NCBI GenBank assembly: GCA_043826455.1
Contig: JBDRQD010000015.1
Span: forward strand, 192,001 to 256,000
Direction of reading: 5' to 3'
DNA: 64,000 bases
Source: Candidatus Bathyarchaeota archaeon
GTDB taxonomy: Archaea > Thermoproteota > Bathyarchaeia > TCS64
Shown: positions 1 through 64,000 of the stretch, one piece after another
Position numbering within the stretch: position 1 is the first letter of the stretch
How the letters are laid out: every line of letters begins with the position of its first letter
The notes under the pieces: generated by a model
What the model saw: the letters and a program-made list of their open reading frames with translations, nothing else
Database searches by the model: none
What the model was told of the DNA's origin: nothing
Program-made: the position numbers and the translations under genes

Positions 1-92
1 CTGAGAGTGAACTGCGAGGCTTTGACGTGGGCCGGCGTCCACAGCATGGCTGTGAGTATAAGCAATGCGAACCATGCAGCCTGCGGAGTCAT
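1..92 (-). CDS. N-terminus of a probable secreted/exported protein, running off the left edge
   Basis: Manual translation from ATG at 92 gives MTPQAAWFALLILTAMLWTPAHVKASQFTL..., with a hydrophobic core and a VKA|S signal-peptidase-like site. The frame is open to the window edge and is not in the ORF track. Confidence 0.55.
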   Translation of the reverse strand, partial: MTPQAAWFALLILTAMLWTPAHVKASQFTL

Positions 93-194
93 GTAACTGT
101 ATCCTCTTAACGGTATCCAACAAGTATATGATTATTCAGGTGAGGCGGGTCCCCAAGTTTTAACTCGGCGTCCAGCCCATGTACAGTGATTGTT

Positions 195-2147
195 ATGCCC
201 AGGAGAGGCGTAGAGATAGAGGACCTGCGGGGATTCGTCTTCGTGTCGGACCCCCAGGTGAGCCCCGACGGGGGCAAAGTGGCCTTCGCCCACACAGCCA
301 TCGACTATGATGGCAATGATTACGTGAAGCACATCTGGATGGCTGACGCTGAGACGGGGGAGGCTGCCCAGTTCACTGGTGGGCAGGGCAAGGACAGCAA
401 CCCTAGGTGGAGCCCGGACGGCGCAAGGCTCCTCTTCCTGTCAAGCAACCGGGAGCCTGATAAGAAGAACCAGCTCCTCGTTATAAGCGCTGGAGGCGGC
501 GAGGCGGTACCTGTCGCTGACATGGAGAACGGGGTAATGAACCCTGAGTGGTCGCAGGACTCCAAGAGGATACTGTTCACCAGCCGGGTCTGGGAGCCTG
601 AGAAGCCTGAGACCGACGTGGTGGTGGTTAAACGCATATACTTCAAGCTCAACGCCGTGGGCATGTTTCCGGGCAAACGTGTCCACCTCTTCACGGTGAG
701 GCCCGGGCAGAAGCCCAAGCAGATCACCAGGGGGGAGTTCGACGTGGGGGCCGCGTCTTGGAGCCCGGATGGCAAAGAGATCGCTTTTGTGACTAACCCT
801 GCTGATGACGCCGACAGGACCCATGTCCGGGACATATACGTGGTGCCGTCGAAGGGCGGCGACTGGAGGAAGGTCACCGGCGGAAGGCACAGCGTCGGAG
901 GCATCTCCTGGAGCCCCGACGGGCGCATGATCGCATACCTGGGCCACGACTTCCACGCCAGGGGAGCCACCAACACGGACACCTGGCTGGTGCCCAGAGG
1001 AGGAGGCCCACCGGAGAACCTGACCCTGGGCTTCGACAGGAGCATCGGCAGGGGCGTCGGAAGCGACCTCCGGGTGGCATCGCCAGACCCCCGCCCAATG
1101 TGGGGCCACGACAGCAGGCACCTGTACTTCATGACGGGGGACGTACCGTCGACTAACCTCTACAGGGTTGAGGTGGAAACAGGAAATGTGGAGCAGCTCA
1201 CGGAGGGCTTCAACCTTGACGGGTTCAGCTTCTCCCGGGACATGGGGGTTATGGCTTACTGCACCATGGACTCCACCCACCCCTGCGAGCTATGGGTAAA
1301 GGACGATATGGGCGCACGCCGAGCCACGTCCTTCAACGACAAGCTCCTCGAGGGCTTGGACCTGGTTAAACCTGAGCACTACACGTGGGTTAATGAGTTA
1401 GGCGACCCGGTTGACGCGTGGGTGATGAGGCCCGTGGGGTTCGAAGCATCTAAGAAGTACCCCGCCATACTGCAGATACACGGCGGGCCACTGGGCATCT
1501 ACGGCGACGGCGTCTTCCACGAGTTCCAGGTCATGGCTTCGTCAGGCTACGCAGTAATCTACACCAACCCCAGGGGCAGCGGCGGCTACGGGGAGGAGTA
1601 CGCCGCAGCCCTAAACGGACGATACGGCACCGTGGACTACAGGGACATCATGGATTTCACACGGGACGCTGTTGATCGTTTCAACTTCATAGACCCGGCC
1701 CGGCTTGGGGTGACAGGCGGAAGCTACGGCGGATACCTCACCAACTGGATAATAACCCAGACCGACACCTTCAAGGCAGCAGTAACATGCCGCAGCACAT
1801 GCAACAGGCTCAGCCACCACGGGTACAGCGACCTGGGGTTCCAGCACGGGGAGTCCGGCAACATGGGGTACCCGTGGAGGGACGAGGAGAAGCTCCTGGC
1901 CCAGAGCCCCATAAGGTACGCGGCCAACATCAAGACCCCCACCCTGCTCATCCACAGCGAGAACGACCTGCGCTGCCCCATACAGCAGGCCGAGGAGTTC
2001 TTCGTCGCCATGAAGGAGCTGGGCGTGGACACGGAGCTGGTCAGGTTCCCCGAGGAGAACCACGAGCTCAGCAGGTCCGGTAAGCCGAAGCACCGGGATG
2101 AAAGACTCAGGCACATAATGCGGTGGTTCGACAAACATCTGAAGTAG
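195..2147 (+). CDS. S9 family peptidase (acylaminoacyl/dipeptidyl aminopeptidase): beta-propeller plus alpha/beta hydrolase
   Basis: WSPDG propeller repeats, IHGGP, NPRGS, nucleophile GGSYGG, Asp in ENDLRC, His in ENHEL. ATG at 195 chosen over GTG at 186. Confidence 0.95.
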   Translation: MPRRGVEIEDLRGFVFVSDPQVSPDGGKVAFAHTAIDYDGNDYVKHIWMADAETGEAAQFTGGQGKDSNPRWSPDGARLLFLSSNREPDKKNQLLVISAGGGEAVPVADMENGVMNPEWSQDSKRILFTSRVWEPEKPETDVVVVKRIYFKLNAVGMFPGKRVHLFTVRPGQKPKQITRGEFDVGAASWSPDGKEIAFVTNPADDADRTHVRDIYVVPSKGGDWRKVTGGRHSVGGISWSPDGRMIAYLGHDFHARGATNTDTWLVPRGGGPPENLTLGFDRSIGRGVGSDLRVASPDPRPMWGHDSRHLYFMTGDVPSTNLYRVEVETGNVEQLTEGFNLDGFSFSRDMGVMAYCTMDSTHPCELWVKDDMGARRATSFNDKLLEGLDLVKPEHYTWVNELGDPVDAWVMRPVGFEASKKYPAILQIHGGPLGIYGDGVFHEFQVMASSGYAVIYTNPRGSGGYGEEYAAALNGRYGTVDYRDIMDFTRDAVDRFNFIDPARLGVTGGSYGGYLTNWIITQTDTFKAAVTCRSTCNRLSHHGYSDLGFQHGESGNMGYPWRDEEKLLAQSPIRYAANIKTPTLLIHSENDLRCPIQQAEEFFVAMKELGVDTELVRFPEENHELSRSGKPKHRDERLRHIMRWFDKHLK

Positions 2148-2316
2148 CTCATAAAACGCCCAGTAACCCTGAATTAGAACGTCATAGAAATGAAACTTAT
2201 CAGGATTCAGCTAAATGCAACCCGAAAAAATATCACATTCTTCCACGCAGTTGTCATCAAATATTCTACCCCTGAAACCTTTAACACTCCAAACAGCCAA
2301 CAATAATGGAAGCGCC

Positions 2317-4269
2317 ATGGCCAAACGCAGCATCAAGATAGAGGACCTGCGCAGGTTTAAGTTCTTATCAGACCCCCAGATGCGGCCCGATGGCTCGAGG
2401 ATAGCCTTCGTGGTCAGCACCATCAACCACGACGAGGACAGGTACGAGCGCCACATCTGGATGGCCGACACCGAGACCGGCGAGCTCACCCAGTTCACCG
2501 GAGGGCCGGGCAGCGACACCGGCCCCAGGTGGAGCCCCGACGGCACGAAGCTCCTCTTCCTCAGCAGGGGTCGTGAGCCCGAGAAGAAGACCCAGCTCTA
2601 CGTGATCAAAGCGTTCGGCGGCGAAGCCACCAAGGTGGCGGAGACCGAGGAAGGCGTAGGCGGCCCCCAATGGGCCCCCAACGGCCGCGACATCCTGTTC
2701 ACCAGCAAGATGTGGACCGAGAAGAAGCCCGAGGGCACCGACGTAAAGGTCATCAAACGTATCAGGTACAAGATGAACGCTGCAGGCTACTTCGAGGGAC
2801 GCAGAAACCACCTATTCACTGTCCGGGCCGGAGGCAAGCCCCGACAGGCCACAAAGGGCGAGTTCGACGCCGAGGCCGCGACGTGGAGCAGCGACTCCAA
2901 AAGCATTCTCTTCGTCACCAGCATGGCGGAGGACGCCGACACAAGCCGGGTCCGAGACATCTACAGAGTCCCAGCCAAGGGCGGCGAACCCGTCAAGGTC
3001 ACCGGCGGAGGCTACAGCATAGCCGACCTATCCATCAGCCCCGACGGAGGCACCCTGGCCTTCGTGGGCTACGACAGGCCCGAGGAGCTTGCAGCCGACT
3101 ACGATCTCTATGTAATGCCTGTTGGCGGCGGCGAGCCCCGCTGCCTAACCTCAGTGTTCAATAGGAGCCTCCTGGAGGGCGTGGGCTCCGACCTCAGGGT
3201 CTCCACCCCCAGCTCTACGCCCGTCTGGAGCGGCGACCACATATACTTCGTAACCGCGGACACCCCCCACTGCAACGTCTACAGGACCCACGTGAAGACA
3301 GGCAAAGCGGAGACCATCATAGGCTGCAGGACGGTGGACGGGTTCAGCCTCAGCGACGACGGCTCCAGGATGGCCTACATCGCCATGGATAACACCCACC
3401 CCTGCGAGTTATACATCAGAGAGAACGGCAAGGAAAAGAAGCTCAGCGGCTTCAACGACAAGCTGCTAAACGAGCTCAGCCTCGCAGAGCCGGAGCACTT
3501 CACCTTCAAGAACAGGCTGGGGCGCATGGTGGACGGCTGGGTCATCAAACCCACGGACTTCGACCCAACAAAGAAGTACCCATGCGTCCTGGAGATGCAC
3601 GGCGGCCCCAGAGGCGTCTACGGAAACGGCATATTCCAGGAGTTCCAGCTCCTCGCAGCGGAGGGCTGGGCCGTCATATACACAAACCCCCGGGGCAGCG
3701 CTGGCTACGAGGAGGAGTACACCATGGGGGTCATGCGCCACTACGGCGAAGTAGACCTCGAAGACTTCATGGGCTTCACAGACGAAGCCATCAGACGCTA
3801 CAGGTGGATAGACGAGACCCGGCTGGGCCTCACCGGCGGCAGCTACGGCGGCTACACCACCAACTGGATCATCACCCAGACGGACAGGTTCAGGGCAGCC
3901 GTCACCTTCCGCAGCATATGCAACTGGGTCAGCAAGTTCGGCGTCAGCGACATAGGCTTCATGCAGCCCGAGAGCATCAGCGGAGCCAAGACCTACTGGG
4001 GCGAGGACCTGGTGAAGCAGATGCTGCACAGCCCCCTATACTACGTGGACCGCGTCAAGACGCCCTGCCTCATAGTCCACAGCGAGGAGGACTACCGGTG
4101 CCCCATAGAGCAGGGTGAGCAGTGGTTCACGGCGCTGAAGCTCAACGGGGTCCCCACCGAGCTCGTAAGGTTCCCAGGGGAGAACCATGAGCTCAGCCGC
4201 AGTGGCAAGCCCAAGCACCGTGAGGAGAGGTTCAGGCACCTGATACGCTGGTTCAGAGAGTACCTCTAA
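2317..4269 (+). CDS. S9 family peptidase, tandem paralog
   Basis: Same motifs (MHGGP, GGSYGG, EEDYRC, ENHELSRSGKPKHR). Start at ATG 2317 by N-terminal alignment with the upstream paralog. Confidence 0.95.
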   Translation: MAKRSIKIEDLRRFKFLSDPQMRPDGSRIAFVVSTINHDEDRYERHIWMADTETGELTQFTGGPGSDTGPRWSPDGTKLLFLSRGREPEKKTQLYVIKAFGGEATKVAETEEGVGGPQWAPNGRDILFTSKMWTEKKPEGTDVKVIKRIRYKMNAAGYFEGRRNHLFTVRAGGKPRQATKGEFDAEAATWSSDSKSILFVTSMAEDADTSRVRDIYRVPAKGGEPVKVTGGGYSIADLSISPDGGTLAFVGYDRPEELAADYDLYVMPVGGGEPRCLTSVFNRSLLEGVGSDLRVSTPSSTPVWSGDHIYFVTADTPHCNVYRTHVKTGKAETIIGCRTVDGFSLSDDGSRMAYIAMDNTHPCELYIRENGKEKKLSGFNDKLLNELSLAEPEHFTFKNRLGRMVDGWVIKPTDFDPTKKYPCVLEMHGGPRGVYGNGIFQEFQLLAAEGWAVIYTNPRGSAGYEEEYTMGVMRHYGEVDLEDFMGFTDEAIRRYRWIDETRLGLTGGSYGGYTTNWIITQTDRFRAAVTFRSICNWVSKFGVSDIGFMQPESISGAKTYWGEDLVKQMLHSPLYYVDRVKTPCLIVHSEEDYRCPIEQGEQWFTALKLNGVPTELVRFPGENHELSRSGKPKHREERFRHLIRWFREYL

Positions 4270-4316
4270 ACCCCACCCTTATTATATTAAACCACCAATA
4301 AACACCATGAAGCGCC

Positions 4317-5189
4317 ATGCCCTACTGCGCTAACTGCGGGAAAGAGGTGGCCGAGGACGACCAGTACTGCTCAAAGTGCGGCGCCGCCCTAAAACAGGGC
4401 AGCGGCGAGCTTGCCACGGAGTCCATAAGCATAGGCTACCCTGAGGCGGAGAACCCTGAGCTGGAGATAAGCGTCGCCATCGCCGGCTACATCAAGGCGG
4501 AGCCCGGCGGAGACAAGCTCATCGAGGGCACCATCGAGTACAACCTCCCCGAGTGGAGGCCTGAGATCACCCAGACCAGGGACACCGTAGCCATAAGGCA
4601 GCTGGAGCGGTACAGCTGGAGGGCCTGGGACAACCCCGTCAACGACTGGGACATAAAACTGGGCGCCGCGAAACCCTACAGGCTCAGGGTCAAGGCGGGG
4701 GTGGGACGCGGAACATGGAGCCTAGGCGGCCTCCCCCTGACAGGCCTCAACGTTGACACCGGGGTCAGCCAGAGCCAGATCAGCTTCGAAGCGCCTAACC
4801 CCCAAACCATGCAGCTATTGCGTATACAGACAGGTGTAGGAGAAACCAAGCTTACGGGGCTTCTAAACGCCAGGTTCAGGGAGATGAGGCTCAGCGGAGG
4901 AGTGGGCGAGGTCAAGATGGAGTTCTCCGGCTCCAAGCCGGAGCAGGACACCCCCGTTAAGATCGACGGAGGCGTAGGGGCGTTCGACGTGAAAATCGAC
5001 CAGGCTGTCTCAGCAGTCTTCTACGTAAGCGGCCTCACAGGGGTCACCACCAGAGACGGAGTGGTGAAGAAGCGAGGCGGCTTCGGGCGAGGCGAGTACG
5101 CCACAGAGGCGTTCGAGAGTAAGGGTGGACCCAAAATTGTATTCGACATAAGCCTAGGCGTAGGTGGCGTAACCTTATCCACCATCTGA
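4317..5189 (+). CDS. Zinc-ribbon protein with C-terminal toast-rack/beta-solenoid-like domain
   Basis: N-terminal CANC-x10-CSKC. Repeated GVG/GGVG beta motifs in the C-terminal two thirds. Confidence 0.7.
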   Translation: MPYCANCGKEVAEDDQYCSKCGAALKQGSGELATESISIGYPEAENPELEISVAIAGYIKAEPGGDKLIEGTIEYNLPEWRPEITQTRDTVAIRQLERYSWRAWDNPVNDWDIKLGAAKPYRLRVKAGVGRGTWSLGGLPLTGLNVDTGVSQSQISFEAPNPQTMQLLRIQTGVGETKLTGLLNARFREMRLSGGVGEVKMEFSGSKPEQDTPVKIDGGVGAFDVKIDQAVSAVFYVSGLTGVTTRDGVVKKRGGFGRGEYATEAFESKGGPKIVFDISLGVGGVTLSTI

Positions 5190-5253
5190 CAAGAGAATCA
5201 CCTTCATCGAGGCAACCCAAACCACTTTAAACCTTGCAGATAAAGGTAACTTG

Positions 5254-5745
5254 ATGTCCGGCGGCTTCAAATGCCTCACGTGCGGCTGGTGCTGCAGCCA
5301 CCTAGCCGAGGGCAGCTGGAGCGGCCTCAGCCTTTTCCCCTGGGAGACCCACCTCTTCACCGGAGACAAAGTCCTACCCCACCTGGGCTACGGAGCCAGC
5401 CCAGAGGACGACGGGTTCAGGGTCATCCTCTACAGGTACGTGGGCGCGGTCTGCGAGAAGCTGAGGGACAACCGGTGCACCATCCACGAGACCAGGCCCC
5501 TGGTCTGCCGCAGCTACCCCTTCCGGTACATGAAGAAGGGGGACACCATAGCCTTTGAGGCCGCTCCCGAGTGCCGGGCCATCGACCCGGAGGCCACCAC
5601 ATGGCCCTCCAGAAAGTTCCCCGAACTGTACGCCGCCGAGGAGATAGGGATGCAGCTGGAGCTCTTCTATAAGCGGGGAGACTCTAAATGGGTGTACGAC
5701 CCCGTCTCCAGCCACTGGATACCCTTCCACATGAGAAAGGCATAA
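5254..5745 (+). CDS. YkgJ-family (CxxCxxCC) cysteine-cluster protein
   Basis: FKCLTCGWCC, C..L..NRCTIH.TRPLVCRSYPF. Confidence 0.85.
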   Translation: MSGGFKCLTCGWCCSHLAEGSWSGLSLFPWETHLFTGDKVLPHLGYGASPEDDGFRVILYRYVGAVCEKLRDNRCTIHETRPLVCRSYPFRYMKKGDTIAFEAAPECRAIDPEATTWPSRKFPELYAAEEIGMQLELFYKRGDSKWVYDPVSSHWIPFHMRKA

Positions 5746-6077
5746 GTCACAGCGCTCATTGATCATCCTGCTCCGTCGATTACGACGCAGCCGTGCAGAC
5801 GGACCTCGCGGAGACACCACGATGATTCGGGGTTTACCCACGCACGGTACAGGCGGGGCGGGGCGCCGCGCCGCATCTCACTGCAATTTGAGAGAGCTCA
5901 GCCGAGTACGGCGACGCCGGTTCAGTGAGGCTGAAAGTTTGTTGCAGGGAACAGGCGCGGCCCCAAAAAGGGAAGAGGTTTTCGGTTAACCGTGTTTTCG
6001 GGGTCTCCAGAGCCGAAGACGAGGAGGCGTCTCACCGAGGAAAAAGCATGAAGCATGAGATGGAATTTTTTTTCCGC

Positions 6078-6102
6078 CTTATCCCGGCTGGCACGGGATA
6101 AG
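6078..6102. other. Perfect 9-bp hairpin in the long intergenic region
   Basis: CTTATCCCG-GCTGGCA-CGGGATAAG, preceded by a T run. Confidence 0.6.
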
Positions 6103-6300
6103 CCACCCAGGAAACTACACGCCAGCGCAGCGGCCCTAGGAATAAGGAGGGGGTAGAGCAGGTGAACCGGAAACGGCCGCCCCACACCAAAAGGAGCCAC
6201 GGAAACACGCCTTCACCATCCCATTCTATGCACTAACGGCGTCCATTCCACACAGAAACACGGCCTATTCAGCACATCAGACACGCTGCATCGGAGCCTA

Positions 6301-6325
6301 TGTGAAAAAAGGTAGGGGGGTATCA
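6301..6325 (+). repeat. 25-bp direct repeat, copy 1 (TGTGAAAAAAGGTAGGGGGGTATCA)
   Basis: Identical to 8196-8220. Degenerate similarity continues about 50 bp downstream. Confidence 0.9.
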
Positions 6326-6450
6326 ATTATTGGAGAATTTTTTTATTATTATAAGTACAAGTGCCCGCCCCGACGAATCAGATGACCGCGACACGAGTAA
6401 CATCCAACTCCTCAAAGTAAAGTGTATAGAGGACCCCGCTTAATTGTAGA

Positions 6451-7011
6451 ATGATCGAGTTGAGCACTGCAGTCCTCGTAGTAGACCTAATCCAGGAATT
6501 CGTGACCGGACGCCTAGGCAACCCCAGGACCCAGACCGTTGTCCCCAGGGTCAAGAAGCTACTCGACGCCGCCAGAAGAAAGGGCCATAGGATCATTCAC
6601 GTGACCGACGCGCATATCCCCGGCGTGGACGCCGAGTTCGAGGTGTGGGGCAGCCACGCCGAGGCCGGGACACCCGGGGCTAAGATCGTGCCCGAGCTCA
6701 CCCCAAGGAAGGGCGAATTCCATCTCCACAAGCGCAGGTACAGCGCCTTCTACGCCACCGGCTTGGACGAGCTGCTCCGAGAGCTGGGCGTAAAGGAACT
6801 CATAGTCGCCGGAGTCCTCACCAACATCTGCATACAGCACACGGCCGCCGACGCCTTCTTCCGAGGCTACAAGGTCACCGTGCCCAGGGACTGCGTAGAC
6901 GCTTTAACGGACGAGGAGCAGGAGGACAGCCTGGCCTTCATGAAGCGCATGTACGGCGCCGAGATAACTGACTCAAAGACACTCATAGAGCGGCTGGAGG
7001 CCAAGAAATGA
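6451..7011 (+). CDS. pncA: Isochorismatase-family cysteine hydrolase, probable nicotinamidase
   Basis: VVDL..EF, D-x-H, WGSH, KRRYSAFY.T, GVLTNIC. Overlaps pncB by 4 nt (ATGA). Confidence 0.8.
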   Translation: MIELSTAVLVVDLIQEFVTGRLGNPRTQTVVPRVKKLLDAARRKGHRIIHVTDAHIPGVDAEFEVWGSHAEAGTPGAKIVPELTPRKGEFHLHKRRYSAFYATGLDELLRELGVKELIVAGVLTNICIQHTAADAFFRGYKVTVPRDCVDALTDEEQEDSLAFMKRMYGAEITDSKTLIERLEAKK

Positions 7012-8210
7012 AACTCTTCCACACCGCCACCGACGAGGACATCAAGAGGGGCAGAACCACTGACATCTACTTCCACCGCACCAAGCAGATACTCCGGGCC
7101 AAGGGCAAAGACAAGGTGCGCGTAGTCGCGGAGGTCACCACCGGCTCACCCCCCGACAACCACAGCTGGGGCCTCCTCTGCGGCGTCGCGGAGGTGGCCA
7201 GGCTCCTGGAGGGCCTGCCCGTGGACGTGTACAGCATGCCGGAGGGCAGCGTCTTCCACAGCGTAGACAGCCTAGGCTACAGGAGCCCCGTGATAACCGT
7301 GGAGGGCACCTACATGGACTTCTGCGAGTACGAGACACCACTCCTAGGCCTCATATGCCAAGAGTCCGCCGTCGCCAGCAGAGCCGCCTACATACGCAAG
7401 GCAGCGGGCAGCAAGCCAGTCGTGGCCTTCGGAATCCGCCGCATCCACCCCGTCCTGGCCCCAGCCATGGACCGGGCCGCATACATAGGGGGCATGGACG
7501 GCGTCTCCAGCATCCTGGGCGCCGAGGCCTGCGGCATAGAGCCCACAGGCACCATGCCCCACTCCCTCATAATCATCTTCGGGGACCAGGTGGAGGCCTG
7601 GAAGGCCTATGACGAGGTCGTCGATCCCGACTCACCCCGGATCATACTGGCTGACACCTACTATGACGAGAAGACTGAGGCCATCATGGCCGCCGAGGCA
7701 CTGAAGGAACGGTTACATGGCGTCAGGCTGGACACCCCGGGTAGCAGGCGAGGCGACTTCCCCAAGATAGTGAAGGAGGTGAGGTGGGAGCTGGACCTCA
7801 GAGGGTTCCAGGACGTGAAGATATTCGTGTCCGGCGGCCTCAACGAGAAGACCGTGGCGGAGCTCAGCGAGGCTGGCGCCGACGCCTTCGGCGTAGGCAC
7901 CTGGGTCAGCGGCGCCCCCACCCTGGACTTCGCCATGGACATCGTGGAGGTAGACGGCAGACCCCACGCCAAGAGAGGCAAGCTCGGCGGAAGGAAGCAG
8001 GTTTGGAGGTGCAAGGAGTGCCTCATGGACTCGGTGAAGCCGGCTGACCAGCCCGCCCCCAGGTGTATGGTCTGCGGAGGCGAGACCGAGCCAATGTTGA
8101 AGCCTCTTCTTAAGAACGGCAAGATAGTAGAGCCACTCCCCGAGCCAACGGAGATCAGAGATAGGGTCCTGAGACAGCTGGAAAAACTTGAAAGCTGTGA
8201 AAAAAGGTAG
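7008..8210 (+). CDS. pncB: Nicotinate phosphoribosyltransferase (archaeal type, C-terminal Zn ribbon)
   Basis: TTDIYF, FGIRR, GTMPHS, LADTY, GVRLDT, SGGL.E, FGVGT, C-terminal CKEC...CMVC. Confidence 0.93.
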   Translation: MKLFHTATDEDIKRGRTTDIYFHRTKQILRAKGKDKVRVVAEVTTGSPPDNHSWGLLCGVAEVARLLEGLPVDVYSMPEGSVFHSVDSLGYRSPVITVEGTYMDFCEYETPLLGLICQESAVASRAAYIRKAAGSKPVVAFGIRRIHPVLAPAMDRAAYIGGMDGVSSILGAEACGIEPTGTMPHSLIIIFGDQVEAWKAYDEVVDPDSPRIILADTYYDEKTEAIMAAEALKERLHGVRLDTPGSRRGDFPKIVKEVRWELDLRGFQDVKIFVSGGLNEKTVAELSEAGADAFGVGTWVSGAPTLDFAMDIVEVDGRPHAKRGKLGGRKQVWRCKECLMDSVKPADQPAPRCMVCGGETEPMLKPLLKNGKIVEPLPEPTEIRDRVLRQLEKLESCEKR

Positions 8211-8220
8211 GGGGGTATCA
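8196..8220 (+). repeat. 25-bp direct repeat, copy 2, containing the pncB stop codon
   Basis: Identical to 6301-6325. Followed by hairpin TTATGGAG-8nt-CTCCATAA (8223-8246). Confidence 0.9.
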
Positions 8221-8352
8221 TATTATGGAGCGAAAAACCTCCATAAAATACAAAAAGCCGCCTCGACGTAGCTGCAGCTTCCAGTGGGCAGCCCGTTCTG
8301 CCCTCAACCCTTAAAAACCGTGCTGCTGATACCAGTTACTTGGCGAATTGAT

Positions 8353-9435
8353 TTGGACACAGAGACCCGCTTCAGGCTAGTCACCCAGGACCTCCAGGAG
8401 ATCATCACAGTGGATGAGCTCCGCAGCCTCCTCGAAACCAACGATCACCCCCGAGGCTACGTGGGCTTCGAGCCCAGCGGTATAATGCACGCAGGCACAG
8501 GCCTCATAGTGGGCAAGAAGATGCGTGACTACGTGGAGGCGGGCTTCCACTTCATCATATACTTGGCCGAGTGGCACGGCTGGATCAACAACAAGATGGG
8601 CGGAGTAGCCGAGAACCTGGCCATAGCAGCCGAGTACTTCAAGGACTGCTTCACGGCCCTGGGCCTACCCGAAGGCAAGGTAGAGTACCTGTGGGCCAGC
8701 GACATCGTGGACACCAAGGACTACTGGGAGAAGGTGGTCCGCGTCATGAAGTCCACCAGCCTCAGGCGCACCCTCCGCTCCATGCCCATCATGGGCCGCA
8801 GCGCCGACACCACCGACGTTGAGACCGCCTGGGCCCTCTACCCGGCCATGCAGGCAAGCGACATCTTCCAGATGGACCTGGACTGCGCCTGCGCAGGCAT
8901 GGACCAGCGCAAGGTGCACATGCTGGCAAGAGAGGCGGCCCCCAAGCTGGGGTTCAAGGTCCCCGTCTGCCTCCACAACCCGCTGCTACCAGGCCTTCAG
9001 GTGACGGACCTCAACGGCAGCTTCGACGAGGACGAGGGCATCGACCAGAGCATCCGGCACAAGATGAGCAAGAGCGTATCCAAGGGTGCCATATGGGTCA
9101 ACGACACCCCCAAGGAGATCAAGGAAAAGTACCACGACGCATTCTGCCCCGAGAAGGTGGTCAAGGACAACCCGGTCCTCGACCACGCCCGCATGGTAGT
9201 GTTCCCCCAGCTGGGCAAGCTGGAGATCGAGCGCCCAAAGAAGTACGGCGGAGACATCACCTTCCACAGCTTCGACGAGCTCTCCGAATCCTACGGCAAA
9301 GGCGAGCTTCATCCGCTGGACCTGAAGAAGGGCGTCACCGAGTCCATGATAAAGCTGCTTGAGCCAGTGGCCAAGTACTTCGAGAGGAAGCCCGAGAACC
9401 TGGAGCGGATGAAGCAGCTCACAGTAACCAGGTAA
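8353..9435 (+). CDS. tyrS: Tyrosine--tRNA ligase (archaeal/eukaryote type)
   Basis: YVGFEPSG.MHAG (HIGH-like), YPAMQASDIF, GMDQRKVH, KMSKS, LHPLDLK. In-frame TTG at 8353 chosen as start. Confidence 0.95.
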   Translation: MDTETRFRLVTQDLQEIITVDELRSLLETNDHPRGYVGFEPSGIMHAGTGLIVGKKMRDYVEAGFHFIIYLAEWHGWINNKMGGVAENLAIAAEYFKDCFTALGLPEGKVEYLWASDIVDTKDYWEKVVRVMKSTSLRRTLRSMPIMGRSADTTDVETAWALYPAMQASDIFQMDLDCACAGMDQRKVHMLAREAAPKLGFKVPVCLHNPLLPGLQVTDLNGSFDEDEGIDQSIRHKMSKSVSKGAIWVNDTPKEIKEKYHDAFCPEKVVKDNPVLDHARMVVFPQLGKLEIERPKKYGGDITFHSFDELSESYGKGELHPLDLKKGVTESMIKLLEPVAKYFERKPENLERMKQLTVTR

Positions 9436-9461
9436 ACCTGTAATCAAAAAGGGGGATGCTG

Positions 9462-10454
9462 CTACAGCATCTTCTCAGCGACATCCACCAGTCGGCAGCA
9501 GTAGCCCCACTCGTTGTCGTACCAAGCCAACACCTTCACCGTCTTGCCCATGCTTCTGGTCTCCAGGCTGTCCAGAACCGCGGAGTAGGAGCTGTGAACA
9601 TAGTCAACAGACACCAGCGGCTCGTCACTGTAGCCCAGTATTCCTTTGAGCTTACCCTCGGAAGCCTTCTTGAAGGCGGCGTTGACGTCCTCCACCGAGA
9701 CCTGGCTCTCAAGGTTGGCCACAAAGTCCACCACGCTAACGTCTGGGGTGGGCACCCTGAAGGATATGCCGTCCAGCTTGCCGTCAAGCTCGGGCATGAC
9801 CTCCCCTATGGCCTTGGTGACCCCTGTCGTCGTGGGGATGATGCTCAGCGCAGCGGCCCGGGCCCTCCTGAGGTCCTTGCTGCTCTTATCCAGAACCACC
9901 TGAGTATTGGTGTAGGCGTGGATGGTGGACATATACCCGTTGACGATGCCGAAGCTATCGTGGAGCACCTTGGCGACGGGCGCGAGACAGTTAGTGGTGC
10001 AGGACGCGTTGGAGACGATGTGATGCTTCTTGGCGTCGTAGAGGTGGTCGTTGACCCCGAGCACCACCGTCAAGTCGGGCTTTTTAGCAGGCGCCGCTAT
10101 CAGCACCTTCCTAGCCCCCGCTTTCAGGTGCTTGCTCGCGCCTTCCCGGTCCTTGTAGACGTCGCTGCACTCCAACACCAGGTCCACGTCCAGCTCCCTC
10201 CACGGCAGCCTCTCGGCGTCGCTCTCGTAGAGCACCTTCACAGGTTTACCATCCACCACCATGGTGTCCCCTTCCACCTCCACAGTGAAGGGGGCTCTCC
10301 CGTGCACACTGTCATATTTCAGGAGGTGGCTTAGGGTCTCCGCGTCACCCCTGTTCACGGCGACGAACTCCAAATCCTTGTTTAGCTCAATGGCGGCCCT
10401 CAGGGCCAGACGCCCGGTTCTACCGAACCCGTTGATGGCAACCTTCACACCCAA
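9462..10454 (-). CDS. gap: Class I (bacterial-type) glyceraldehyde-3-phosphate dehydrogenase
   Basis: INGFGRTGR, YDSVHG, SNASCTTNCLAP, TIHAYT, RVPT, WYDNEWGY. TTG start at 10454. Confidence 0.95.
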   Translation of the reverse strand: MGVKVAINGFGRTGRLALRAAIELNKDLEFVAVNRGDAETLSHLLKYDSVHGRAPFTVEVEGDTMVVDGKPVKVLYESDAERLPWRELDVDLVLECSDVYKDREGASKHLKAGARKVLIAAPAKKPDLTVVLGVNDHLYDAKKHHIVSNASCTTNCLAPVAKVLHDSFGIVNGYMSTIHAYTNTQVVLDKSSKDLRRARAAALSIIPTTTGVTKAIGEVMPELDGKLDGISFRVPTPDVSVVDFVANLESQVSVEDVNAAFKKASEGKLKGILGYSDEPLVSVDYVHSSYSAVLDSLETRSMGKTVKVLAWYDNEWGYCCRLVDVAEKML

Positions 10455-10531
10455 ATTCCATGCCTCGGTTAAACGCGGGTTCACGGCTTCTTAAGATTAA
10501 CCTGTTCGGGAACCTTTTTATTCTTAGAACG

Positions 10532-10710
10532 GTGAGAGATAGGCGAGCGTCAAAAAGGAGACGCGTAAATCAAAGGATCACTCTCACTCGCAGGGGGAAC
10601 CGGAAATCTATGGTTCTCCTGCAATCAAGTCCGTGGCATAGGAAGAAGGGTTTGATTCTATCACACCCGAGCAGGCCCAGGAAGAGCGGTGGCCTCTGCG
10701 GTAAGGGTGA
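10532..10710 (+). promoter_or_regulatory. Candidate structured 5' leader or ncRNA upstream of dnaG (four consecutive stem-loops)
   Basis: Pairings read by eye: GTGAGAG/CTCTCAC enclosing GCGTC/GACGC; GCAGGGGGAACC/GGTTCTCCTGC; AATCAAGTCC/GGGTTTGATT; TCACACCC..GCAGGCC/GGCCTCTGC..GGGTGA. Confidence 0.45.
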
Positions 10711-10744
10711 CACAGACAAAGACAGACAATAGAGATGATCAAAA

Positions 10745-11914
10745 GTGAAAGACACAGAGAAGTTCGCGGGCGCAAAATACGTAATTAAAGCAACATTCAC
10801 CGTGGACGGCGTCGTGGAGAAGCACGACGTCATCGGGGCCATCTTCGGCCAGACCGAAGGCCTCTTCCCCAAGGAGTTCGAGCTACGCGAGCTGCAGAAA
10901 TCAGGAAAGATCGGAAGAATCGACATAGAACTATCCTCAGCCAAAGACAAGACCACAGGCACCATCATCGCCCCCAGTAGCCTAGACAGAGCCGAGACAG
11001 CCATCATTGCCGCGGCCATGGAGACCGTGGACAGGGTAGGCCCCTGCGAGTCCACCGTTAAGATACAGCAGATAGCCGATGTCCGGAGCGAGAAAAGATC
11101 CCAGATAGTTCAGAGAGCCAAGGAGCTCATGAGAGGCTGGGTCGTCAAGGACAGCCAGGAGATCGACAAGCTCCTGGACGAGGTTCAGCGAGAGGACAAG
11201 AAGGTCAAGGCCATCCACTACGGGCGTGAGAGGCTCACAGCCACCCCCGACATAAGCAAGAGCGACGAGATCATCGTCGTGGAGGGCAGGGCCGACGTCA
11301 ACAACCTCATCAAGAGCGGCGTCACCGGCGTCATAGCATTGGAGGGCGTCAAGGTCCCCAACACCATAAAGAACCTGACCCAGAAGAAGGACGTCACGGC
11401 CTTCCTTGATGGGGACAGGGGCGGTGACCTCATCCTCCAGGAGATGATGCAGGTAGCCAAGCCCACCTACGTAGCCCGGGCACCCCGAGGCAAGGAGGTG
11501 GAGGAGCTGACCCCAGAGGAGATCCGTGAGGCCTTGGCAAACAAGGTCCCCATAGTTGAAGCCGGAGCCAAGCCGATGCCCCCGGAGGAGGCCCCAGCCA
11601 AGAAGGTTTCCCCTGAGAAGATCGCTGCCAGGAACGAGCTGGTCGAGGTGGCCAACGGCCTCAGAGGCACCTTGGAGGCGGTCCTCCTTAAGAGCGACGG
11701 GTCCCAGGCCGGCCGCATGCCTGTAAGTGAGCTTGTGGACAAGCTCAAGGACGCAGAGGGCGTGTCCGTGGTGGTATTCGACGGCATTGTTACCGGTAGG
11801 CTCATCGACACGGCCAAGGATAAGAACGTCAACACCATAGTGGGCGAACGGGTGGCCGAGGGAGTAAGGATCCCTCGGGGCCTGGACGTGAAATCTTTCC
11901 GAGACCTTAACTAA
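10745..11914 (+). CDS. dnaG: Archaeal DnaG (TOPRIM primase-like, exosome-associated)
   Basis: VDGVVEK.DVIGAIFGQTEGL, LRELQKSGKIGRI, DRVGPC, IIVVEGRADV, FLDGDRGG, VFDGIVT.RL. Confidence 0.95.
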   Translation: MKDTEKFAGAKYVIKATFTVDGVVEKHDVIGAIFGQTEGLFPKEFELRELQKSGKIGRIDIELSSAKDKTTGTIIAPSSLDRAETAIIAAAMETVDRVGPCESTVKIQQIADVRSEKRSQIVQRAKELMRGWVVKDSQEIDKLLDEVQREDKKVKAIHYGRERLTATPDISKSDEIIVVEGRADVNNLIKSGVTGVIALEGVKVPNTIKNLTQKKDVTAFLDGDRGGDLILQEMMQVAKPTYVARAPRGKEVEELTPEEIREALANKVPIVEAGAKPMPPEEAPAKKVSPEKIAARNELVEVANGLRGTLEAVLLKSDGSQAGRMPVSELVDKLKDAEGVSVVVFDGIVTGRLIDTAKDKNVNTIVGERVAEGVRIPRGLDVKSFRDLN

Positions 11915-11919
11915 ACCCC

Positions 11920-12606
11920 TTATTTTCTTTTTCTAAGCCTTCTACGAAGCGCAGCCTTACCGTCAGCCAACTCCATGAAGACCGTTGAGATGTCCTCGTC
12001 CTCGGCGAGCTCTCGTTTCAGGTAGACGCCGGTCCGGCCCACCTTCTCCCGGCGCTCAAGGGTCCTGACCCTCTCCAGCACTATCCTGGTGTCCACTCCT
12101 AGCTTGGACGCCACGACTCCTTCGACGCCCTTCACGGGGGTCTCCCTATGTCCTCTATCTGTGGGTTCTACCAGAATGAGCCTCTTGTCCACGCCGGGCA
12201 CTCGCTTCTCCTCCTGCAGCTCCTTGTAGGTTATGGCGCCCGCGAAGGAGTAGAACTCCGCCTCGTTGGGTCTGAGGTTCACTAGTGGGTAGCTGTAGCC
12301 GCGTCTGTCGTCCGTGTAGAGGTACGCCTTGGCCGCGTAGCTGGGTGTCGCCTGGATGATCTCTCTGCTGTTTATTCGTACGCCGTGCCTCTCCAGGGCG
12401 GCTTCGACTATGGCTGGGGCCGGGGGTGTGGGTAGAAATATGTCTATGTCGCTTCCGCTGGTCACGTCGCCTCTGGCGATGCTTCCGTAGACCAGGGGCT
12501 CCAGGTGGGCTTTCACCAGGGGCTCCATCATGCGGCCCGCCTCCGCACGTAGAGCTTTCAGGAGGGTCCAGTGGGCCTCAGTGTAGGTGACTTCTACGCC
12601 GTTCAT
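11920..12606 (-). CDS. Conserved archaeal Pol-beta-superfamily nucleotidyltransferase
   Basis: YGSIARGDV..GSDIDI, RVPGVDKRLIL, ER.RTL.RR...GRTGV. Confidence 0.85.
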   Translation of the reverse strand: MNGVEVTYTEAHWTLLKALRAEAGRMMEPLVKAHLEPLVYGSIARGDVTSGSDIDIFLPTPPAPAIVEAALERHGVRINSREIIQATPSYAAKAYLYTDDRRGYSYPLVNLRPNEAEFYSFAGAITYKELQEEKRVPGVDKRLILVEPTDRGHRETPVKGVEGVVASKLGVDTRIVLERVRTLERREKVGRTGVYLKRELAEDEDISTVFMELADGKAALRRRLRKRK

Positions 12607-12669
12607 GGAGGGGTCATGTAGAACTGGGGGCGGTCGCCTTATATTTTAAGCCTCGTCCACATATGCTGC

Positions 12670-13512
12670 ATGGCCTCGGAGCAGACGTTTACCCTCGCCT
12701 TCATCGTCGTTGCCTGGTTCCTATTCTACTTCCTGGCTAAGAAGATGAAGCTGGATGAGAGGGGGTGGGATGTCCAGCCTTACTATGCTCTCTATAAGTC
12801 CACGAAGCTGAACGACCTCATCAAGAGGATCGCTGGGTGGAACCCGGGCTTCTGGCGGGTTCTGGGTAACATCGGGATAGCTGCTAGCGTCGGGCAGGTC
12901 ACCTTCCTCACATATATCCTGAGCAGGAACCTGTGGAACTTCGTCTTCAGGCCTGAGCAGGCGTCGCCCGTGCAGCCTCTCATCCCTGGGGTCACCATAA
13001 GCGTGAACAGCCTTCCATGGTTTCTATTGGGGGCGGGGATCATCATTCTCACCCACGAGATCGGCCACGGCCTCATGTGTGTGGTGGAGGGCATCCCTGT
13101 GAAGTCGTCGGCCCTCATGTTGGCGGTGGTGACCTTTGGCGGGGCCGTGGAGCCGGATGAGGAGGGCATGGAGAGGGCCAGCGTCATGAGCAGGATGCGG
13201 GTCTTCGCCATAGGCAGCCTCATCAACCTGTTGACGGGGCTATTTACTATTCCCGTGTTCATAGCATTCGGGCGTGTCCTGCCCTCGCAGCTGCTGGCGT
13301 TTCTGAACTGGCTTTACTTTATCTCCATCAACTTGGCCATGATGAACATGTTGCCCATTGGGCCCTTGGATGGGGGGCAGATGTGGCGTACCTTCACAGG
13401 CTCCATGAGGAATGGGGCGTTTCTTCAGAGTGCGGCCTCTTATGGGTTCATATCCTTGATATTGATGAATCTGGGGTTGAGTTTGGCTACCTTCGGGTGG
13501 GTGCCCATCTAG
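12670..13512 (+). CDS. Site-2 protease (M50 intramembrane metalloprotease)
   Basis: HEIGH, GGAVEPDE, NMLPIGPLDGG, multiple TM segments. Confidence 0.92.
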   Translation: MASEQTFTLAFIVVAWFLFYFLAKKMKLDERGWDVQPYYALYKSTKLNDLIKRIAGWNPGFWRVLGNIGIAASVGQVTFLTYILSRNLWNFVFRPEQASPVQPLIPGVTISVNSLPWFLLGAGIIILTHEIGHGLMCVVEGIPVKSSALMLAVVTFGGAVEPDEEGMERASVMSRMRVFAIGSLINLLTGLFTIPVFIAFGRVLPSQLLAFLNWLYFISINLAMMNMLPIGPLDGGQMWRTFTGSMRNGAFLQSAASYGFISLILMNLGLSLATFGWVPI

Positions 13513-13789
13513 GGTTTTTTGTTTCTCGTCGCGTGTGCGTGGGGGGAGGGGGGGGGACCGTCACCGCCACCGCGATTCACGGTTTTTAAGCTTGTTTTGT
13601 GTTTTGGAGGCTTTTTACGGGTTTTTGGGCGGTGGCGGAGGGTGTCAGTGGAGTGTAGTTGTCGCCGCGGTTTTATGCATAGGGTGGGTGGCCTCTTCTG
13701 GGTGGGACGTGGGGTTCGTTGCGGTTTTGGGATTAACTGATGCGGGTTTGGAGGCGGCGTTGTATCCCGCCGCCGGGGTCTGGCGGGCT

Positions 13790-15049
13790 TTAAGGGGCCT
13801 TGGGCCCTGTTTTGAGTCCCTCGGGTTTCTCCGTGTTGTGCTCCAGTCTGTTGGGCTCTGGGACGCCTAGTAGGGTTATGACGAAGCAGATGGCCGCGGT
13901 GGCCGCGCCTATTAGGAAGATGACGCCGAAGCCCCGGGTGTCCTTGATCCATCCGCTGAGGACGGCGCCCATGGTGCTGCTCTCGTCCACGATGGTCATG
14001 TATAGGCCCATGCCGAAGCCCCGTATCTCGGGCCTCATAAGGTCGGCGGCGTAGGTCCGGGTGCTGGTCTGAAGCACGGCGTTGCTGATGCTCTCCAGGG
14101 CCCTGATGACCAGGACGTGCTCGAAGGCCCTCACCTGGGTGTAGCCCAGCATGGTGACTACCAGGAGCACTATGCCGCCGAGGAACACGGGTTTCCGGCC
14201 GACACGGTCCAGGAGGTACCCCACAATTGGGGCGAATATAAGGGTCATGAGGGCCCTGATGGCGAAGAGGTAGCTGATGCTGCCCATGTCGAAGCCCAGG
14301 TCGTTCTTAAGGTAGCTGCTCAGCAGGGGGTTCACCATGGTGTTTCCCGTCCTGTAGACCAGGATGGCTACCAGGAATATGGCGACGTATCTGCCGAGGC
14401 TCCTGATGTCGGAGCCCAGGGTCTTCAGGTTGACGTCGTGCCCGGCTCTGGACCTCTGGTGCTCGGCCACCGAGTCGGGGCGCGTCTCCTTCACCAGCAG
14501 GAATATCATCACGGCGCTTATGGACACGAAGACGCCGCAGAACAGGAAGTACTCGTAGAAGGTGTACTGGGCGAGCAGGAAACCCGCGACGAGGGGCCCG
14601 ATGAGCTGGCCGACGCCGTTGGACATGGTGTACATGGCCATGGCCTTTCCCCTCTGCCTGGAGGGGTAGATGTCCGCCACCATGGTGGTGATAGCCACTG
14701 GGGTCATGTAGAAGGCGAAGCCCTCTATGAACCTCAGGACGGCGAAGGTGGTGAAGTCCTTGCCCGCGAAGGCGAACAGGAAGAAGACCACAGCGTAGAT
14801 GAGGACGCCCCCGAAGAGTATGGGCTTCCTGCCGTGGCTATCACTGTACTTGCCCGCGATGACGCTGCTTATGATGCCGGCGAAGGTGCCCACGGATATG
14901 AGCAGCCCCACCTGCGTTCCACTCATGCCGTGGTCCTCGAAGAAGACCGGCAGCACCATGTAGATGGTGCTGGTGGTGACAAACATGGAGACCATGGACA
15001 GCACAATCAGGTAATAGTTCACTTTCTGGGCCTGCGATGGTTCAGACAT
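13790..15049 (-). CDS. MFS transporter
   Basis: About 12 TM segments, with motif A variants GKYSDSHGRKP and GYLLDRVGRKP. Confidence 0.92.
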   Translation of the reverse strand: MSEPSQAQKVNYYLIVLSMVSMFVTTSTIYMVLPVFFEDHGMSGTQVGLLISVGTFAGIISSVIAGKYSDSHGRKPILFGGVLIYAVVFFLFAFAGKDFTTFAVLRFIEGFAFYMTPVAITTMVADIYPSRQRGKAMAMYTMSNGVGQLIGPLVAGFLLAQYTFYEYFLFCGVFVSISAVMIFLLVKETRPDSVAEHQRSRAGHDVNLKTLGSDIRSLGRYVAIFLVAILVYRTGNTMVNPLLSSYLKNDLGFDMGSISYLFAIRALMTLIFAPIVGYLLDRVGRKPVFLGGIVLLVVTMLGYTQVRAFEHVLVIRALESISNAVLQTSTRTYAADLMRPEIRGFGMGLYMTIVDESSTMGAVLSGWIKDTRGFGVIFLIGAATAAICFVITLLGVPEPNRLEHNTEKPEGLKTGPKAP

Positions 15050-15124
15050 CCCCACACTGCGCCTCGATACAGTTCAGCATGGGGGCCCAGCCGACAATAT
15101 AAGGTTTCGCCGCGACTCACAACG

Positions 15125-15130
15125 TTTAAA
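15125..15130 (+). promoter_or_regulatory. TATA-box candidate for SRP RNA
   Basis: TTTAAA beginning 26 nt upstream of the SRP RNA 5' helix. Confidence 0.55.
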
Positions 15131-15150
15131 CCAACGCGGGTTTAGGAATA

Positions 15151-15477
15151 GGTGCAGCGGTAGGTAGGACCGGGGAGCTAGCCCTGCCCCCACGCCTCTA
15201 ACGGGCTACAAGAGGGGTCAGTAACCTTCAATGGGATCGGGGGCGCGGCGCGTAAGGCGCACCGCCCTCCGTCGATGTCCTGCCCCGCGGGGCCGGCGGC
15301 TGCCCCGCTTGCACTCGTAGGGGTGCAGGCGGGCACTCGACGGGCGAACCTGGCCAGGCCCGGGAGGGAGCAACCTAAGTCCGAACGTTTGGCGCTCGCG
15401 GGATCACGGGGCGGAGGAGGGTAATGCGAGTCTGCACGCCGTCAACCCGTGAACGGAGGGGGGGCTGCCGCTGCACC
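15151..15477 (+). ncRNA. ffs: Archaeal signal recognition particle 7S RNA
   Basis: Terminal helix GGTGCAGCGGTAG/CTGCCGCTGCACC; helix 6 with GTAG tetraloop; helix 8 CCAGGCCC-GGGA-GGGAGCAA; about 327 nt. Confidence 0.93.
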
Positions 15478-15494
15478 TGTGTGGTGGCCCAGTT

Positions 15495-16793
15495 TTGTCA
15501 AGGATAAGGGACCTGTTCTTCGACGAGTTCTACGACGAGCTTGAGCGCGTGGCCGTCGGTTTAGAGAAGGAGGAGGCGCCGGAGGGGCCACCCCTTCTCG
15601 CTGAGGAGGTTAAGCGTAGATGGCACGGGTTCAGCCCCGACCCGGAGGGCAGAGAGGGGGCACTGGTGTCTGTAGATGGGGGCGTCCAGTTCAGCAGCTT
15701 CGCCTACGGGGACTTCGTGTCCGTGGGCCGCGCCTGCGCCCTCACCCACTGGCCCGGCCGCGAGCAGCCCGTCTCCAAGGACGTGAAGATATACGTGGGG
15801 GAGGTCTTCGACGACAGGGACAGGGGCTTCATACCAGGCTACGTCAGAATGATCACAGAGTACAGGGTGGCCTACCAGGCGGCCTCCAGGGTTCTGGAGC
15901 AGGGGGGACTGCCCGTGGTCCTCATGGACGGGTCCCTGTACTTCGGAAGGTTCCCCTACGCCGTCAGGGAGTACCTTCATCATGGTGAGCTTCTCACAGA
16001 GCTCTTCGACGCCATCACGGGGCTCAGGTGCCTGGCCAGGGACCACGGGTTCCCCTTGGTGGGTGTCACTAAGGATTCCACAGTCTTCTACATGTACATG
16101 GCTTTGATGAGGAAGGCCGTGTTGGACGCAGGATTAGGGTGGATGGGGGCCGACGTGAAGGAGGCGTCCAGCCCCCTTAGCCTCAGACTAAAGGCGGAGC
16201 AGTGGCACCCGGACAAGCGGGCCCAGGCTGAGGTCTTCCTGGAGAGGAGGCCCCTCTGTGACACGGCCCTAGTCAACGAGGTGGCGAAGGGGGAGGGCTA
16301 CACCCAGCCGCTGCTGCTGGCCCCCTCCATCTACTATGGCAGGGACACGGGCACCCCCGACCTCTATAAAAGAATCAGGAACAATGTGGGGGACCTGAAG
16401 GCCGACCCCATGATCAGGGCCCTCGAAGGGTTCTTCAAGTGCCCGGGCGTGGCCGTCACCTACTGGAGGCCCAGCGATAAGGCGAGGCCCTTCAGGGTAG
16501 ATGTCTCGGCGTCCTGGCTGGGGCACAGCGACCCCTGGGACAAGCTGAAGTCCAACATGTTCGTGGACCCGGGCACCGACCTAAAACCGTTGGAGATGGT
16601 GCTCAACCACCTGGGGTACTGGCACGTGAACCCCATAGAGTACAACGTGCCGCTGATGCAGGCCGACATGCTGGCCAGGTTCGACCGAGAGCTTTACAGG
16701 CAGAAGTACGAACCATTTATTGTGAAGAGGCTGGAGCGGGCGGGCCTCCTGGTCACCGACTCCAGGCGCGACATAAGGGAGGTAGACGGATGA
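15495..16793 (+). CDS. nurA: NurA DNA double-strand break repair nuclease
   Basis: VSVDGG, LMDGSL, GVTKDS, Y.VPL.QAD.LAR. First gene of an operon with herA/mre11/rad50. Confidence 0.85.
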   Translation: MSRIRDLFFDEFYDELERVAVGLEKEEAPEGPPLLAEEVKRRWHGFSPDPEGREGALVSVDGGVQFSSFAYGDFVSVGRACALTHWPGREQPVSKDVKIYVGEVFDDRDRGFIPGYVRMITEYRVAYQAASRVLEQGGLPVVLMDGSLYFGRFPYAVREYLHHGELLTELFDAITGLRCLARDHGFPLVGVTKDSTVFYMYMALMRKAVLDAGLGWMGADVKEASSPLSLRLKAEQWHPDKRAQAEVFLERRPLCDTALVNEVAKGEGYTQPLLLAPSIYYGRDTGTPDLYKRIRNNVGDLKADPMIRALEGFFKCPGVAVTYWRPSDKARPFRVDVSASWLGHSDPWDKLKSNMFVDPGTDLKPLEMVLNHLGYWHVNPIEYNVPLMQADMLARFDRELYRQKYEPFIVKRLERAGLLVTDSRRDIREVDG

Positions 16794-18367
16794 AAGAGTA
16801 CGGGCTGATTGTGGGTCAGAGCAACCCAAGCTTCTACGAGTTCAACATCATCGACCCTGACTACAGGCCGGTGAACTACGAGTACGTCCAGGTGGAGGTG
16901 GAGGAGTTCAAGCCCGACGGCTCCCGGGAGAAGCACCAGGTCCTGGGCCAGGTCAAGTCCCTCACGGCCAGGCACCCCTTCTACGACCAGCGCACCACCC
17001 CCGGCGCCGCCTGGAGGCAGCGGGAGCTGGGCGTCGCCGAGGACATGATCCAGGTCATAGCCTCCGCCAAGGTCCTGGGCTACATAATCGAGGAGGGAGG
17101 CCGGAGAGACGTGAGGCGCCCCAGGTCGCCCCCCATGCCCGGGACTCCGGTACATAGGGCGAGCGACGAGCTCCTACAGCAGCTGTTCACCGTGCCCGAG
17201 GACGAACTGCCCCTGGACGTGGGCAGCCTCCTCCACAGGCAGCAGATCAAGATACCCATCAGTGGCAGGGAGCTCCACAGGCACACCGCGGTCCTCGCTA
17301 TGACTCGGTACGGTAAGAGCTACTTCGCGGGCCGCATCATAGAGCAGCTCCTCAAGCAGGGGGCCACCATCCTAACCATAGACGCCCACGGCGACTACGC
17401 CAACATGACATTGGACGCCCAGGGCAGGCAGCACCCCCTCTTCTGGGACAAAGTCAAGGTCTTCAGGCCCGAGGCGGCCGAGTACTTCGAGGGGCCCCAC
17501 GTCAGGCCCCTCCGCCTCAGTGTATCCGGGTGCAGCCTGGGCGAGCTCTGCGCCCTGGCTAGGATAACGGGCGCCAAACAAAAGCTTGTCCTTAAACGAG
17601 CTATAAAGAGGATAAACTCAGTTAGCTACACACTCGATCAAATTATAGATGAATTGGAGAAGGAATATGATCAAGAGACCGCAGAAAATCAGAAAAGAAT
17701 ATCAGACATCATGAATTACATCGACGATTTAAACGATTGGGGGATTTTTACAGAGGGAGACTTGGATATTAAGGATTTATTCAAACCCATGCAGATGAAC
17801 GACATTTACCTAAGTGGCATCAGCGACTACGTCCAAGATGTTCTCGTGGGAATGATACTGAGACGTGTATTCGATGCCAAGTTCAAGCGGAAGCCCTGGG
17901 CCAGGCTCCCCATATTTATATTTGTGGAGGAGGCCCACAGGTTCGCGGCGCCCCCCGACATGGGTGGCGGTAGGTTCAGCCGTGACATCCTGGCACGTAT
18001 CGCAGCGGAGGGGGCTAAGTTCGGTGTCTTCCTCACTATCATCAGCCAGAGGCCCCGGAAGATAGACCCCGACATCCTCAGCAACTGCAGTAACCTGGCC
18101 ATCCTCAGGGTCGTCAACAACACGGACCAGCACACCATACAGGCGGCCAGCGAGAGCTTCAGCGAGGACCTGCTGGACGACCTACCCGCCTTGGAGCAGG
18201 GGGAAGCCGTATTGGTAGGCCCCTTTGTCCCGGTGCCAGTGATGATAAAGACGGCCACCAGGGAGACTAAGCATGGGGGCACCACACCCGACGTCTTCGG
18301 GCTCCTCAAGGAGGCCAGAAACCAGCTTGAGGAAGAGGAAGAGAAGAAGAGCATACGGCTCCACTAG
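16790..18367 (+). CDS. herA: HerA helicase/ATPase
   Basis: HAS-barrel-like N-terminus, RHTAVLAMTRYGKS (Walker A), IDAHGDY, IFVEEAH, EGAKFGV, SQRP. Confidence 0.92.
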   Translation: MKEYGLIVGQSNPSFYEFNIIDPDYRPVNYEYVQVEVEEFKPDGSREKHQVLGQVKSLTARHPFYDQRTTPGAAWRQRELGVAEDMIQVIASAKVLGYIIEEGGRRDVRRPRSPPMPGTPVHRASDELLQQLFTVPEDELPLDVGSLLHRQQIKIPISGRELHRHTAVLAMTRYGKSYFAGRIIEQLLKQGATILTIDAHGDYANMTLDAQGRQHPLFWDKVKVFRPEAAEYFEGPHVRPLRLSVSGCSLGELCALARITGAKQKLVLKRAIKRINSVSYTLDQIIDELEKEYDQETAENQKRISDIMNYIDDLNDWGIFTEGDLDIKDLFKPMQMNDIYLSGISDYVQDVLVGMILRRVFDAKFKRKPWARLPIFIFVEEAHRFAAPPDMGGGRFSRDILARIAAEGAKFGVFLTIISQRPRKIDPDILSNCSNLAILRVVNNTDQHTIQAASESFSEDLLDDLPALEQGEAVLVGPFVPVPVMIKTATRETKHGGTTPDVFGLLKEARNQLEEEEEKKSIRLH

Positions 18368-18375
18368 GTGATGTC

Positions 18376-19626
18376 ATGAGGTTCGCTGTCCTGGCGGACA
18401 CCCACATCGGGCGAAGCATACCTCTGGCCATCGCAGAGTATAGACGCGAGGCCTTCAATAGGGCATTTAGTCGGGCCGTGGACCTGTGCGTAGAGCGGGG
18501 TGTCGATTACGTGTTCATCGGGGGAGACCTATTTGAGAGACGCACACTCCGCCCCAATCTGGTCCAGTTTGCCCACGACGAACTGTACAGGCTGGCCCGT
18601 GAGAACCTGGAGCAGCACGGCGTCAAGGTCAAGATACTGGTGGTTAGAGGCAACCACGACGGCCGACCCCAGAGCGACACTCTGGACTACATTAAACACC
18701 CCTTAGCCGATTACCTCCATGTCTTCGGGGACACACAGGAGACAGTCGTCTACAGAGATGAACGGCTCTACGTGGTTGGCCTCAATTACTACGACCATAT
18801 TCAGAAAGCATTCGATTTTTTAGCTGTACCTGGGTTCAAGGAAGCCCAGGTGCTCAAGGTGCTCCTAGTCCACCATTTTATTCAAGGCTACAACAAGGTG
18901 CCCCCCTACAGTGAATACCTCACATTAGATCAGCTAGCTTCAGTGGACCTCGACTTCGTGTTCACAGGTCACCATCACGAGCATTGTGATCAAAAGAAAC
19001 TTTCCAACGGTGGCTGGGTGCTCACACCGGGAAGCCTTGAGATGTACGACTTCGCCGAGAACCCCGACAAGGGATTCTACTTCGTGGAGATCGGCGAAGG
19101 CGAGCCCAGGTTCGAGTGGGTGCCCCTGGAGCCCATGCACGTCATGAGGCAGGTGAAGGTTGAGGCAGACAGGAGGCGTCCACCCCAGTGGTTCATGGAC
19201 AGGATCAGAGAAGAGGTTCAGGGCTTCGCCGAGGAGCTCAAAAAAGCTGACAAACAGGGCTACCTGCGGGTCGTCGTGGAGGGCAAGCTCAGCGAGGGGT
19301 TCCCCAGCGACGTCACCACAAGGGAAGCCCAGGCCATCATGGAGCAGGAGCCTAGCCTCCTCTGGGTGGACGTGGAGACCATGAGGCTGGACCTGCCCCC
19401 CATGGCCGCAAGGCCCGAGAGTACCAGCGGCGACGTAGCCGAGTACTTCAATGACTTCGGAGAGTTCAGCGCCGACATCAGGGACATGCACAGGCGCGTC
19501 AAGGAGGCCCTGGAGAACGAGGCAAGCGAGCAGACGGGTCTCCTCACCCCCACCGTCAGGACCCCCTTCGTGGCGGACTGGGTTGAACGTTTCGAGGCCC
19601 GCCGCTTCAAGGAGGAGCAGCCATGA
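18376..19626 (+). CDS. mre11: Mre11 metallophosphoesterase nuclease
   Basis: ADTHIG, GGDLFE, GNHD, GHHH, PGSLE. Confidence 0.92.
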   Translation: MRFAVLADTHIGRSIPLAIAEYRREAFNRAFSRAVDLCVERGVDYVFIGGDLFERRTLRPNLVQFAHDELYRLARENLEQHGVKVKILVVRGNHDGRPQSDTLDYIKHPLADYLHVFGDTQETVVYRDERLYVVGLNYYDHIQKAFDFLAVPGFKEAQVLKVLLVHHFIQGYNKVPPYSEYLTLDQLASVDLDFVFTGHHHEHCDQKKLSNGGWVLTPGSLEMYDFAENPDKGFYFVEIGEGEPRFEWVPLEPMHVMRQVKVEADRRRPPQWFMDRIREEVQGFAEELKKADKQGYLRVVVEGKLSEGFPSDVTTREAQAIMEQEPSLLWVDVETMRLDLPPMAARPESTSGDVAEYFNDFGEFSADIRDMHRRVKEALENEASEQTGLLTPTVRTPFVADWVERFEARRFKEEQP

Positions 19627-21686
19627 TAGAGGAGCTCAGCCTCCGCGGCTTCAAGAGCTACAGGGAACGCCAGACCATCAGGTTCACCAGGGGCGTCAAC
19701 AAGATAAGCGGACGCAACGCCGCCGGCAAGACCACCATCCTGGAAGCCATCCTGTTTGGCCTCTTCGGGGAGGTCCCAGGCGTGGACAAACGGGACCTGG
19801 TGAGCCTGGGCTTGGACAGCCTCTACGTCAAGGTAGCCTTCACCAGCCCCCTCACAGGCCAGAGGGCCACCATCATCAGGGAGGGGGAGGTCGCCCAGAA
19901 CAACCGGACCGGGGAGCGGAGCTTCCGCTCCAAGGAGAACAACCTCCAGGTGGAGGACGAGGCCCCAGTCACCAAGATCACGGACATCCAGGCCCGCCTC
20001 AGGGAGCTCCTGGGCGTGGGCCGCACCACCTTCCTCAACGTGGTCTACGCCAAGCAGAAGGAGTTCATAGACATCGTCCGCCCCAGGGACGAGAAGCGGA
20101 TGGACGCCATGCTGGGCCTCACCACCCCCGCCGAGATCAGGGAGCAGCTCAGGGAGGCCAAGAAGGTCCTGCAGATGAAGGGCAGGGTGGACCAGAGGCC
20201 AGCCATCGAGGAGCGCATCAGGAACGCCGAGCAGGCGATAAAGGATGCAGCCGCCCAAGCCGAGCAGCTGGAGGGGCAGCTGAAGGAGCTGGATGAGGGC
20301 CTGCGGCAGAGGAAAGGGGAGGAGGCGGAGGCCCACCGGAGGCTGCAGGAGGCCGAGCGGCTCCAGAGCAGGCTCCAGGACCTGGAGAGGCAGAGCACGC
20401 GGCTGAACGAGGTGAGAGCCACCCGCGAATCCAAGGAGGAGGACCTCCGGCGCCTATCCGAGTCCTTCGAGGACGACCCCTCCAAGCTCCAGGCCGACTA
20501 CGAGACCCAGCTCCAGTCAGCCCAGAGCGCCGAGCAGAGGCTGCAACGGCTCCTGGACACCGAGCTGGACCAGGAGAGGCGCGAGCACATCGGGGCCGTC
20601 GAACGGCTGCAGCACCAGATAGACGAGCACACCTCCCTCAAGGAGCAAGGCTTAACCGTCTGCCCCAAGTGCGGCCAACACATAGACCACAGCCTCCTGG
20701 AAGAAGACGTCGAGAACTGGACCCGGGAGCTGGAGGAGAAGCGGAGCCGCCTAAAGGCCGTTGAGGCCGAGATATCCACCATAAGGGAGCAGGCCCAGCA
20801 GTCGAGAAGAAGGGCTGAGAAGGCCAGGGAGCGACTCACAGAGCTCAGAGCCCAGATCAGGCAGGTGGAGGAGGCCAGGGCAGCCATAGGGGACCTGAAC
20901 CGCCAGGCTCAGCGACTTCAGGCGGGAGCCCAGGACGCGGAGGAGACCGCCCTACGGGAAGCAGAGGAGCAGCTGGGCAGGGCCTTCGCGTCGCCGGCCG
21001 ACGCGTCCAAGTGGCTTGAGGAGAGGATCAGAGCCCAGAGGAAGGAGTACAACGCCCTCACCAAGACGGTGGGGGACCTGGAGGGTGAGCAACGATCCCT
21101 CAGACGCCAGAGAGGCGACTGCGAGAGCCGCCTGGAGCAGCAGAGGGCCATACTGGAGGACTCCAATGCCCAGCAGGAAGCCATGGAGGAGTACGAGGCC
21201 AAGATAAGGGCCCTGGAGGCCGTGCAGGACAGGTACACGGTCTACGAGAGGGAGCTACGGGAGAACACCGTCAGGCTCCTGGAGTACCGCACATACGAGT
21301 ACTTCCAGCGCCTCACCGACCAGCAGCTCTACAGCGGATGCCACATAGACAGAGACAAATATGTGCTGGAGGTGCAGCCCATAGGCAGCCCCAGGCTCCT
21401 ACCGGCCTGGAGGGCCGGCGGCGGCCACGAGAGCCTCCTGGCCCTGGCCGAGAGGCTGGCCCTCCTCAAGGTGATGGAGTTCCCCCACCTGCTGATACTG
21501 GACGAGCCCACCGACGCCGTGGACAGCGAGAACATACCCCAGCTCCTGGACTACATTGCCCGAACCAGCGAGCAGATAGAGCAGGTCATCCTGGTGACTC
21601 ACCACGGGTACGGCGAGGAGCAGGGCGTCAACCTGATAACGGTCAGCAAGAGCGGCAAGGAGTCCCGCGTGCAGCAGGGCCTCTAG
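19623..21686 (+). CDS. rad50: Rad50 SMC-like ATPase
   Basis: GFKSY, GRNAAGKTT, Q-loop YAKQ, coiled coils with central Zn hook CPKC, LILDEPT, VTHH. Confidence 0.9.
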   Translation: MIEELSLRGFKSYRERQTIRFTRGVNKISGRNAAGKTTILEAILFGLFGEVPGVDKRDLVSLGLDSLYVKVAFTSPLTGQRATIIREGEVAQNNRTGERSFRSKENNLQVEDEAPVTKITDIQARLRELLGVGRTTFLNVVYAKQKEFIDIVRPRDEKRMDAMLGLTTPAEIREQLREAKKVLQMKGRVDQRPAIEERIRNAEQAIKDAAAQAEQLEGQLKELDEGLRQRKGEEAEAHRRLQEAERLQSRLQDLERQSTRLNEVRATRESKEEDLRRLSESFEDDPSKLQADYETQLQSAQSAEQRLQRLLDTELDQERREHIGAVERLQHQIDEHTSLKEQGLTVCPKCGQHIDHSLLEEDVENWTRELEEKRSRLKAVEAEISTIREQAQQSRRRAEKARERLTELRAQIRQVEEARAAIGDLNRQAQRLQAGAQDAEETALREAEEQLGRAFASPADASKWLEERIRAQRKEYNALTKTVGDLEGEQRSLRRQRGDCESRLEQQRAILEDSNAQQEAMEEYEAKIRALEAVQDRYTVYERELRENTVRLLEYRTYEYFQRLTDQQLYSGCHIDRDKYVLEVQPIGSPRLLPAWRAGGGHESLLALAERLALLKVMEFPHLLILDEPTDAVDSENIPQLLDYIARTSEQIEQVILVTHHGYGEEQGVNLITVSKSGKESRVQQGL

Positions 21687-21874
21687 CGGCTGGTCTTGGG
21701 CTTATACTTCTTCTCCTTGTACTTGCCCGTCAGCCGGACGTGGGTGCCACTGCGGGTAGCCGAGGACTCTATGGACTCGTCCATCTTCCTGCACTCCAGC
21801 TGCCAGTCGCACTCGGCGCAGTCCTCCTCGGAGCCGTACATGCCTATGCAGTCGGGGCGTCTGCTCATGCTCAT
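21683..21874 (-). CDS. Small Cys-rich, basic-tailed hypothetical protein (63 aa)
   Basis: MSMSRRPDCIGMYGSEEDCAECDWQLEC...KYKEKKYKPKTSR, the 3' part of ORF 21683..22072. Confidence 0.6.
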   Translation of the reverse strand: MSMSRRPDCIGMYGSEEDCAECDWQLECRKMDESIESSATRSGTHVRLTGKYKEKKYKPKTSR

Positions 21875-21927
21875 ATCATGAGTCGTCCTGAAGCACACTG
21901 TAAAAACTTGTCGCTTAAAAAAGGGGG

Positions 21928-22149
21928 TTAGGGGCCTCTGGCGGCCTCTATGAGGTCCCCCATCTTGAAGGGGTACATCTCCGCCAGCTCCCTCGCCTCG
22001 GCCTTGGGGACCCCCTGGGATATGAGCTGCCTCCTGAAGGCGCCGCGGGCCCTCCTGTAGCCGGTGCTCCACTGGATGGCCCAGCCTGGGGCTCTGACCA
22101 TCAGCCCTAGGGCCTTCACTAAGGTGCGCAGGCTGAAGCGGCTGCTCAC
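21928..22149 (-). CDS. Small hypothetical protein
   Basis: 73-aa ORF 3 nt downstream of 22153..22464, sharing an FRRxLIxxGVPxAEA motif with it. Confidence 0.7.
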   Translation of the reverse strand: MSSRFSLRTLVKALGLMVRAPGWAIQWSTGYRRARGAFRRQLISQGVPKAEARELAEMYPFKMGDLIEAARGP

Positions 22150-22152
22150 GGT

Positions 22153-22464
22153 TTACTCCTCGTCTTTGTAGTAGCTGTGTTCCCCTATGCGGGCGTCCTT
22201 CATCATGCCCTTCCAGTTGGTGACGGTCTGCATGTACTCCCGGGTCATGGCCATGGCCTCGGCCTCGGGGACGCCGTTCTCTATGAGGGTCCTCCTGAAC
22301 TCTGCGACGCTCTTCGCCATGTTGGCCGCGGCCTCGGGGCTGAAGAAGCTGTCAAGGATTCCCTTTATCATCTTGGGCACCTTGTCGCTCACCGTGTCCA
22401 GCACGGCTGCCAGGTCCTCCGGGTCCTCCACGAAGTCTTTCCTTCGTCTTCTGTGTTCATCCAT
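22153..22464 (-). CDS. Hypothetical protein
   Basis: 103-aa helical ORF with genome-typical codon usage. Confidence 0.75.
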   Translation of the reverse strand: MDEHRRRRKDFVEDPEDLAAVLDTVSDKVPKMIKGILDSFFSPEAAANMAKSVAEFRRTLIENGVPEAEAMAMTREYMQTVTNWKGMMKDARIGEHSYYKDEE

Positions 22465-22518
22465 CTTGGATCAATATGGATATGGGGGTGATCAACGCCT
22501 ATAGGTGTGGTGGAAAAA

Positions 22519-22539
22519 ACTGATCACCTTCTGATCAGT
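22519..22539. promoter_or_regulatory. Operator-like inverted repeat in a divergent promoter region
   Basis: ACTGATCA-CCTTC-TGATCAGT, with an extra TGATCA at 22489-22494. Confidence 0.55.
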
Positions 22540-22575
22540 GAGCACTTTAAATCCAGTCCCTCCCCTTGATAAGGC

Positions 22576-23394
22576 ATGGTCGGAGAGGAGGCCTTGGGTT
22601 TCTTGACCTCAGTCTACGCATGGATAGACACCAACCTGGGGTCCATTGTGGCGTCGGCGGTCTTGGTGTTTCTACTGCTGCTGGTGTACAGGGTCATTAG
22701 TTCCAACATAGATCGGCTCAGGACGCAGGAGGTTCTGGACCCTAACTCGGCGTTCCTCATCAACAGGCTGGTGAAGTGGACCTTCTACCTGGTGGTCACC
22801 GTGGTAGTCTTCAACGTCCTGGGCGTCAAGGTGGACCTCTTCCTCGGCTTCTGGGTGCTGGCTGGGGGCACCATCATCGGGTTCGCGTCCATGAGCACCA
22901 TAGGCAACGCCATAGCCGGCCTCATACTCATGGTGAGCCGGCCCTTTAAGATCAGGGATAGGCTCCTCTTCCAGGACCAGTACGTGGAGGTGGAGGGCAT
23001 CGACCTCATATACACTAGGATGCGGACGCTGGATAACGTGCTGATATCGGTGCCCAACCAGATGGTGCTGGACACCGTCATCCAGGACTACAGCACCTAC
23101 AACGTGGTGAGGCGCCGGTGCGTGGTGACCGCGGACTACAGCGAGAAGCCTCAGCGGGTGAGGGAGCTCCTGCTGGAGGCGGTTAAGAAGGTTGATCTCA
23201 TCCTCGAGGAGCCTAAGCCCTTCGTCTGGGTCACCGATCTTCAGAGCTTCGCCATGGAGTACACTCTCTTCTACTTCATAGACGACGTGATGAAGATCAT
23301 TAGGATAGACTCGGGTGTGAGGGAGGCCGTTCACGAGGTGTTGACTGAGGCGGGCATCGATATGACCACACCGAACCTGATAAAAACGGTGTAA
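22576..23394 (+). CDS. mscS: Small-conductance mechanosensitive channel family protein
   Basis: Three TM segments, IGFA...IGNAIAGL.LM..RPFKI.D, YTRMRTLDN.LISVPN. Confidence 0.9.
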   Translation: MVGEEALGFLTSVYAWIDTNLGSIVASAVLVFLLLLVYRVISSNIDRLRTQEVLDPNSAFLINRLVKWTFYLVVTVVVFNVLGVKVDLFLGFWVLAGGTIIGFASMSTIGNAIAGLILMVSRPFKIRDRLLFQDQYVEVEGIDLIYTRMRTLDNVLISVPNQMVLDTVIQDYSTYNVVRRRCVVTADYSEKPQRVRELLLEAVKKVDLILEEPKPFVWVTDLQSFAMEYTLFYFIDDVMKIIRIDSGVREAVHEVLTEAGIDMTTPNLIKTV

Positions 23395-23648
23395 ACTGTC
23401 TTTAAACCATACATTTCTTACCCTGTTTGTTTCAATTGGTTCCTATATCCTTATATCGTTTTTATATAAAGAAGTTAAAATCTTTATATATTCTAAAAAT
23501 AACATAATTATATAAGTAAATTACATTTTTATTGGAAGAAATACTTCTCACTCTAATAATATTTACATGTATAATTTTGAGAATCTGTTATTTGCACCTT
23601 GAAATCTTCCCAATATGCCCGTTAAGGCGACATGGAGAGAAAAGTAAG

Positions 23649-23840
23649 ATGCCCATATGTGCAATCTGTGGCGAGGAAGTGGAACACGTCACCAAGTGCA
23701 AGATGTGCGGTGAAAAGTTCTGCTCAGACTGCGGCGAACCAGACGAGAAGCTCTGCATCTACTGCGTGGACGAGGACGACGACTGGGACGACGACGAGGA
23801 CTTCGAGGACGAGGACGCGGAGGAAGAGGACGAAGAGTAG
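23649..23840 (+). CDS. Small 8-Cys zinc-finger protein with acidic tail (63 aa)
   Basis: CAIC..CKMC..FCSDC..LCIYC followed by a D/E run; GGAG upstream of the ATG. Confidence 0.8.
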   Translation: MPICAICGEEVEHVTKCKMCGEKFCSDCGEPDEKLCIYCVDEDDDWDDDEDFEDEDAEEEDEE

Positions 23841-23920
23841 CCTCCTCGCGCAGCCCACATCTTTCCTTTATTCCTCCTTTTTGGGGTCAACGTTATTAGC
23901 GGCGGATCACCTTAGATCGC

Positions 23921-25288
23921 ATGCCTGATTTTTCCGGTATTCTTGAGAACGTCCCCTATTTCAAGCGCTACTTGACGGTTGACGAGCTTCACAAGAGGTC
24001 AGCTGAGCTGGTTAATGAGCACTCCGGCAGGGTGGAGCTCATAGACCTGGGTGAGAGCACCAATGGAGAGACCATCGAGTGCCTGAAGATCGGTGAGGGC
24101 AGGTACAATGCCCTTATCCACGGGTTCCCCAACTGTGAGGAGCCCTTCGGGGGTAACCTTCTGGACTACCTGTCGTGGGCCCTGGCGGAGAACGACCAGC
24201 TGAGGGATGAGATGGATTATACCTGGTACCTGGTTAAGTGCAGTGACCCTGACGGGGCGCGGCTTAACGAGGGGTTCCACCTTGGGCCGCATACGCCCAT
24301 GAACTTCACCCTCAACTACTACAGGACGCCTAACGCGTTGACGCCGGAGAGCTGCTTTCCCTTCAGGTTCGGGCCCCTGAACTTGGATAGCCCGGTGCCT
24401 GAGACCCGGGCCCTGATGAGGGTGATGGATCGGGTTTCTTTCCAGTTCGTGAGCAGCCTCCACATGATGAAGTGGGGGGGCATTACCTACGAGGTGCCTC
24501 ATCCGTGCCCGGAGTTGTACGCGCCCCTGTGGGAGATGGCCAAGATGTTCAACGTGTTCCCCCGGAAGCGTCCTGGTACCACCATCGCGCCTGGGGTGAT
24601 GCAGGCAGTTTACCTGACGCCGGCCCGGGGCTACGTCCGGCACTGGGCTGCTGGTAACGCCAACATCGAGCCCATCCGGGGGTGCTATATCTATGAGTAC
24701 GGGCAGATGATGAACCCGAGCCTGTTCATGATGATCCCTGAGTGCTGCATCTGGTTTGACCCCAGGATGTGGGATGACACTCTCAGCGAGACCACCATAG
24801 GGGAGAGCCTAGCCTACGCCAAGGAGCGCTCGGACGAGGTGGACCAATACATGCTGGGGGTCTGGAACCGGGCTCTGCCCCACCTGAGGCTGGGATCGCC
24901 TTTTAAGGTGATGATGGACGAGCACATGGAGCCCATATTGAAGCGGTACACGAACGTGAGCAACCCGCCCTTCAGCTTCAACAAGAAGATTCACGCCAGG
25001 CCGGCGACGGAGGCGGAGAGGGTGGGCATTGAGGGCCGGGACGACCTATACAGGATGTTCTACCTGGGCGGCCTCATCAGGACCTTCGACGCGGAGCTGG
25101 AGGCCGGGGGTCCGGAGGCTCTGGCGGCGCTGAGGGACGAGGTGTACCTGAAGCTGCAGGAGTACGACAATTATCTTCATGATAACTACACGGTGGTGGC
25201 GCACCCCATCAGGAACCTGGTGGGTATGAGTCTGGGGGCTCTGCTGCACAGCGCCCTATACGCTAAGCGTGGGGCGTTGTGGTACTAG
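23921..25288 (+). CDS. M14 zinc carboxypeptidase-like protein with atypical first Zn motif
   Basis: LGES..G..I, DPDG, PETRAL, SSLH; HxxE region reads PNCEEP. Confidence 0.75.
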   Translation: MPDFSGILENVPYFKRYLTVDELHKRSAELVNEHSGRVELIDLGESTNGETIECLKIGEGRYNALIHGFPNCEEPFGGNLLDYLSWALAENDQLRDEMDYTWYLVKCSDPDGARLNEGFHLGPHTPMNFTLNYYRTPNALTPESCFPFRFGPLNLDSPVPETRALMRVMDRVSFQFVSSLHMMKWGGITYEVPHPCPELYAPLWEMAKMFNVFPRKRPGTTIAPGVMQAVYLTPARGYVRHWAAGNANIEPIRGCYIYEYGQMMNPSLFMMIPECCIWFDPRMWDDTLSETTIGESLAYAKERSDEVDQYMLGVWNRALPHLRLGSPFKVMMDEHMEPILKRYTNVSNPPFSFNKKIHARPATEAERVGIEGRDDLYRMFYLGGLIRTFDAELEAGGPEALAALRDEVYLKLQEYDNYLHDNYTVVAHPIRNLVGMSLGALLHSALYAKRGALWY

Positions 25289-26017
25289 CCTCCGTTGTTA
25301 CGAGCCGCCTTTAATTTTTTTTGGGTTTGTACCCAGTGGCATAGTATAAGCGATTTTTAGGGATGGTTCTCCGGGGTTCCAAGGTTTGTTACAAGCTACA
25401 TGTAATTTAGCGAATTAGGGGAGTTGATGACAGCTGCGTGGAAGAACGTGATATTTTTGAGTTGTATTTGGCTAAATTCCACTATATGGGCCCTTTTTTC
25501 CTATTTCTGAGATCATGTGAATTATTACATGGAGTATGTATGTTCAATGATTATTAGGAACGTAAATTCTAATGATAAAAAGATGTGAATTAAATTACGA
25601 CATAATTCTTCGTCTGAAACAGAACCCATAATTGCCGATTTTAAGAGTCCATCCTTAATATAAACCTAGAGAGTCAGGAAAATATGCGTCGAATTAGAAA
25701 AAAGAGGCTATGATCTACTTAACATTCTTGGCAAAGTAGTATAATGTTCCCACAAGCAAGAATAACCCACCGAAAAAGAGAACCATTCCGATTGATGAGT
25801 CTACTTGCATTGCGGCCTCTACTAGTCTTGTCCCTATCATCTTTGTTACCGCTCCTACCTGCCCGTGAAAGATGCATCACTGTGGCATCTGTTTGGGTAT
25901 TGAAATCGATCAATCTCGTATACGCGAGACGAAAAGAATCAACAATATACTAATGCGTGCAGTTACTTATAAACTGGCGTAACATATTTGCGTGAGTTTG
26001 GGTGGTGTTTCTGTTGG

Positions 26018-26473
26018 CTAAGGAAGCTGGTCTCGGGCTTGTTGAGTGATCTCAGGTTTGTTTCTCTTTGTGAGTATGCCATTATGCATCAGGGTTCGAC
26101 GGGTGCTGTTGGGGAGGTTTCTGATGGCGGCCTCATGGTCTCCGCTTTTTAAGATAGTCATGAGCTCGGATTTATGGAAGTAGACCATGTTTTGGAACGA
26201 CTTCTCATGGAGAGTCATGCCAGTCATGTTATAGAACCTTTCCTCGCGTCTTTTAGAGGCAGACTGCTTCTCTTCATTAACCTTGGCTTGGCCGATGCGC
26301 TGAGCGTCACGTAGCTCGGGGTCTCTGCTTCGGCGCATGGCTTTGACGTCTTTAAGTAGGTCGCCGCGTCTAACTCCTATCTGAGCGGCTATCTCTATGT
26401 AGTTGAGGTTCTGGCTTATTCCATCGAGAAGGGCCTGTCGGCGTGTCTCGGGTTCTCCTGGTGTAAATGTCAT
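26018..26473 (-). CDS. Hypothetical protein with N-terminal HTH-like segment
   Basis: LNYIEIAAQIGVRRGDLLKDV resembles an HTH; lies in the low-GC islet. Confidence 0.65.
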   Translation of the reverse strand: MTFTPGEPETRRQALLDGISQNLNYIEIAAQIGVRRGDLLKDVKAMRRSRDPELRDAQRIGQAKVNEEKQSASKRREERFYNMTGMTLHEKSFQNMVYFHKSELMTILKSGDHEAAIRNLPNSTRRTLMHNGILTKRNKPEITQQARDQLP

Positions 26474-26587
26474 TTTGTTTTCACTGCGTGGTGCTTGCTT
26501 CCACGCCGGAGGCGTGGCTTAGCGAAGAATCCTGCATATAACTATATGGCGTGGATGCATTTAAAGGAGTGTATTAGGGCTGGGGCC

Positions 26588-26767
26588 TTATTTTCCGCCC
26601 TTGGCTGGACACTTAGGGTTCTTGGTGTGTTCAGCTATGTTGCAGGCGATGTATCTTCCGCATTTTCCGTTGTGGTCGGCATGGTAGCTGACGAATATAC
26701 CGCACTGTTTACTGGGAGTGGGGATCTTCGCGTGGGGTTCCATGATTATTCTAGGTTTCTCTGTCAC
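26588..26767 (-). CDS. Putative 59-aa Cys/His-rich small protein, below the ORF-track cutoff
   Basis: Manual translation from GTG: MTEKPRIIMEPHAKIPTPSKQCGIFVSYHADHNGKCGRYIACNIAEHTKNPKCPAKGGK*. TATA-like CATATAAG upstream on the minus strand. Confidence 0.45.
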   Translation of the reverse strand: MTEKPRIIMEPHAKIPTPSKQCGIFVSYHADHNGKCGRYIACNIAEHTKNPKCPAKGGK

Positions 26768-27265
26768 GGTGATTCACTGCCAATTGGTAGTGGATCTGGG
26801 TTACAAACAAGAGCTACACTTATATGGTTAATAATGAGTAGAAAAACTACATCAGTTAATTGAAAAACGTGATATTGGCGTAATAAATTGTTTATAATAT
26901 TTTGTCGAGGATTATTGATGTTATACAAGCATTAAATATCATTAATAAGATAATAATTGTGTTATATGGGAAATGTTAATATAAATATATTATTATGTGA
27001 GCATACTTCTTAAATTTAAAGATGTATTAAGTTGTATATAAATATCTGTTTCTAATAATTTTAATGCTTGGGTGGTGTTGAAGAAGACGCGTATTAAAAT
27101 GATGGTAAAATGTTATGTTATATGGTGTTGTTGAAGACACCTGTTTTGTATATGTGCACGACATTGAAAGATTCCATCGTTAAGAGATTTTCCATTAAAT
27201 ATCATATAATATTGTTATATTGAGAAACTAATTATCCGTATCACAGAGAACATGCATCCGGAGGC

Positions 27266-27700
27266 TTACTCGACAAGCCTGTAGCTGTGGCCCTCGCCGC
27301 GCTCCACCACGCCCTCCTCCACCAGCTCCAGGAGCTTCCCACGAACGGTGACCCTGCTGCCCTTCCCCCGCTCCCTCTGCACCTCCCTGGTGAGCTGGCT
27401 CACGTTCTGGGGTCCCCTCACGGCCAGAACGTTGAGGATGACCCTGCTAACCTCGTCCCTGTGCTCCTCACCTCTGCCCAGGACCCTGCGGACGCTCACC
27501 AGCCTCTGGATGAGCTTCAGGGGCTCAGTGTAGAGGCTGGCCCCGGCCCGGACGTCCCCCATGAGCTGGGCTATCTCGGGGTACTGCCTGGACTCGGTGA
27601 GCATGGCCTCCAGGCTGTCGAGGCGCCGCATCATGGCCTCCAGCTTCCTGTTAAGCTCCTTCAGGTCGTCCTCCAGGCCAGACAAAGTGATCCACGACAC
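27266..27700 (-). CDS. Winged-helix transcriptional regulator with N-terminal coiled coil
   Basis: ILNVL...GPQNVSQLTREV...SRVTVR.KL.ELVEEGVV. Confidence 0.8.
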   Translation of the reverse strand: MSWITLSGLEDDLKELNRKLEAMMRRLDSLEAMLTESRQYPEIAQLMGDVRAGASLYTEPLKLIQRLVSVRRVLGRGEEHRDEVSRVILNVLAVRGPQNVSQLTREVQRERGKGSRVTVRGKLLELVEEGVVERGEGHSYRLVE

Positions 27701-27704
27701 ACGA

Positions 27705-28127
27705 TTATAGCTCTGCGGACAGTATCTCCATGGTGCCGTGGCGCATGTACTGGAGCCTCACCGGCTTGAACTTCAGTAGCGTGAACTCGGGGTTCTCGGG
27801 CTGCCCCCAGAAGGCCTCCGCGAAGCCCACGCAGCCGAAAATCTCCGCCTTCACGTCCTCATCGTACACGAACTCCACTGAGCCCGTCAACCGTACACTG
27901 CCTTCTTTGCCAGCATCCCCCACGGGGATGCAGACCTCCACCCTGGGGTTCATCACCATCTCCTGGACCTTGGCGTCCCTGGTGCCCGTAGTGTAGTAGA
28001 ATCCGCCGCTCCGCTTGATGAGCATCATGGCTCGGACGTGGGGCTGCCCCTCCACGCTGGTGGCCACGAAGCTCGTGGTGGTCAACCCTAGGTGGCTGTA
28101 AGCCTCATCGACCAGCTTCCCGTCCAT
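27705..28127 (-). CDS. Pyridoxamine 5'-phosphate oxidase-like FMN-binding protein
   Basis: VAT..EGQPHVRAM, KVQEMVMNPRVEV, FWGQPENPEF. Confidence 0.85.
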   Translation of the reverse strand: MDGKLVDEAYSHLGLTTTSFVATSVEGQPHVRAMMLIKRSGGFYYTTGTRDAKVQEMVMNPRVEVCIPVGDAGKEGSVRLTGSVEFVYDEDVKAEIFGCVGFAEAFWGQPENPEFTLLKFKPVRLQYMRHGTMEILSAEL

Positions 28128-28210
28128 GGGTTAACCATGGGCGCTTCTTTTATTGAATTTATCTCAAGGTTAACCCATATATTTCAGAACTGCTGATATC
28201 ATTGATTCTC

Positions 28211-29242
28211 ATGAACGTCGAGCTACTGAAGAAGCTCTCAGACGCCTTCGGGCCTCCGGGGGCCGAGGACGAGCCGAGGATGATCCTCCGTGAGGAGCTT
28301 GAGGCCTACGCCGACGAGGTGCAGGTGGACAAGCTGGGGAACATCTTCTTCACCCACAGGGGCGACGAGGACGCCCCCACCATAATGCTGGCCGCCCACA
28401 CGGACGAGGTGGGCGCCCTGGTCACCTACATAGAGGAGTCCGGTGTCCTCAGGTTCCACCCCTGGGGCATCGTGGACGGCCTCCTCCTGGGCCAGCGGTT
28501 CAGGCTAAGGGGCAGGAAGGGGGACCTCTACGGCATCGTAGGCAGCAAGCCGCCCCACGTCCTCAGCGAGGAGGAGCGAAAGAAGCCCATACCCGCCGAG
28601 GAGCTGTTCATCGACGTCGGCGCCATGACCCGGAAGGAGGCCGAGGACAAGGGCGCCTATGAGGGCATGATGGGCGTCTTCGACGTCGAGTTCAGGGACC
28701 TGGGCGACGGGTACCTCATGGGCAAGGCCCTTGACGACAGGGCAGGCTGCTACGTCATGGCCGAGGTCTTCAAGTGGGCCAAGGGCAAGCCCTACAACGT
28801 GGTGGCCGTGGGCACCGTCCAGGAGGAGGTGGGCCTCAGGGGCAGCAAGACCGCCGCATGGCAGGTGTACCCGGACTACGGGCTGGCGCTTGAGGGTACC
28901 TTCGCAGTGGACATGCCGGGGGTGCCGCCCCACAAGCAGAGCGCGGGCCTCAAGAAGGGGCCCGTGGTCACCATCGCTGACCGGAGCGTCATCGCTCACC
29001 CCAAGGTGCTGGGCAGCATCATGGAGGCCGCTCAGGCCGAGAGGATACCCTACCAGTACAAGAAGGTGCCAAGCGGCGGAACCGACGCGGGCAGCATCCA
29101 CCTCACCAAGGGGGGAGTCCCCAGCGGAACCATCGCCTGCCCCTGCAGGTATATACACGGCCCCGCGGCCATAACCACGGTTGAGGACCTGGAGAACACC
29201 GTACGGCTGGTCAAGGCCTTCATTAAGCGCATAAGCAGCTAA
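28211..29242 (+). CDS. M42 family (TET) aminopeptidase
   Basis: DKLGN, AAHTDEVG, GKALDDRAG, VQEEVGLRG, GGTDAG, RYIH. Confidence 0.95.
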   Translation: MNVELLKKLSDAFGPPGAEDEPRMILREELEAYADEVQVDKLGNIFFTHRGDEDAPTIMLAAHTDEVGALVTYIEESGVLRFHPWGIVDGLLLGQRFRLRGRKGDLYGIVGSKPPHVLSEEERKKPIPAEELFIDVGAMTRKEAEDKGAYEGMMGVFDVEFRDLGDGYLMGKALDDRAGCYVMAEVFKWAKGKPYNVVAVGTVQEEVGLRGSKTAAWQVYPDYGLALEGTFAVDMPGVPPHKQSAGLKKGPVVTIADRSVIAHPKVLGSIMEAAQAERIPYQYKKVPSGGTDAGSIHLTKGGVPSGTIACPCRYIHGPAAITTVEDLENTVRLVKAFIKRISS

Positions 29243-29443
29243 CCCTTTTTTTCACCCTTCCACCAAGACCGCTACGCGGCTCCAAAAAGGCGGGAAATAT
29301 ACGAAACTTGGCGAGGTCGTCACCAAACAGTCACGGCCGAAGCCCCAATCAGGATATTACTGGAAGATGAAGGTAGAAAACTCAAACCATATGTTAAATA
29401 GGGACTAATCAAGAAAGAAAATGGTCCATCAGGAGCATAATCC

Positions 29444-29884
29444 ATGGGGGTAGTTTCCAGAAGCAGGCTCAAGTCGCCGTGGCTGTTCCACGTGAACACT
29501 GGCTCGTGTAACGGCTGCGACATCGAGATAGTGGCCGCCTTAACCCCCCGGTACGACGCCGAGCGCCTGGGGTGCGTACTCGTCGGCTCCCCCAGACACG
29601 CTGATGTCATCCTGGTCACCGGGCCGGTCACCCGGCAGATGTACCCGCGGCTCCTGAACGTGTACAAGCAGGTGCCTGAGCCCAAGGTCGTCGTTGTGGT
29701 AGGGTCCTGCGGCACCTCGGGCGACGTCTTCGTGGGCAGCTACGTCATGGAGGGCCCCGTGGACGTGAACATCCCCGTGGACATCTACGTGGTGGGGTGC
29801 CCACCCCGGCCCGAGGCTATACTCAAGGGCATCGCTGAGGCTGTGAAGAAAAAATTTGGGGGAAGGAGCGATGGAAGGGACTAG
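29444..29884 (+). CDS. Group 4 [NiFe]-hydrogenase small subunit (NuoB/EchC-like)
   Basis: GSCNGCDIE, SPRHADVILVTG, VGSC..SG, VDIYV.GCPPRPE. Confidence 0.92.
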   Translation: MGVVSRSRLKSPWLFHVNTGSCNGCDIEIVAALTPRYDAERLGCVLVGSPRHADVILVTGPVTRQMYPRLLNVYKQVPEPKVVVVVGSCGTSGDVFVGSYVMEGPVDVNIPVDIYVVGCPPRPEAILKGIAEAVKKKFGGRSDGRD

Positions 29885-31070
29885 GGAGCTCAAGTACGAG
29901 TACAGCCGGCTCATACTGCCCATAGGTCCCGTGCACCCGGCCCTCAAAGAGCCCGTCCACTTCAAGGTCACCGTCAAGGGGGAGGAGATACAGGACGTTG
30001 CCCTCAGCCTCAGCCACGCCCACAGGGGCATAGAGGCCCTGGCGGAGACCAGAAACATCGTCCAGAACATGTACCTAGTGGAGAGGATGTGCGGCATCTG
30101 CAGCCACACCCACACCACCTGCTTCGTCCAGGCCGTGGAGGAGATCAAAGGCCTCCAGCTCCCCGAGAGGGCCCTGTACCTCAGGACCCTAATATTCGAG
30201 CTTGAGCGCATCCACAGCCACCTCCTCTGGGCCGGGGTCATGGCCTACGAGATGGGCTTCGACACTCTGTTCATGTACACTTGGACGGCCCGGGAGAAGG
30301 TCCTCGACCTCTTCGAGGAGACCACCGGCAACCGGGTCCACCACTCCATGAACATCATAGGCGGCGTCCGCTGGGACCTCACCCCCGAGATGATCCAGAG
30401 GACGTCCCATGTGGTCGAATACATCGAGAAAGCGTGCGCATTCATAAGGAAGAGCTTCCAGTCCAGGACAGCCGAGAAGAGGCTAACCGGGGTGGGGCTC
30501 CTAAGCACTGACGACGCCAGAAGCCTCTGCGTGGTGGGCCCCACCGCCAGGGCAAGCGGCGTAACCCTGGACATAAGAAGAGACGACCCTTACGCAGCCT
30601 ACAGAGACCTCAAGGACAGCTTTTCGGTGGCCGTGGACAACGGGGCAGACTGCCGCGCCAGGCTGGAGGTGCGCATGAAGGAGCTCCAGGAGTCGGTGAA
30701 CCTGGTGCGCGCCATCCTGGACCAGCTTCCCAGCGGAGACATCAAGCCAGCCGACAGCCAGGTGAGGCTGATGCGGGTCCCCGTGGGCGAGGCCTTCTCA
30801 AGGGTGGAGGCCCCCAGAGGAGAGCTCACCTACTACGTCTTAACGGACGGCAAGGAGGGGCTGCAGAGGCTCAAGGTGAGGACCCCGTCCCTAGCCAACT
30901 TCGCCGGCCTCAAAGCCATGCTGGTGGGCGGCGAGATAGCCGACATCCCCGTGGTCCTGGCGTCCATCGACCCCTGCATGAGCTGCACCAACAGGGTAGC
31001 AGCGGTGGACGCGGAGACGGGCAAGGAGAGGCTTATAGACTTCAACGACATAAGGAGGAGACCGACATAG
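29871..31070 (+). CDS. Group 4 [NiFe]-hydrogenase large subunit
   Basis: GPVHPALKEP, L1 ERMCGICSHTH, EAPRGEL, L2 DPCMSCTNR plus a C-terminal extension. Confidence 0.93.
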   Translation: MEGTRELKYEYSRLILPIGPVHPALKEPVHFKVTVKGEEIQDVALSLSHAHRGIEALAETRNIVQNMYLVERMCGICSHTHTTCFVQAVEEIKGLQLPERALYLRTLIFELERIHSHLLWAGVMAYEMGFDTLFMYTWTAREKVLDLFEETTGNRVHHSMNIIGGVRWDLTPEMIQRTSHVVEYIEKACAFIRKSFQSRTAEKRLTGVGLLSTDDARSLCVVGPTARASGVTLDIRRDDPYAAYRDLKDSFSVAVDNGADCRARLEVRMKELQESVNLVRAILDQLPSGDIKPADSQVRLMRVPVGEAFSRVEAPRGELTYYVLTDGKEGLQRLKVRTPSLANFAGLKAMLVGGEIADIPVVLASIDPCMSCTNRVAAVDAETGKERLIDFNDIRRRPT

Positions 31071-31084
31071 TCGACATCTACTCT

Positions 31085-32014
31085 GTGCTGGCCATGTTCC
31101 CCGTCGTGGTGGTGGTGAGCCTCCTCTTCTCAGGCGTAGACAGGAAGCTCCACGCAAGGATGCAGCAGAGGGTGGGGCCCCCAGTGATCCAGCCCTTCTA
31201 CGACATGGTGAAGCTCATCCACAAGGAGAGGATAGTACCGCTAACATCATCACCCAGCATATTCGTGTCCGCCACCATCATGGCGGCCGCAATGGCCCTT
31301 CTAGGCGCCTCCATAGCGTTGACCAACGTATTCACCGGCACCAGCTTCATGGGGGACATTATACTCATCCTCTATCTGCTGGTCATCACATCTATCCTCG
31401 TCATGATCGGGGGCTCCTCCTCGGGGAACCCCTTCGGCGCCGTGGGTTTCTCCCGGAAGATGACCCTCCTCATAGGCTACGAGGTCCCCCTGCTCATCAG
31501 CATCATCCTGGTCTCCACCAAGACGGGGTTCACATTCTCCTACCATACCATCATAAGCCAACAGGTCCAGACAGGGGCCCTCCTGGCCACCACCTCGCCC
31601 AGCATGGCCATCTCGGCCCTCATCTTCATGTTGTGCATCCCGGCCAGCGTCGGCGTCGTCCCCTTCGACCTCAGCGAGGCCAAGACCGAGATCGCCCACG
31701 GCTCCCTCATCGAGTACGGCGGCCTCTACTTGGCCCTGCTGAAGCTGGCCAAGGACATAACCGGCTTCACCATGTCCTTCCTGGGGCTAACCCTGTTCTT
31801 CTACCTGCCCGCGGTCATACAGGGGCACGTGGCTCTCAACCCCTGGAGCACCGTGGGGGCGTGCATCGCCGGGTCCCTTGTGGTAACCTTCTTCACCATA
31901 ACCCTCCCGCGGACGGTGTCCGCCAGAGCCAAGCTGGGGCAAGCGTTAAAATTCTACATGGCGATATGGGCTCTGTCCCTTATAGCGGTGGCCCTCACAC
32001 TGGTGGGGCTATAG
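31085..32014 (+). CDS. Hydrogenase membrane subunit (NuoH/HycD-like)
   Basis: DRKLHARMQQRVGPPVIQPFYDMVKL, PFDLSEAKTEI. The true start may be 31067. Confidence 0.92.
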   Translation: MLAMFPVVVVVSLLFSGVDRKLHARMQQRVGPPVIQPFYDMVKLIHKERIVPLTSSPSIFVSATIMAAAMALLGASIALTNVFTGTSFMGDIILILYLLVITSILVMIGGSSSGNPFGAVGFSRKMTLLIGYEVPLLISIILVSTKTGFTFSYHTIISQQVQTGALLATTSPSMAISALIFMLCIPASVGVVPFDLSEAKTEIAHGSLIEYGGLYLALLKLAKDITGFTMSFLGLTLFFYLPAVIQGHVALNPWSTVGACIAGSLVVTFFTITLPRTVSARAKLGQALKFYMAIWALSLIAVALTLVGL

Positions 32015-32025
32015 GAGGAAATGAG

Positions 32026-32364
32026 ATGGGTTTAGGAAGCGTGATCGCTGAGGCCCTCAGGGCCCTGTTCAGGAGGCCGGTCACAGTGCAGAGCCTCACC
32101 AAGGCTGGCCAGGGCGTCCCCGTACCCGAGCGCTACCGGGGCCGGATCACCTTCGACAGGGAGGCCTGCATAGGGTGCCTCCTATGCATCAGGACCTGCC
32201 CCACTGGCACTATACTGGCCACCGAGGACCGGAAGGTGGAGTTCCGGCTCGACCACTGCATATTCTGCGGCCAGTGCGTCGAAATATGCCCCAAGGACGC
32301 CGTTAAACATACGTCCAACTACGAGGTTGTGGTTAGTAACCGTGAGACCCTGGTCATTAAATAA
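32026..32364 (+). CDS. 2x[4Fe-4S] ferredoxin-like hydrogenase subunit (NuoI/EchF-like)
   Basis: CIGCLLCIRTCP and CIFCGQCVEICP; AGGAGG upstream of ATG 32026. Confidence 0.92.
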   Translation: MGLGSVIAEALRALFRRPVTVQSLTKAGQGVPVPERYRGRITFDREACIGCLLCIRTCPTGTILATEDRKVEFRLDHCIFCGQCVEICPKDAVKHTSNYEVVVSNRETLVIK

Positions 32365-32394
32365 TATTAAATACGCTTCAAGGATGCAAATAGG

Positions 32395-32910
32395 ATGGAG
32401 GTTTACTTGTCAGTACCCCCCGAAACAGTAGTCCTCACACTGAAAAACCTGGTCTACCGGCACGCCGAGTACGTGACCCTGGGAGACTACCTAGTGGAGA
32501 AGTACGGCTTCAAGACCATCGAGGAGGTAGAGCACACCATAACAGAGATGAGGGAACTCTACCAGATAGACAGAGGCGACATGGTCCTGGAGCACGAGAC
32601 TGAGGCGCCCATCATACTTGAGGCTGTGGACACCAAGACCGCCTCCCACAAGATCTACGAGGGAAGCTACCTGGACCAGAAGATTAAGATCTATGTGATG
32701 GGGGACATCGCGCGTACGGAGGACCTGGTGGAGATCAGTGACACCGAGAGGTACAAGGTGTACACCGCCCAGTACCAGATGATCAAGCTCCTCGGCGAGA
32801 GCGGCTACGCCCTCCAGAAGTTCTTAGAGAACGTGTCCGTGGAGCTGGGCCTCAAGATAGAGGCCCAGGTGTGGAGCTTCCACAGGGTGAGCACTAGGAT
32901 ACACCAATGA
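32395..32910 (+). CDS. Hypothetical soluble protein inside the hydrogenase cluster
   Basis: 171-aa acidic ORF with typical codon usage and no motif recognised. Confidence 0.75.
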   Translation: MEVYLSVPPETVVLTLKNLVYRHAEYVTLGDYLVEKYGFKTIEEVEHTITEMRELYQIDRGDMVLEHETEAPIILEAVDTKTASHKIYEGSYLDQKIKIYVMGDIARTEDLVEISDTERYKVYTAQYQMIKLLGESGYALQKFLENVSVELGLKIEAQVWSFHRVSTRIHQ

Positions 32911-34351
32911 GGTTGAGAAGCAGCCACGGCTGAAGCCCTATCAGGATGGCTATCAGCGCCACCAGGGCCGGGGGAAGCCACATGGCCCAGGGAACCCTCG
33001 CCACCATCTTTTGCTCGTCCCTGTCCCTGCCCAGGAATATCCACTGGAAGGACCTGATGAGGTAGACGGCCGAGACCATGGACACCGACACGAAGGCGCC
33101 CAGCACCAGCACCGTAACCATGGTCCCATGGGGCAGCAGGTACTCGTTGACGGCGCTCAGGAGAAGCCACTTGGAGTAGAACCCGCTAAGGGGCGGAACC
33201 CCGGCCACAGAAAGCACGCAGACGACGTATATAAGAGCCACTTTCTTCATCCTCCGCACCAGGCCCCCCAGGGCACCCATGTCGTTGGTGCCGTACATGA
33301 TGGAGACGGAGCCCAGGCACAGGAGGACCCCCATCTTCATCAGGGCACCGTTGACTATGTACACGGTGCCCGCCACGAAGCTCAGTGGGGTGAAGAGGCT
33401 CAGGGCCAGGAGCATGTGGCCGAATCCCTCTATGCTGGTGTAGGCCATCATCCTCATGAAATCCCTCTGGCTGAAAGCCATGAGGACCCCGAAGAGGATG
33501 GATGCCGCCCCCACCCCCACGTACATGACCATTATCAGGTTGGAGTCGAGGGCGTGGTGGAAGGGCTTCACCAGCTTGTACAGGGCCAGGATGAAGGCTA
33601 TGGGCTCGGCGCAGAAGAAGCCGTTCACCGCAGGAGTCGAGGCCGGGAACACGTCGGGGGCCCATCCGTGGAAGGGCACCAGGCCGATGTCGGCGCCCAG
33701 GCCGATGATGAAGCAGGCCCCCAGAAGGGCCACCAGTTGAGGATTCTCCTGGATAACCCCCAGGCCGCTCTCCAGGGTCAACAGATTGGAGTTACCGGTC
33801 AAAACGTAGACCACCAGGACGGCGAAGAGGACGAAGAGGGCGCTGATGGCCGTGATTATCAGGTACTTGTAGGAGGACTCGGAGGCCAGCCTATTACGGG
33901 CATGGGCCACCAGCACTATGGAAACGCCGATGGTGAGCTCCACGAAGACAAAGATGTAGAAGAGGTCGAAGGAGAGGAGGAGCCCCAGCATGCAGACCTG
34001 GAACAGCAGCACGAAGAAGTTGTACATGCTGGGCTTTAGGCGACCGCCGGTCTCGGACTTGATGTTGTAGATGGAGGTGAGGAAGAAGATGACGGCCACT
34101 CCCAGGATGCCTGCCGCATTGGTGAGGTCGAAGCGGAGGGCCAGCAGAGGCGTCTCCAGCACCATCCCGGCCAGGGCGTCGGAGACCATGACCAGCACTA
34201 TCGCCAGTGTCAGCCCGGTGCCGAGGAGAAGAGACTCCTTCTCGATCCTCCCGTAGAAGGACTCCAGGAAGTCGAAGGGCAGGGTGAAGAGGCAGAGGAC
34301 CGCCACAAAGGTGGGGGCCAAAAGGCAGAGCAGAGGCAGTAGCGAGTACAC
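32894..34351 (-). CDS. Proton-translocating antiporter-like subunit (MrpD/NuoM/HyfF-like)
   Basis: SFDLFYIFVFVEL, YKYLI, GLVPFHGWAPD, AYTSI, AGVPPLSGFYSKW. Confidence 0.9.
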   Translation of the reverse strand: MYSLLPLLCLLAPTFVAVLCLFTLPFDFLESFYGRIEKESLLLGTGLTLAIVLVMVSDALAGMVLETPLLALRFDLTNAAGILGVAVIFFLTSIYNIKSETGGRLKPSMYNFFVLLFQVCMLGLLLSFDLFYIFVFVELTIGVSIVLVAHARNRLASESSYKYLIITAISALFVLFAVLVVYVLTGNSNLLTLESGLGVIQENPQLVALLGACFIIGLGADIGLVPFHGWAPDVFPASTPAVNGFFCAEPIAFILALYKLVKPFHHALDSNLIMVMYVGVGAASILFGVLMAFSQRDFMRMMAYTSIEGFGHMLLALSLFTPLSFVAGTVYIVNGALMKMGVLLCLGSVSIMYGTNDMGALGGLVRRMKKVALIYVVCVLSVAGVPPLSGFYSKWLLLSAVNEYLLPHGTMVTVLVLGAFVSVSMVSAVYLIRSFQWIFLGRDRDEQKMVARVPWAMWLPPALVALIAILIGLQPWLLLNLIGVS

Positions 34352-34996
34352 TTATCGGCTCAGCCTCCAATCGCTGATCTCCATGGAGCCGTAGTCCTTG
34401 TGGGACTCCATGACTATGAAGACGCCCACCATGTTGACAAAGATCATCAGCACCAGCAGGAAGGGGACCACTACCATGGGGCTCCTGGCTAGGAGGGGGA
34501 ACAGGGCGTTCTCCGCCATGTTGAGACCCACCAGTACCTTCAGCGGGTCACGGCGGGTAACCATCAGGTACACTGAAAGGGTGAACATGAGGGATATGAA
34601 GGGCAGGGCCTCCAGCTGCTTGGGTATCACCTGATAGTAGTAGACCCACAGGCCCAGGTGGATGAGGACGATGGCGGCGACGATGAGGCTCCCCCTCCTC
34701 ACGTCGATGAGCGGCTTGTCAACGGTATCCGCCGTCCTCACCATCCCCCAGTAGATGATCAGGGGAGAGATGGCGGCCGCAGAGAACCACTCGGCAAAGC
34801 TCGCTATGAACTTGACGAGAGCCTCCATGTGGAGCCCCAGGACCAGGTTAACCAGGACGTACATGAGCTCCACGAAACCTATGGCCGCCGCCTGGAGGGC
34901 CATGAGGGCTATGGTCTGCTTGGTGGATTTGGAGAAGACGCCTAGGAGGGTGGCCACGGTGGACGTCATGAGGGCTATGAATACTATTGTCTCCAT
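34352..34996 (-). CDS. Hydrogenase membrane subunit (HyfE-like)
   Basis: About 7 TM segments, RRDPLKVLVGLNMAENA; sits between the two antiporter-like genes. Confidence 0.7.
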   Translation of the reverse strand: METIVFIALMTSTVATLLGVFSKSTKQTIALMALQAAAIGFVELMYVLVNLVLGLHMEALVKFIASFAEWFSAAAISPLIIYWGMVRTADTVDKPLIDVRRGSLIVAAIVLIHLGLWVYYYQVIPKQLEALPFISLMFTLSVYLMVTRRDPLKVLVGLNMAENALFPLLARSPMVVVPFLLVLMIFVNMVGVFIVMESHKDYGSMEISDWRLSR

Positions 34997-34999
34997 TTT

Positions 35000-36994
35000 T
35001 TATCCCCCCAAGACGATCAGCAGGATCAGTATGATGGCTCCGCCTAGGAACGACAGGAGGGCCGGGTAGTAGCTCTGGTTGACGTCGAGGCGTCTTAGCC
35101 AGTCACATACTCCTGAGAACCATTTTGAGGCCCCATAGTAGAGCCTGTCCACGTCGACTAAGTCTGATACTTGCTTTATCCTCAGTGTGTCGATGAGGGT
35201 CGTGTAGATATGCTCACCTGAGACGTGGCCCAGTAGACCCGGGTCCTCTCCGAAGGCGTAGGGCCTCGAGGCCTCCTCCATGGCTGAGGCGCTGACAGGG
35301 TTTATGGCGATCCTGGACGCAAAGATGAAGGCCCCTATTATGGAGATGTATATGATGCTGATGGCTGCTCCCAGCAGCGGGTTCCAGATGCCGGACGCCG
35401 TAATAATATTTCCCAACGAAATACCTATCTCTATGTTTACACCCAGGTGCTGAGCAGCCGGTACAATCAGGTTGGTCAATAGTATCTGGGGGAAGACGCC
35501 CACTATGATTATGACTATTGAAAGGAACACCATGGGGAGCAGCATGAAGAGGGGGGGCTCCCTTGACTCGGGCTTCTGCTTTGACACGCCGAGGAACGTC
35601 GAGTGGAACATCCTCACTATGGCGATGGTCTTGAAGACGGTCCCAACCAGCAGTATGACTATCAACCCTATCGCCTTTACCTCCAACAGGGCGTGGATCG
35701 TGAGCCAGAAGGCCGTGAAGTAGCCCAGGAACGGGAAACCCACCCAAGACAGCACCCCTATGGCGCCGCACACAGTCGTCAAGGGCATGACCTTAATCAG
35801 CCCACCCAGGCCATCCAGGGAGGTCCTCCCCGTCCGGTATATCGCTGCGCCCACCGCGAAGAACAGGATGCCACAGTAAATCACATGAGGAATCAGCGCG
35901 TAGAGCCCCGCAATCGTCCCCAGGGACGTACCAAGCCCCAGGGCCATCACGGTGCTTCCAAGGCTGGAGATGAGGATGTAGGCGATCAGCTTCTTCACGT
36001 CCTCCTCAAAGATCGAAGGAAGAACAGCCACGAGCAGAGTCACGACCCCCGTGAACGTGATCAGGAAGTGCCAGATGTTTAATTCCCCAAACAGTAGGCT
36101 CCATGGATGGGCCAACGAGAAGGAAGCCGCGACGACTGGTGCGAACACCTGCCCAAAGAACCTTGGGAAAGCGTAGAGCCCCATGAGGAAGCCCACCACG
36201 TGAACGTAGGCTGTTACGGGGGTCGGAGCTATAGTGGCATCAGGCAACCAGGTGTGTAACGGGAACTGGACGGCCTTCGGAAGTATCCCTATGAAGAAAA
36301 GCACCATTGAGACAACCACCATGGTTGTGGGGGAGAGGCTTCCGCTCCACAGGTGAAAGTTCAGCGCCCCTACGACCGGGAATATGACGACGGCTCCGAG
36401 CAGGAACCCCAGGGTCCCCACATGCGTTATGATGAAGGTCTTCATGGAGGCCGACCTACTTTTAGGGTCCTCGTGCCAGAAGGCCACCAACGCGTACGAA
36501 CACAGGCCCGTAATCTCCCAGAACACTATGAGCATAATCATGTTACTGGTGAAGCACGCCCCCAACATGGCTCCCAGAAAGATCAGCATCATGGAGTAGG
36601 CCCAGTTGTAGGCTGTGGAGACGACGCGATACCTGTTCTCCTTGCTGAAGTACTTGACTGAGAAGGTCAAGGACAGGGCGGCGAAGAGGGCTGAAAGCAC
36701 TGTAGGTATCAGCGCCAAGCCGTCAAGATAGAGGCTGAACTCGATCACGCCCACCGGCAAGGGGATAGTCAAGACGGTGCCCATGACAGGGCCGACGCTC
36801 AATACAACCTGTGAGATGATGAGGGTAAGGACCAGTATCAGGTAGGCTGAAATCACACACAGGTCCCTGGCGACACGCCCACCATACCCCGGAACGTGTG
36901 ATACAAAGTAAGCTGCCACTGCGACGATGAACGGCAGCAGTATCACCAATGTTCCAAGGTAAAGGGTCTCGATCAAATCCTCTTCAGGCCCCAA
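35000..36994 (-). CDS. Proton-translocating antiporter-like subunit (MrpA/NuoL/HyfB-like)
   Basis: VFWEITGLCSYALVAFW, KAVQFPLHTWLPDA.IAPTPV, KKLIAY. Confidence 0.92.
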   Translation of the reverse strand: MGPEEDLIETLYLGTLVILLPFIVAVAAYFVSHVPGYGGRVARDLCVISAYLILVLTLIISQVVLSVGPVMGTVLTIPLPVGVIEFSLYLDGLALIPTVLSALFAALSLTFSVKYFSKENRYRVVSTAYNWAYSMMLIFLGAMLGACFTSNMIMLIVFWEITGLCSYALVAFWHEDPKSRSASMKTFIITHVGTLGFLLGAVVIFPVVGALNFHLWSGSLSPTTMVVVSMVLFFIGILPKAVQFPLHTWLPDATIAPTPVTAYVHVVGFLMGLYAFPRFFGQVFAPVVAASFSLAHPWSLLFGELNIWHFLITFTGVVTLLVAVLPSIFEEDVKKLIAYILISSLGSTVMALGLGTSLGTIAGLYALIPHVIYCGILFFAVGAAIYRTGRTSLDGLGGLIKVMPLTTVCGAIGVLSWVGFPFLGYFTAFWLTIHALLEVKAIGLIVILLVGTVFKTIAIVRMFHSTFLGVSKQKPESREPPLFMLLPMVFLSIVIIIVGVFPQILLTNLIVPAAQHLGVNIEIGISLGNIITASGIWNPLLGAAISIIYISIIGAFIFASRIAINPVSASAMEEASRPYAFGEDPGLLGHVSGEHIYTTLIDTLRIKQVSDLVDVDRLYYGASKWFSGVCDWLRRLDVNQSYYPALLSFLGGAIILILLIVLGG

Positions 36995-37065
36995 TAACTG
37001 GTTGCAAAGACATCGACATTAACACTATTCAATTTTTTGACCCCTTCCCTGCAATAATATGTGGT

Positions 37066-37518
37066 TTATGTTTCCACCTTTGACACTTTTTTTCTCAGAG
37101 GGTAAGAGTCCAGGGGCCAGTTATCAGGAAGCACCAGTCTCGTCGGCCCAAGACTATCGATGAACTCCACGCCCAGAAGCTCATGAACCTCAGCCTCGTA
37201 GAAGCCTGCCCCCGGGATTATGTCAGTAACTGTGTGAACCTGGAGGCTGTCGTGAGCTAGCTTGACCCGGATCGTAGTCACCAGCCCATCCCTGTCCAGG
37301 TGGTACAGGAGCTCGATGAACTCGGCTGAGTCGTAACCCGTGATCGCGGACAGGTGGTGAAACCCTTCATCCTTGAGGCCGGCGACAGCCTCTCTAAGAC
37401 ACTCTTTTTTTAATGATAGGTTGATTCTCCTTTCTTTCGGGAAAGATGTCTCTGTTACACAGTCTTTCCCTATTTTCGGTAATAATCTATCGAGAAAATC
37501 GTTTTCAGGAAGGGTCAC
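37066..37518 (-). CDS. NuoC/EchD-like hydrogenase subunit
   Basis: HLSAITGYD, ELLYH, YEAEVHELLGVEF, LVLPDNWP..SYPLRK. Confidence 0.9.
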   Translation of the reverse strand: MTLPENDFLDRLLPKIGKDCVTETSFPKERRINLSLKKECLREAVAGLKDEGFHHLSAITGYDSAEFIELLYHLDRDGLVTTIRVKLAHDSLQVHTVTDIIPGAGFYEAEVHELLGVEFIDSLGPTRLVLPDNWPLDSYPLRKKVSKVET

Positions 37519-37607
37519 ATCTGTTAGTTTCCTAGGGCATCTATATTAACATGATTCTGTCTTCCAGTCGTATCTGACCAACTGGATAATGGAGGTGAGG
37601 AGGAGAC

Positions 37608-39152
37608 CTACCTTTCAAGGATGAACTCCCTTGAGGGCGCTGTTGGCTTCCCGATGCGCTTCTTCAGCATGTCGTCCCCTACCTTCCGTCCCACCTCCAT
37701 GGGCCTCAGTGTCTCCAGCTGCTTCACGGCGGTGTCCAGCTTGGTGGCCGAGTCGCTGTATATCCTGAACATGGGCTTATCCATCTTCACCTTGTCTCCC
37801 GTCTTAGCGAATAGCCGTATCCCAGCGCCCTTGGCGGCGGGCGTCCCAGCAGCTCTGGCGATCTTGACCAGGTCCCTGTTGTTGAACCACAGTATCCTGC
37901 CGTCCATGGGCGCGGGCGCGTCATAGAAGTGCTTACCCGGGATCAGGTCCTCCGGCTTCACCTCGGGGTCGCCCCCCTGAGCCTCAATGATCTCCTTCAT
38001 CTTCTCCAAGGCCTTGCCCTTAGCGATGATGTCGTGAGCGAGCTGCTTGCCGTTCTCTTGGCCCACCATCTCGAACAAGATACCGGCCAGGTTGGTGGCC
38101 TTGTCCACTAGCTCGTGGGGGCCATCGCCGCACAGGGTCTCCAGGGCCTCCCGGGCCTCAAGGATGGGCCCTATGTTGTATCCTATGGGCTGGCTGCCCT
38201 CGGTGATGGCGCACTCTATCACCATGTCGAAGCGGCTGCCCAGCTCTATGAAGTCGCTGGCCAGCTGCTCGGCCTCGGCTATGGTCTTGATCTTGGCGTC
38301 CACCCCCACGGGAATGTCCACCACCACGTGAGTGCTGCCCATGGCCTTCTTCTTACTCATGATACTGGGGAGCAGCAGCGGGTCTATGCTGAGGGGATAC
38401 TCTATCCTGATGAAGAGGTCATCAGCTGGGGCCAGGTCTATGCTGCCCCCCCACACGATGCAGGCGCCCACGCGTTTGACTATACCCATTATCTCGTCGA
38501 AGGGCACGCTCACAGGCGCCAGGGCCTCCATCCTGTCCGCGGTGCCGGCGGGGCTGGTGATGGCCCTGCTGCTGCTCTTGGGGATGGTGTATCCCGCGGC
38601 GGCCACGATGGGGGTCACCACCAGGGTGGTCTTGTCCCCCGGGACGCCGCCGATGCTGTGCTTGTCCAGGATGGGGCTTCTGTCGAAGCTGATGGTCTTG
38701 CCGCTCCAGATCATGGCGCGGCTGAGGGCCTCCACCTCCTCCATGCTGACCCCGTGGATGTGGAGGGAGGTGACGAAGGCGGCCATCTCTATGTCGCTCA
38801 GGTGACGCTCGACGACATCGCCCACGATGCGCTGTATCTTCCAGGGCGTGAGCCTCTCCCCGTTCACCTTCTCCCTGATGAAGTCCAGGCTCTCGGGGCG
38901 CCTGGCGGGCTCGACCCTCAGGGTGTCACCCTTCTTGAGGTTTAGCCTCTTGGTGACCTCCTTGTATACGCCGAGCTCCCCCTTCACCCCGTTGGAGCTT
39001 ATGTTCAGTATGCACACGGCGTGCTTGTCCTTGTGGCGCAGGAAGACGCGGTCGCTACTATTGACGCTCAGGTCCGCGGCGTCCTGCCTGTTTAATACTA
39101 CTACTAGTGGTCCGCCTGCCTCTATTTCCAGGGGTGTCGCTGTCAGTTCCAT
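37608..39152 (-). CDS. AMP phosphorylase
   Basis: N-terminal beta-barrel extension, DKHSIGGVPG.K, PKSSSRAITSPAGTAD, SIMSKKKA.G, IDIPVG-like motif; clustered with RuBisCO. Confidence 0.93.
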   Translation of the reverse strand: MELTATPLEIEAGGPLVVVLNRQDAADLSVNSSDRVFLRHKDKHAVCILNISSNGVKGELGVYKEVTKRLNLKKGDTLRVEPARRPESLDFIREKVNGERLTPWKIQRIVGDVVERHLSDIEMAAFVTSLHIHGVSMEEVEALSRAMIWSGKTISFDRSPILDKHSIGGVPGDKTTLVVTPIVAAAGYTIPKSSSRAITSPAGTADRMEALAPVSVPFDEIMGIVKRVGACIVWGGSIDLAPADDLFIRIEYPLSIDPLLLPSIMSKKKAMGSTHVVVDIPVGVDAKIKTIAEAEQLASDFIELGSRFDMVIECAITEGSQPIGYNIGPILEAREALETLCGDGPHELVDKATNLAGILFEMVGQENGKQLAHDIIAKGKALEKMKEIIEAQGGDPEVKPEDLIPGKHFYDAPAPMDGRILWFNNRDLVKIARAAGTPAAKGAGIRLFAKTGDKVKMDKPMFRIYSDSATKLDTAVKQLETLRPMEVGRKVGDDMLKKRIGKPTAPSREFILER

Positions 39153-39233
39153 GGCCTGCCCTCAGAACATGGAAGTATGGTCGAGTAAAGCTAAAAATAT
39201 GGTGGATTCCTAGCTCATCTTGGATGCGTTTCT

Positions 39234-40460
39234 ATGCGCTACATCGACTTCGTGGACAAAGAATACCGGCCAAAGGACACCGACCTCCTGTGCAGGTTCC
39301 GCCTGGAGCCCCTGGAACAGCCCTTCGACGTCATAGCTGGGGGCGTGGCGGCTGAGAGCAGCGTCGGCACCTGGACGGAGCTGAGCACCGAGAAGCCCTA
39401 CATGGCGGACAAGGCCGCCAAGGTCTACAGGATCGAGGGTAAAATTATCGACATCGCGTATCCTGTGGAGCTCTTCGAGCCGGGGAACATGCCCAACATC
39501 CTCAGTAGCGTCGCCGGCAACGTCTTCGGCCTGGAGGACATCAAGTACCTCAGACTCAACGACATAACCTTCCCCCGGACGCTGGTGAAGAGCTTCAAGG
39601 GGCCAAGGTACGGGATCAAGGGCGTCAGGGAAGTCACCCGCATCAAGGACAGGCCCCTTGTCGGCACCATCATTAAGCCCAAGCTGGGCCTCAACACCGC
39701 GGACCACGCCCAGGTGGCCTACGACGCTTGGAGTGGCGGCTGCGACGTGGTGAAGGACGACGAGAACCTGAGCAGCCAGAGGTTCAACCCCTTCGAGGAG
39801 AGGGTCGTCCAGACCTTGGAGGCTAGGGACAGGGCCGAGTCTGAGACCGGGGAGCGGAAGGTGTACATGGCCAACGTGACGGCTGAGGTGGAGGAGATGA
39901 AGCGCCGCGCTCAGTACCTGGAGGACCACGGAGGAAGGTACATGATGATCGACATCCTCACCACCGGGTGGAGCAGCCTCCAGACCATGAGGGACGCGGG
40001 ATTCAACCTGGTCCTCCATGCCCACAGGGCCGGCCACGCCGCCTTCACCAGAAGCACAGTCCACGGGATCAGCATGGTGGTCCTGGCCAAGGTGGCCAGG
40101 CTGCTGGGGGTAGATCAGCTCCACGTGGGTACCGCCGTGGGTAAGATGGCGGAGACTGAGGAGGAGGTCAGGGCGAATATCGCGGCCTGCAAGGAGCCGC
40201 TTCACGGCGTCAAGCCGGTGCTACCCGTGGCCAGCGGGGGCCTACACCCCGGAATGGTGCCTGCGCTCATGGAGATATTCGGCGAGGACGTGGTCATCCA
40301 GCTGGGCGGCGGAATCCACGGCCACCCCGACGGCACCGTCAAGGGGGCGACGGCTGCGAGGCAGGCCGTGGACGCAGTCCTCAGAGGATACACGCTGAAG
40401 GATTACGCCAAGGACCACCCTGAGCTTGCCCGAGCCCTCACCAAGTGGAAAGAAATCTAG
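39234..40460 (+). CDS. rbcL: Form III ribulose-1,5-bisphosphate carboxylase
   Basis: AAESSVGTWT, AGNVFG, GTIIKPKLG, VVKDDEN, HAHRAGH, HVGT.VGKM, ASGG, GGGIHGHP. Confidence 0.95.
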   Translation: MRYIDFVDKEYRPKDTDLLCRFRLEPLEQPFDVIAGGVAAESSVGTWTELSTEKPYMADKAAKVYRIEGKIIDIAYPVELFEPGNMPNILSSVAGNVFGLEDIKYLRLNDITFPRTLVKSFKGPRYGIKGVREVTRIKDRPLVGTIIKPKLGLNTADHAQVAYDAWSGGCDVVKDDENLSSQRFNPFEERVVQTLEARDRAESETGERKVYMANVTAEVEEMKRRAQYLEDHGGRYMMIDILTTGWSSLQTMRDAGFNLVLHAHRAGHAAFTRSTVHGISMVVLAKVARLLGVDQLHVGTAVGKMAETEEEVRANIAACKEPLHGVKPVLPVASGGLHPGMVPALMEIFGEDVVIQLGGGIHGHPDGTVKGATAARQAVDAVLRGYTLKDYAKDHPELARALTKWKEI

Positions 40461-40500
40461 GCTCTATCAGCTAAGAAAACTGGCATAGAACGCCCCTTTT

Positions 40501-41412
40501 TCACTTGTCCAGTATCCAAGGGTAGTGCCTGTGAATGGCTTCCAGGATGCTGTGGGGGCTGATGATGCCCTCCTCCGTGATGATCCCGTGGATGTAGTCG
40601 CGGCGCGTCACGTCGAAGGCCGGGTTCCTGATCTTCAAGCCCTCCGGCGGAGCGTCCCATATCTCTCCCGTCTTCCTCTCCTCTATGGCCTCGTACTCGC
40701 CGTGGATGGTCACAGGGTCGAACTTGAGGAGCGTGCCCACAACGTAGAAGGGCACCCTGGCCTCGCCGGCCGCCAGGGCCACTTGGCTGGTGCCTATCTT
40801 GTTGATGACGTTGCCCTCGCTGGTGATAGCGTCGCATCCCACAACCACGAAGTCTATCTCCTTCATGTAGTGGCGGGCCGCCGAGTCCACGATCATGGTG
40901 GTGTCGATGCCCGCCTCCACCAGCTCCACGGCCGTTATCCGTCCCTGGTACTTGGGCCGGGTCTCCGTCTGTATCACCCTGAACCGCTTACCCTGCCTGT
41001 GAGCCTCGATAAGGGTGGCAGTCACCGCACTGCTGTGGCAGTGGGTGAGGATGGTGTTGCCGTCCCTGACCCTCCTTGAGCCGATCTCCACTATCCTTCG
41101 CTGGCTCTCCCTGAAGTGGCCCATTATCTCATTAGAGACCCTTCTAACCGTCGCCTTGAAGACTGCCCCGTCGCCCCAATCCTTGGGGACGTGTGTCTGC
41201 ATATACCTGAGGCCGTTCCTGAGCATGGGCTCGGTTTCCCTGGCCTCCACCAGCTCATGGACCCCCTCATCCAATGCCCTGGAGGCCTCTGCGGAGCTCT
41301 GCGCATCCAGCAGCTCCTTTGTGAGTGCGTCCACGGCGGACAAGGCGATCTTAGTGGCTCCCTGTATCTCCAGGCGCTCGATCTTCCCCGCGGTGTCAGT
41401 TATCCACTTCAA
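40501..41412 (-). CDS. Ribose-1,5-bisphosphate isomerase (eIF2B-alpha-like)
   Basis: EIQGATKIA, R.TEPM.RN, LTHCHSS, ETRP.YQG, VGCDAIT, NKIGT, NPAFDVT. Confidence 0.92.
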   Translation of the reverse strand: MKWITDTAGKIERLEIQGATKIALSAVDALTKELLDAQSSAEASRALDEGVHELVEARETEPMLRNGLRYMQTHVPKDWGDGAVFKATVRRVSNEIMGHFRESQRRIVEIGSRRVRDGNTILTHCHSSAVTATLIEAHRQGKRFRVIQTETRPKYQGRITAVELVEAGIDTTMIVDSAARHYMKEIDFVVVGCDAITSEGNVINKIGTSQVALAAGEARVPFYVVGTLLKFDPVTIHGEYEAIEERKTGEIWDAPPEGLKIRNPAFDVTRRDYIHGIITEEGIISPHSILEAIHRHYPWILDK

Positions 41413-41629
41413 GGCCCATCAAATGATCAGGAGCCGCCTCCGTTTTTAAGACTTGGCGAGACTCCAAATCCACATACATTTTGTTGTGCGTATTATTGAG
41501 GGAGAGTTGTCATCTGAGGAGGAATGATGAAGGAAACCTTTATAAGCGGCCGTTCGGAATCAAACTACAAGAAGTATGGGTAAAATACCCATAATATGTG
41601 GTTTTTAACAGCAAACCAAGGTGAATGAG

Positions 41630-42580
41630 ATGAAAAACAACAACATCCAGGAAGAGGAGACTAACTCCTGCCCGTCATGCGGGGGCACGAGGATAGTCAG
41701 TGACAGGGTCACAGGCGAGAAGGTGTGCGCACAGTGCGGCATGGTGGTCACAGACACTGAACTGAACACGGGCCCAGAGTACAGGGTATTCAACCTCCAG
41801 GAGGAGGACCGCAGAAGAACCGGGACAGGGTACAGCTACACGCTCTACGACAAGGGGCTCTCCACGGTCATCAAGGGCGACAGGGACGCCCAGGGCAACA
41901 GGCTCGACTACGAGACCCAGCGGCGGATGAGGCGGCTCCAGCGCCAGGACAACCGCAGCAAAGTCAACGAGACCCAGGCCAGGAACCTGAGTATAGCCAT
42001 GTCGGAGCTGGACAGGATGAGTTCAGAGCTCCACCTACCTAATAGCGTTAAGGAGCAGGCCGCCTTCGTGTACAGGAGGGCCCTAAAGAAGGACCTGATC
42101 AGGGGTCGGAGCATTGATGCCTTCGTTGCAGCCAGCGTCTACGCGGCGTGTAGAGTCCTGAAGGTGCCCAGACCACTGAAGGTTATAACGGCGGCCAGCC
42201 CAAGGGAGCACAGCGAAGTGGCCATGACCTACAGGCTTCTGCTAAAGGAGCTGAAGATACGGCCCCCGGTGGATGGTCCATACAAGTTTGTCCCCAGCAT
42301 AGCGTCTAAGCTGAACGTTAGGCAGCCTACTGAGAGGCTGGCCGTCGAGATACTCCGAAAGGCCGCCGAGAAGAAAGGTCTTACGGGAAAGGACCCGAGA
42401 GGCCTGGCAGCAGCCGCCCTCTACATGGCCTGTCAGGAGAACAACGACCGGCGCGTACAGAGGGTGATAGCTGAGGCCGCGGGCACCACAGAGGTCACCC
42501 TGCGCAACAGGTATCGTGGTCTCAAGGAGGTCCTAGACGATCTGCCTGAGCTGGACGTTCCGGCCCCGGTCGTCCATTAA
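41630..42580 (+). CDS. tfb: Transcription initiation factor IIB (probably a secondary paralog)
   Basis: Zn ribbon CPSC..CAQC, GPEYRVF, DKGLST, two cyclin repeats (GRSI, GKDPRGLAAAALY, TEVTLRNRY). Confidence 0.93.
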   Translation: MKNNNIQEEETNSCPSCGGTRIVSDRVTGEKVCAQCGMVVTDTELNTGPEYRVFNLQEEDRRRTGTGYSYTLYDKGLSTVIKGDRDAQGNRLDYETQRRMRRLQRQDNRSKVNETQARNLSIAMSELDRMSSELHLPNSVKEQAAFVYRRALKKDLIRGRSIDAFVAASVYAACRVLKVPRPLKVITAASPREHSEVAMTYRLLLKELKIRPPVDGPYKFVPSIASKLNVRQPTERLAVEILRKAAEKKGLTGKDPRGLAAAALYMACQENNDRRVQRVIAEAAGTTEVTLRNRYRGLKEVLDDLPELDVPAPVVH

Positions 42581-42614
42581 AACATCAAGTTTTTTCATCT
42601 AGCCCTTTTCCTAT

Positions 42615-43787
42615 ATGGGTATGCTTCAGGCTCAGTCCAGGGAACGGTCTCTCCTACTGCTGATGGTAACTCAGCTCTCCACGGGCTTCAGCATGGGCAT
42701 CATCGAGCCCATTCTGAGTCTCTACGTCAGGAGCCGAGGCCTCACCATCATGGAGGTGGGCCTCCTAGGGACCGCGTCCATGCTGGGCTGGTTCATTTTC
42801 GAGCCCATAATGGGGGTCGTGGCCGACAGCGTCAGGAAACGCACCATGATGGTGGTAGCAATAATCGGCGCCACAGTCATCTACGCAGTGTACCCATTCG
42901 CCACGACCCTGACCCACTTCGCACTACTGGGGTTTGCACGCAGTTCTGTGATGTCCGCCTACTCGATCCCCGTCAAGGCACTCACGGCCGAGCTCCTACC
43001 CCGCCAGGACCGAGGACGGGCCTACGGACGCTTCATGACTGTGGTGAGCCTGGGAGGGATGATAGCCCCTTTGATCGGTGGGTTCATCTCCCAGGCGTCA
43101 GGCTACCTTGTCCCATTCTACGCCTCGGCCGCCGTCGGCCTCGTCGGGTTGACAGCCATAACGGCCATAAGGCACGACGACAGGCCCCAGGAGGGCGGCG
43201 CAGCGCTGAGGGGGTGGAGGGATATCCTCACTGCGCCCGTGCTCAGCGTGTTCAGCGTCAGGGGCATCTTCTTCGTGAACTCCGGGTTCCGCTCCAGCTT
43301 CCTCCCCATATACCTCAACGAGTCACCCCTCTTCAACGCCTCCGAGGCACAGATAGGGGCCTTCTTCACCCTGGTAAGGCTCTCCGGCGCCGTGAGCAGA
43401 TCCATGATAGGCGACCTGTGTGACAGGCTCGGCAACAGGCTGATGATAGTGGCCTCGGTGGCCATGCTCGGGGTGAGCTACGGGGCCCTGCTTATTGGTG
43501 GAGGCGTTTGGGTCATGTACGCAGTAGCCTTGGTGCAGGGCGTCTCTATGGCCGCGGCCGACACGGGCATGATGCTTCACCTCATCTCCGTCATGCCGGC
43601 GGGGAGAACCGGGGTGGTCATGGGGATGTACAGCGAGGCCGAGAACATCGGCGGACTGATCTCGACGCCCACCCTGGGCTACCTTTACGAGAACATCGGG
43701 GCAGGCTCATCGCTGGCAGCGGTGGCCGCCGCCATGTGCCTGAACGCGTTACTGGCTTATCTGGTGATAAGGAAGAAGGAGGACTAG
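42615..43787 (+). CDS. MFS transporter
   Basis: About 12 TM segments, GVVADSVRKR, GDLCDRLGNR. Confidence 0.9.
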   Translation: MGMLQAQSRERSLLLLMVTQLSTGFSMGIIEPILSLYVRSRGLTIMEVGLLGTASMLGWFIFEPIMGVVADSVRKRTMMVVAIIGATVIYAVYPFATTLTHFALLGFARSSVMSAYSIPVKALTAELLPRQDRGRAYGRFMTVVSLGGMIAPLIGGFISQASGYLVPFYASAAVGLVGLTAITAIRHDDRPQEGGAALRGWRDILTAPVLSVFSVRGIFFVNSGFRSSFLPIYLNESPLFNASEAQIGAFFTLVRLSGAVSRSMIGDLCDRLGNRLMIVASVAMLGVSYGALLIGGGVWVMYAVALVQGVSMAAADTGMMLHLISVMPAGRTGVVMGMYSEAENIGGLISTPTLGYLYENIGAGSSLAAVAAAMCLNALLAYLVIRKKED

Positions 43788-44503
43788 GCGCCCTTGGGCA
43801 GGTGTATAGCTATCCTGCAGACGTCATCCCCGTGCATCACCGTCTCCAGGACCTCCACCTCCACAGGCTCCCCTAAGATGTACTCCCAGATGCCCTTGTA
43901 GAACCCTGAGCCGCAGTAGCAGTAGGTCTTGCTCAGGGGCTCACCTCCGTCCTTGATTATGTCCCTTACCCTGGGGCAGTGACAGTAGTGGAACCTCCTG
44001 GCTTCGGGGTCCTCCTCGGCCCAGTAGGCGGGCCAGTCGAAGGGCATCTTGGTTGCTATGATGGTGCTCCCCTTGCGTACACCCGCCACGCCCCAGCCCC
44101 TCTCCTCTATGCCTTCGACCTCCTCGTCGCTCAGATTCAGGAAGCCCTTGGTGTTCTCCAGGAACTGCTCCTGAAGCATGACGTGGACCCTGTCGATGTC
44201 CCCCGTCTCCCGATAGACGCTTCTCATCTCAGCGAGCCGGGGCTTAGGGTACTGGCACGCGCACCCGGTCATGACGTCAGCCGCCTTCCCAGGGTCTATC
44301 TTCTCAAGGCGGCCCAGTAGGGCTCTCGTCCACTCGATGACCTGGGGGCCGGTGTCCTCGGGTTGGTGTTCGGCGCCCTCCATGACGCTCTCGGCGTGGT
44401 CCGGGAGGCGCTCCTCCAGGCACCTGTTGAGCTTGGCGAGCCACTGTTTCTCGAATCCGGGACTCGGACCCCCCTTCTCGAAGTCGTACTGGTCTGCTGG
44501 CAT
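43784..44503 (-). CDS. Cys-rich V4R-like protein (DUF6144-like)
   Basis: GCAC, YCHCP, YCYCGSGFYK.IWE..LG.PV.VEVLETV..GDD.CR. Confidence 0.7.
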   Translation of the reverse strand: MPADQYDFEKGGPSPGFEKQWLAKLNRCLEERLPDHAESVMEGAEHQPEDTGPQVIEWTRALLGRLEKIDPGKAADVMTGCACQYPKPRLAEMRSVYRETGDIDRVHVMLQEQFLENTKGFLNLSDEEVEGIEERGWGVAGVRKGSTIIATKMPFDWPAYWAEEDPEARRFHYCHCPRVRDIIKDGGEPLSKTYCYCGSGFYKGIWEYILGEPVEVEVLETVMHGDDVCRIAIHLPKGA

Positions 44504-44591
44504 GTGTGCTCCTTACGTCTCCGGTTGTTAAAGTGTTTGTACTGAGGTTTTACGTTTTTTCATGATCCTTCTTAGGGCTCATTGAGAGCCC

Positions 44592-45734
44592 TCAAATACC
44601 CTTGTTGTCGATGACCGCCACTTGTAGCACAGCCGCAGCCAGGAACCCCACAAGCCCCAGGGCGAAGATCACGTTCCTCCAGCCCGCAGCCATGAGCAGT
44701 AGGCCCCCCAAGCCGGTCCCCAGAGCGTACCCCAGGTTCGTGGCCACACTACTCACACTCGTCATGGTCCCCCTCTGGCCCGGGGACTGCTCCAGGATGA
44801 GGGCGTTGAAGGCGCTGAACCTGAAGGAGTCAAAGAGGTGCCCGACGAGGATGAAGGCCACGCACGTCCACAGGGACGGGGCGGCCCCCATGAGCAAGGT
44901 GAAGAGGCTGAAGCCGGCCACCCCCAAGATGGTCACATTCTTCCTACCAAACCTGTTCACCAAGCCTCCGGTGACGTAGCTGCCCGGCATGAAGAAGAGA
45001 GCGGTGGCCGCGTACACCAGCCCCGTGGTGGCCACGGAGGCGCCGTGCCACTCCTGCAGGTAGCTAAAGCTGTACAGGTAGAGGCCCTGAATGGAGGCGT
45101 TGGCCAGCACCACGGCGAGGAGACAGAACAAGGCTGACGCGCTCCCAGCGATCTCCCTGAAGCCGGTTAGTAGGCCAACCTTCTCCGTCCTCAGCGGCGT
45201 CGATGGCAGCCACCGCAGGCACGCTATTAGCCCCATGGCCGACATGGTCCCGGCGAAGGCCAAGAAGGGGAGCCTCCACCCGCCCACGCCTGCTATGAAG
45301 CTGGTCAGGGCGCCCCCGATGAGGAAGCCGAAGCCCCCGGCCACGCCCAGGTACCCGAGCACGTATCCTCTGCGCTCCAGCGGGTAGTACTCCGCCACCA
45401 GCGTGTTGGTCATGGGGAAGACCATGGCGACCCCGAGGCCGCTCAGCCCCACTGCCAGCGTCAGAGCCTCCAGGTCCGGGGCCAGGAACCCGCCCAGGCT
45501 CGACGCCAGTAGCAGGGCGAGCCCCGCCTGTAGGATGCGCCTTGGCTGGTGCCTGGTGGCGAGGGCGCCGACGGCCAGCCCCCCGATGATGGCCGCAACA
45601 CTTGATGCAGTCCTCATCTGGGCGGCTACCGCCACGGGCACTCCCAGGCTCTGGCTGATCTCCACCAGAAGGACGCTGGTGACTATGATTATGGGGTACG
45701 TGCTGAAGCTGGATGCGAGAAGCGCCGGCAACAC
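44592..45734 (-). CDS. MFS transporter
   Basis: Hydrophobic 12-TM pattern, YPLERRG, GGWRLPF, LVNRFGRK. Confidence 0.88.
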   Translation of the reverse strand: MLPALLASSFSTYPIIIVTSVLLVEISQSLGVPVAVAAQMRTASSVAAIIGGLAVGALATRHQPRRILQAGLALLLASSLGGFLAPDLEALTLAVGLSGLGVAMVFPMTNTLVAEYYPLERRGYVLGYLGVAGGFGFLIGGALTSFIAGVGGWRLPFLAFAGTMSAMGLIACLRWLPSTPLRTEKVGLLTGFREIAGSASALFCLLAVVLANASIQGLYLYSFSYLQEWHGASVATTGLVYAATALFFMPGSYVTGGLVNRFGRKNVTILGVAGFSLFTLLMGAAPSLWTCVAFILVGHLFDSFRFSAFNALILEQSPGQRGTMTSVSSVATNLGYALGTGLGGLLLMAAGWRNVIFALGLVGFLAAAVLQVAVIDNKGI

Positions 45735-45933
45735 GAGTTTGTCTTTCTCCGTGAACTCCGCCCTTCACCTTCATAACATGTTGGCGTTGTTATCATTTTC
45801 CTACATCCACCTGTATTGGAAACGTTTTGGTGGGCTATTGGTTTAAACCCAATACCGGCTCCTTTTCGGTGAAAGAGGCGTAAAAAGGGATTATCCAGAA
45901 AGACGTATATTTCCCCACACACCCCATGGTTGC

Positions 45934-46779
45934 ATGACTCCCCAGTTCATCGCTGAGGCGCTGCTGATAGCCCTGGGCTCAGGCTTCCTGGGCGCACTCC
46001 TGGGTCTGGGCGGCGGCGTGATCATGGTCCCCATCCTGGTGTTCGTCCTGGGGCTCCCCATCCACATCGCCGCCGGGGCCAGCATAGTGGCGGTGGTTGC
46101 AACCAGCAGCGCCTCGGCCAGCGTCTACGTGAGAGACGAGATCACCAACATGCGGCTGGGCATGTTCCTGGAGCTGGCCACGACCCTGGGAGCCGTCACG
46201 GGAGCCGGGCTCATGGCGGGCGCCAGCGAGTCGGCCCTGAAGACGGTGTTCGGGGCGACCCTCCTCTACGCCTCGGGGGTGATGTGGCACCAGATGAGAA
46301 GCACGGGGAGGAGCTGGGTTCCCATGCCCAACGACCATGTGGCCGAGAGGCTGAAGCTGGGCAGCAGCTACTATGACGCTGCCCGTGGGGAGGAGATCAG
46401 CTACGGCGTGTCCAGGTCTCTACCCACCTTTGTCATCAGCTACATAGCCGGGGTGGTCTCTGGCCTCCTAGGCATCGGGGGAGGAGGCATCAAGGTGCCC
46501 GCCATGAACGTGGTTAGTGGTGTGCCCATGAAGGCGGCCGTGGCCACCAGCAACTTCATGATAGGGGTCACGGCCGCGGCCAGCGCCCTGGTCTACATCA
46601 GGCACGGGTTCGTCGACAGCTTCGTCACGGCGCCGGTGGTGCTGGGGACCCTGGCCGGGAGCCTAATCGGAGCACGGGTGGCCCTGCGGGTCCGGGGCGT
46701 AGTCTTGAAGAGGGTGTTCATAGTCTTGCTGCTGTTGCTGGGACTCAGGATGATGGCCTCGGGGGTGGGGCTGATATGA
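45934..46779 (+). CDS. TauE/SafE-family (sulfite exporter-like) membrane protein
   Basis: GALLGLGGGVIMVP and SGLLGIGGGGIKVP repeats, AVATSNFMIGVT. Confidence 0.92.
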   Translation: MTPQFIAEALLIALGSGFLGALLGLGGGVIMVPILVFVLGLPIHIAAGASIVAVVATSSASASVYVRDEITNMRLGMFLELATTLGAVTGAGLMAGASESALKTVFGATLLYASGVMWHQMRSTGRSWVPMPNDHVAERLKLGSSYYDAARGEEISYGVSRSLPTFVISYIAGVVSGLLGIGGGGIKVPAMNVVSGVPMKAAVATSNFMIGVTAAASALVYIRHGFVDSFVTAPVVLGTLAGSLIGARVALRVRGVVLKRVFIVLLLLLGLRMMASGVGLI

Positions 46780-47117
46780 GCATTCGCAGGATGGAGCTCT
46801 TCGTGTCCAGGCTACTCCGCCTCGGCGTCCTCTTGTGCGGAGTCACCATGGCCCTGGGCCTAGGCCTGCTCTGGTGGTCGGGAGACACCAGCAGCCCCTT
46901 CGGCGTCCTGTCCGTTGACTGGGTTCTGCTGGGTGACCCGTTCCTTCAGCCAAGCCACGTGCTGTTCCTGGGGTTCCTTATCCTGGTGGCGACGCCGGTA
47001 ATGAGGGTCGCCGCCAGCGTCGCCAACTACGTCTCTGAGGGGGACTGGGTCTACGCGGCCATCACGGGGACAGTGCTCGTCATTCTGGTGGCGGGCATGT
47101 TCCTGGGTCTAGGATGA
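46776..47117 (+). CDS. DUF1634-like membrane protein, partner of TauE
   Basis: SRLLRLGV, GFLILVATPVMRV, DWVY; 4-nt overlap with the TauE gene. Confidence 0.8.
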   Translation: MSIRRMELFVSRLLRLGVLLCGVTMALGLGLLWWSGDTSSPFGVLSVDWVLLGDPFLQPSHVLFLGFLILVATPVMRVAASVANYVSEGDWVYAAITGTVLVILVAGMFLGLG

Positions 47118-47181
47118 CCGGCTGACAGAGCCAGAACATCTCCTAGTAAAGAAAGGATGCGTGTAGAAGGTACCTGAAGTG

Positions 47182-47427
47182 TCAGAAGGCTGGAGCCATC
47201 CCAATGCCTGGCACGGCCAGAGCATAGCTCTGGGTGGCCGCCTCGTAGATGACTGCTCCCTGGGCAACGAGCTCACTGAGGGCCGCCCTTATCTGCCTCC
47301 TGGTGAGTGTGACGTGGAACTGGAGGTCCTCGACCCTGGCCCTGCCCTCCTCAAGGATGAGGGCGAGGGTTACCTTGTCGGAGTTGGTGATCCTGCGGAT
47401 GTGCTCCATACGATATCGCTGCGACAT
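47182..47427 (-). CDS. Small winged-helix DNA-binding protein
   Basis: LTRRQIRAALSELVAQGAV HTH/wing pattern. Confidence 0.6.
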   Translation of the reverse strand: MSQRYRMEHIRRITNSDKVTLALILEEGRARVEDLQFHVTLTRRQIRAALSELVAQGAVIYEAATQSYALAVPGIGMAPAF

Positions 47428-47537
47428 TGTCTCGCACCTTCAATATAACCTTAACGCTTTCTGTCGAACCTATGTTCTACGATTGACGAAGTCAGGCTGG
47501 TAAACGGTAAAAGCCCCCGGGGCACCTATACCCTGGC

Positions 47538-48002
47538 ATGAGCGAGTACGAGGCGAAGCTGAAGACCTACATCAGGGAACACGGAATAGACGCCCGGCAC
47601 CTATCCTTCAACCAGTCCACACACTCAGTTGAGGATGCGTCCAGGGCCGTAGGCGCAGAGCCGCAGGGCTTCGTCAAGAGCATCTGCATGATCGCCGGGG
47701 ACGGCGACCTCGTGGTGGCCATCGTGAAGGGGGAGGACCGCGCCAGCACCAGCAGGGTCTCCAAGGCCCTGGGCGTCGAGGGTGTCAGGGTCGCCAGGCC
47801 CGAGGAGATACTGGAGAAGACCGGTTACCCCGTGGGCGGGACCCCCGCCTTCGGGTATCCGGCCACCTTCCTCATGGACCCCAGGGTCATGGAGTGGAGC
47901 CACGTCTACTCTGGGGGAGGCTCCGACACCGCCCTCACGTACATGTCTACTGGGGAGATGCTGAGAGCCAACGACGGCAAAGTGGTGAGGGTGAGAAAGT
48001 AG
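47538..48002 (+). CDS. YbaK/aminoacyl-tRNA deacylase family protein
   Basis: THSVEDA, VKSI, TGYPVGGTPAFG, YSGGG. Confidence 0.9.
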   Translation: MSEYEAKLKTYIREHGIDARHLSFNQSTHSVEDASRAVGAEPQGFVKSICMIAGDGDLVVAIVKGEDRASTSRVSKALGVEGVRVARPEEILEKTGYPVGGTPAFGYPATFLMDPRVMEWSHVYSGGGSDTALTYMSTGEMLRANDGKVVRVRK

Positions 48003-48017
48003 ACGCCCCGGTCTACC

Positions 48018-48707
48018 TCACTTTTCGTGACTCAAGTTTGACTCTATTTTTCTGATTCTTGACTCGATGAACTCAACGTAGTATTCATGACCCTTGTCCG
48101 GCTTCCTGTTCTTCACATATGACTCATAGATATCTGTGGCTTGCTTATCGTCCACAGCCTTCAAAGCATCCAGAACGGCTTGTTTGCTGATGCCCTCTGC
48201 GCCACTGATCAACGCCATGAGGCGGCACACCTCCCCCGCCACGACGGGTGCCATGTCTGGCCTATCCTTGATCAGTTCATCTAACTTGGAGAGGCGCTCC
48301 GTCCTCCATCTTATGAGGGCATCCATGTCGTAGCGGGGTAAAAGGTGGGCTACCTCCTCTCCGTAGACCACTTCGTGGTTCTCCAGGAAGTCGTGCAGGT
48401 ATATGGTCAGGAACTTGAAGCCGTAGCCCATGTTCAATGGGTCCCGGAGGTTCTCCAGCCGCTCCCAGGGCAGGTCGAGGAGCTTGTGCCCGACGCCCTC
48501 GACGCAGCCTCCGATGATTTCATGCAGGCGGACCATGTCGGGGGCCTCGTCCCCTACTATCACCAGGATGTCCAGGTCGCTGAGCCCTGGGACGAAGTCT
48601 CCCCTGATGTAGGAGCCGAAGAGCACGAGGGAGTGTATCTTGGACAACTCCGGATCAACAGTGATCCTCCTCCTGATACATTCCTTGAACGACACGCCGG
48701 TCACCAA
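48018..48707 (-). CDS. Nucleotidyltransferase-domain protein
   Basis: LFGSYIRGDF.PG.SDLDILV, VVYGE. Confidence 0.82.
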   Translation of the reverse strand: MVTGVSFKECIRRRITVDPELSKIHSLVLFGSYIRGDFVPGLSDLDILVIVGDEAPDMVRLHEIIGGCVEGVGHKLLDLPWERLENLRDPLNMGYGFKFLTIYLHDFLENHEVVYGEEVAHLLPRYDMDALIRWRTERLSKLDELIKDRPDMAPVVAGEVCRLMALISGAEGISKQAVLDALKAVDDKQATDIYESYVKNRKPDKGHEYYVEFIESRIRKIESNLSHEK

Positions 48708-48801
48708 TGCAACAGTGTATTTTTTAAGTCCTTTCTCGGTTCCATGGGCTTCGGCTTATTGATTATCTCGTCATTTAATAAAAAAAAGTGGGTTTAAGTC
48801 T

Positions 48802-49479
48802 CTAGCGTCCACTGTACCACTTGATCTTCTTCGTGTAGTAACCGTAGCCTAGGCCTAGGATCACCAGCAGCAGCATGACGTAAGTGTAGATGGCGACTTC
48901 GGGCCTCAGCATGTCCACGAGCCGACCGATTACCAGTTCGAACCTGAAGCTGACGGTCTGTCCGTAGGTTACGCCGAAGGCCGCCAGCAGGAATATACGC
49001 CCTGTATGGTTAACGTACTTGTAGGGTCCCTCTGTCTGTGCCGTGAAGATGAAGTAGGCGGCGGCCGTGACCGTCCCGATCACCATCACCAGGTTGTCGA
49101 GGCTGGTCAGCGGCAGTATGGTTGCGTTTATCTGCCCCAGGAAGTCCGCCATGACGCTCGTCCTTATGGCCAGGCCGAGGCCCGCGCCGACCGTCACAGC
49201 TACAGGGTACCTTGACAGCCAGAGCCACTCCGTCTTGAGCCTGGAGAACAGCATCACGCAGAGGAGTATGGCTGCTATGTACACGTAGTTGCCTTGGAAT
49301 ACAGTGTTGATGGCGTTGGTCCTGACGTAGTTCCAGTTGGTGGCGAAGATGAAGCCACCCAGGATGCCCATGTAGAGGTTCTCGGTGAACTTGCTCAGCG
49401 GGTTGTCGCCTATCAGCACAGAGTACGCGCCTATGGACACGAAGGAGCCTGCGATGAGTCCGAGTAAGAAGCTGTCCAT
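48802..49479 (-). CDS. Uncharacterised polytopic membrane protein, gene 4 of the membrane operon
   Basis: 6-7 TM segments, DNPLSKFTENLYMG, SRYPVA, GRIFLLAAFG..YG. Confidence 0.85.
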   Translation of the reverse strand: MDSFLLGLIAGSFVSIGAYSVLIGDNPLSKFTENLYMGILGGFIFATNWNYVRTNAINTVFQGNYVYIAAILLCVMLFSRLKTEWLWLSRYPVAVTVGAGLGLAIRTSVMADFLGQINATILPLTSLDNLVMVIGTVTAAAYFIFTAQTEGPYKYVNHTGRIFLLAAFGVTYGQTVSFRFELVIGRLVDMLRPEVAIYTYVMLLLVILGLGYGYYTKKIKWYSGR

Positions 49480-50321
49480 TACTTAGCCCCCTCCTCCTTT
49501 CTCGCTATGAAGTACAGTACGTTGCCTAGGACCACCAGGAACGCCCAGAGTAGTCCTCCGAAGTTTGTAGCCATGGCCTGCCCCAGAGCGAGACCAGGCA
49601 TGCCCATCAGGTACTCGTACTCGGCTGAGCCTCTGACCCCACCGATGATGCCAACCATCTGGCCCGAGTTGATGTAGGGCGTGTAGTTGGGCACCTCGTT
49701 GGTGGTGCACATCCCGGTCATGGGAATGCCGAAGGGCGTGACTATCTGTCTTACTCCGAAGGGTATGCTGCCCTCTGAGCCTCCCCACCAGAAGACCGCG
49801 GCGAAATCAGATGCCATGTTGATGTTCCTCATAAGAGGTATCTGGTCTATGGCTGTCCCGAAGTGATCCTCCGTCTTCACACTCCGTATGTCGTTTGCGA
49901 AGGCTGCTACGCCTGACTCTCCGCCCGGGACGTAGCCCATGTGGACCCAGTTCACGCCGTTCTCGGCTGCGACCCCGGAGGGAAGTTTTTCTAGTCCATT
50001 ATTGATGGCTGTCACGGTCCACGCGGCCGTCTCCGTGCCTATGCTGAAGAAAACTAGTTTGACGTCCTTCTTCAGCAGGTGCACGATCTGCACTTCCAGA
50101 CCTGGGCCGCCCTGAGGGTAGGTGGCTGCTCCTAATCCGCCCTCTATGAGGACGACGGAGCCTGCGGGTATGGCGTCGGCGAACTCGAAGGAATCCCGGG
50201 AGTACTGCTGAATATCCATGGGGAGTATAATCGGGTTAAGTATTGGGAAGGCCAGCGCGATGAACATCAACGCGAAGATGATCCTCTGGTCGAGCGCCAG
50301 CATCTTATCCATCAGACTCAT
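49479..50321 (-). CDS. Membrane-anchored protein with extramembrane domain, gene 3
   Basis: N- and C-terminal TM segments; NWVHMGYVPGGE, PYINSGQMVGIIGG.RGSAEYE. Confidence 0.85.
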   Translation of the reverse strand: MSLMDKMLALDQRIIFALMFIALAFPILNPIILPMDIQQYSRDSFEFADAIPAGSVVLIEGGLGAATYPQGGPGLEVQIVHLLKKDVKLVFFSIGTETAAWTVTAINNGLEKLPSGVAAENGVNWVHMGYVPGGESGVAAFANDIRSVKTEDHFGTAIDQIPLMRNINMASDFAAVFWWGGSEGSIPFGVRQIVTPFGIPMTGMCTTNEVPNYTPYINSGQMVGIIGGVRGSAEYEYLMGMPGLALGQAMATNFGGLLWAFLVVLGNVLYFIARKEEGAK

Positions 50322-50971
50322 TCTGATTCCCTCCTCTCTTCCCTGATCCCAAGGTGCTCCTTCTGTCTACCCATGAACACCCTGACGCCCAGACCCATGA
50401 TTCCTAGGCTTGTGCCTATGATCATCCCCCTGAACCCGGCTCCACTCGGGATGTTCCTTATCCATGTACCTAATGGTAAGACGGGCGGGAACAGTATGGC
50501 GCCGATGGGTATGAGCATCAGAAGTATCACCAGGGCACACACGAGCAACACAGCCGAGTTCCAGTTCCTGGCTCTCAGGACCCTGTAGGCGGCGGACGTG
50601 ATGTAGAAGGCGGTAAGCGAGTACAGGGCCGCTCCGATGGGCGACGTCATGTTGTTATAGATCCAAAGGAAAGTAGTGTCCCGTACATCGAGGACGCCTA
50701 GCCCCGCGGTTATGACGAAGGCCAGCACGTAGACGATGCTGTAGTACCACTCGCTTTTCCTTGTCCCTATCTTTTTACTGTGGTATATGGTGAGCACGAT
50801 GGTGCCCAGGATCAGGGCTGCGGCCGAGATAATGGTCACGAAGGACCGGAGCGTCACGTTCAAGCTCGTCACGGGTGCGGGCATCGGGAAGAAGAACTCG
50901 ATGATCATCAACAGCCCGATTATGGCGGTAAGTATTACCGGGATCTGCATTTTAACTAATCTTTCAGACAC
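50318..50971 (-). CDS. Uncharacterised polytopic membrane protein, gene 2
   Basis: About 6 TM segments, SLTAFYITSAAYR.LRAR, WI.NIPSGAGFRG..IG. Confidence 0.85.
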   Translation of the reverse strand: MSERLVKMQIPVILTAIIGLLMIIEFFFPMPAPVTSLNVTLRSFVTIISAAALILGTIVLTIYHSKKIGTRKSEWYYSIVYVLAFVITAGLGVLDVRDTTFLWIYNNMTSPIGAALYSLTAFYITSAAYRVLRARNWNSAVLLVCALVILLMLIPIGAILFPPVLPLGTWIRNIPSGAGFRGMIIGTSLGIMGLGVRVFMGRQKEHLGIREERRESE

Positions 50972-50982
50972 TTCATCTCACC

Positions 50983-51762
50983 TCACATAGAAAACAGGCC
51001 CTTGATGCTCATCCCGAGGGTTATGAGGACGGAACCTAGAACAATCAGAATAGCCGCGATGAATTTGCCGATGTCCTGCCCTGCCAGCGACGAGGACACG
51101 GTCGGGTCCTCTGACACGTAGGCTCCGAGAGCGTACAGCTCCTCGCCTATGAGGCTGTAGTCGCAGATGGCCACCAGGAACGGGATGTTGTGGGTTGTGT
51201 CTGTCCCGCCGAGCATCATCGCCCCCACGCGGGCGGCGTTCTCCGTGAAGATGACGGCCTTGTGGTACCAGCTTCCGAGAAAGAAGGCGCCTGCCATCTC
51301 GTCGCTCCACATGTGGTTGATGATGTACATTCTGTCTGCGCCGTCTGGGAGGTACATCACCGTCTCGTCCAGCTTCAGCTCATCATGCTTGTTCTCAGCC
51401 CTGTAGGCCTCATCCACGATCTCGCTTGCGATGGTGTAAGCCAGACCCTGGGTAACGGGGACGAAGAACTTTGAGCCCAAGTGAGCAGCTTTTCGAGCCG
51501 TGTAGGCCAGGATCTGGAAGGCGGCCACCGTTGGCGCCAGCACGCTGGGGTTATCCATGGTCACGGTGTCCATTAGGTAGTAGGCGGGGCGCCCCATCTC
51601 CACGCACCTACCAAGGATCTCGTCGATGACATCGACAGCCTGCAGTCTCCTGAGTTTAGGTATTTTACCTGAGTATGCTCTTTGCATGTAGTAGATGATT
51701 GATCCTGCGATAACGACTAGGGTCAGAAGGCCGACGAGTCGGCCCTCAACAATTAATACCAA
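50983..51762 (-). CDS. DUF6754-like membrane-anchored protein, gene 1
   Basis: N-terminal TM, IPKLRRL.AVD.IDE..GR.VEMGRP, PFLVAICDYSLIGEELYA..AY, C-terminal TM. Family name from recall. Confidence 0.8.
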   Translation of the reverse strand: MVLIVEGRLVGLLTLVVIAGSIIYYMQRAYSGKIPKLRRLQAVDVIDEILGRCVEMGRPAYYLMDTVTMDNPSVLAPTVAAFQILAYTARKAAHLGSKFFVPVTQGLAYTIASEIVDEAYRAENKHDELKLDETVMYLPDGADRMYIINHMWSDEMAGAFFLGSWYHKAVIFTENAARVGAMMLGGTDTTHNIPFLVAICDYSLIGEELYALGAYVSEDPTVSSSLAGQDIGKFIAAILIVLGSVLITLGMSIKGLFSM

Positions 51763-51946
51763 TTGTTTTCCCCAAAATCAACGTGTTCATATTTACTATA
51801 AATATTTAATCACTGTTTTCTGTATTTTTAAAGAAATATGTAAAAACATTTGAGGGCTTCATGATAATATTTATTTTTTCTAAATAAACGGCGTATTTTA
51901 TGAATAGCGTTAAATATTTTGGAAAAATAGTTTTTCTGATACTAAA

Positions 51947-54508
51947 TTGACGAAGAAAATTACTTCACCTGAAGAGTTCTTCGGCCATCAACTGGGGGCT
52001 GACGGGAAGATCGTCCGGTGGGACAAGATAGTCGAGTACTTCACGAGGCTCCAGAAGGAGTCCAAGCGGATCAAGATCATGGACATGGGGCCCTCAACCG
52101 AGGGCCACCCCTTCCTCATGGTGCTCATCACCAGCGAGGCTAACATGAAGGACCTGGACAAGCTCCAGGACATCAACATCACCCTCACCAACCCTGGTGA
52201 GCTAACAGAGGAAGATGCCAGGCCCCTGGTGGAGGCCGGCAAGGCCGTGGTCATCCAGAGCATGAGCCTCCACGCCACGGAGATCGGGGGCACCCAGATG
52301 GCCCCCGAGTTGGCCTACGAGCTCATCACCGGAGAGGACGAGGAGACCCGCCGCATCAGGGACAACGTGATCAGTGTCATGGTGCCGTGCTTCAACCCCG
52401 ACGGCCAGGTCATGGTCACCGACTGGTACAACAAATACCTGGGCACAGAGTACGAGGGGACGAGCCCGCCCTACCTGTACCACAAGTACACGGGCCACGA
52501 TAACAACAGGGACGCCTTCGCCACCAACATCGTGGAGTCTCAGTACATGGCCCGGCTCATGTTCCACGACTGGCCACCTCAGGCTTACCAGGACCACCAC
52601 CACATGGGCAGCTACGGCGCCCGCCTCTACGTCGCACCATATTCTGATCCAATCCACCCCCACGGCGACCCCCTGGTCTGGCGTGAGCTGGCGTGGTATG
52701 GGGCCCACATGGCCTACAAGCTGGAGCAGGCGGGTAAGAGCGGCATCGTAAACGCAGCCATATTCAGCGGCTGGGCCCACCTGGGCTTCCACTGGATAGG
52801 CATCTACCACAACATACCAAGCATGCTCACCGAGTCGGCGTCAGCCAAGCTGGCCACACCCCTCTTCATCCACCCGGAGCAGCTGAAGGAGGAGACCAAG
52901 GCGGGCACCCTTGTGGGCACCAGGATGATGCCCCACTACAAACCCACCACCAACTTCCCCAACCCTTGGCCCGGCGGCTGGTGGAGGCTCCGCGACATAG
53001 TGGAGCAGCAGAAAATAAGCGCCTGGGCCCTCCTGGACCACATGGCCCGCAACAAGGAGACAGTGCTATGGAACGCGTACCAGAAGGCCGTGAGGCAGAC
53101 CCAGCGGGGCGCCGAGGACCTGGTCACCGCCTACGTGATCCCGGCCTCCCAGCACGACACCCGCACCATGGAGCTCATGGTGGAGAAGCTCATGGCCCAG
53201 AACCTGGAGATGTACAGGGCCAAGAACCCCTTCACAGGGGATGGAGCCGTCTACGAGGAGGGCAGCTACGTGATCCCCCTGGCCCAGCCCAAGATGGGGC
53301 TGGTGAAGACGCTGCTGAGCCGCACAAGGTTCCCCGACGACAGCTTCACCCGGATGCCCGACGGCAGCCCCCACCGCCCCTACGACACGGCCACAGACAC
53401 CATGGCCGAGTTCATGGGCGTGGACGTCTACCCGGTGGGCTACATAACGGATGTGGAGTTGGAGCTCCTCCAGGACTACAAGCAACCGGTGGGCGCTGTG
53501 GACGAGTCCAGCAAGGTGGGGTACCTCCTGGACACCCGGGAGAACCACGCCTTCAAGGCCATCAACATGCTCCTGGCTGAGGGAGTCCCTGTGAAACGGG
53601 TCACGGAGCCCCTAATGGCAGGGGACTTCGAGCTGCCCTCGGGCTGCTTCATAGTGGAGCCAGGCCACGAGGAGAAGCTCACTCGCGCTGCCGAGGCGAA
53701 CGGTGTCAGCTTCCACGCATTGGCCGAGCTACGGGCCGAGACCAGGCCCGTGAAGCCCCAGCGGGTGGGCATGTACCAGCGTTACTGGGGTGGCAACATG
53801 GACGAGGGCTGGACCCGCCTCTGCCTGGAACAGTACCGCTTCAACTACGCGATCCTCATGGACGAGGAAATCAAGAAGGGGGGCCTCAGGGACGGCTACG
53901 ACGTCATCATCCTGCCCAGCGACCCCCCCGCCATTATCACGGGCGGCGACGAGCTGAAGAAGTGGTGGAAGGAGAACCGGCAGGGCTGGGAGCTACCCGA
54001 GTACCCCCCAGAGTACAGGAGCGGCCTGGGCGACGAGGGCAAGAAGGCGTTGAAGGAGTTCGTGGAGAAGGGTGGGACCCTGGTGTGCCTCGGAGACTCC
54101 AGCATGTACGCCGTGGAGGCCCTGGAGCTGAAGGTGGCCAACGTCCTGGAGAAGGTGCCCAGCAGGGATTTCCACTGCCCCGGCAGCACCATCCACATAG
54201 ACGTTGACACTGAGCATCCGGTGGCCTACGGGATGCCGGAGGAGGCCCTGGCCCTGTTCTGGAACAGCCCTGCCTTCAAGATAATCCCCAGCCCGGATAA
54301 CCACAAGTACAGCGTCATAGCCAGCTACCCGGAGTCCGACCTCCTGGAGTCGGGGTGGCTCGTGGGCGAGGAGAGGCTAGCCAACAAGATCGCCGCGCTG
54401 CAGGCCGAGTCAGGGCTGGGCAGGGCGATCCTCATCGGTTTCAGGTGCCAGCACAGGTGCCAGACCGGCGGCACCTTCAAGCTCCTCTTCAACAGCCTCC
54501 TGGACTGA
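51947..54508 (+). CDS. Large M14 metallocarboxypeptidase with C-terminal GATase-like domain
   Basis: SLHATE (HxxE), NPDG, HDNNRD, DHHHMG, MDEGWTR, FVEKGGTLV. Confidence 0.92.
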   Translation: MTKKITSPEEFFGHQLGADGKIVRWDKIVEYFTRLQKESKRIKIMDMGPSTEGHPFLMVLITSEANMKDLDKLQDINITLTNPGELTEEDARPLVEAGKAVVIQSMSLHATEIGGTQMAPELAYELITGEDEETRRIRDNVISVMVPCFNPDGQVMVTDWYNKYLGTEYEGTSPPYLYHKYTGHDNNRDAFATNIVESQYMARLMFHDWPPQAYQDHHHMGSYGARLYVAPYSDPIHPHGDPLVWRELAWYGAHMAYKLEQAGKSGIVNAAIFSGWAHLGFHWIGIYHNIPSMLTESASAKLATPLFIHPEQLKEETKAGTLVGTRMMPHYKPTTNFPNPWPGGWWRLRDIVEQQKISAWALLDHMARNKETVLWNAYQKAVRQTQRGAEDLVTAYVIPASQHDTRTMELMVEKLMAQNLEMYRAKNPFTGDGAVYEEGSYVIPLAQPKMGLVKTLLSRTRFPDDSFTRMPDGSPHRPYDTATDTMAEFMGVDVYPVGYITDVELELLQDYKQPVGAVDESSKVGYLLDTRENHAFKAINMLLAEGVPVKRVTEPLMAGDFELPSGCFIVEPGHEEKLTRAAEANGVSFHALAELRAETRPVKPQRVGMYQRYWGGNMDEGWTRLCLEQYRFNYAILMDEEIKKGGLRDGYDVIILPSDPPAIITGGDELKKWWKENRQGWELPEYPPEYRSGLGDEGKKALKEFVEKGGTLVCLGDSSMYAVEALELKVANVLEKVPSRDFHCPGSTIHIDVDTEHPVAYGMPEEALALFWNSPAFKIIPSPDNHKYSVIASYPESDLLESGWLVGEERLANKIAALQAESGLGRAILIGFRCQHRCQTGGTFKLLFNSLLD

Positions 54509-55699
54509 AACATCTCTCATTATTTTTCTCTCCAAAACGGAGCTCCAGACGCTGGACAGCGCCACGGTCAGGATAATGATGATGAGGATCAGGTCCGGCA
54601 TCATGTAGGCGTACTGGACCCCTGACGAAATAGCCAGCTGAGCCATTACTGCAGCCGCTATCCCCCTGGGCATCATGGCCACCAAAACGTTTCTCTGCCC
54701 CTTCAGTTCCGCGTCACCGATGCTTGTGAGGACCACTGAGATGAATCTGCCAGCTATCAGAAGCACCGTGATCAACGCACCGTATATGATGATGCTGTAG
54801 TTCTCTATGAACAGAATGAGGCCCAGGTACACGAAGAAGTAGGTTCGGATGAAGAAGCTCATCTGGCTCATGAACTTCCTCATCATGCTGCCGACCTCCA
54901 CGCTTTCCTGCATCCGCAGCATCCCACCTATCTCCACGCTGTTACCTAGAACCAGCCCGAAGACCAGGGAGAAGATGGCGCCGTTCCCGCCCACGATCTC
55001 AGTCAAACCGTAGAAGAGTATGGCCACGCTCAAGGTCAGTATGTCGTCGTAGACGTTGTCCCTCAGCTTGCCCAGTATCTTGAGCCACAGGACCCCCAGC
55101 ACCAGCCCGAAGACGACTCCTATGGAGAGGGTGCTGGTGATGCTCTGGGCCATCTCGTTCAGGTTCATGACCCTGGTGTTGCTGAGGATGTCTAGGAACA
55201 TGACACTCACCACGATGACGAGGGCGTCCGTGAACACAGACTCGAGGCTCAGCAGCGTCACGATCCTGTCAGACACGTTCAGCTTCCTCACCAGGCTGAT
55301 GACTATGCTTGAGCTCGTGCCCCCGATCATGGCCCCAAGCATGAGCCCGTAGATGAGGTCCCACCCCAGGAAGGTCCCCGTGAACAGAGCCGTCAGTACC
55401 ATGCTGACTACCACGTTGAGGGCCCCGAGAACCATGGCCTTGGGGCTCTCCCCGAGAACCTTGAAGAGGTTCAGGTTCATGCCACCGTCGAGGAGTATTA
55501 TAAGCAGCGCGAGGCTGCTGAAGATGGGGGCTATCCCAGCGAAGCTGGACGGCTCCACCAGGTGAAAAACTGGGCCAAGGAGAAGCCCGAAGAAGATGAG
55601 GATGAGGTTGTCCGGGATGCCTTTCCGTTTGAAAAGGTAGTTACCGATAAAGCCCAGGCTGATTATGACGCCTGTGAGAATGAAGACGAAGTAGCTCAA
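54410..55699 (-). CDS. Cation:proton antiporter (CPA1/NhaP-like)
   Basis: IPD.LILIFFGLLLGP, ILLDGG, GTSSSIV, LSLESVFTD, PRGIAAAV. Confidence 0.92.
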   Translation of the reverse strand: MSYFVFILTGVIISLGFIGNYLFKRKGIPDNLILIFFGLLLGPVFHLVEPSSFAGIAPIFSSLALLIILLDGGMNLNLFKVLGESPKAMVLGALNVVVSMVLTALFTGTFLGWDLIYGLMLGAMIGGTSSSIVISLVRKLNVSDRIVTLLSLESVFTDALVIVVSVMFLDILSNTRVMNLNEMAQSITSTLSIGVVFGLVLGVLWLKILGKLRDNVYDDILTLSVAILFYGLTEIVGGNGAIFSLVFGLVLGNSVEIGGMLRMQESVEVGSMMRKFMSQMSFFIRTYFFVYLGLILFIENYSIIIYGALITVLLIAGRFISVVLTSIGDAELKGQRNVLVAMMPRGIAAAVMAQLAISSGVQYAYMMPDLILIIIILTVALSSVWSSVLERKIMRDVSVQEAVEEELEGAAGLAPVLAPETDEDRPAQP

Positions 55700-55778
55700 A
55701 TGGCTCCCCCCTTCAAGTTCTCATGTGTCCCCCTTAAATGGCTTCAAGTTTCAAAAAATGTGTTGCGGTTAGGGAGTT

Positions 55779-55991
55779 TTACTCTGTTGCGTCCTGCTCC
55801 CGTTGAGCTTTCTGCTTCTTTACTCCCTTCAGCTTGTCGAGTTCGCCGGTGATCTCTCGCCGAATGGCCACGATCTCCTGGCTCAGCTTCACAACTTTAC
55901 CCGGGGTGGCCTTCTCCTTCGCTAGCATGGCCTCCTCCACCAGCTTCTCGCTAAGCTTCCGGTGCAGTTCATGAATTTTCTCAGCGCTCAT
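55779..55991 (-). CDS. Small coiled-coil hypothetical protein (70 aa)
   Basis: MSAEKIHELHRKL...; GAGGT SD at the end of the upstream gene. Confidence 0.65.
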   Translation of the reverse strand: MSAEKIHELHRKLSEKLVEEAMLAKEKATPGKVVKLSQEIVAIRREITGELDKLKGVKKQKAQREQDATE

Positions 55992-55995
55992 AGTT

Positions 55996-56187
55996 TTACC
56001 TCGTGACATGTGTCTTGCTGGGCTTCGCCTCATCCATGGGGGGATTCTCCTCTTCGCCCGAGGTCAGGCAGTCTATGCACAGCTTGTCGGTGAAGCTGCC
56101 GCAGTACCTGCAGAACCTTTTACCGCAGACCTTGCAGGTGTAGAGCTTCCCGGTGCTCTGCCCACAGACCTCGCACTCCTCCAGCAT
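55996..56187 (-). CDS. Small 8-Cys zinc-finger protein (63 aa), paralog of 23649..23840
   Basis: CEVC..CKVC..FCRYC..LCIDC; GGTGA SD upstream of ATG 56187. Confidence 0.8.
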   Translation of the reverse strand: MLEECEVCGQSTGKLYTCKVCGKRFCRYCGSFTDKLCIDCLTSGEEENPPMDEAKPSKTHVTR

Positions 56188-56425
56188 GAAAACATCACCA
56201 TGGCGGGTTATTCCAGCATACATCGCAGCATGGACCCCTGACCATAACCTTATCATTACGTCAGGGACTCAAAAAATGAGAAATTTATCTCATTTATTTA
56301 AATAAACAGTGCAACCTTTTTTTATTTAGTGCATTAGAAAAAATACACTAAAATTATTAACGTTCATTTAAAAACGCTGACTATCTTCTTCAATATTTAA
56401 TTTAAGCGTGAAAAAACGTGTGGGC

Positions 56426-57001
56426 TCACGTGACCCTGAACCTGCAGATAGTTGAGCCAGTCACAGCCGACTCCAGAAGCTCCACTTTCACGTGCCGCCC
56501 CAGCACCTGCTCCCAGTACCTCTCCACGAAGCCCATGCTGCAGTTGCAGTAGGTGACGGACATGATCTCGCCTGGGGGCAGCCCCTGTACGAGGCCGCAG
56601 TAGCACCGCACACCGTACGCGTCGGGGGTGTAACCGAAGATGATGGTGTTCCCGTCCCTCTCAACCAGCATTCCTCTAGGCGGGCTCCTAGCCTCAGCAT
56701 TCAGGAAATCCTCCAGCTTCTCGTATCCGGAGCGGCGTTTGAGGGCGCTGGCCACGGGCCCCGTGTGGCTGTGGTCCGCGCAGTTGCGTCCGCAGCTGCT
56801 CATGATCCTCATGCGGGTCTCCAGGTCGAGCAGCCCGTCCATCCTCTCCATGGCGGCCTTCACCCATTGGGCCACATCCTCCTTCGGGCTGGAGTCCCTC
56901 AGGCTGTGTGAGTCCTTCATTATGGCCTCGGATGCCTCTTCTCCCGCCTCCCTCGCGATGGTTGACTTCAGCTCCCTCAGCGGGCCCCTGATGTTCGGCA
57001 T
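56426..57001 (-). CDS. Cys-rich V4R-like protein (DUF6144-like), paralog of 43784..44503
   Basis: CG.NC, RCYCGLV, TYCNCS.GF....WEQVLG..VKVELLES...G...CRF. Confidence 0.72.
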   Translation of the reverse strand: MPNIRGPLRELKSTIAREAGEEASEAIMKDSHSLRDSSPKEDVAQWVKAAMERMDGLLDLETRMRIMSSCGRNCADHSHTGPVASALKRRSGYEKLEDFLNAEARSPPRGMLVERDGNTIIFGYTPDAYGVRCYCGLVQGLPPGEIMSVTYCNCSMGFVERYWEQVLGRHVKVELLESAVTGSTICRFRVT

Positions 57002-57025
57002 GTTCTCACCTTGTAGTGGGTAAGC

Positions 57026-57913
57026 CTACTTACCCTGGAAGTATTGGTAGACGTTGAGGCTGACCTGGGCGATGGCTTCCTCCGCGGCGTACACGTCCTC
57101 GGCCCCCATGGTGAAGCAGCTCAACGCGTAGCGTTCCCCGGTCTCCTTGATGGTGACTACCCCAACGTCGTTCCTCACCCCTGGAAGGCTCCCCGTCTTC
57201 CTCTCAAGCCTGACCCTCTTAGTGGGCAGGTACTTGGGCATCCTGGCGGGCCCCGTCTGGCACTTGGCCATGATCCCCAGTATCTGGTCGCAGCTCTCCC
57301 TGCCCGCCGCCTCACCTCCGGCTATCAGCTCCAGCAGTCTGGTCATCTCGTCCGGCGTGGTCACGTCGTTGTCCTCGACCCTCAGGCTCCACGTGGGCCC
57401 TCCCTGTTCGGCTTCCTGGGCCTCCTCGAAGCGGCTCAGCGTCATCTCCCCTGCAGGTAGGCCGCTGAGACCCACTAGGTCGAAGAGGATCTCCCTGCAG
57501 TACCTGGTGATGCTGGTCCTGGTTAGGCCCAGCTCCCTGAGGGCCCTGTTCACATTGCTGAAGCCGACCCTTGCAGCCACCAGGTCCGTGGCCGTGTTAT
57601 CGCTCACGATCATCATGAGGCTGAGGAGGTCCCTCATGCTCACCTCCAGGCCCTCCGACAGCTCCTTGAGGATGCCTGAGCCCGGGACCTTGTCGGCCTC
57701 CCTCAGCGTGATCTTATCGTCTAGGCTCAGCAGTCCTCTCTCGTCCTGCCTGTAGAACTCCACTATGACGGGGACCTTGAAGACGCTGGCCGTGGGGAAA
57801 AGTCTGTCACCGTTCAAGCTAGCGGACTCCCCGGTGTCTATGTGTCTCACAGATACTCCTAGAGCTCCCTTGAGGCCCTCGGCGGGTCTGGATACAGCTT
57901 CTTGAAGACTCAT
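57026..57913 (-). CDS. Class A beta-lactamase-like serine hydrolase
   Basis: FPTASVFK (SxxK), MIVSDNTAT (SDN), RKTGS (KTG), NDVG. Confidence 0.9.
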   Translation of the reverse strand: MSLQEAVSRPAEGLKGALGVSVRHIDTGESASLNGDRLFPTASVFKVPVIVEFYRQDERGLLSLDDKITLREADKVPGSGILKELSEGLEVSMRDLLSLMMIVSDNTATDLVAARVGFSNVNRALRELGLTRTSITRYCREILFDLVGLSGLPAGEMTLSRFEEAQEAEQGGPTWSLRVEDNDVTTPDEMTRLLELIAGGEAAGRESCDQILGIMAKCQTGPARMPKYLPTKRVRLERKTGSLPGVRNDVGVVTIKETGERYALSCFTMGAEDVYAAEEAIAQVSLNVYQYFQGK

Positions 57914-58001
57914 GGATGAACAAGAGCGTTAAAGCCCTAAAACTCTAACGACTGCCCTCGGGGTAGTTTCATATCGTCGGGCCTCCTAGTATTTGTGGTC
58001 A

Positions 58002-58262
58002 ATGATGTCTGAGGAGCCCGTGTACGTCGCCGAGGTCGTGAGCGTCAAGGGGAAGTGCAGCGCCGGCCACAAGACGGGGGACCGGTTCGAGATCAACACC
58101 CACAAGACAGGGGGCATCTGTGGCTACTGCTACCATGATCTGTTTCCCACCATGATGAACATGTGCTACGGGGGACAGATACCTTGGATGAGCAACCAGG
58201 AGTTCAAGTACGAGTGCCCCGACAGCTGGAACCTGGTCACCTTCAAGGTGACGAAGAAGTAA
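58002..58262 (+). CDS. TIGR04076-like small Cys protein
   Basis: VKGKC.AGHK.GD.F, ICGYCYH..FP, CPD..N.VTFK. Confidence 0.8.
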   Translation: MMSEEPVYVAEVVSVKGKCSAGHKTGDRFEINTHKTGGICGYCYHDLFPTMMNMCYGGQIPWMSNQEFKYECPDSWNLVTFKVTKK

Positions 58263-58370
58263 CCTCTTTTTCTTATCTCAACCTATTTTTATAATCATAT
58301 TACGGCTGTTAGCGGTTTTTAACATCACAATAAGGTTTATTAGCTCTGCGATGCTCCCTGCAGGGATTCC

Positions 58371-59705
58371 TTGAGTGCGAACAATTTGGGGGAGCAACAG
58401 AACCGTAGCATGTTCTGGTTCATTCAGGGTAACGTCAAGGTCCTCATGTTCTGCAGGATCATATGGAGCTTCAGCACCAGCATCATCTACCCCTTTTTCA
58501 GCCTCTACATACTGGCATTAGGCGGCTCAAGCACAGAGATCGGGCTAATCAACAGCCTCGGCCTCATCGCTGGAATGATCTTGTACCCAGTGGGTGGGTA
58601 CATAGCGGACAGGGCCGGACGCGTCAAGCTCATCGGGTACAGCACCTTCCTCTACGCCTTCGCCCACCTCTTCTTCGTCATCGCTAACAACTGGCAGATG
58701 CTAGCCATTGGCCAGTTCTTCAGCCAGCTCCTCCTCTTCTACATGCCCGCCATGAACGCCCTGGAGTCTGATAGCTTGCCCCCGGGTGTGAGAGGCAAGG
58801 GCTTCGCCATCATAATGGCTGTGCCCGGCGCGGTGAGGATCATAGCCCCTGTTGTGGGTGGCTTCATCATCGAGTGGTTTAAGGCCACTAGCAGTCTCAG
58901 CGACGACGCTGCCCTCGTCCAAGCAGTCAGGCTGTGCTGGGCCGTCGCCTTCGTCACAGGCCTCGTGGTCGCCTGGATAAGGCTCAGGTACCTGAAGGAG
59001 ACCATCACAGAGGAGGATGGGGGCCGGAGGTTCAGCTTCAGGGAGATTCCGGGTATGATCGTCCCGGCCTACAGGAGCATCATGGACAGCGTCAGGTGGA
59101 TGAACAGGAGCCTCCGCGTCATAGTGATCCTGGAGATGTTCGCCAGCTTCTTCATAGCCATGAGCGCCCCCTTCTACGTGGTCTACGCCAAGCAGATCAT
59201 CGGCCTGGTGGAGAGCCAGTGGGGCCTGGTCATGTTCGTCAGCGGCCTCGTGGGCATCGTCCTGGCCTTCCCCCTGGGCAGCGCCACAGACAAGTATGGT
59301 GCTAGGAAGATGATTATGCTCGGTATGTTCCTATTGCCCGCCATGATCTTCAGCTTCCAGTACGCAGGCGGCTTCCTGGGAGTAGCAGCCATCCTGGTCG
59401 GCATACAGATATGCAACAACATGATGATCCCAGCCTTCAGCACCATCATCGCCAACATCATACCCAGAAGCCGCAGAGGCCGCCTCTACAGCCTCATCGG
59501 CGAGAGGGGGATATCCATCAACTTCGGCAACTTCTGGGGCGGCGGCTTCCTCCTATTCCCCCCCGCGGCTCTAGGAGCCTACATCGGCGGCTGGGTCTAC
59601 AAGATGGACCCCAACATGCCATGGATAATCACTGGCGCCGCCATCCTCATATGCGCCATCCTGGTCTATTTCTTCGTCCAGGAGCCCGATGAGGCTCAGC
59701 AGTAA
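58371..59705 (+). CDS. MFS transporter
   Basis: About 12 TM segments, GGYIADRAGRVK, GSATDKYGARK. Confidence 0.92.
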   Translation: MSANNLGEQQNRSMFWFIQGNVKVLMFCRIIWSFSTSIIYPFFSLYILALGGSSTEIGLINSLGLIAGMILYPVGGYIADRAGRVKLIGYSTFLYAFAHLFFVIANNWQMLAIGQFFSQLLLFYMPAMNALESDSLPPGVRGKGFAIIMAVPGAVRIIAPVVGGFIIEWFKATSSLSDDAALVQAVRLCWAVAFVTGLVVAWIRLRYLKETITEEDGGRRFSFREIPGMIVPAYRSIMDSVRWMNRSLRVIVILEMFASFFIAMSAPFYVVYAKQIIGLVESQWGLVMFVSGLVGIVLAFPLGSATDKYGARKMIMLGMFLLPAMIFSFQYAGGFLGVAAILVGIQICNNMMIPAFSTIIANIIPRSRRGRLYSLIGERGISINFGNFWGGGFLLFPPAALGAYIGGWVYKMDPNMPWIITGAAILICAILVYFFVQEPDEAQQ

Positions 59706-59792
59706 GCCCGCGTGAAGCGGCTTAACGTTTTCTTGGGGTAACATATATTACGGTCCATCCAACATTTTGCATGTTTTTAGGAGAAGCGGTTC

Positions 59793-61115
59793 ATGGAGGC
59801 ACAGGAGCAGGGAAAACAGGGGATGTTCTGGTTCATCCGAGGCAACATAAGGACGCTCATGATCTGCAGGGTGCTCTGGAGCCTGAGCACCAGCATAGTG
59901 TACCCCTACTTCAGCCTCTACATCCTCGCCTTAGGGGGAACCGAGGTGGAGGTGGGCCTGATAAGCAGCATCGGGATCATCGCCGGCATGTTCCTGTACC
60001 CTGTCGGTGGGTTCCTGGCCGACAAGGCGGGTCGCGTCAAGCTCATAGGATACTCCACTGTCCTCTACGCCCTGGCCCACATACCCTTCGTCATCGCCAA
60101 CGACTGGCAGGCCCTCGCCCTGGGGCAGTTCATGGCCCAGCTTCTCCTATTCTACACCCCCGCCATGAACGCCCTCAGCAGCGACAGCCTGCCCCCCGGC
60201 GTCAGGGGAAGGGGCTTCGCTATCATGATGGCAGTCCCCCAGGCCATCAGGATAATCGCTCCCAGCGTGGGTGGCTGGCTCATAGGATACTTCCAGGAGA
60301 CAAGCGGGCTCACTGAGGACGCGGCTCTCGTCCAGGCCGTGCGGCTTGCCTGGGGCATCGCTTTTGTGACGGGGCTGCTGGTGGCCTACCTGAGGCTCCG
60401 CTACCTGACGGAGACCATCGAGGAGGATAAGTCCACAAAATACAGCTGGAGGGACGCCTTCGCCGTCCTCAGGGAGTCCTACGCCAGCATATGGGAGTCG
60501 GTGAAGTGGATGGACCGCAGCCTCAGAACCATAGTGGTCATCGAGATGGTGGCCGCCTTCTTCGTCGCAATGAGCGGCCCCTTCTACGTGATCTTCGCCA
60601 AGACCTTCGCGGGCCTCTCGGCCCCCGATTGGGGCTACGTGAACCTTGTGAGCGGAGTAGTCGCCCTAATCTTCGCGCTGCCCATGGGCCAAGTGGTTGA
60701 CTCGTGGGGGCCCAAGAGGGCCATACTTGTGGGCATGATGGCCGCACCCGCCATAATATTCCTGTTCCAGTACAGCGACGGTTTCTGGGCTGTGGCCGCT
60801 GCCATGACCCTCATCAGCCTCTGCAACAAGATCATGATCCCGGGCTTCAGCACCCTCATCGCCAACATGATCCCCCGGAGCCGCAGAGGCCGCCTATACA
60901 GTCTGCTGGGTGAGCGCGGCGTCCAGATAAGCTGGGGTAACTTCTGGGGCGGCGGCTTCCTCATCTTCCCGCCGGCTGCCCTCGGCGCCTGGGTGGGCGG
61001 CCATGTCTACGCCATAAGCCCAGCTCTTGTCTGGCAGATAACCAGCGTAGCCCTCCTGGCCGCTGCCCTCATGGTGCTGTTCTTTGTCCACGAGCCGGAG
61101 AAGGCCCAGGAGTAG
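59793..61115 (+). CDS. MFS transporter, tandem paralog
   Basis: Extensive identity to the preceding gene; GGFLADKAGRVK. Confidence 0.92.
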   Translation: MEAQEQGKQGMFWFIRGNIRTLMICRVLWSLSTSIVYPYFSLYILALGGTEVEVGLISSIGIIAGMFLYPVGGFLADKAGRVKLIGYSTVLYALAHIPFVIANDWQALALGQFMAQLLLFYTPAMNALSSDSLPPGVRGRGFAIMMAVPQAIRIIAPSVGGWLIGYFQETSGLTEDAALVQAVRLAWGIAFVTGLLVAYLRLRYLTETIEEDKSTKYSWRDAFAVLRESYASIWESVKWMDRSLRTIVVIEMVAAFFVAMSGPFYVIFAKTFAGLSAPDWGYVNLVSGVVALIFALPMGQVVDSWGPKRAILVGMMAAPAIIFLFQYSDGFWAVAAAMTLISLCNKIMIPGFSTLIANMIPRSRRGRLYSLLGERGVQISWGNFWGGGFLIFPPAALGAWVGGHVYAISPALVWQITSVALLAAALMVLFFVHEPEKAQE

Positions 61116-61189
61116 AACCACCGAGAAGGTCTACGCGGAGCCTGGGGGCCGATTTCACCTTTTTAAATGAGTTAAACAGATAGTGAACT

Positions 61190-62152
61190 ATGAAGCCGCT
61201 GGTTCTCATAAGCTCCGACACCATGAACGTCCCTGAGGACGTCTCAGCCGCTCTGAAACCCCACGCGGAGGTCGTGTACGTCAAGGGCAACTACGACAAG
61301 CTTCTCCATAAGGCTAGGGCCCTCTTGGTTGGCGGCGAGAAGGTGAACGAAGAGTTCCTCAAGAAGTCCCCCAACTTGGGTGTGGCCGCAAGGTTCGGGG
61401 TGGGCTACGACTCTGTCAATGTAGACGCCTGCACCAGGAGGAAGGTGTATGTAACGCACACCCCCGATGTGCTGTCTGGGGGTGTAGCAGATCACACTTG
61501 GGCCCTGATCCTGGGCTTCATGAGGAGGATACCTGAGGCTGACCGAAACGCCCGGGAGCACTGGGCCAAGAGAGACAGGAGGCTGCCCTTCGGCTGGGAC
61601 ATGGAGGGCAAGACCCTAGGGCTCCTGGGGCTGGGCAGGATAGGGGCCGAGGTGCTTAAACGAGCCCAGGGCTTCGACCTGGACCTGGCCTACCATGACG
61701 TGGTAAGGCGTGAGGACCTGGAGAAGCAGTACGGGGTGAGGTACCTGGGCTTCGACGAGCTTCTGGGGGCCTCCGATATCCTCAGCATCCACGTCCCACT
61801 GCTTCCCTCCACCCGGGGCATCATAGGGGATGAGGCCCTCTCCAAGATGAAGACCTCCGCCGTGGTGGTGAACACCAGCCGCGGCCAGGTCATAGACGAG
61901 AAGGCCCTGTACAGGGCCCTGAAGAATGGACATATCAGGGGCGCCGCCCTGGATGTCTTCGAGGAGGAGCCCACGCCCCTGGACAACCCCCTGCTGACAC
62001 TGGACAACGTGGTGGTGACCCCCCACTGCGCCTCGGCCACCTGGGAGACTAGGCGCAAGATGGCTGAGACGGCCGTGGGCAACATCAAGGTCTTCCTGGA
62101 GGGCAGGAGGCCCCCCAACGTGGTGCCCGAGCAGAGGGGCGTCAGCTTCTAG
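61190..62152 (+). CDS. D-2-hydroxyacid dehydrogenase (glyoxylate reductase/D-glycerate dehydrogenase-like)
   Basis: GVGYD, TPDVL, GLGRIG, NTSRG, LDVFEEEP, TPH.AS. Confidence 0.92.
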   Translation: MKPLVLISSDTMNVPEDVSAALKPHAEVVYVKGNYDKLLHKARALLVGGEKVNEEFLKKSPNLGVAARFGVGYDSVNVDACTRRKVYVTHTPDVLSGGVADHTWALILGFMRRIPEADRNAREHWAKRDRRLPFGWDMEGKTLGLLGLGRIGAEVLKRAQGFDLDLAYHDVVRREDLEKQYGVRYLGFDELLGASDILSIHVPLLPSTRGIIGDEALSKMKTSAVVVNTSRGQVIDEKALYRALKNGHIRGAALDVFEEEPTPLDNPLLTLDNVVVTPHCASATWETRRKMAETAVGNIKVFLEGRRPPNVVPEQRGVSF

Positions 62153-62234
62153 GCTCCACATCTTTAATACCTCCTCGACGAATATCCGTGGACCCGAAAG
62201 GTGTAGCATCCATCGCTGCAGGTGAAGTGAAGAC

Positions 62235-62936
62235 TTGGATCTGTGGGCCAATGTCCCGGTCATGCTGGCGTGCTACGGCTACATCCTGGCCCTCATATTC
62301 GTGTCCGGCAGGATGAGTGACAGTGGCAGAGTATCCAAGAAGACCAGCCGCAAGTTCCTCCACGCCATGATAGGCAACCTACCTCTCATTATGCCCTTCT
62401 TCACCGACAGCCTGTTCCCCTTCCTGGTGGCCTCCCCCTTCATCTTCGTCACCCTCCTAGTCTCACCCTACTCGCCCTTCCCCGAGCTGGGAAAGAAGTT
62501 CAGCGGCCTCGCCGACATCACTGAGGAGGGCCACCACACGGGCCTGGTGCTCTACGCCATAAGCTACAGCCTCCTGGCCCTGGTCTACGGCGTCAAACCC
62601 TACATAGTGGCTGCCGGCATCTTCCCCATGGCCTACGGTGACAGCTCTGCGGCCATCATAGGCGAGAGGTTCGGCGTCCACAGGTACAGGGTTTTTGAGC
62701 AGAAGAGCTTGGAGGGTAGCCTGGGCATGTTGGCCGGCAGCCTCCTGTCACTGCTCGTCGGGATGCTTTACTTCAGCCGCCTCTACGGTTTCAGCTTCCA
62801 GGCTCAGGTTGCGCCGTGCCTGGCCGTGGCGCTCGTGGCCACCCTGGCTGAAGCAGTTAGCCCCAGGAGTCTGGACAATCTGAGTGTGCCCCTCCTGGGC
62901 GCGCTGACCTTCATTCTGATGGGCGGGGGCGTGTGA
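62235..62936 (+). CDS. SEC59/DGK1/VTE5-family membrane kinase (dolichol/phytol kinase-like)
   Basis: SRKFLH, MAYGDSSAAIIG..FG, KSLEGS, AEA.SP..LDNL.VP. Confidence 0.88.
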   Translation: MDLWANVPVMLACYGYILALIFVSGRMSDSGRVSKKTSRKFLHAMIGNLPLIMPFFTDSLFPFLVASPFIFVTLLVSPYSPFPELGKKFSGLADITEEGHHTGLVLYAISYSLLALVYGVKPYIVAAGIFPMAYGDSSAAIIGERFGVHRYRVFEQKSLEGSLGMLAGSLLSLLVGMLYFSRLYGFSFQAQVAPCLAVALVATLAEAVSPRSLDNLSVPLLGALTFILMGGGV

Positions 62937-63499
62937 CGGTGTTCATAGTCATAGACGGTTTGGACGGCTCGGGGAAGAGCACTCAGGCTCGCCTCATATG
63001 CGGCAAGCTAGCCCGGAGAGGCAAGAGCTTCATATTGAGGTCCCACCCATCCCCGGACAACTTCTTCGGACGGATGGGCCGTGGCTACCTGCTCCTGGAG
63101 GGGAAGAGGGCGCGGATCGCCGCCAGCCTGTTCTACCTGGTGGACGTTATCCGCTCCGTGCTCCTGTACCGGTGGAGGAGGGCGGACTACGTCATCTTCG
63201 TCCGTTACCTCATGGGGACCGCCTATCTCCCGCGGCCCCTCCACCGGGTAGCCTACCTCTTCTTCTACAGGCTCGTCCCCACTAGCAGCCACATGTACTT
63301 CATAGACGTACGCCCTGAGGAGGCGTACAGGCGGCTGGAGTCCAGGGCGAGGAAGGAGATTTTCGAGACCCCTGAGAGGCTTAAGGAGGTCCGTGATAAG
63401 GTTCTGGGGCTCACGGTGAACGGCGGCTGGACCATAATAGATGGGAACCGGCCTTGGAGGGCTATCCACCGGCAGCTCTGCCTGCTCCTGGGTCTCTGA
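62933..63499 (+). CDS. Thymidylate-kinase-like P-loop kinase with atypical motifs
   Basis: IVIDGLDGSGKST, F.DV.PEEA.RR, EIFE; VRY in place of DRY. Confidence 0.75.
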   Translation: MTVFIVIDGLDGSGKSTQARLICGKLARRGKSFILRSHPSPDNFFGRMGRGYLLLEGKRARIAASLFYLVDVIRSVLLYRWRRADYVIFVRYLMGTAYLPRPLHRVAYLFFYRLVPTSSHMYFIDVRPEEAYRRLESRARKEIFETPERLKEVRDKVLGLTVNGGWTIIDGNRPWRAIHRQLCLLLGL

Positions 63500-64000
63500 G
63501 CCTGAGGATCAGGGGCACGGCGAGGCTCAGGGTGGCTATCTGGATGAACAGGGGCGCTGTGAACCCGTACCTCTCCAGGAGTACGCCTGCGAGCCACGGG
63601 GCCGGAATCGCACCTATCCTGCCATAGGCATCCAGCTTACCCATGACGCTGCTGCGCGTCTCCTTGGGCACGATCTCGGTCAGGAGGCTGGTCCAGCTGG
63701 GCATCCAGAAGCAGATGTCCACGGCGCTGATCCCGTTGAAAAGGATGTAGGCGGCGGGGGACTTGAAGAAGATGAATCCGAGAACCGTGACGTACGCCAT
63801 TACTATGCTACCCATGAGCATCCGCTTCCTGCCCAGCCTGTCGCTGAGCTTACCCAAGGGGATACTGCCCAGGGCCCAGACTAGGTTGAAGCTGGTGCTC
63901 ATGAACCCCAGCTCCAGGGTGGTGAAGCCCCTGTAGTCGGTGAGGGCCCCGTAGAAGAGGCTGTAGGCTACTGCGTACCCGAATCCCTGGATGAGCATGA
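63462..64000 (-). CDS. MFS transporter, C-terminal part (truncated by the window edge)
   Basis: GKLSDRLGRKR, multiple TM segments, open to the right edge. Confidence 0.88.
   Translation of the reverse strand, partial: MLIQGFGYAVAYSLFYGALTDYRGFTTLELGFMSTSFNLVWALGSIPLGKLSDRLGRKRMLMGSIVMAYVTVLGFIFFKSPAAYILFNGISAVDICFWMPSWTSLLTEIVPKETRSSVMGKLDAYGRIGAIPAPWLAGVLLERYGFTAPLFIQIATLSLAVPLILRLRDPGAGRAAGG

Follow-up and report, generated by a model that had tools for sequence, protein, structure and literature searches.

We propose that four tightly coupled genes (g1–g4) in the analysed 64,000-nucleotide stretch of Candidatus Bathyarchaeota DNA (the window) encode a membrane module of an ATP-driven importer, one with interchangeable membrane modules, for a peptide- or amide-like nutrient. 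We hold this reading, made from sequence, with middling confidence. The original prediction had placed here a transporter or sensor of an undescribed class; the analysis supports this in part, namely as regards a conserved four-gene unit that belongs to no described class.

Results

Gene organization and RNA-library coverage

The ORFs of g1–g4 are as first described, and their coordinates (Table 1) agree with an 11-nt gap, a 4-nt overlap, and a 1-nt overlap between successive genes. The divergent spacer between g1 and the M14 peptidase gene, described earlier as very AT-rich, has a measured GC content of 22.8%, the lowest among the 123 divergent spacers of the genome (mean 44%). In a promoter alignment, to which locus L101 contributes the upstream part only, the TATA-like element upstream of g1 is kept in orthologues; its likeness to the TATA consensus of archaea suggests that it acts as a promoter element. 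At the level of contigs only, RNA libraries of ∼95% relatives cover the cassette; these contigs come from three studies and end at 51755–51763. The same runs cover the cassette at L002, a locus not used in finding them. Small shares occurred in 21 RNA runs from 16 studies, of which the contigs of 4 runs were examined; where some of these runs leave GlmL, M14, or the flanks uncovered, this carries no evidence. One run (X1) covers the flanking genes too.

Table 1. Features of the cassette locus (positions in the window)
Feature	Coordinates	Strand	Basis or remark
g1, DUF6754 protein, 259 aa	50983..51762	-	Pfam PF20539, E 1.6e-56
g2, family-less polytopic subunit, 217 aa, ∼6 TM, predicted N-in	50318..50971	-	hydropathy/alignment profiles
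g3, family-less TM-domain-TM protein, 280 aa	49479..50321	-	candidate ligand-binding subunit
g4, family-less polytopic subunit, 225 aa, 6–7 TM, predicted N-out	48802..49479	-	hydropathy/alignment profiles
AT-rich divergent spacer between g1 and M14, 184 nt	51763..51946		
TATA-like element in spacer	51791-51808	-	∼35–40 nt before g1
Large M14 zinc peptidase, 853 aa	51947..54508	+	PF00246, E 2.1e-13

Families and folds of the four subunits

The DUF6754 assignment of g1, originally made from recall, is borne out by the Pfam match (191.8 bits against a gathering cut-off of 27, residues 8–252), and g1 is a full-length member of this family, which has no described function and whose partner subunits have no family. 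Indeed, HMM searches of the other three proteins gave nothing above Pfam or NCBIfam cut-offs, and at these cut-offs g1–g4 match no ABC ATPase, permease, or binding-protein family. TRAP, MFS, and APC carriers likewise gave no family match; the only hit, for g4, was MMSYN1_0478, whose 12.8 bits fall far short of its cut-off (170). Among 68 g2 relatives, 22 have a weak TMD0_ABC match (best E 1.2e-5); the g2 of the window has no such match. PDB sequence searches with g1–g4, M14, and the GlmL and p391 proteins described below found no match at E < 0.01, Foldseek found none at E ≤ 0.001 for the predicted structures of g1 and g3, and an Atlas search returned hypothetical proteins as neighbours of g3 and no named match for g2.

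A hydropathy scan finds two terminal segments in both g1 and g3 and five segments in both g2 and g4, for which alignment-averaged profiles point to 6 (g2) and 6–7 (g4) TM helices; the predicted topology is of two polytopic and two TM-soluble domain-TM subunits. In AF2 models of g1 (pLDDT 93) and g3 (pLDDT 96), the fold matches of the soluble domains are generic Rossmann-type (best Z 9.6–10.1), with function not indicated. RCK/KTN domains (KtrA, TrkA) and MTH777 are among the top matches (Z 8.4–9.8, rmsd 3.0–3.8, 114–139 aligned), with the RCK fold itself at Z 8.4–9.4, but SDRs, sirtuins, and sugar-binding proteins score on a par with them, and identity is 4%–12%. For g3, one lobe of sugar-binding proteins aligns at Z 7.6–8.2, a level that many Rossmann folds reach as well. 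The conserved columns of neither domain contain GxGxxG. A profile match of g3 to g1 (P 63%) suggests that the two are probably distant paralogues with Rossmann-like domains. Of the alternating A-B-A′-B′ layout first proposed, the fold type common to g1 and g3 stands, but paralogy between g2 and g4 falls short of significance (P 0.1% and 3.8%), and for this reason we do not claim full pseudo-symmetry.

Positive-inside counts place K/R on the domain side in 97/97 g1 sequences; in g3 the bias is towards the terminal side, in 144/150 sequences. From these counts, g1 is predicted to have an N-out TM helix, a conserved cytoplasmic Rossmann-like domain, and a C-terminal TM helix, and g3 an N-in TM helix, a variable Rossmann-like domain outside the cell, and a C-terminal TM helix. 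The g1 domain (residues 30–232) has 47.5% mean identity and 51/183 conserved columns, against 29.9% and 21/203 for that of g3 (residues 35–243), although the g1 of the window departs from 16 of the 51 family-conserved positions. DYxLIGEE and GRxxEMGxP belong to the conserved surface of g1. Since the two domains are predicted to lie on opposite membrane faces, a ligand cleft formed jointly by g1 and g3, a possibility originally put as a question, is unlikely, and we rejected it on this predicted sidedness. Bacterial g1 relatives carry an N-terminal extension that, judged by eye, is signal-like.

Conservation and genomic neighbourhood

The genome that holds the window (G000, Ca. Bathyarchaeia) has eight cassettes in one gene order, and the survey found all four genes in this order at 69/80 loci from genomes and 44/69 from metagenomes. 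Subunit distances correlate across 31 non-redundant cassettes (r 0.74–0.80), copy number reaches 8–11 per genome, and the g3 family comprises 4654 relatives at 50% clustering. A literature search, mostly of articles outside subscription journals, found no paper on this system and none naming DUF6754.

The M14 protein matches PF00246 with 51 bits (cut-off 21.6) and has the motifs HxxE (109–112), NNR (186), and DHH (216), whose roles we take to be catalytic; a hydropathy scan found no hydrophobic segment, in agreement with a peptidase that lacks a signal peptide. An M14 gene lies within ∼5 kb of 7 of the 12 orthologous cassettes, in divergent and convergent layouts, and the link recurs with a second M14 clade, whereas the M14 clade of this locus occurs at 0/80 other cassette loci; the proposed peptidase linkage thus holds for this subfamily and one other but not for the family as a whole. 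M14 relatives are present in 30 of 31 genus genomes and this cassette subfamily in 11/31. Two of the eight cassettes lie within 1.5 kb of an M14 gene, for which a post hoc permutation, given little weight, returned P 0.0008.

Other cassette neighbours include amidohydrolases, creatininases, aminotransferases, S9, S58, and TldD peptidases, gamma-glutamyltransferase, hydroxyproline dehydratase, and 5-oxoprolinase. OppD/F-like genes lie immediately upstream at L101, in favour of a peptide importer; against it, G000 already encodes OppA-type binding proteins. In Bacillota, the direct operon neighbours of the cassette are catabolic, but metagenome loci with extended bacterial g1 have housekeeping neighbours, and this lineage has tandem cassettes and enlarged (predicted outer) g3 domains. 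The expected association with amide and amino-acid catabolism is therefore seen in archaea and Bacillota and is absent from one bacterial lineage. G000 is peptidase-rich genome-wide, and catabolic enrichment consequently gains no support from a genome-wide null.

A long GlmL-type protein and p391 track the cassette

The original observation that g1–g4 contain no ABC ATPase or similar family stands, but the unit is likely not ATPase-free, because the cassette goes together with a long ASKHA protein of GlmL type and a partner, p391, both encoded elsewhere in the genome. The long protein (∼600 aa) matches PF13941 (E 6.9e-117) and retains motifs that we take to be of ASKHA type; judged on these sequence features, this actin/Hsp70-fold protein is likely an ATPase. 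Among 41 relatives, 28 have both DUF6754 and PF13941, 9 neither, and 4 only one (37/41 concordant), the four discordant genomes being 62%–76% complete; a phylum draw found DUF6754 and p391 in the same 3 of 121 genomes (121/121 concordant), and cassette/ATPase concordance in Bacillota is 13/14, with related genomes not independent in any of these counts. In one Bacillota class, all seven DUF6754 genomes have the long GlmL ∼3 kb downstream together with p391, and the classic-type GlmL is present in all 14 genomes of the class. Cassette and ATPase genes often share an operon, and seven-gene operons occur at L053–L055 and L019. Elsewhere the genes are unlinked: one ATPase pair accompanies eight DUF6754 genes in G050 and four in G051, and one p391 accompanies seven in G138, giving ratios of modules to energising module of 8:1, 4:1, and 7:1, against 8:3 in G000. 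Against the proposed link, GlmL lies inside the fetched stretch at only 13/87 genome loci, and GlmL, p391, and acc5 were found at 0/69 metagenome loci anchored on bacterial g1 with the N-terminal extension, 14 of which have flanks of 9.4 kb or more to either side.

Domain matches of p391 are RnfC_N in 9/12 and Biotin_lipoyl in 8/12 sequences (barrel-sandwich hybrid), and the KOW/Spt5/NusG matches are weak (E 0.013 at best; KOW in 1/12). A reactivase role for a B12 mutase was rejected for G000 (97.7% complete), in which neither glutamate mutase E (GlmE) nor lysine/ornithine aminomutase (KamD/OraE) was found. GlmE was likewise not found in G050, G051, or G138, with positive controls detected in G048 and G049. 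In G048, a short GlmL lies beside GlmE and a long GlmL beside the cassette. The long-form profile matched 7999/7999 scored candidates, short forms included.

Discussion

In the importer that we favour, g1–g4 would likely assemble as one membrane complex, in which the variable outer domain of g3 may capture the solute, and g2 and g4, together with the four helices that anchor g1 and g3, may form the path. The ATPase pair, the long GlmL and p391, could dock on the conserved inner domain of g1 and couple to the module there; this pair likely powers import and would serve several interchangeable modules. This copy presumably feeds the divergently transcribed cytoplasmic M14 peptidase, as their linkage suggests.

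Such an arrangement would resemble group II ECF transporters, in which one ATP-hydrolysing module is proposed to be common to several membrane substrate modules (PMC7755397, PMC4820897). The likeness is one of logic only, many membrane modules per energising module, and comes here from gene counts: the cassette has no ABC ATPase, EcfA/A′, EcfT, or S-component family match, its putative motor has the ASKHA fold, and its four subunits include soluble domains predicted on both faces. The proposed cargo is that of the Opp/Dpp ABC importers, which are the peptide transporters described in Bathyarchaeota MAGs (PMC9534799), yet the cassette lacks binding-protein, permease, and ABC ATPase families. 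GlmL/MutL of glutamate mutase and Or-4 (PF13941, TIGR01319, NF040745, NF040744) share the family match and ASKHA-type motifs with the cassette-linked protein, which differs in its length (∼450 aa in the former), in the p391 that follows it, and in going with DUF6754 cassettes rather than a B12 mutase.

A transmembrane sensor, with g3 sensing a nutrient outside and g1 signalling to the ASKHA protein and KOW-containing p391 to regulate catabolic genes or enzymes without transport, would suit the ligand-type domains predicted on both faces, the fold ties with RCK/KTN regulatory domains, the weak KOW match, and the one cytoplasmic pair common to many modules. We consider it unlikely: by general knowledge, two 6-TM subunits and four anchors exceed the membrane mass of most sensors, no DNA-binding or kinase gene was found as a conserved neighbour, and the cassettes, like transporter genes, are situated within catabolic operons or next to them. 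The ASKHA proteins include kinases and ATP-dependent amidohydrolases, and group translocation, with the module as facilitator, the ASKHA protein phosphorylating or activating the incoming solute, and p391 as carrier, would also account for the barrel-sandwich hybrid domain of p391 and the amide-cleaving enzymes common next to cassettes. Its probability is nevertheless low, as one GlmL for 4–8 divergent modules with very different pathways fits a general motor better. We give equally little credence to an ion-coupled secondary transporter or channel, with the ATPase pair needed for no more than its assembly, resetting, or regulation. The opposite predicted orientations of g1/g3 and g2/g4 do resemble inverted-repeat carriers, most cassette loci have no ATPase gene, and MutL/GlmL is described as a reactivating chaperone (PMC4682846); against this stand the near-strict genome-level co-occurrence and common operons with the ATPase and the lack of significant g2/g4 homology.

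In the extended-g1 bacterial lineage, housekeeping genes surround the cassettes, cassettes occur in tandem, and the outer domain of g3 is enlarged, which could point to an export or cell-envelope machine, the catabolic neighbours being incidental in peptidase-rich genomes. Several observations make this quite improbable: in this subfamily the M14 link outlasts rearrangement, and a second M14 clade shows such a link again; Bacillota operon neighbours are catabolic; and genomes hold up to 8–11 copies. An Rnf/Nqr-like ion-pumping redox complex is suggested by a pair of ∼210-aa subunits with 6 TM helices each, predicted to be oppositely oriented, and by the RnfC_N/NqrA_N-like domain of p391. The membrane cysteines of Rnf/Nqr bind 2Fe-2S, but at a threshold of 80% neither g2 and g4 nor the domains of g1 and g3 have a conserved Cys, 68 g2 and 66 g4 sequences gave no Rnf/Nqr family match, and no redox gene was found as a fixed neighbour, so we regard such a complex as highly improbable.

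Returning to the ATP-driven importer, we advance its wider form more tentatively: a new primary active transporter class in which an actin/Hsp70-fold ATPase rather than an ABC ATPase drives a family of interchangeable importers, each built of four subunits and carrying paralogous domains on the two faces, and forming a main peptide/amide uptake route in Bathyarchaeia and other anaerobes, with this copy dedicated to the M14 substrate. We know of no ASKHA-fold ATPase that powers solute transport. If correct, the proposal would add a new class of primary transporter, correct the name “glutamate mutase L” now attached to a large protein family, and offer a testable way for peptide-fermenting Bathyarchaeia to take up peptides. 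The system would be new even if it turned out to be a sensor or a secondary carrier, with a g3 family of thousands of clusters and no described member.

Organization and Conservation of the Cassette

The original prediction described four tightly coupled genes (11-nt gap, 4-nt and 1-nt overlaps) separated from a divergent peptidase gene by 184 nt, and the ORF coordinates bear out all five reading frames and their spacing. The spacer is as AT rich as described: its 22.8% GC is the lowest among the 123 divergent spacers of the genome (mean 44%), and a TATA-like element lies 35–40 nt ahead of g1 and is kept in the aligned spacers of orthologues. Family profile searches agree with the original assignment of g1 to DUF6754 and return no family at cut-off for g2, g3, or g4; a relative of g1 at 92% identity bears the label Ca. 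Bathyarchaeota archaeon RBG_16_57_9. Profile search places the 853-aa protein among the M14 peptidases, and a hydropathy scan finds no hydrophobic segment in it.

The host genome, G000, holds eight cassettes, every one in the order g1-g2-g3-g4, with 23%–36% identity to that of the window. Elsewhere the unit is conserved as well, with all four genes in order at 69 of the 80 genome loci (Bathyarchaeia, Culexarchaeia, Nitrososphaerota, and Bacillota) collected with the paralogue on contig C46 as query; the remaining 11 comprise eight truncated by contig ends, two one ORF short in ORF calling, and L023, which lacks g3 and g4. Among 69 metagenome loci collected with a bacterial g1, 44 have the four genes in order and most others are short; L154 runs g2-g3-g4-g1, and L158, L160, and L162 lack later subunits despite room. 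Subunit distances correlate (r 0.74–0.80) across 31 non-redundant cassettes drawn from 146 complete ones and the window's, and g3 relatives number 4654 at 50% clustering. L147 carries tandem cassettes (five g1 matches), and some g3 proteins are enlarged (420–560 aa; L136, L138, L141, L147, and L149), the two scanned having no Pfam match at E ≤ 1e-8.

Features of the window and of compared loci
Feature	Location	Strand	Remark
g1	50983-51762	-	DUF6754
g2	50318-50971	-	polytopic
g3	49479-50321	-	
g4	48802-49479	-	polytopic
M14 peptidase	51947-54508	+	
CPA1 Na+/H+ antiporter ORF	54410-55699	-	99-nt overlap with M14 3′ end
Nucleotidyltransferase	48018-48707		orphan; immediately downstream of g4
AMP phosphorylase-like, RuBisCO large chain, and IF-2B-family isomerase genes	37608-41412		the archaeal nucleoside salvage cluster
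NurA-HerA-Mre11-Rad50-type operon	15495-21686		
Membrane hydrogenase/Mrp-like genes	29856-36994	both	
DUF6144 genes (two)	43784-44503; 56426-57001		Cys rich
Hydroxyproline dehydratase and activase	L075:13128-16622		directly adjoin cassette
Gamma-glutamyltransferase	L080:7870-9498		directly adjoins cassette
5-oxoprolinase/OadA-like genes	L042:6177-9899		directly adjoin cassette
Third long GlmL-like gene	G000:C47:16821-19456		beside amidohydrolase-like genes; no cassette on contig; p391 here 288 aa, without C-terminal part; similar divergent copies throughout genus
Small hydrophobic proteins next to acc5	L001:10286-10711; L002:7151-7573; L002:10863-11387; L003:11707-12111		own-genome cassettes; weak DUF3792 matches in three of four; possible further accessory subunit

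Linkage to M14 and Other Neighbors

The proposed M14 linkage holds at the level of the window's subfamily, represented by 12 orthologous loci in 11 of the 31 genomes of the genus, but does not extend to the wider family. An M14 gene lies within ~5 kb at 7/12 orthologous loci (60%–86% identity; divergent upstream at four, convergent downstream at three). Four of the five loci without a nearby M14 have a contig end no more than 2 kb away in one or both directions; at L095, M14 is absent within 13 kb. Against the importer reading proposed below, this M14 clade occurs at none of the 80 wider genome loci, and its relatives are present in 30 of the 31 genus genomes. In G000 and eight relatives, the L001-type cassette is paired with a divergent gene of a second M14 clade (~38% identity), one inherited arrangement. 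The CPA1 antiporter ORF is probably an insertion, since it is missing from the corresponding place in the relative L092 and is skipped by one RNA contig.

Within 2.5 kb of 87 cassette loci are amidohydrolases (one family in 19 loci), D-aminoacylase-like enzymes, creatininases, aminotransferases, thiohydantoin desulfurase-like proteins, 5-oxoprolinase, gamma-glutamyltransferase, and hydroxyproline dehydratase, together with many unrelated genes. The catabolic genes adjoining the cassettes of L075, L080, and L042 offer concrete guesses at the substrates of other copies.

Subunit Architecture

AlphaFold models of g1 (pLDDT 93) and g3 (pLDDT 96) each consist of a helix, an α/β domain, and a helix. 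Fold searches gave generic Rossmann-type matches (best Z 9.6 and 10.1 for the two), including MTH777, KTN/RCK, SDR, and sirtuins, and Foldseek gave nothing at E ≤ 0.001; such model-based matches tell nothing of function. The suggested common fold of g1 and g3 is thus retained as far as these matches and a weak profile link go (P 61%–63%, E 7–8e-5), but the two domains are predicted on opposite membrane faces. Profile comparison of g2 and g4 showed no significant likeness. Lys/Arg residues lie on the domain side in 97/97 g1 sequences and on the terminal side in 144/150 g3 sequences, so by the positive-inside rule the g1 domain would be cytoplasmic and that of g3 outside the cell. Bacterial g1 proteins whose N terminus is extended and, as read by eye, starts like a signal sequence are consistent with the predicted g1 orientation; an FN3 label for the extension is tentative, with no Pfam FN3 match at E ≤ 1e-8.

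The inner domain is the conserved one, with 47.5% identity and 51/183 columns kept at 80%, against 29.9% and 21/203 for the variable outer domain; such a pattern would be expected if the docking face were held in common and the binding face had diversified. The window's g1 retains 35 of the 51 family-conserved positions; decay was ruled out because its variant segment, 163–174, is common to the whole subfamily.

A Probable Shared Partner Pair

The original prediction overlooked a partner: a ~610-aa PF13941 (GlmL/MutL) gene, the long GlmL, a likely ASKHA-type ATPase, followed by the ~390-aa p391 (RnfC_N/biotin-lipoyl-type domain; KOW matched weakly), adjoins two G000 cassettes. The small soluble gene acc5 adjoins five, and L053–L055 and L019 have the seven genes in a single same-strand cluster. 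Of 41 relatives, 28 carry both DUF6754 and PF13941, 9 carry neither, and 4 are discordant (62%–76% complete); the 17 high-quality genomes show 10 with both, 7 with neither, and no discordance. In a phylum draw of 121 genomes, the same three carry DUF6754 and p391. In one Bacillota class (14 genomes, all with classic-type GlmL), 7/7 with DUF6754 also hold p391 and long GlmL ~3 kb downstream, and of the other seven only G061 has p391. Such counts, from non-independent kin, are descriptive. Several cassettes may face one pair: G050 has eight DUF6754 genes (one with a stop) versus one pair no nearer than 78 kb, G051 four versus one on a separate contig, and G138 seven versus one p391. Neither GlmE nor KamD/OraE was detectable in G000, in searches that did return their positive controls. 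Weighing against the partner link, GlmL, p391, and acc5 are found at none of the 69 metagenome loci, 14 of which extend for 9.4 kb or more to either side; the neighbors there are MazG-like, phosphomannomutase, Wzi-like, and similar genes. acc5 follows g4 at 5 of the 12 loci orthologous to the window's cassette. From the linkage, co-occurrence, and many-to-one counts, the cassette of the window is best interpreted as a satellite module, with acc5 lost locally.

Three studies yielded RNA-library contigs, from ~95% relatives, that cover the cassette and stop near the g1 start (51755, 51763, and 51755; one with an adapter end), and these runs also cover the L002 cassette, along with patches of GlmL and p391; being RNA contigs without a DNA control, they are a weak hint of expression.

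Proposed Mechanism and Alternatives

By sequence, the cassette fails membership of ECF, ABC, TRAP/MFS, and Rnf systems, and the stated lack of an ABC ATPase, TRAP, or MFS component in the four-gene unit stands. It would resemble group II ECF transporters in logic only (PMC7755397, PMC4820897). Our leading reading, to which we give an even chance, is an ATP-driven importer, in which g3 would bind solute outside, g2 and g4 would conduct, and g1 would couple the membrane module to the shared long-GlmL/p391 pair. PMC9534799 reports both Opp transporters and the fermentation of peptides in Bathyarchaeota; OppD/F-like genes lie immediately upstream of the L101 cassette, and the OppA-type proteins encoded by G000 count against a peptide-import reading.

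A sensor, the other role originally proposed, is unlikely, if the foremost of the alternatives, and would have the same outer domain perceive solute. We give little credence to an ion-coupled carrier in which the ATPase serves as a chaperone; PMC4682846 describes GlmL as a chaperone that reactivates glutamate mutase. Group translocation is similarly improbable, as is an export or envelope machine. A redox complex is most improbable; the subunit alignments hold no conserved cysteine.

No paper on this system was found in the literature searched, which covered main texts outside subscription journals. The cassette system is real and, against that literature, new in kind; its function is predicted, and as an importer the window's copy would supply the M14 enzyme.
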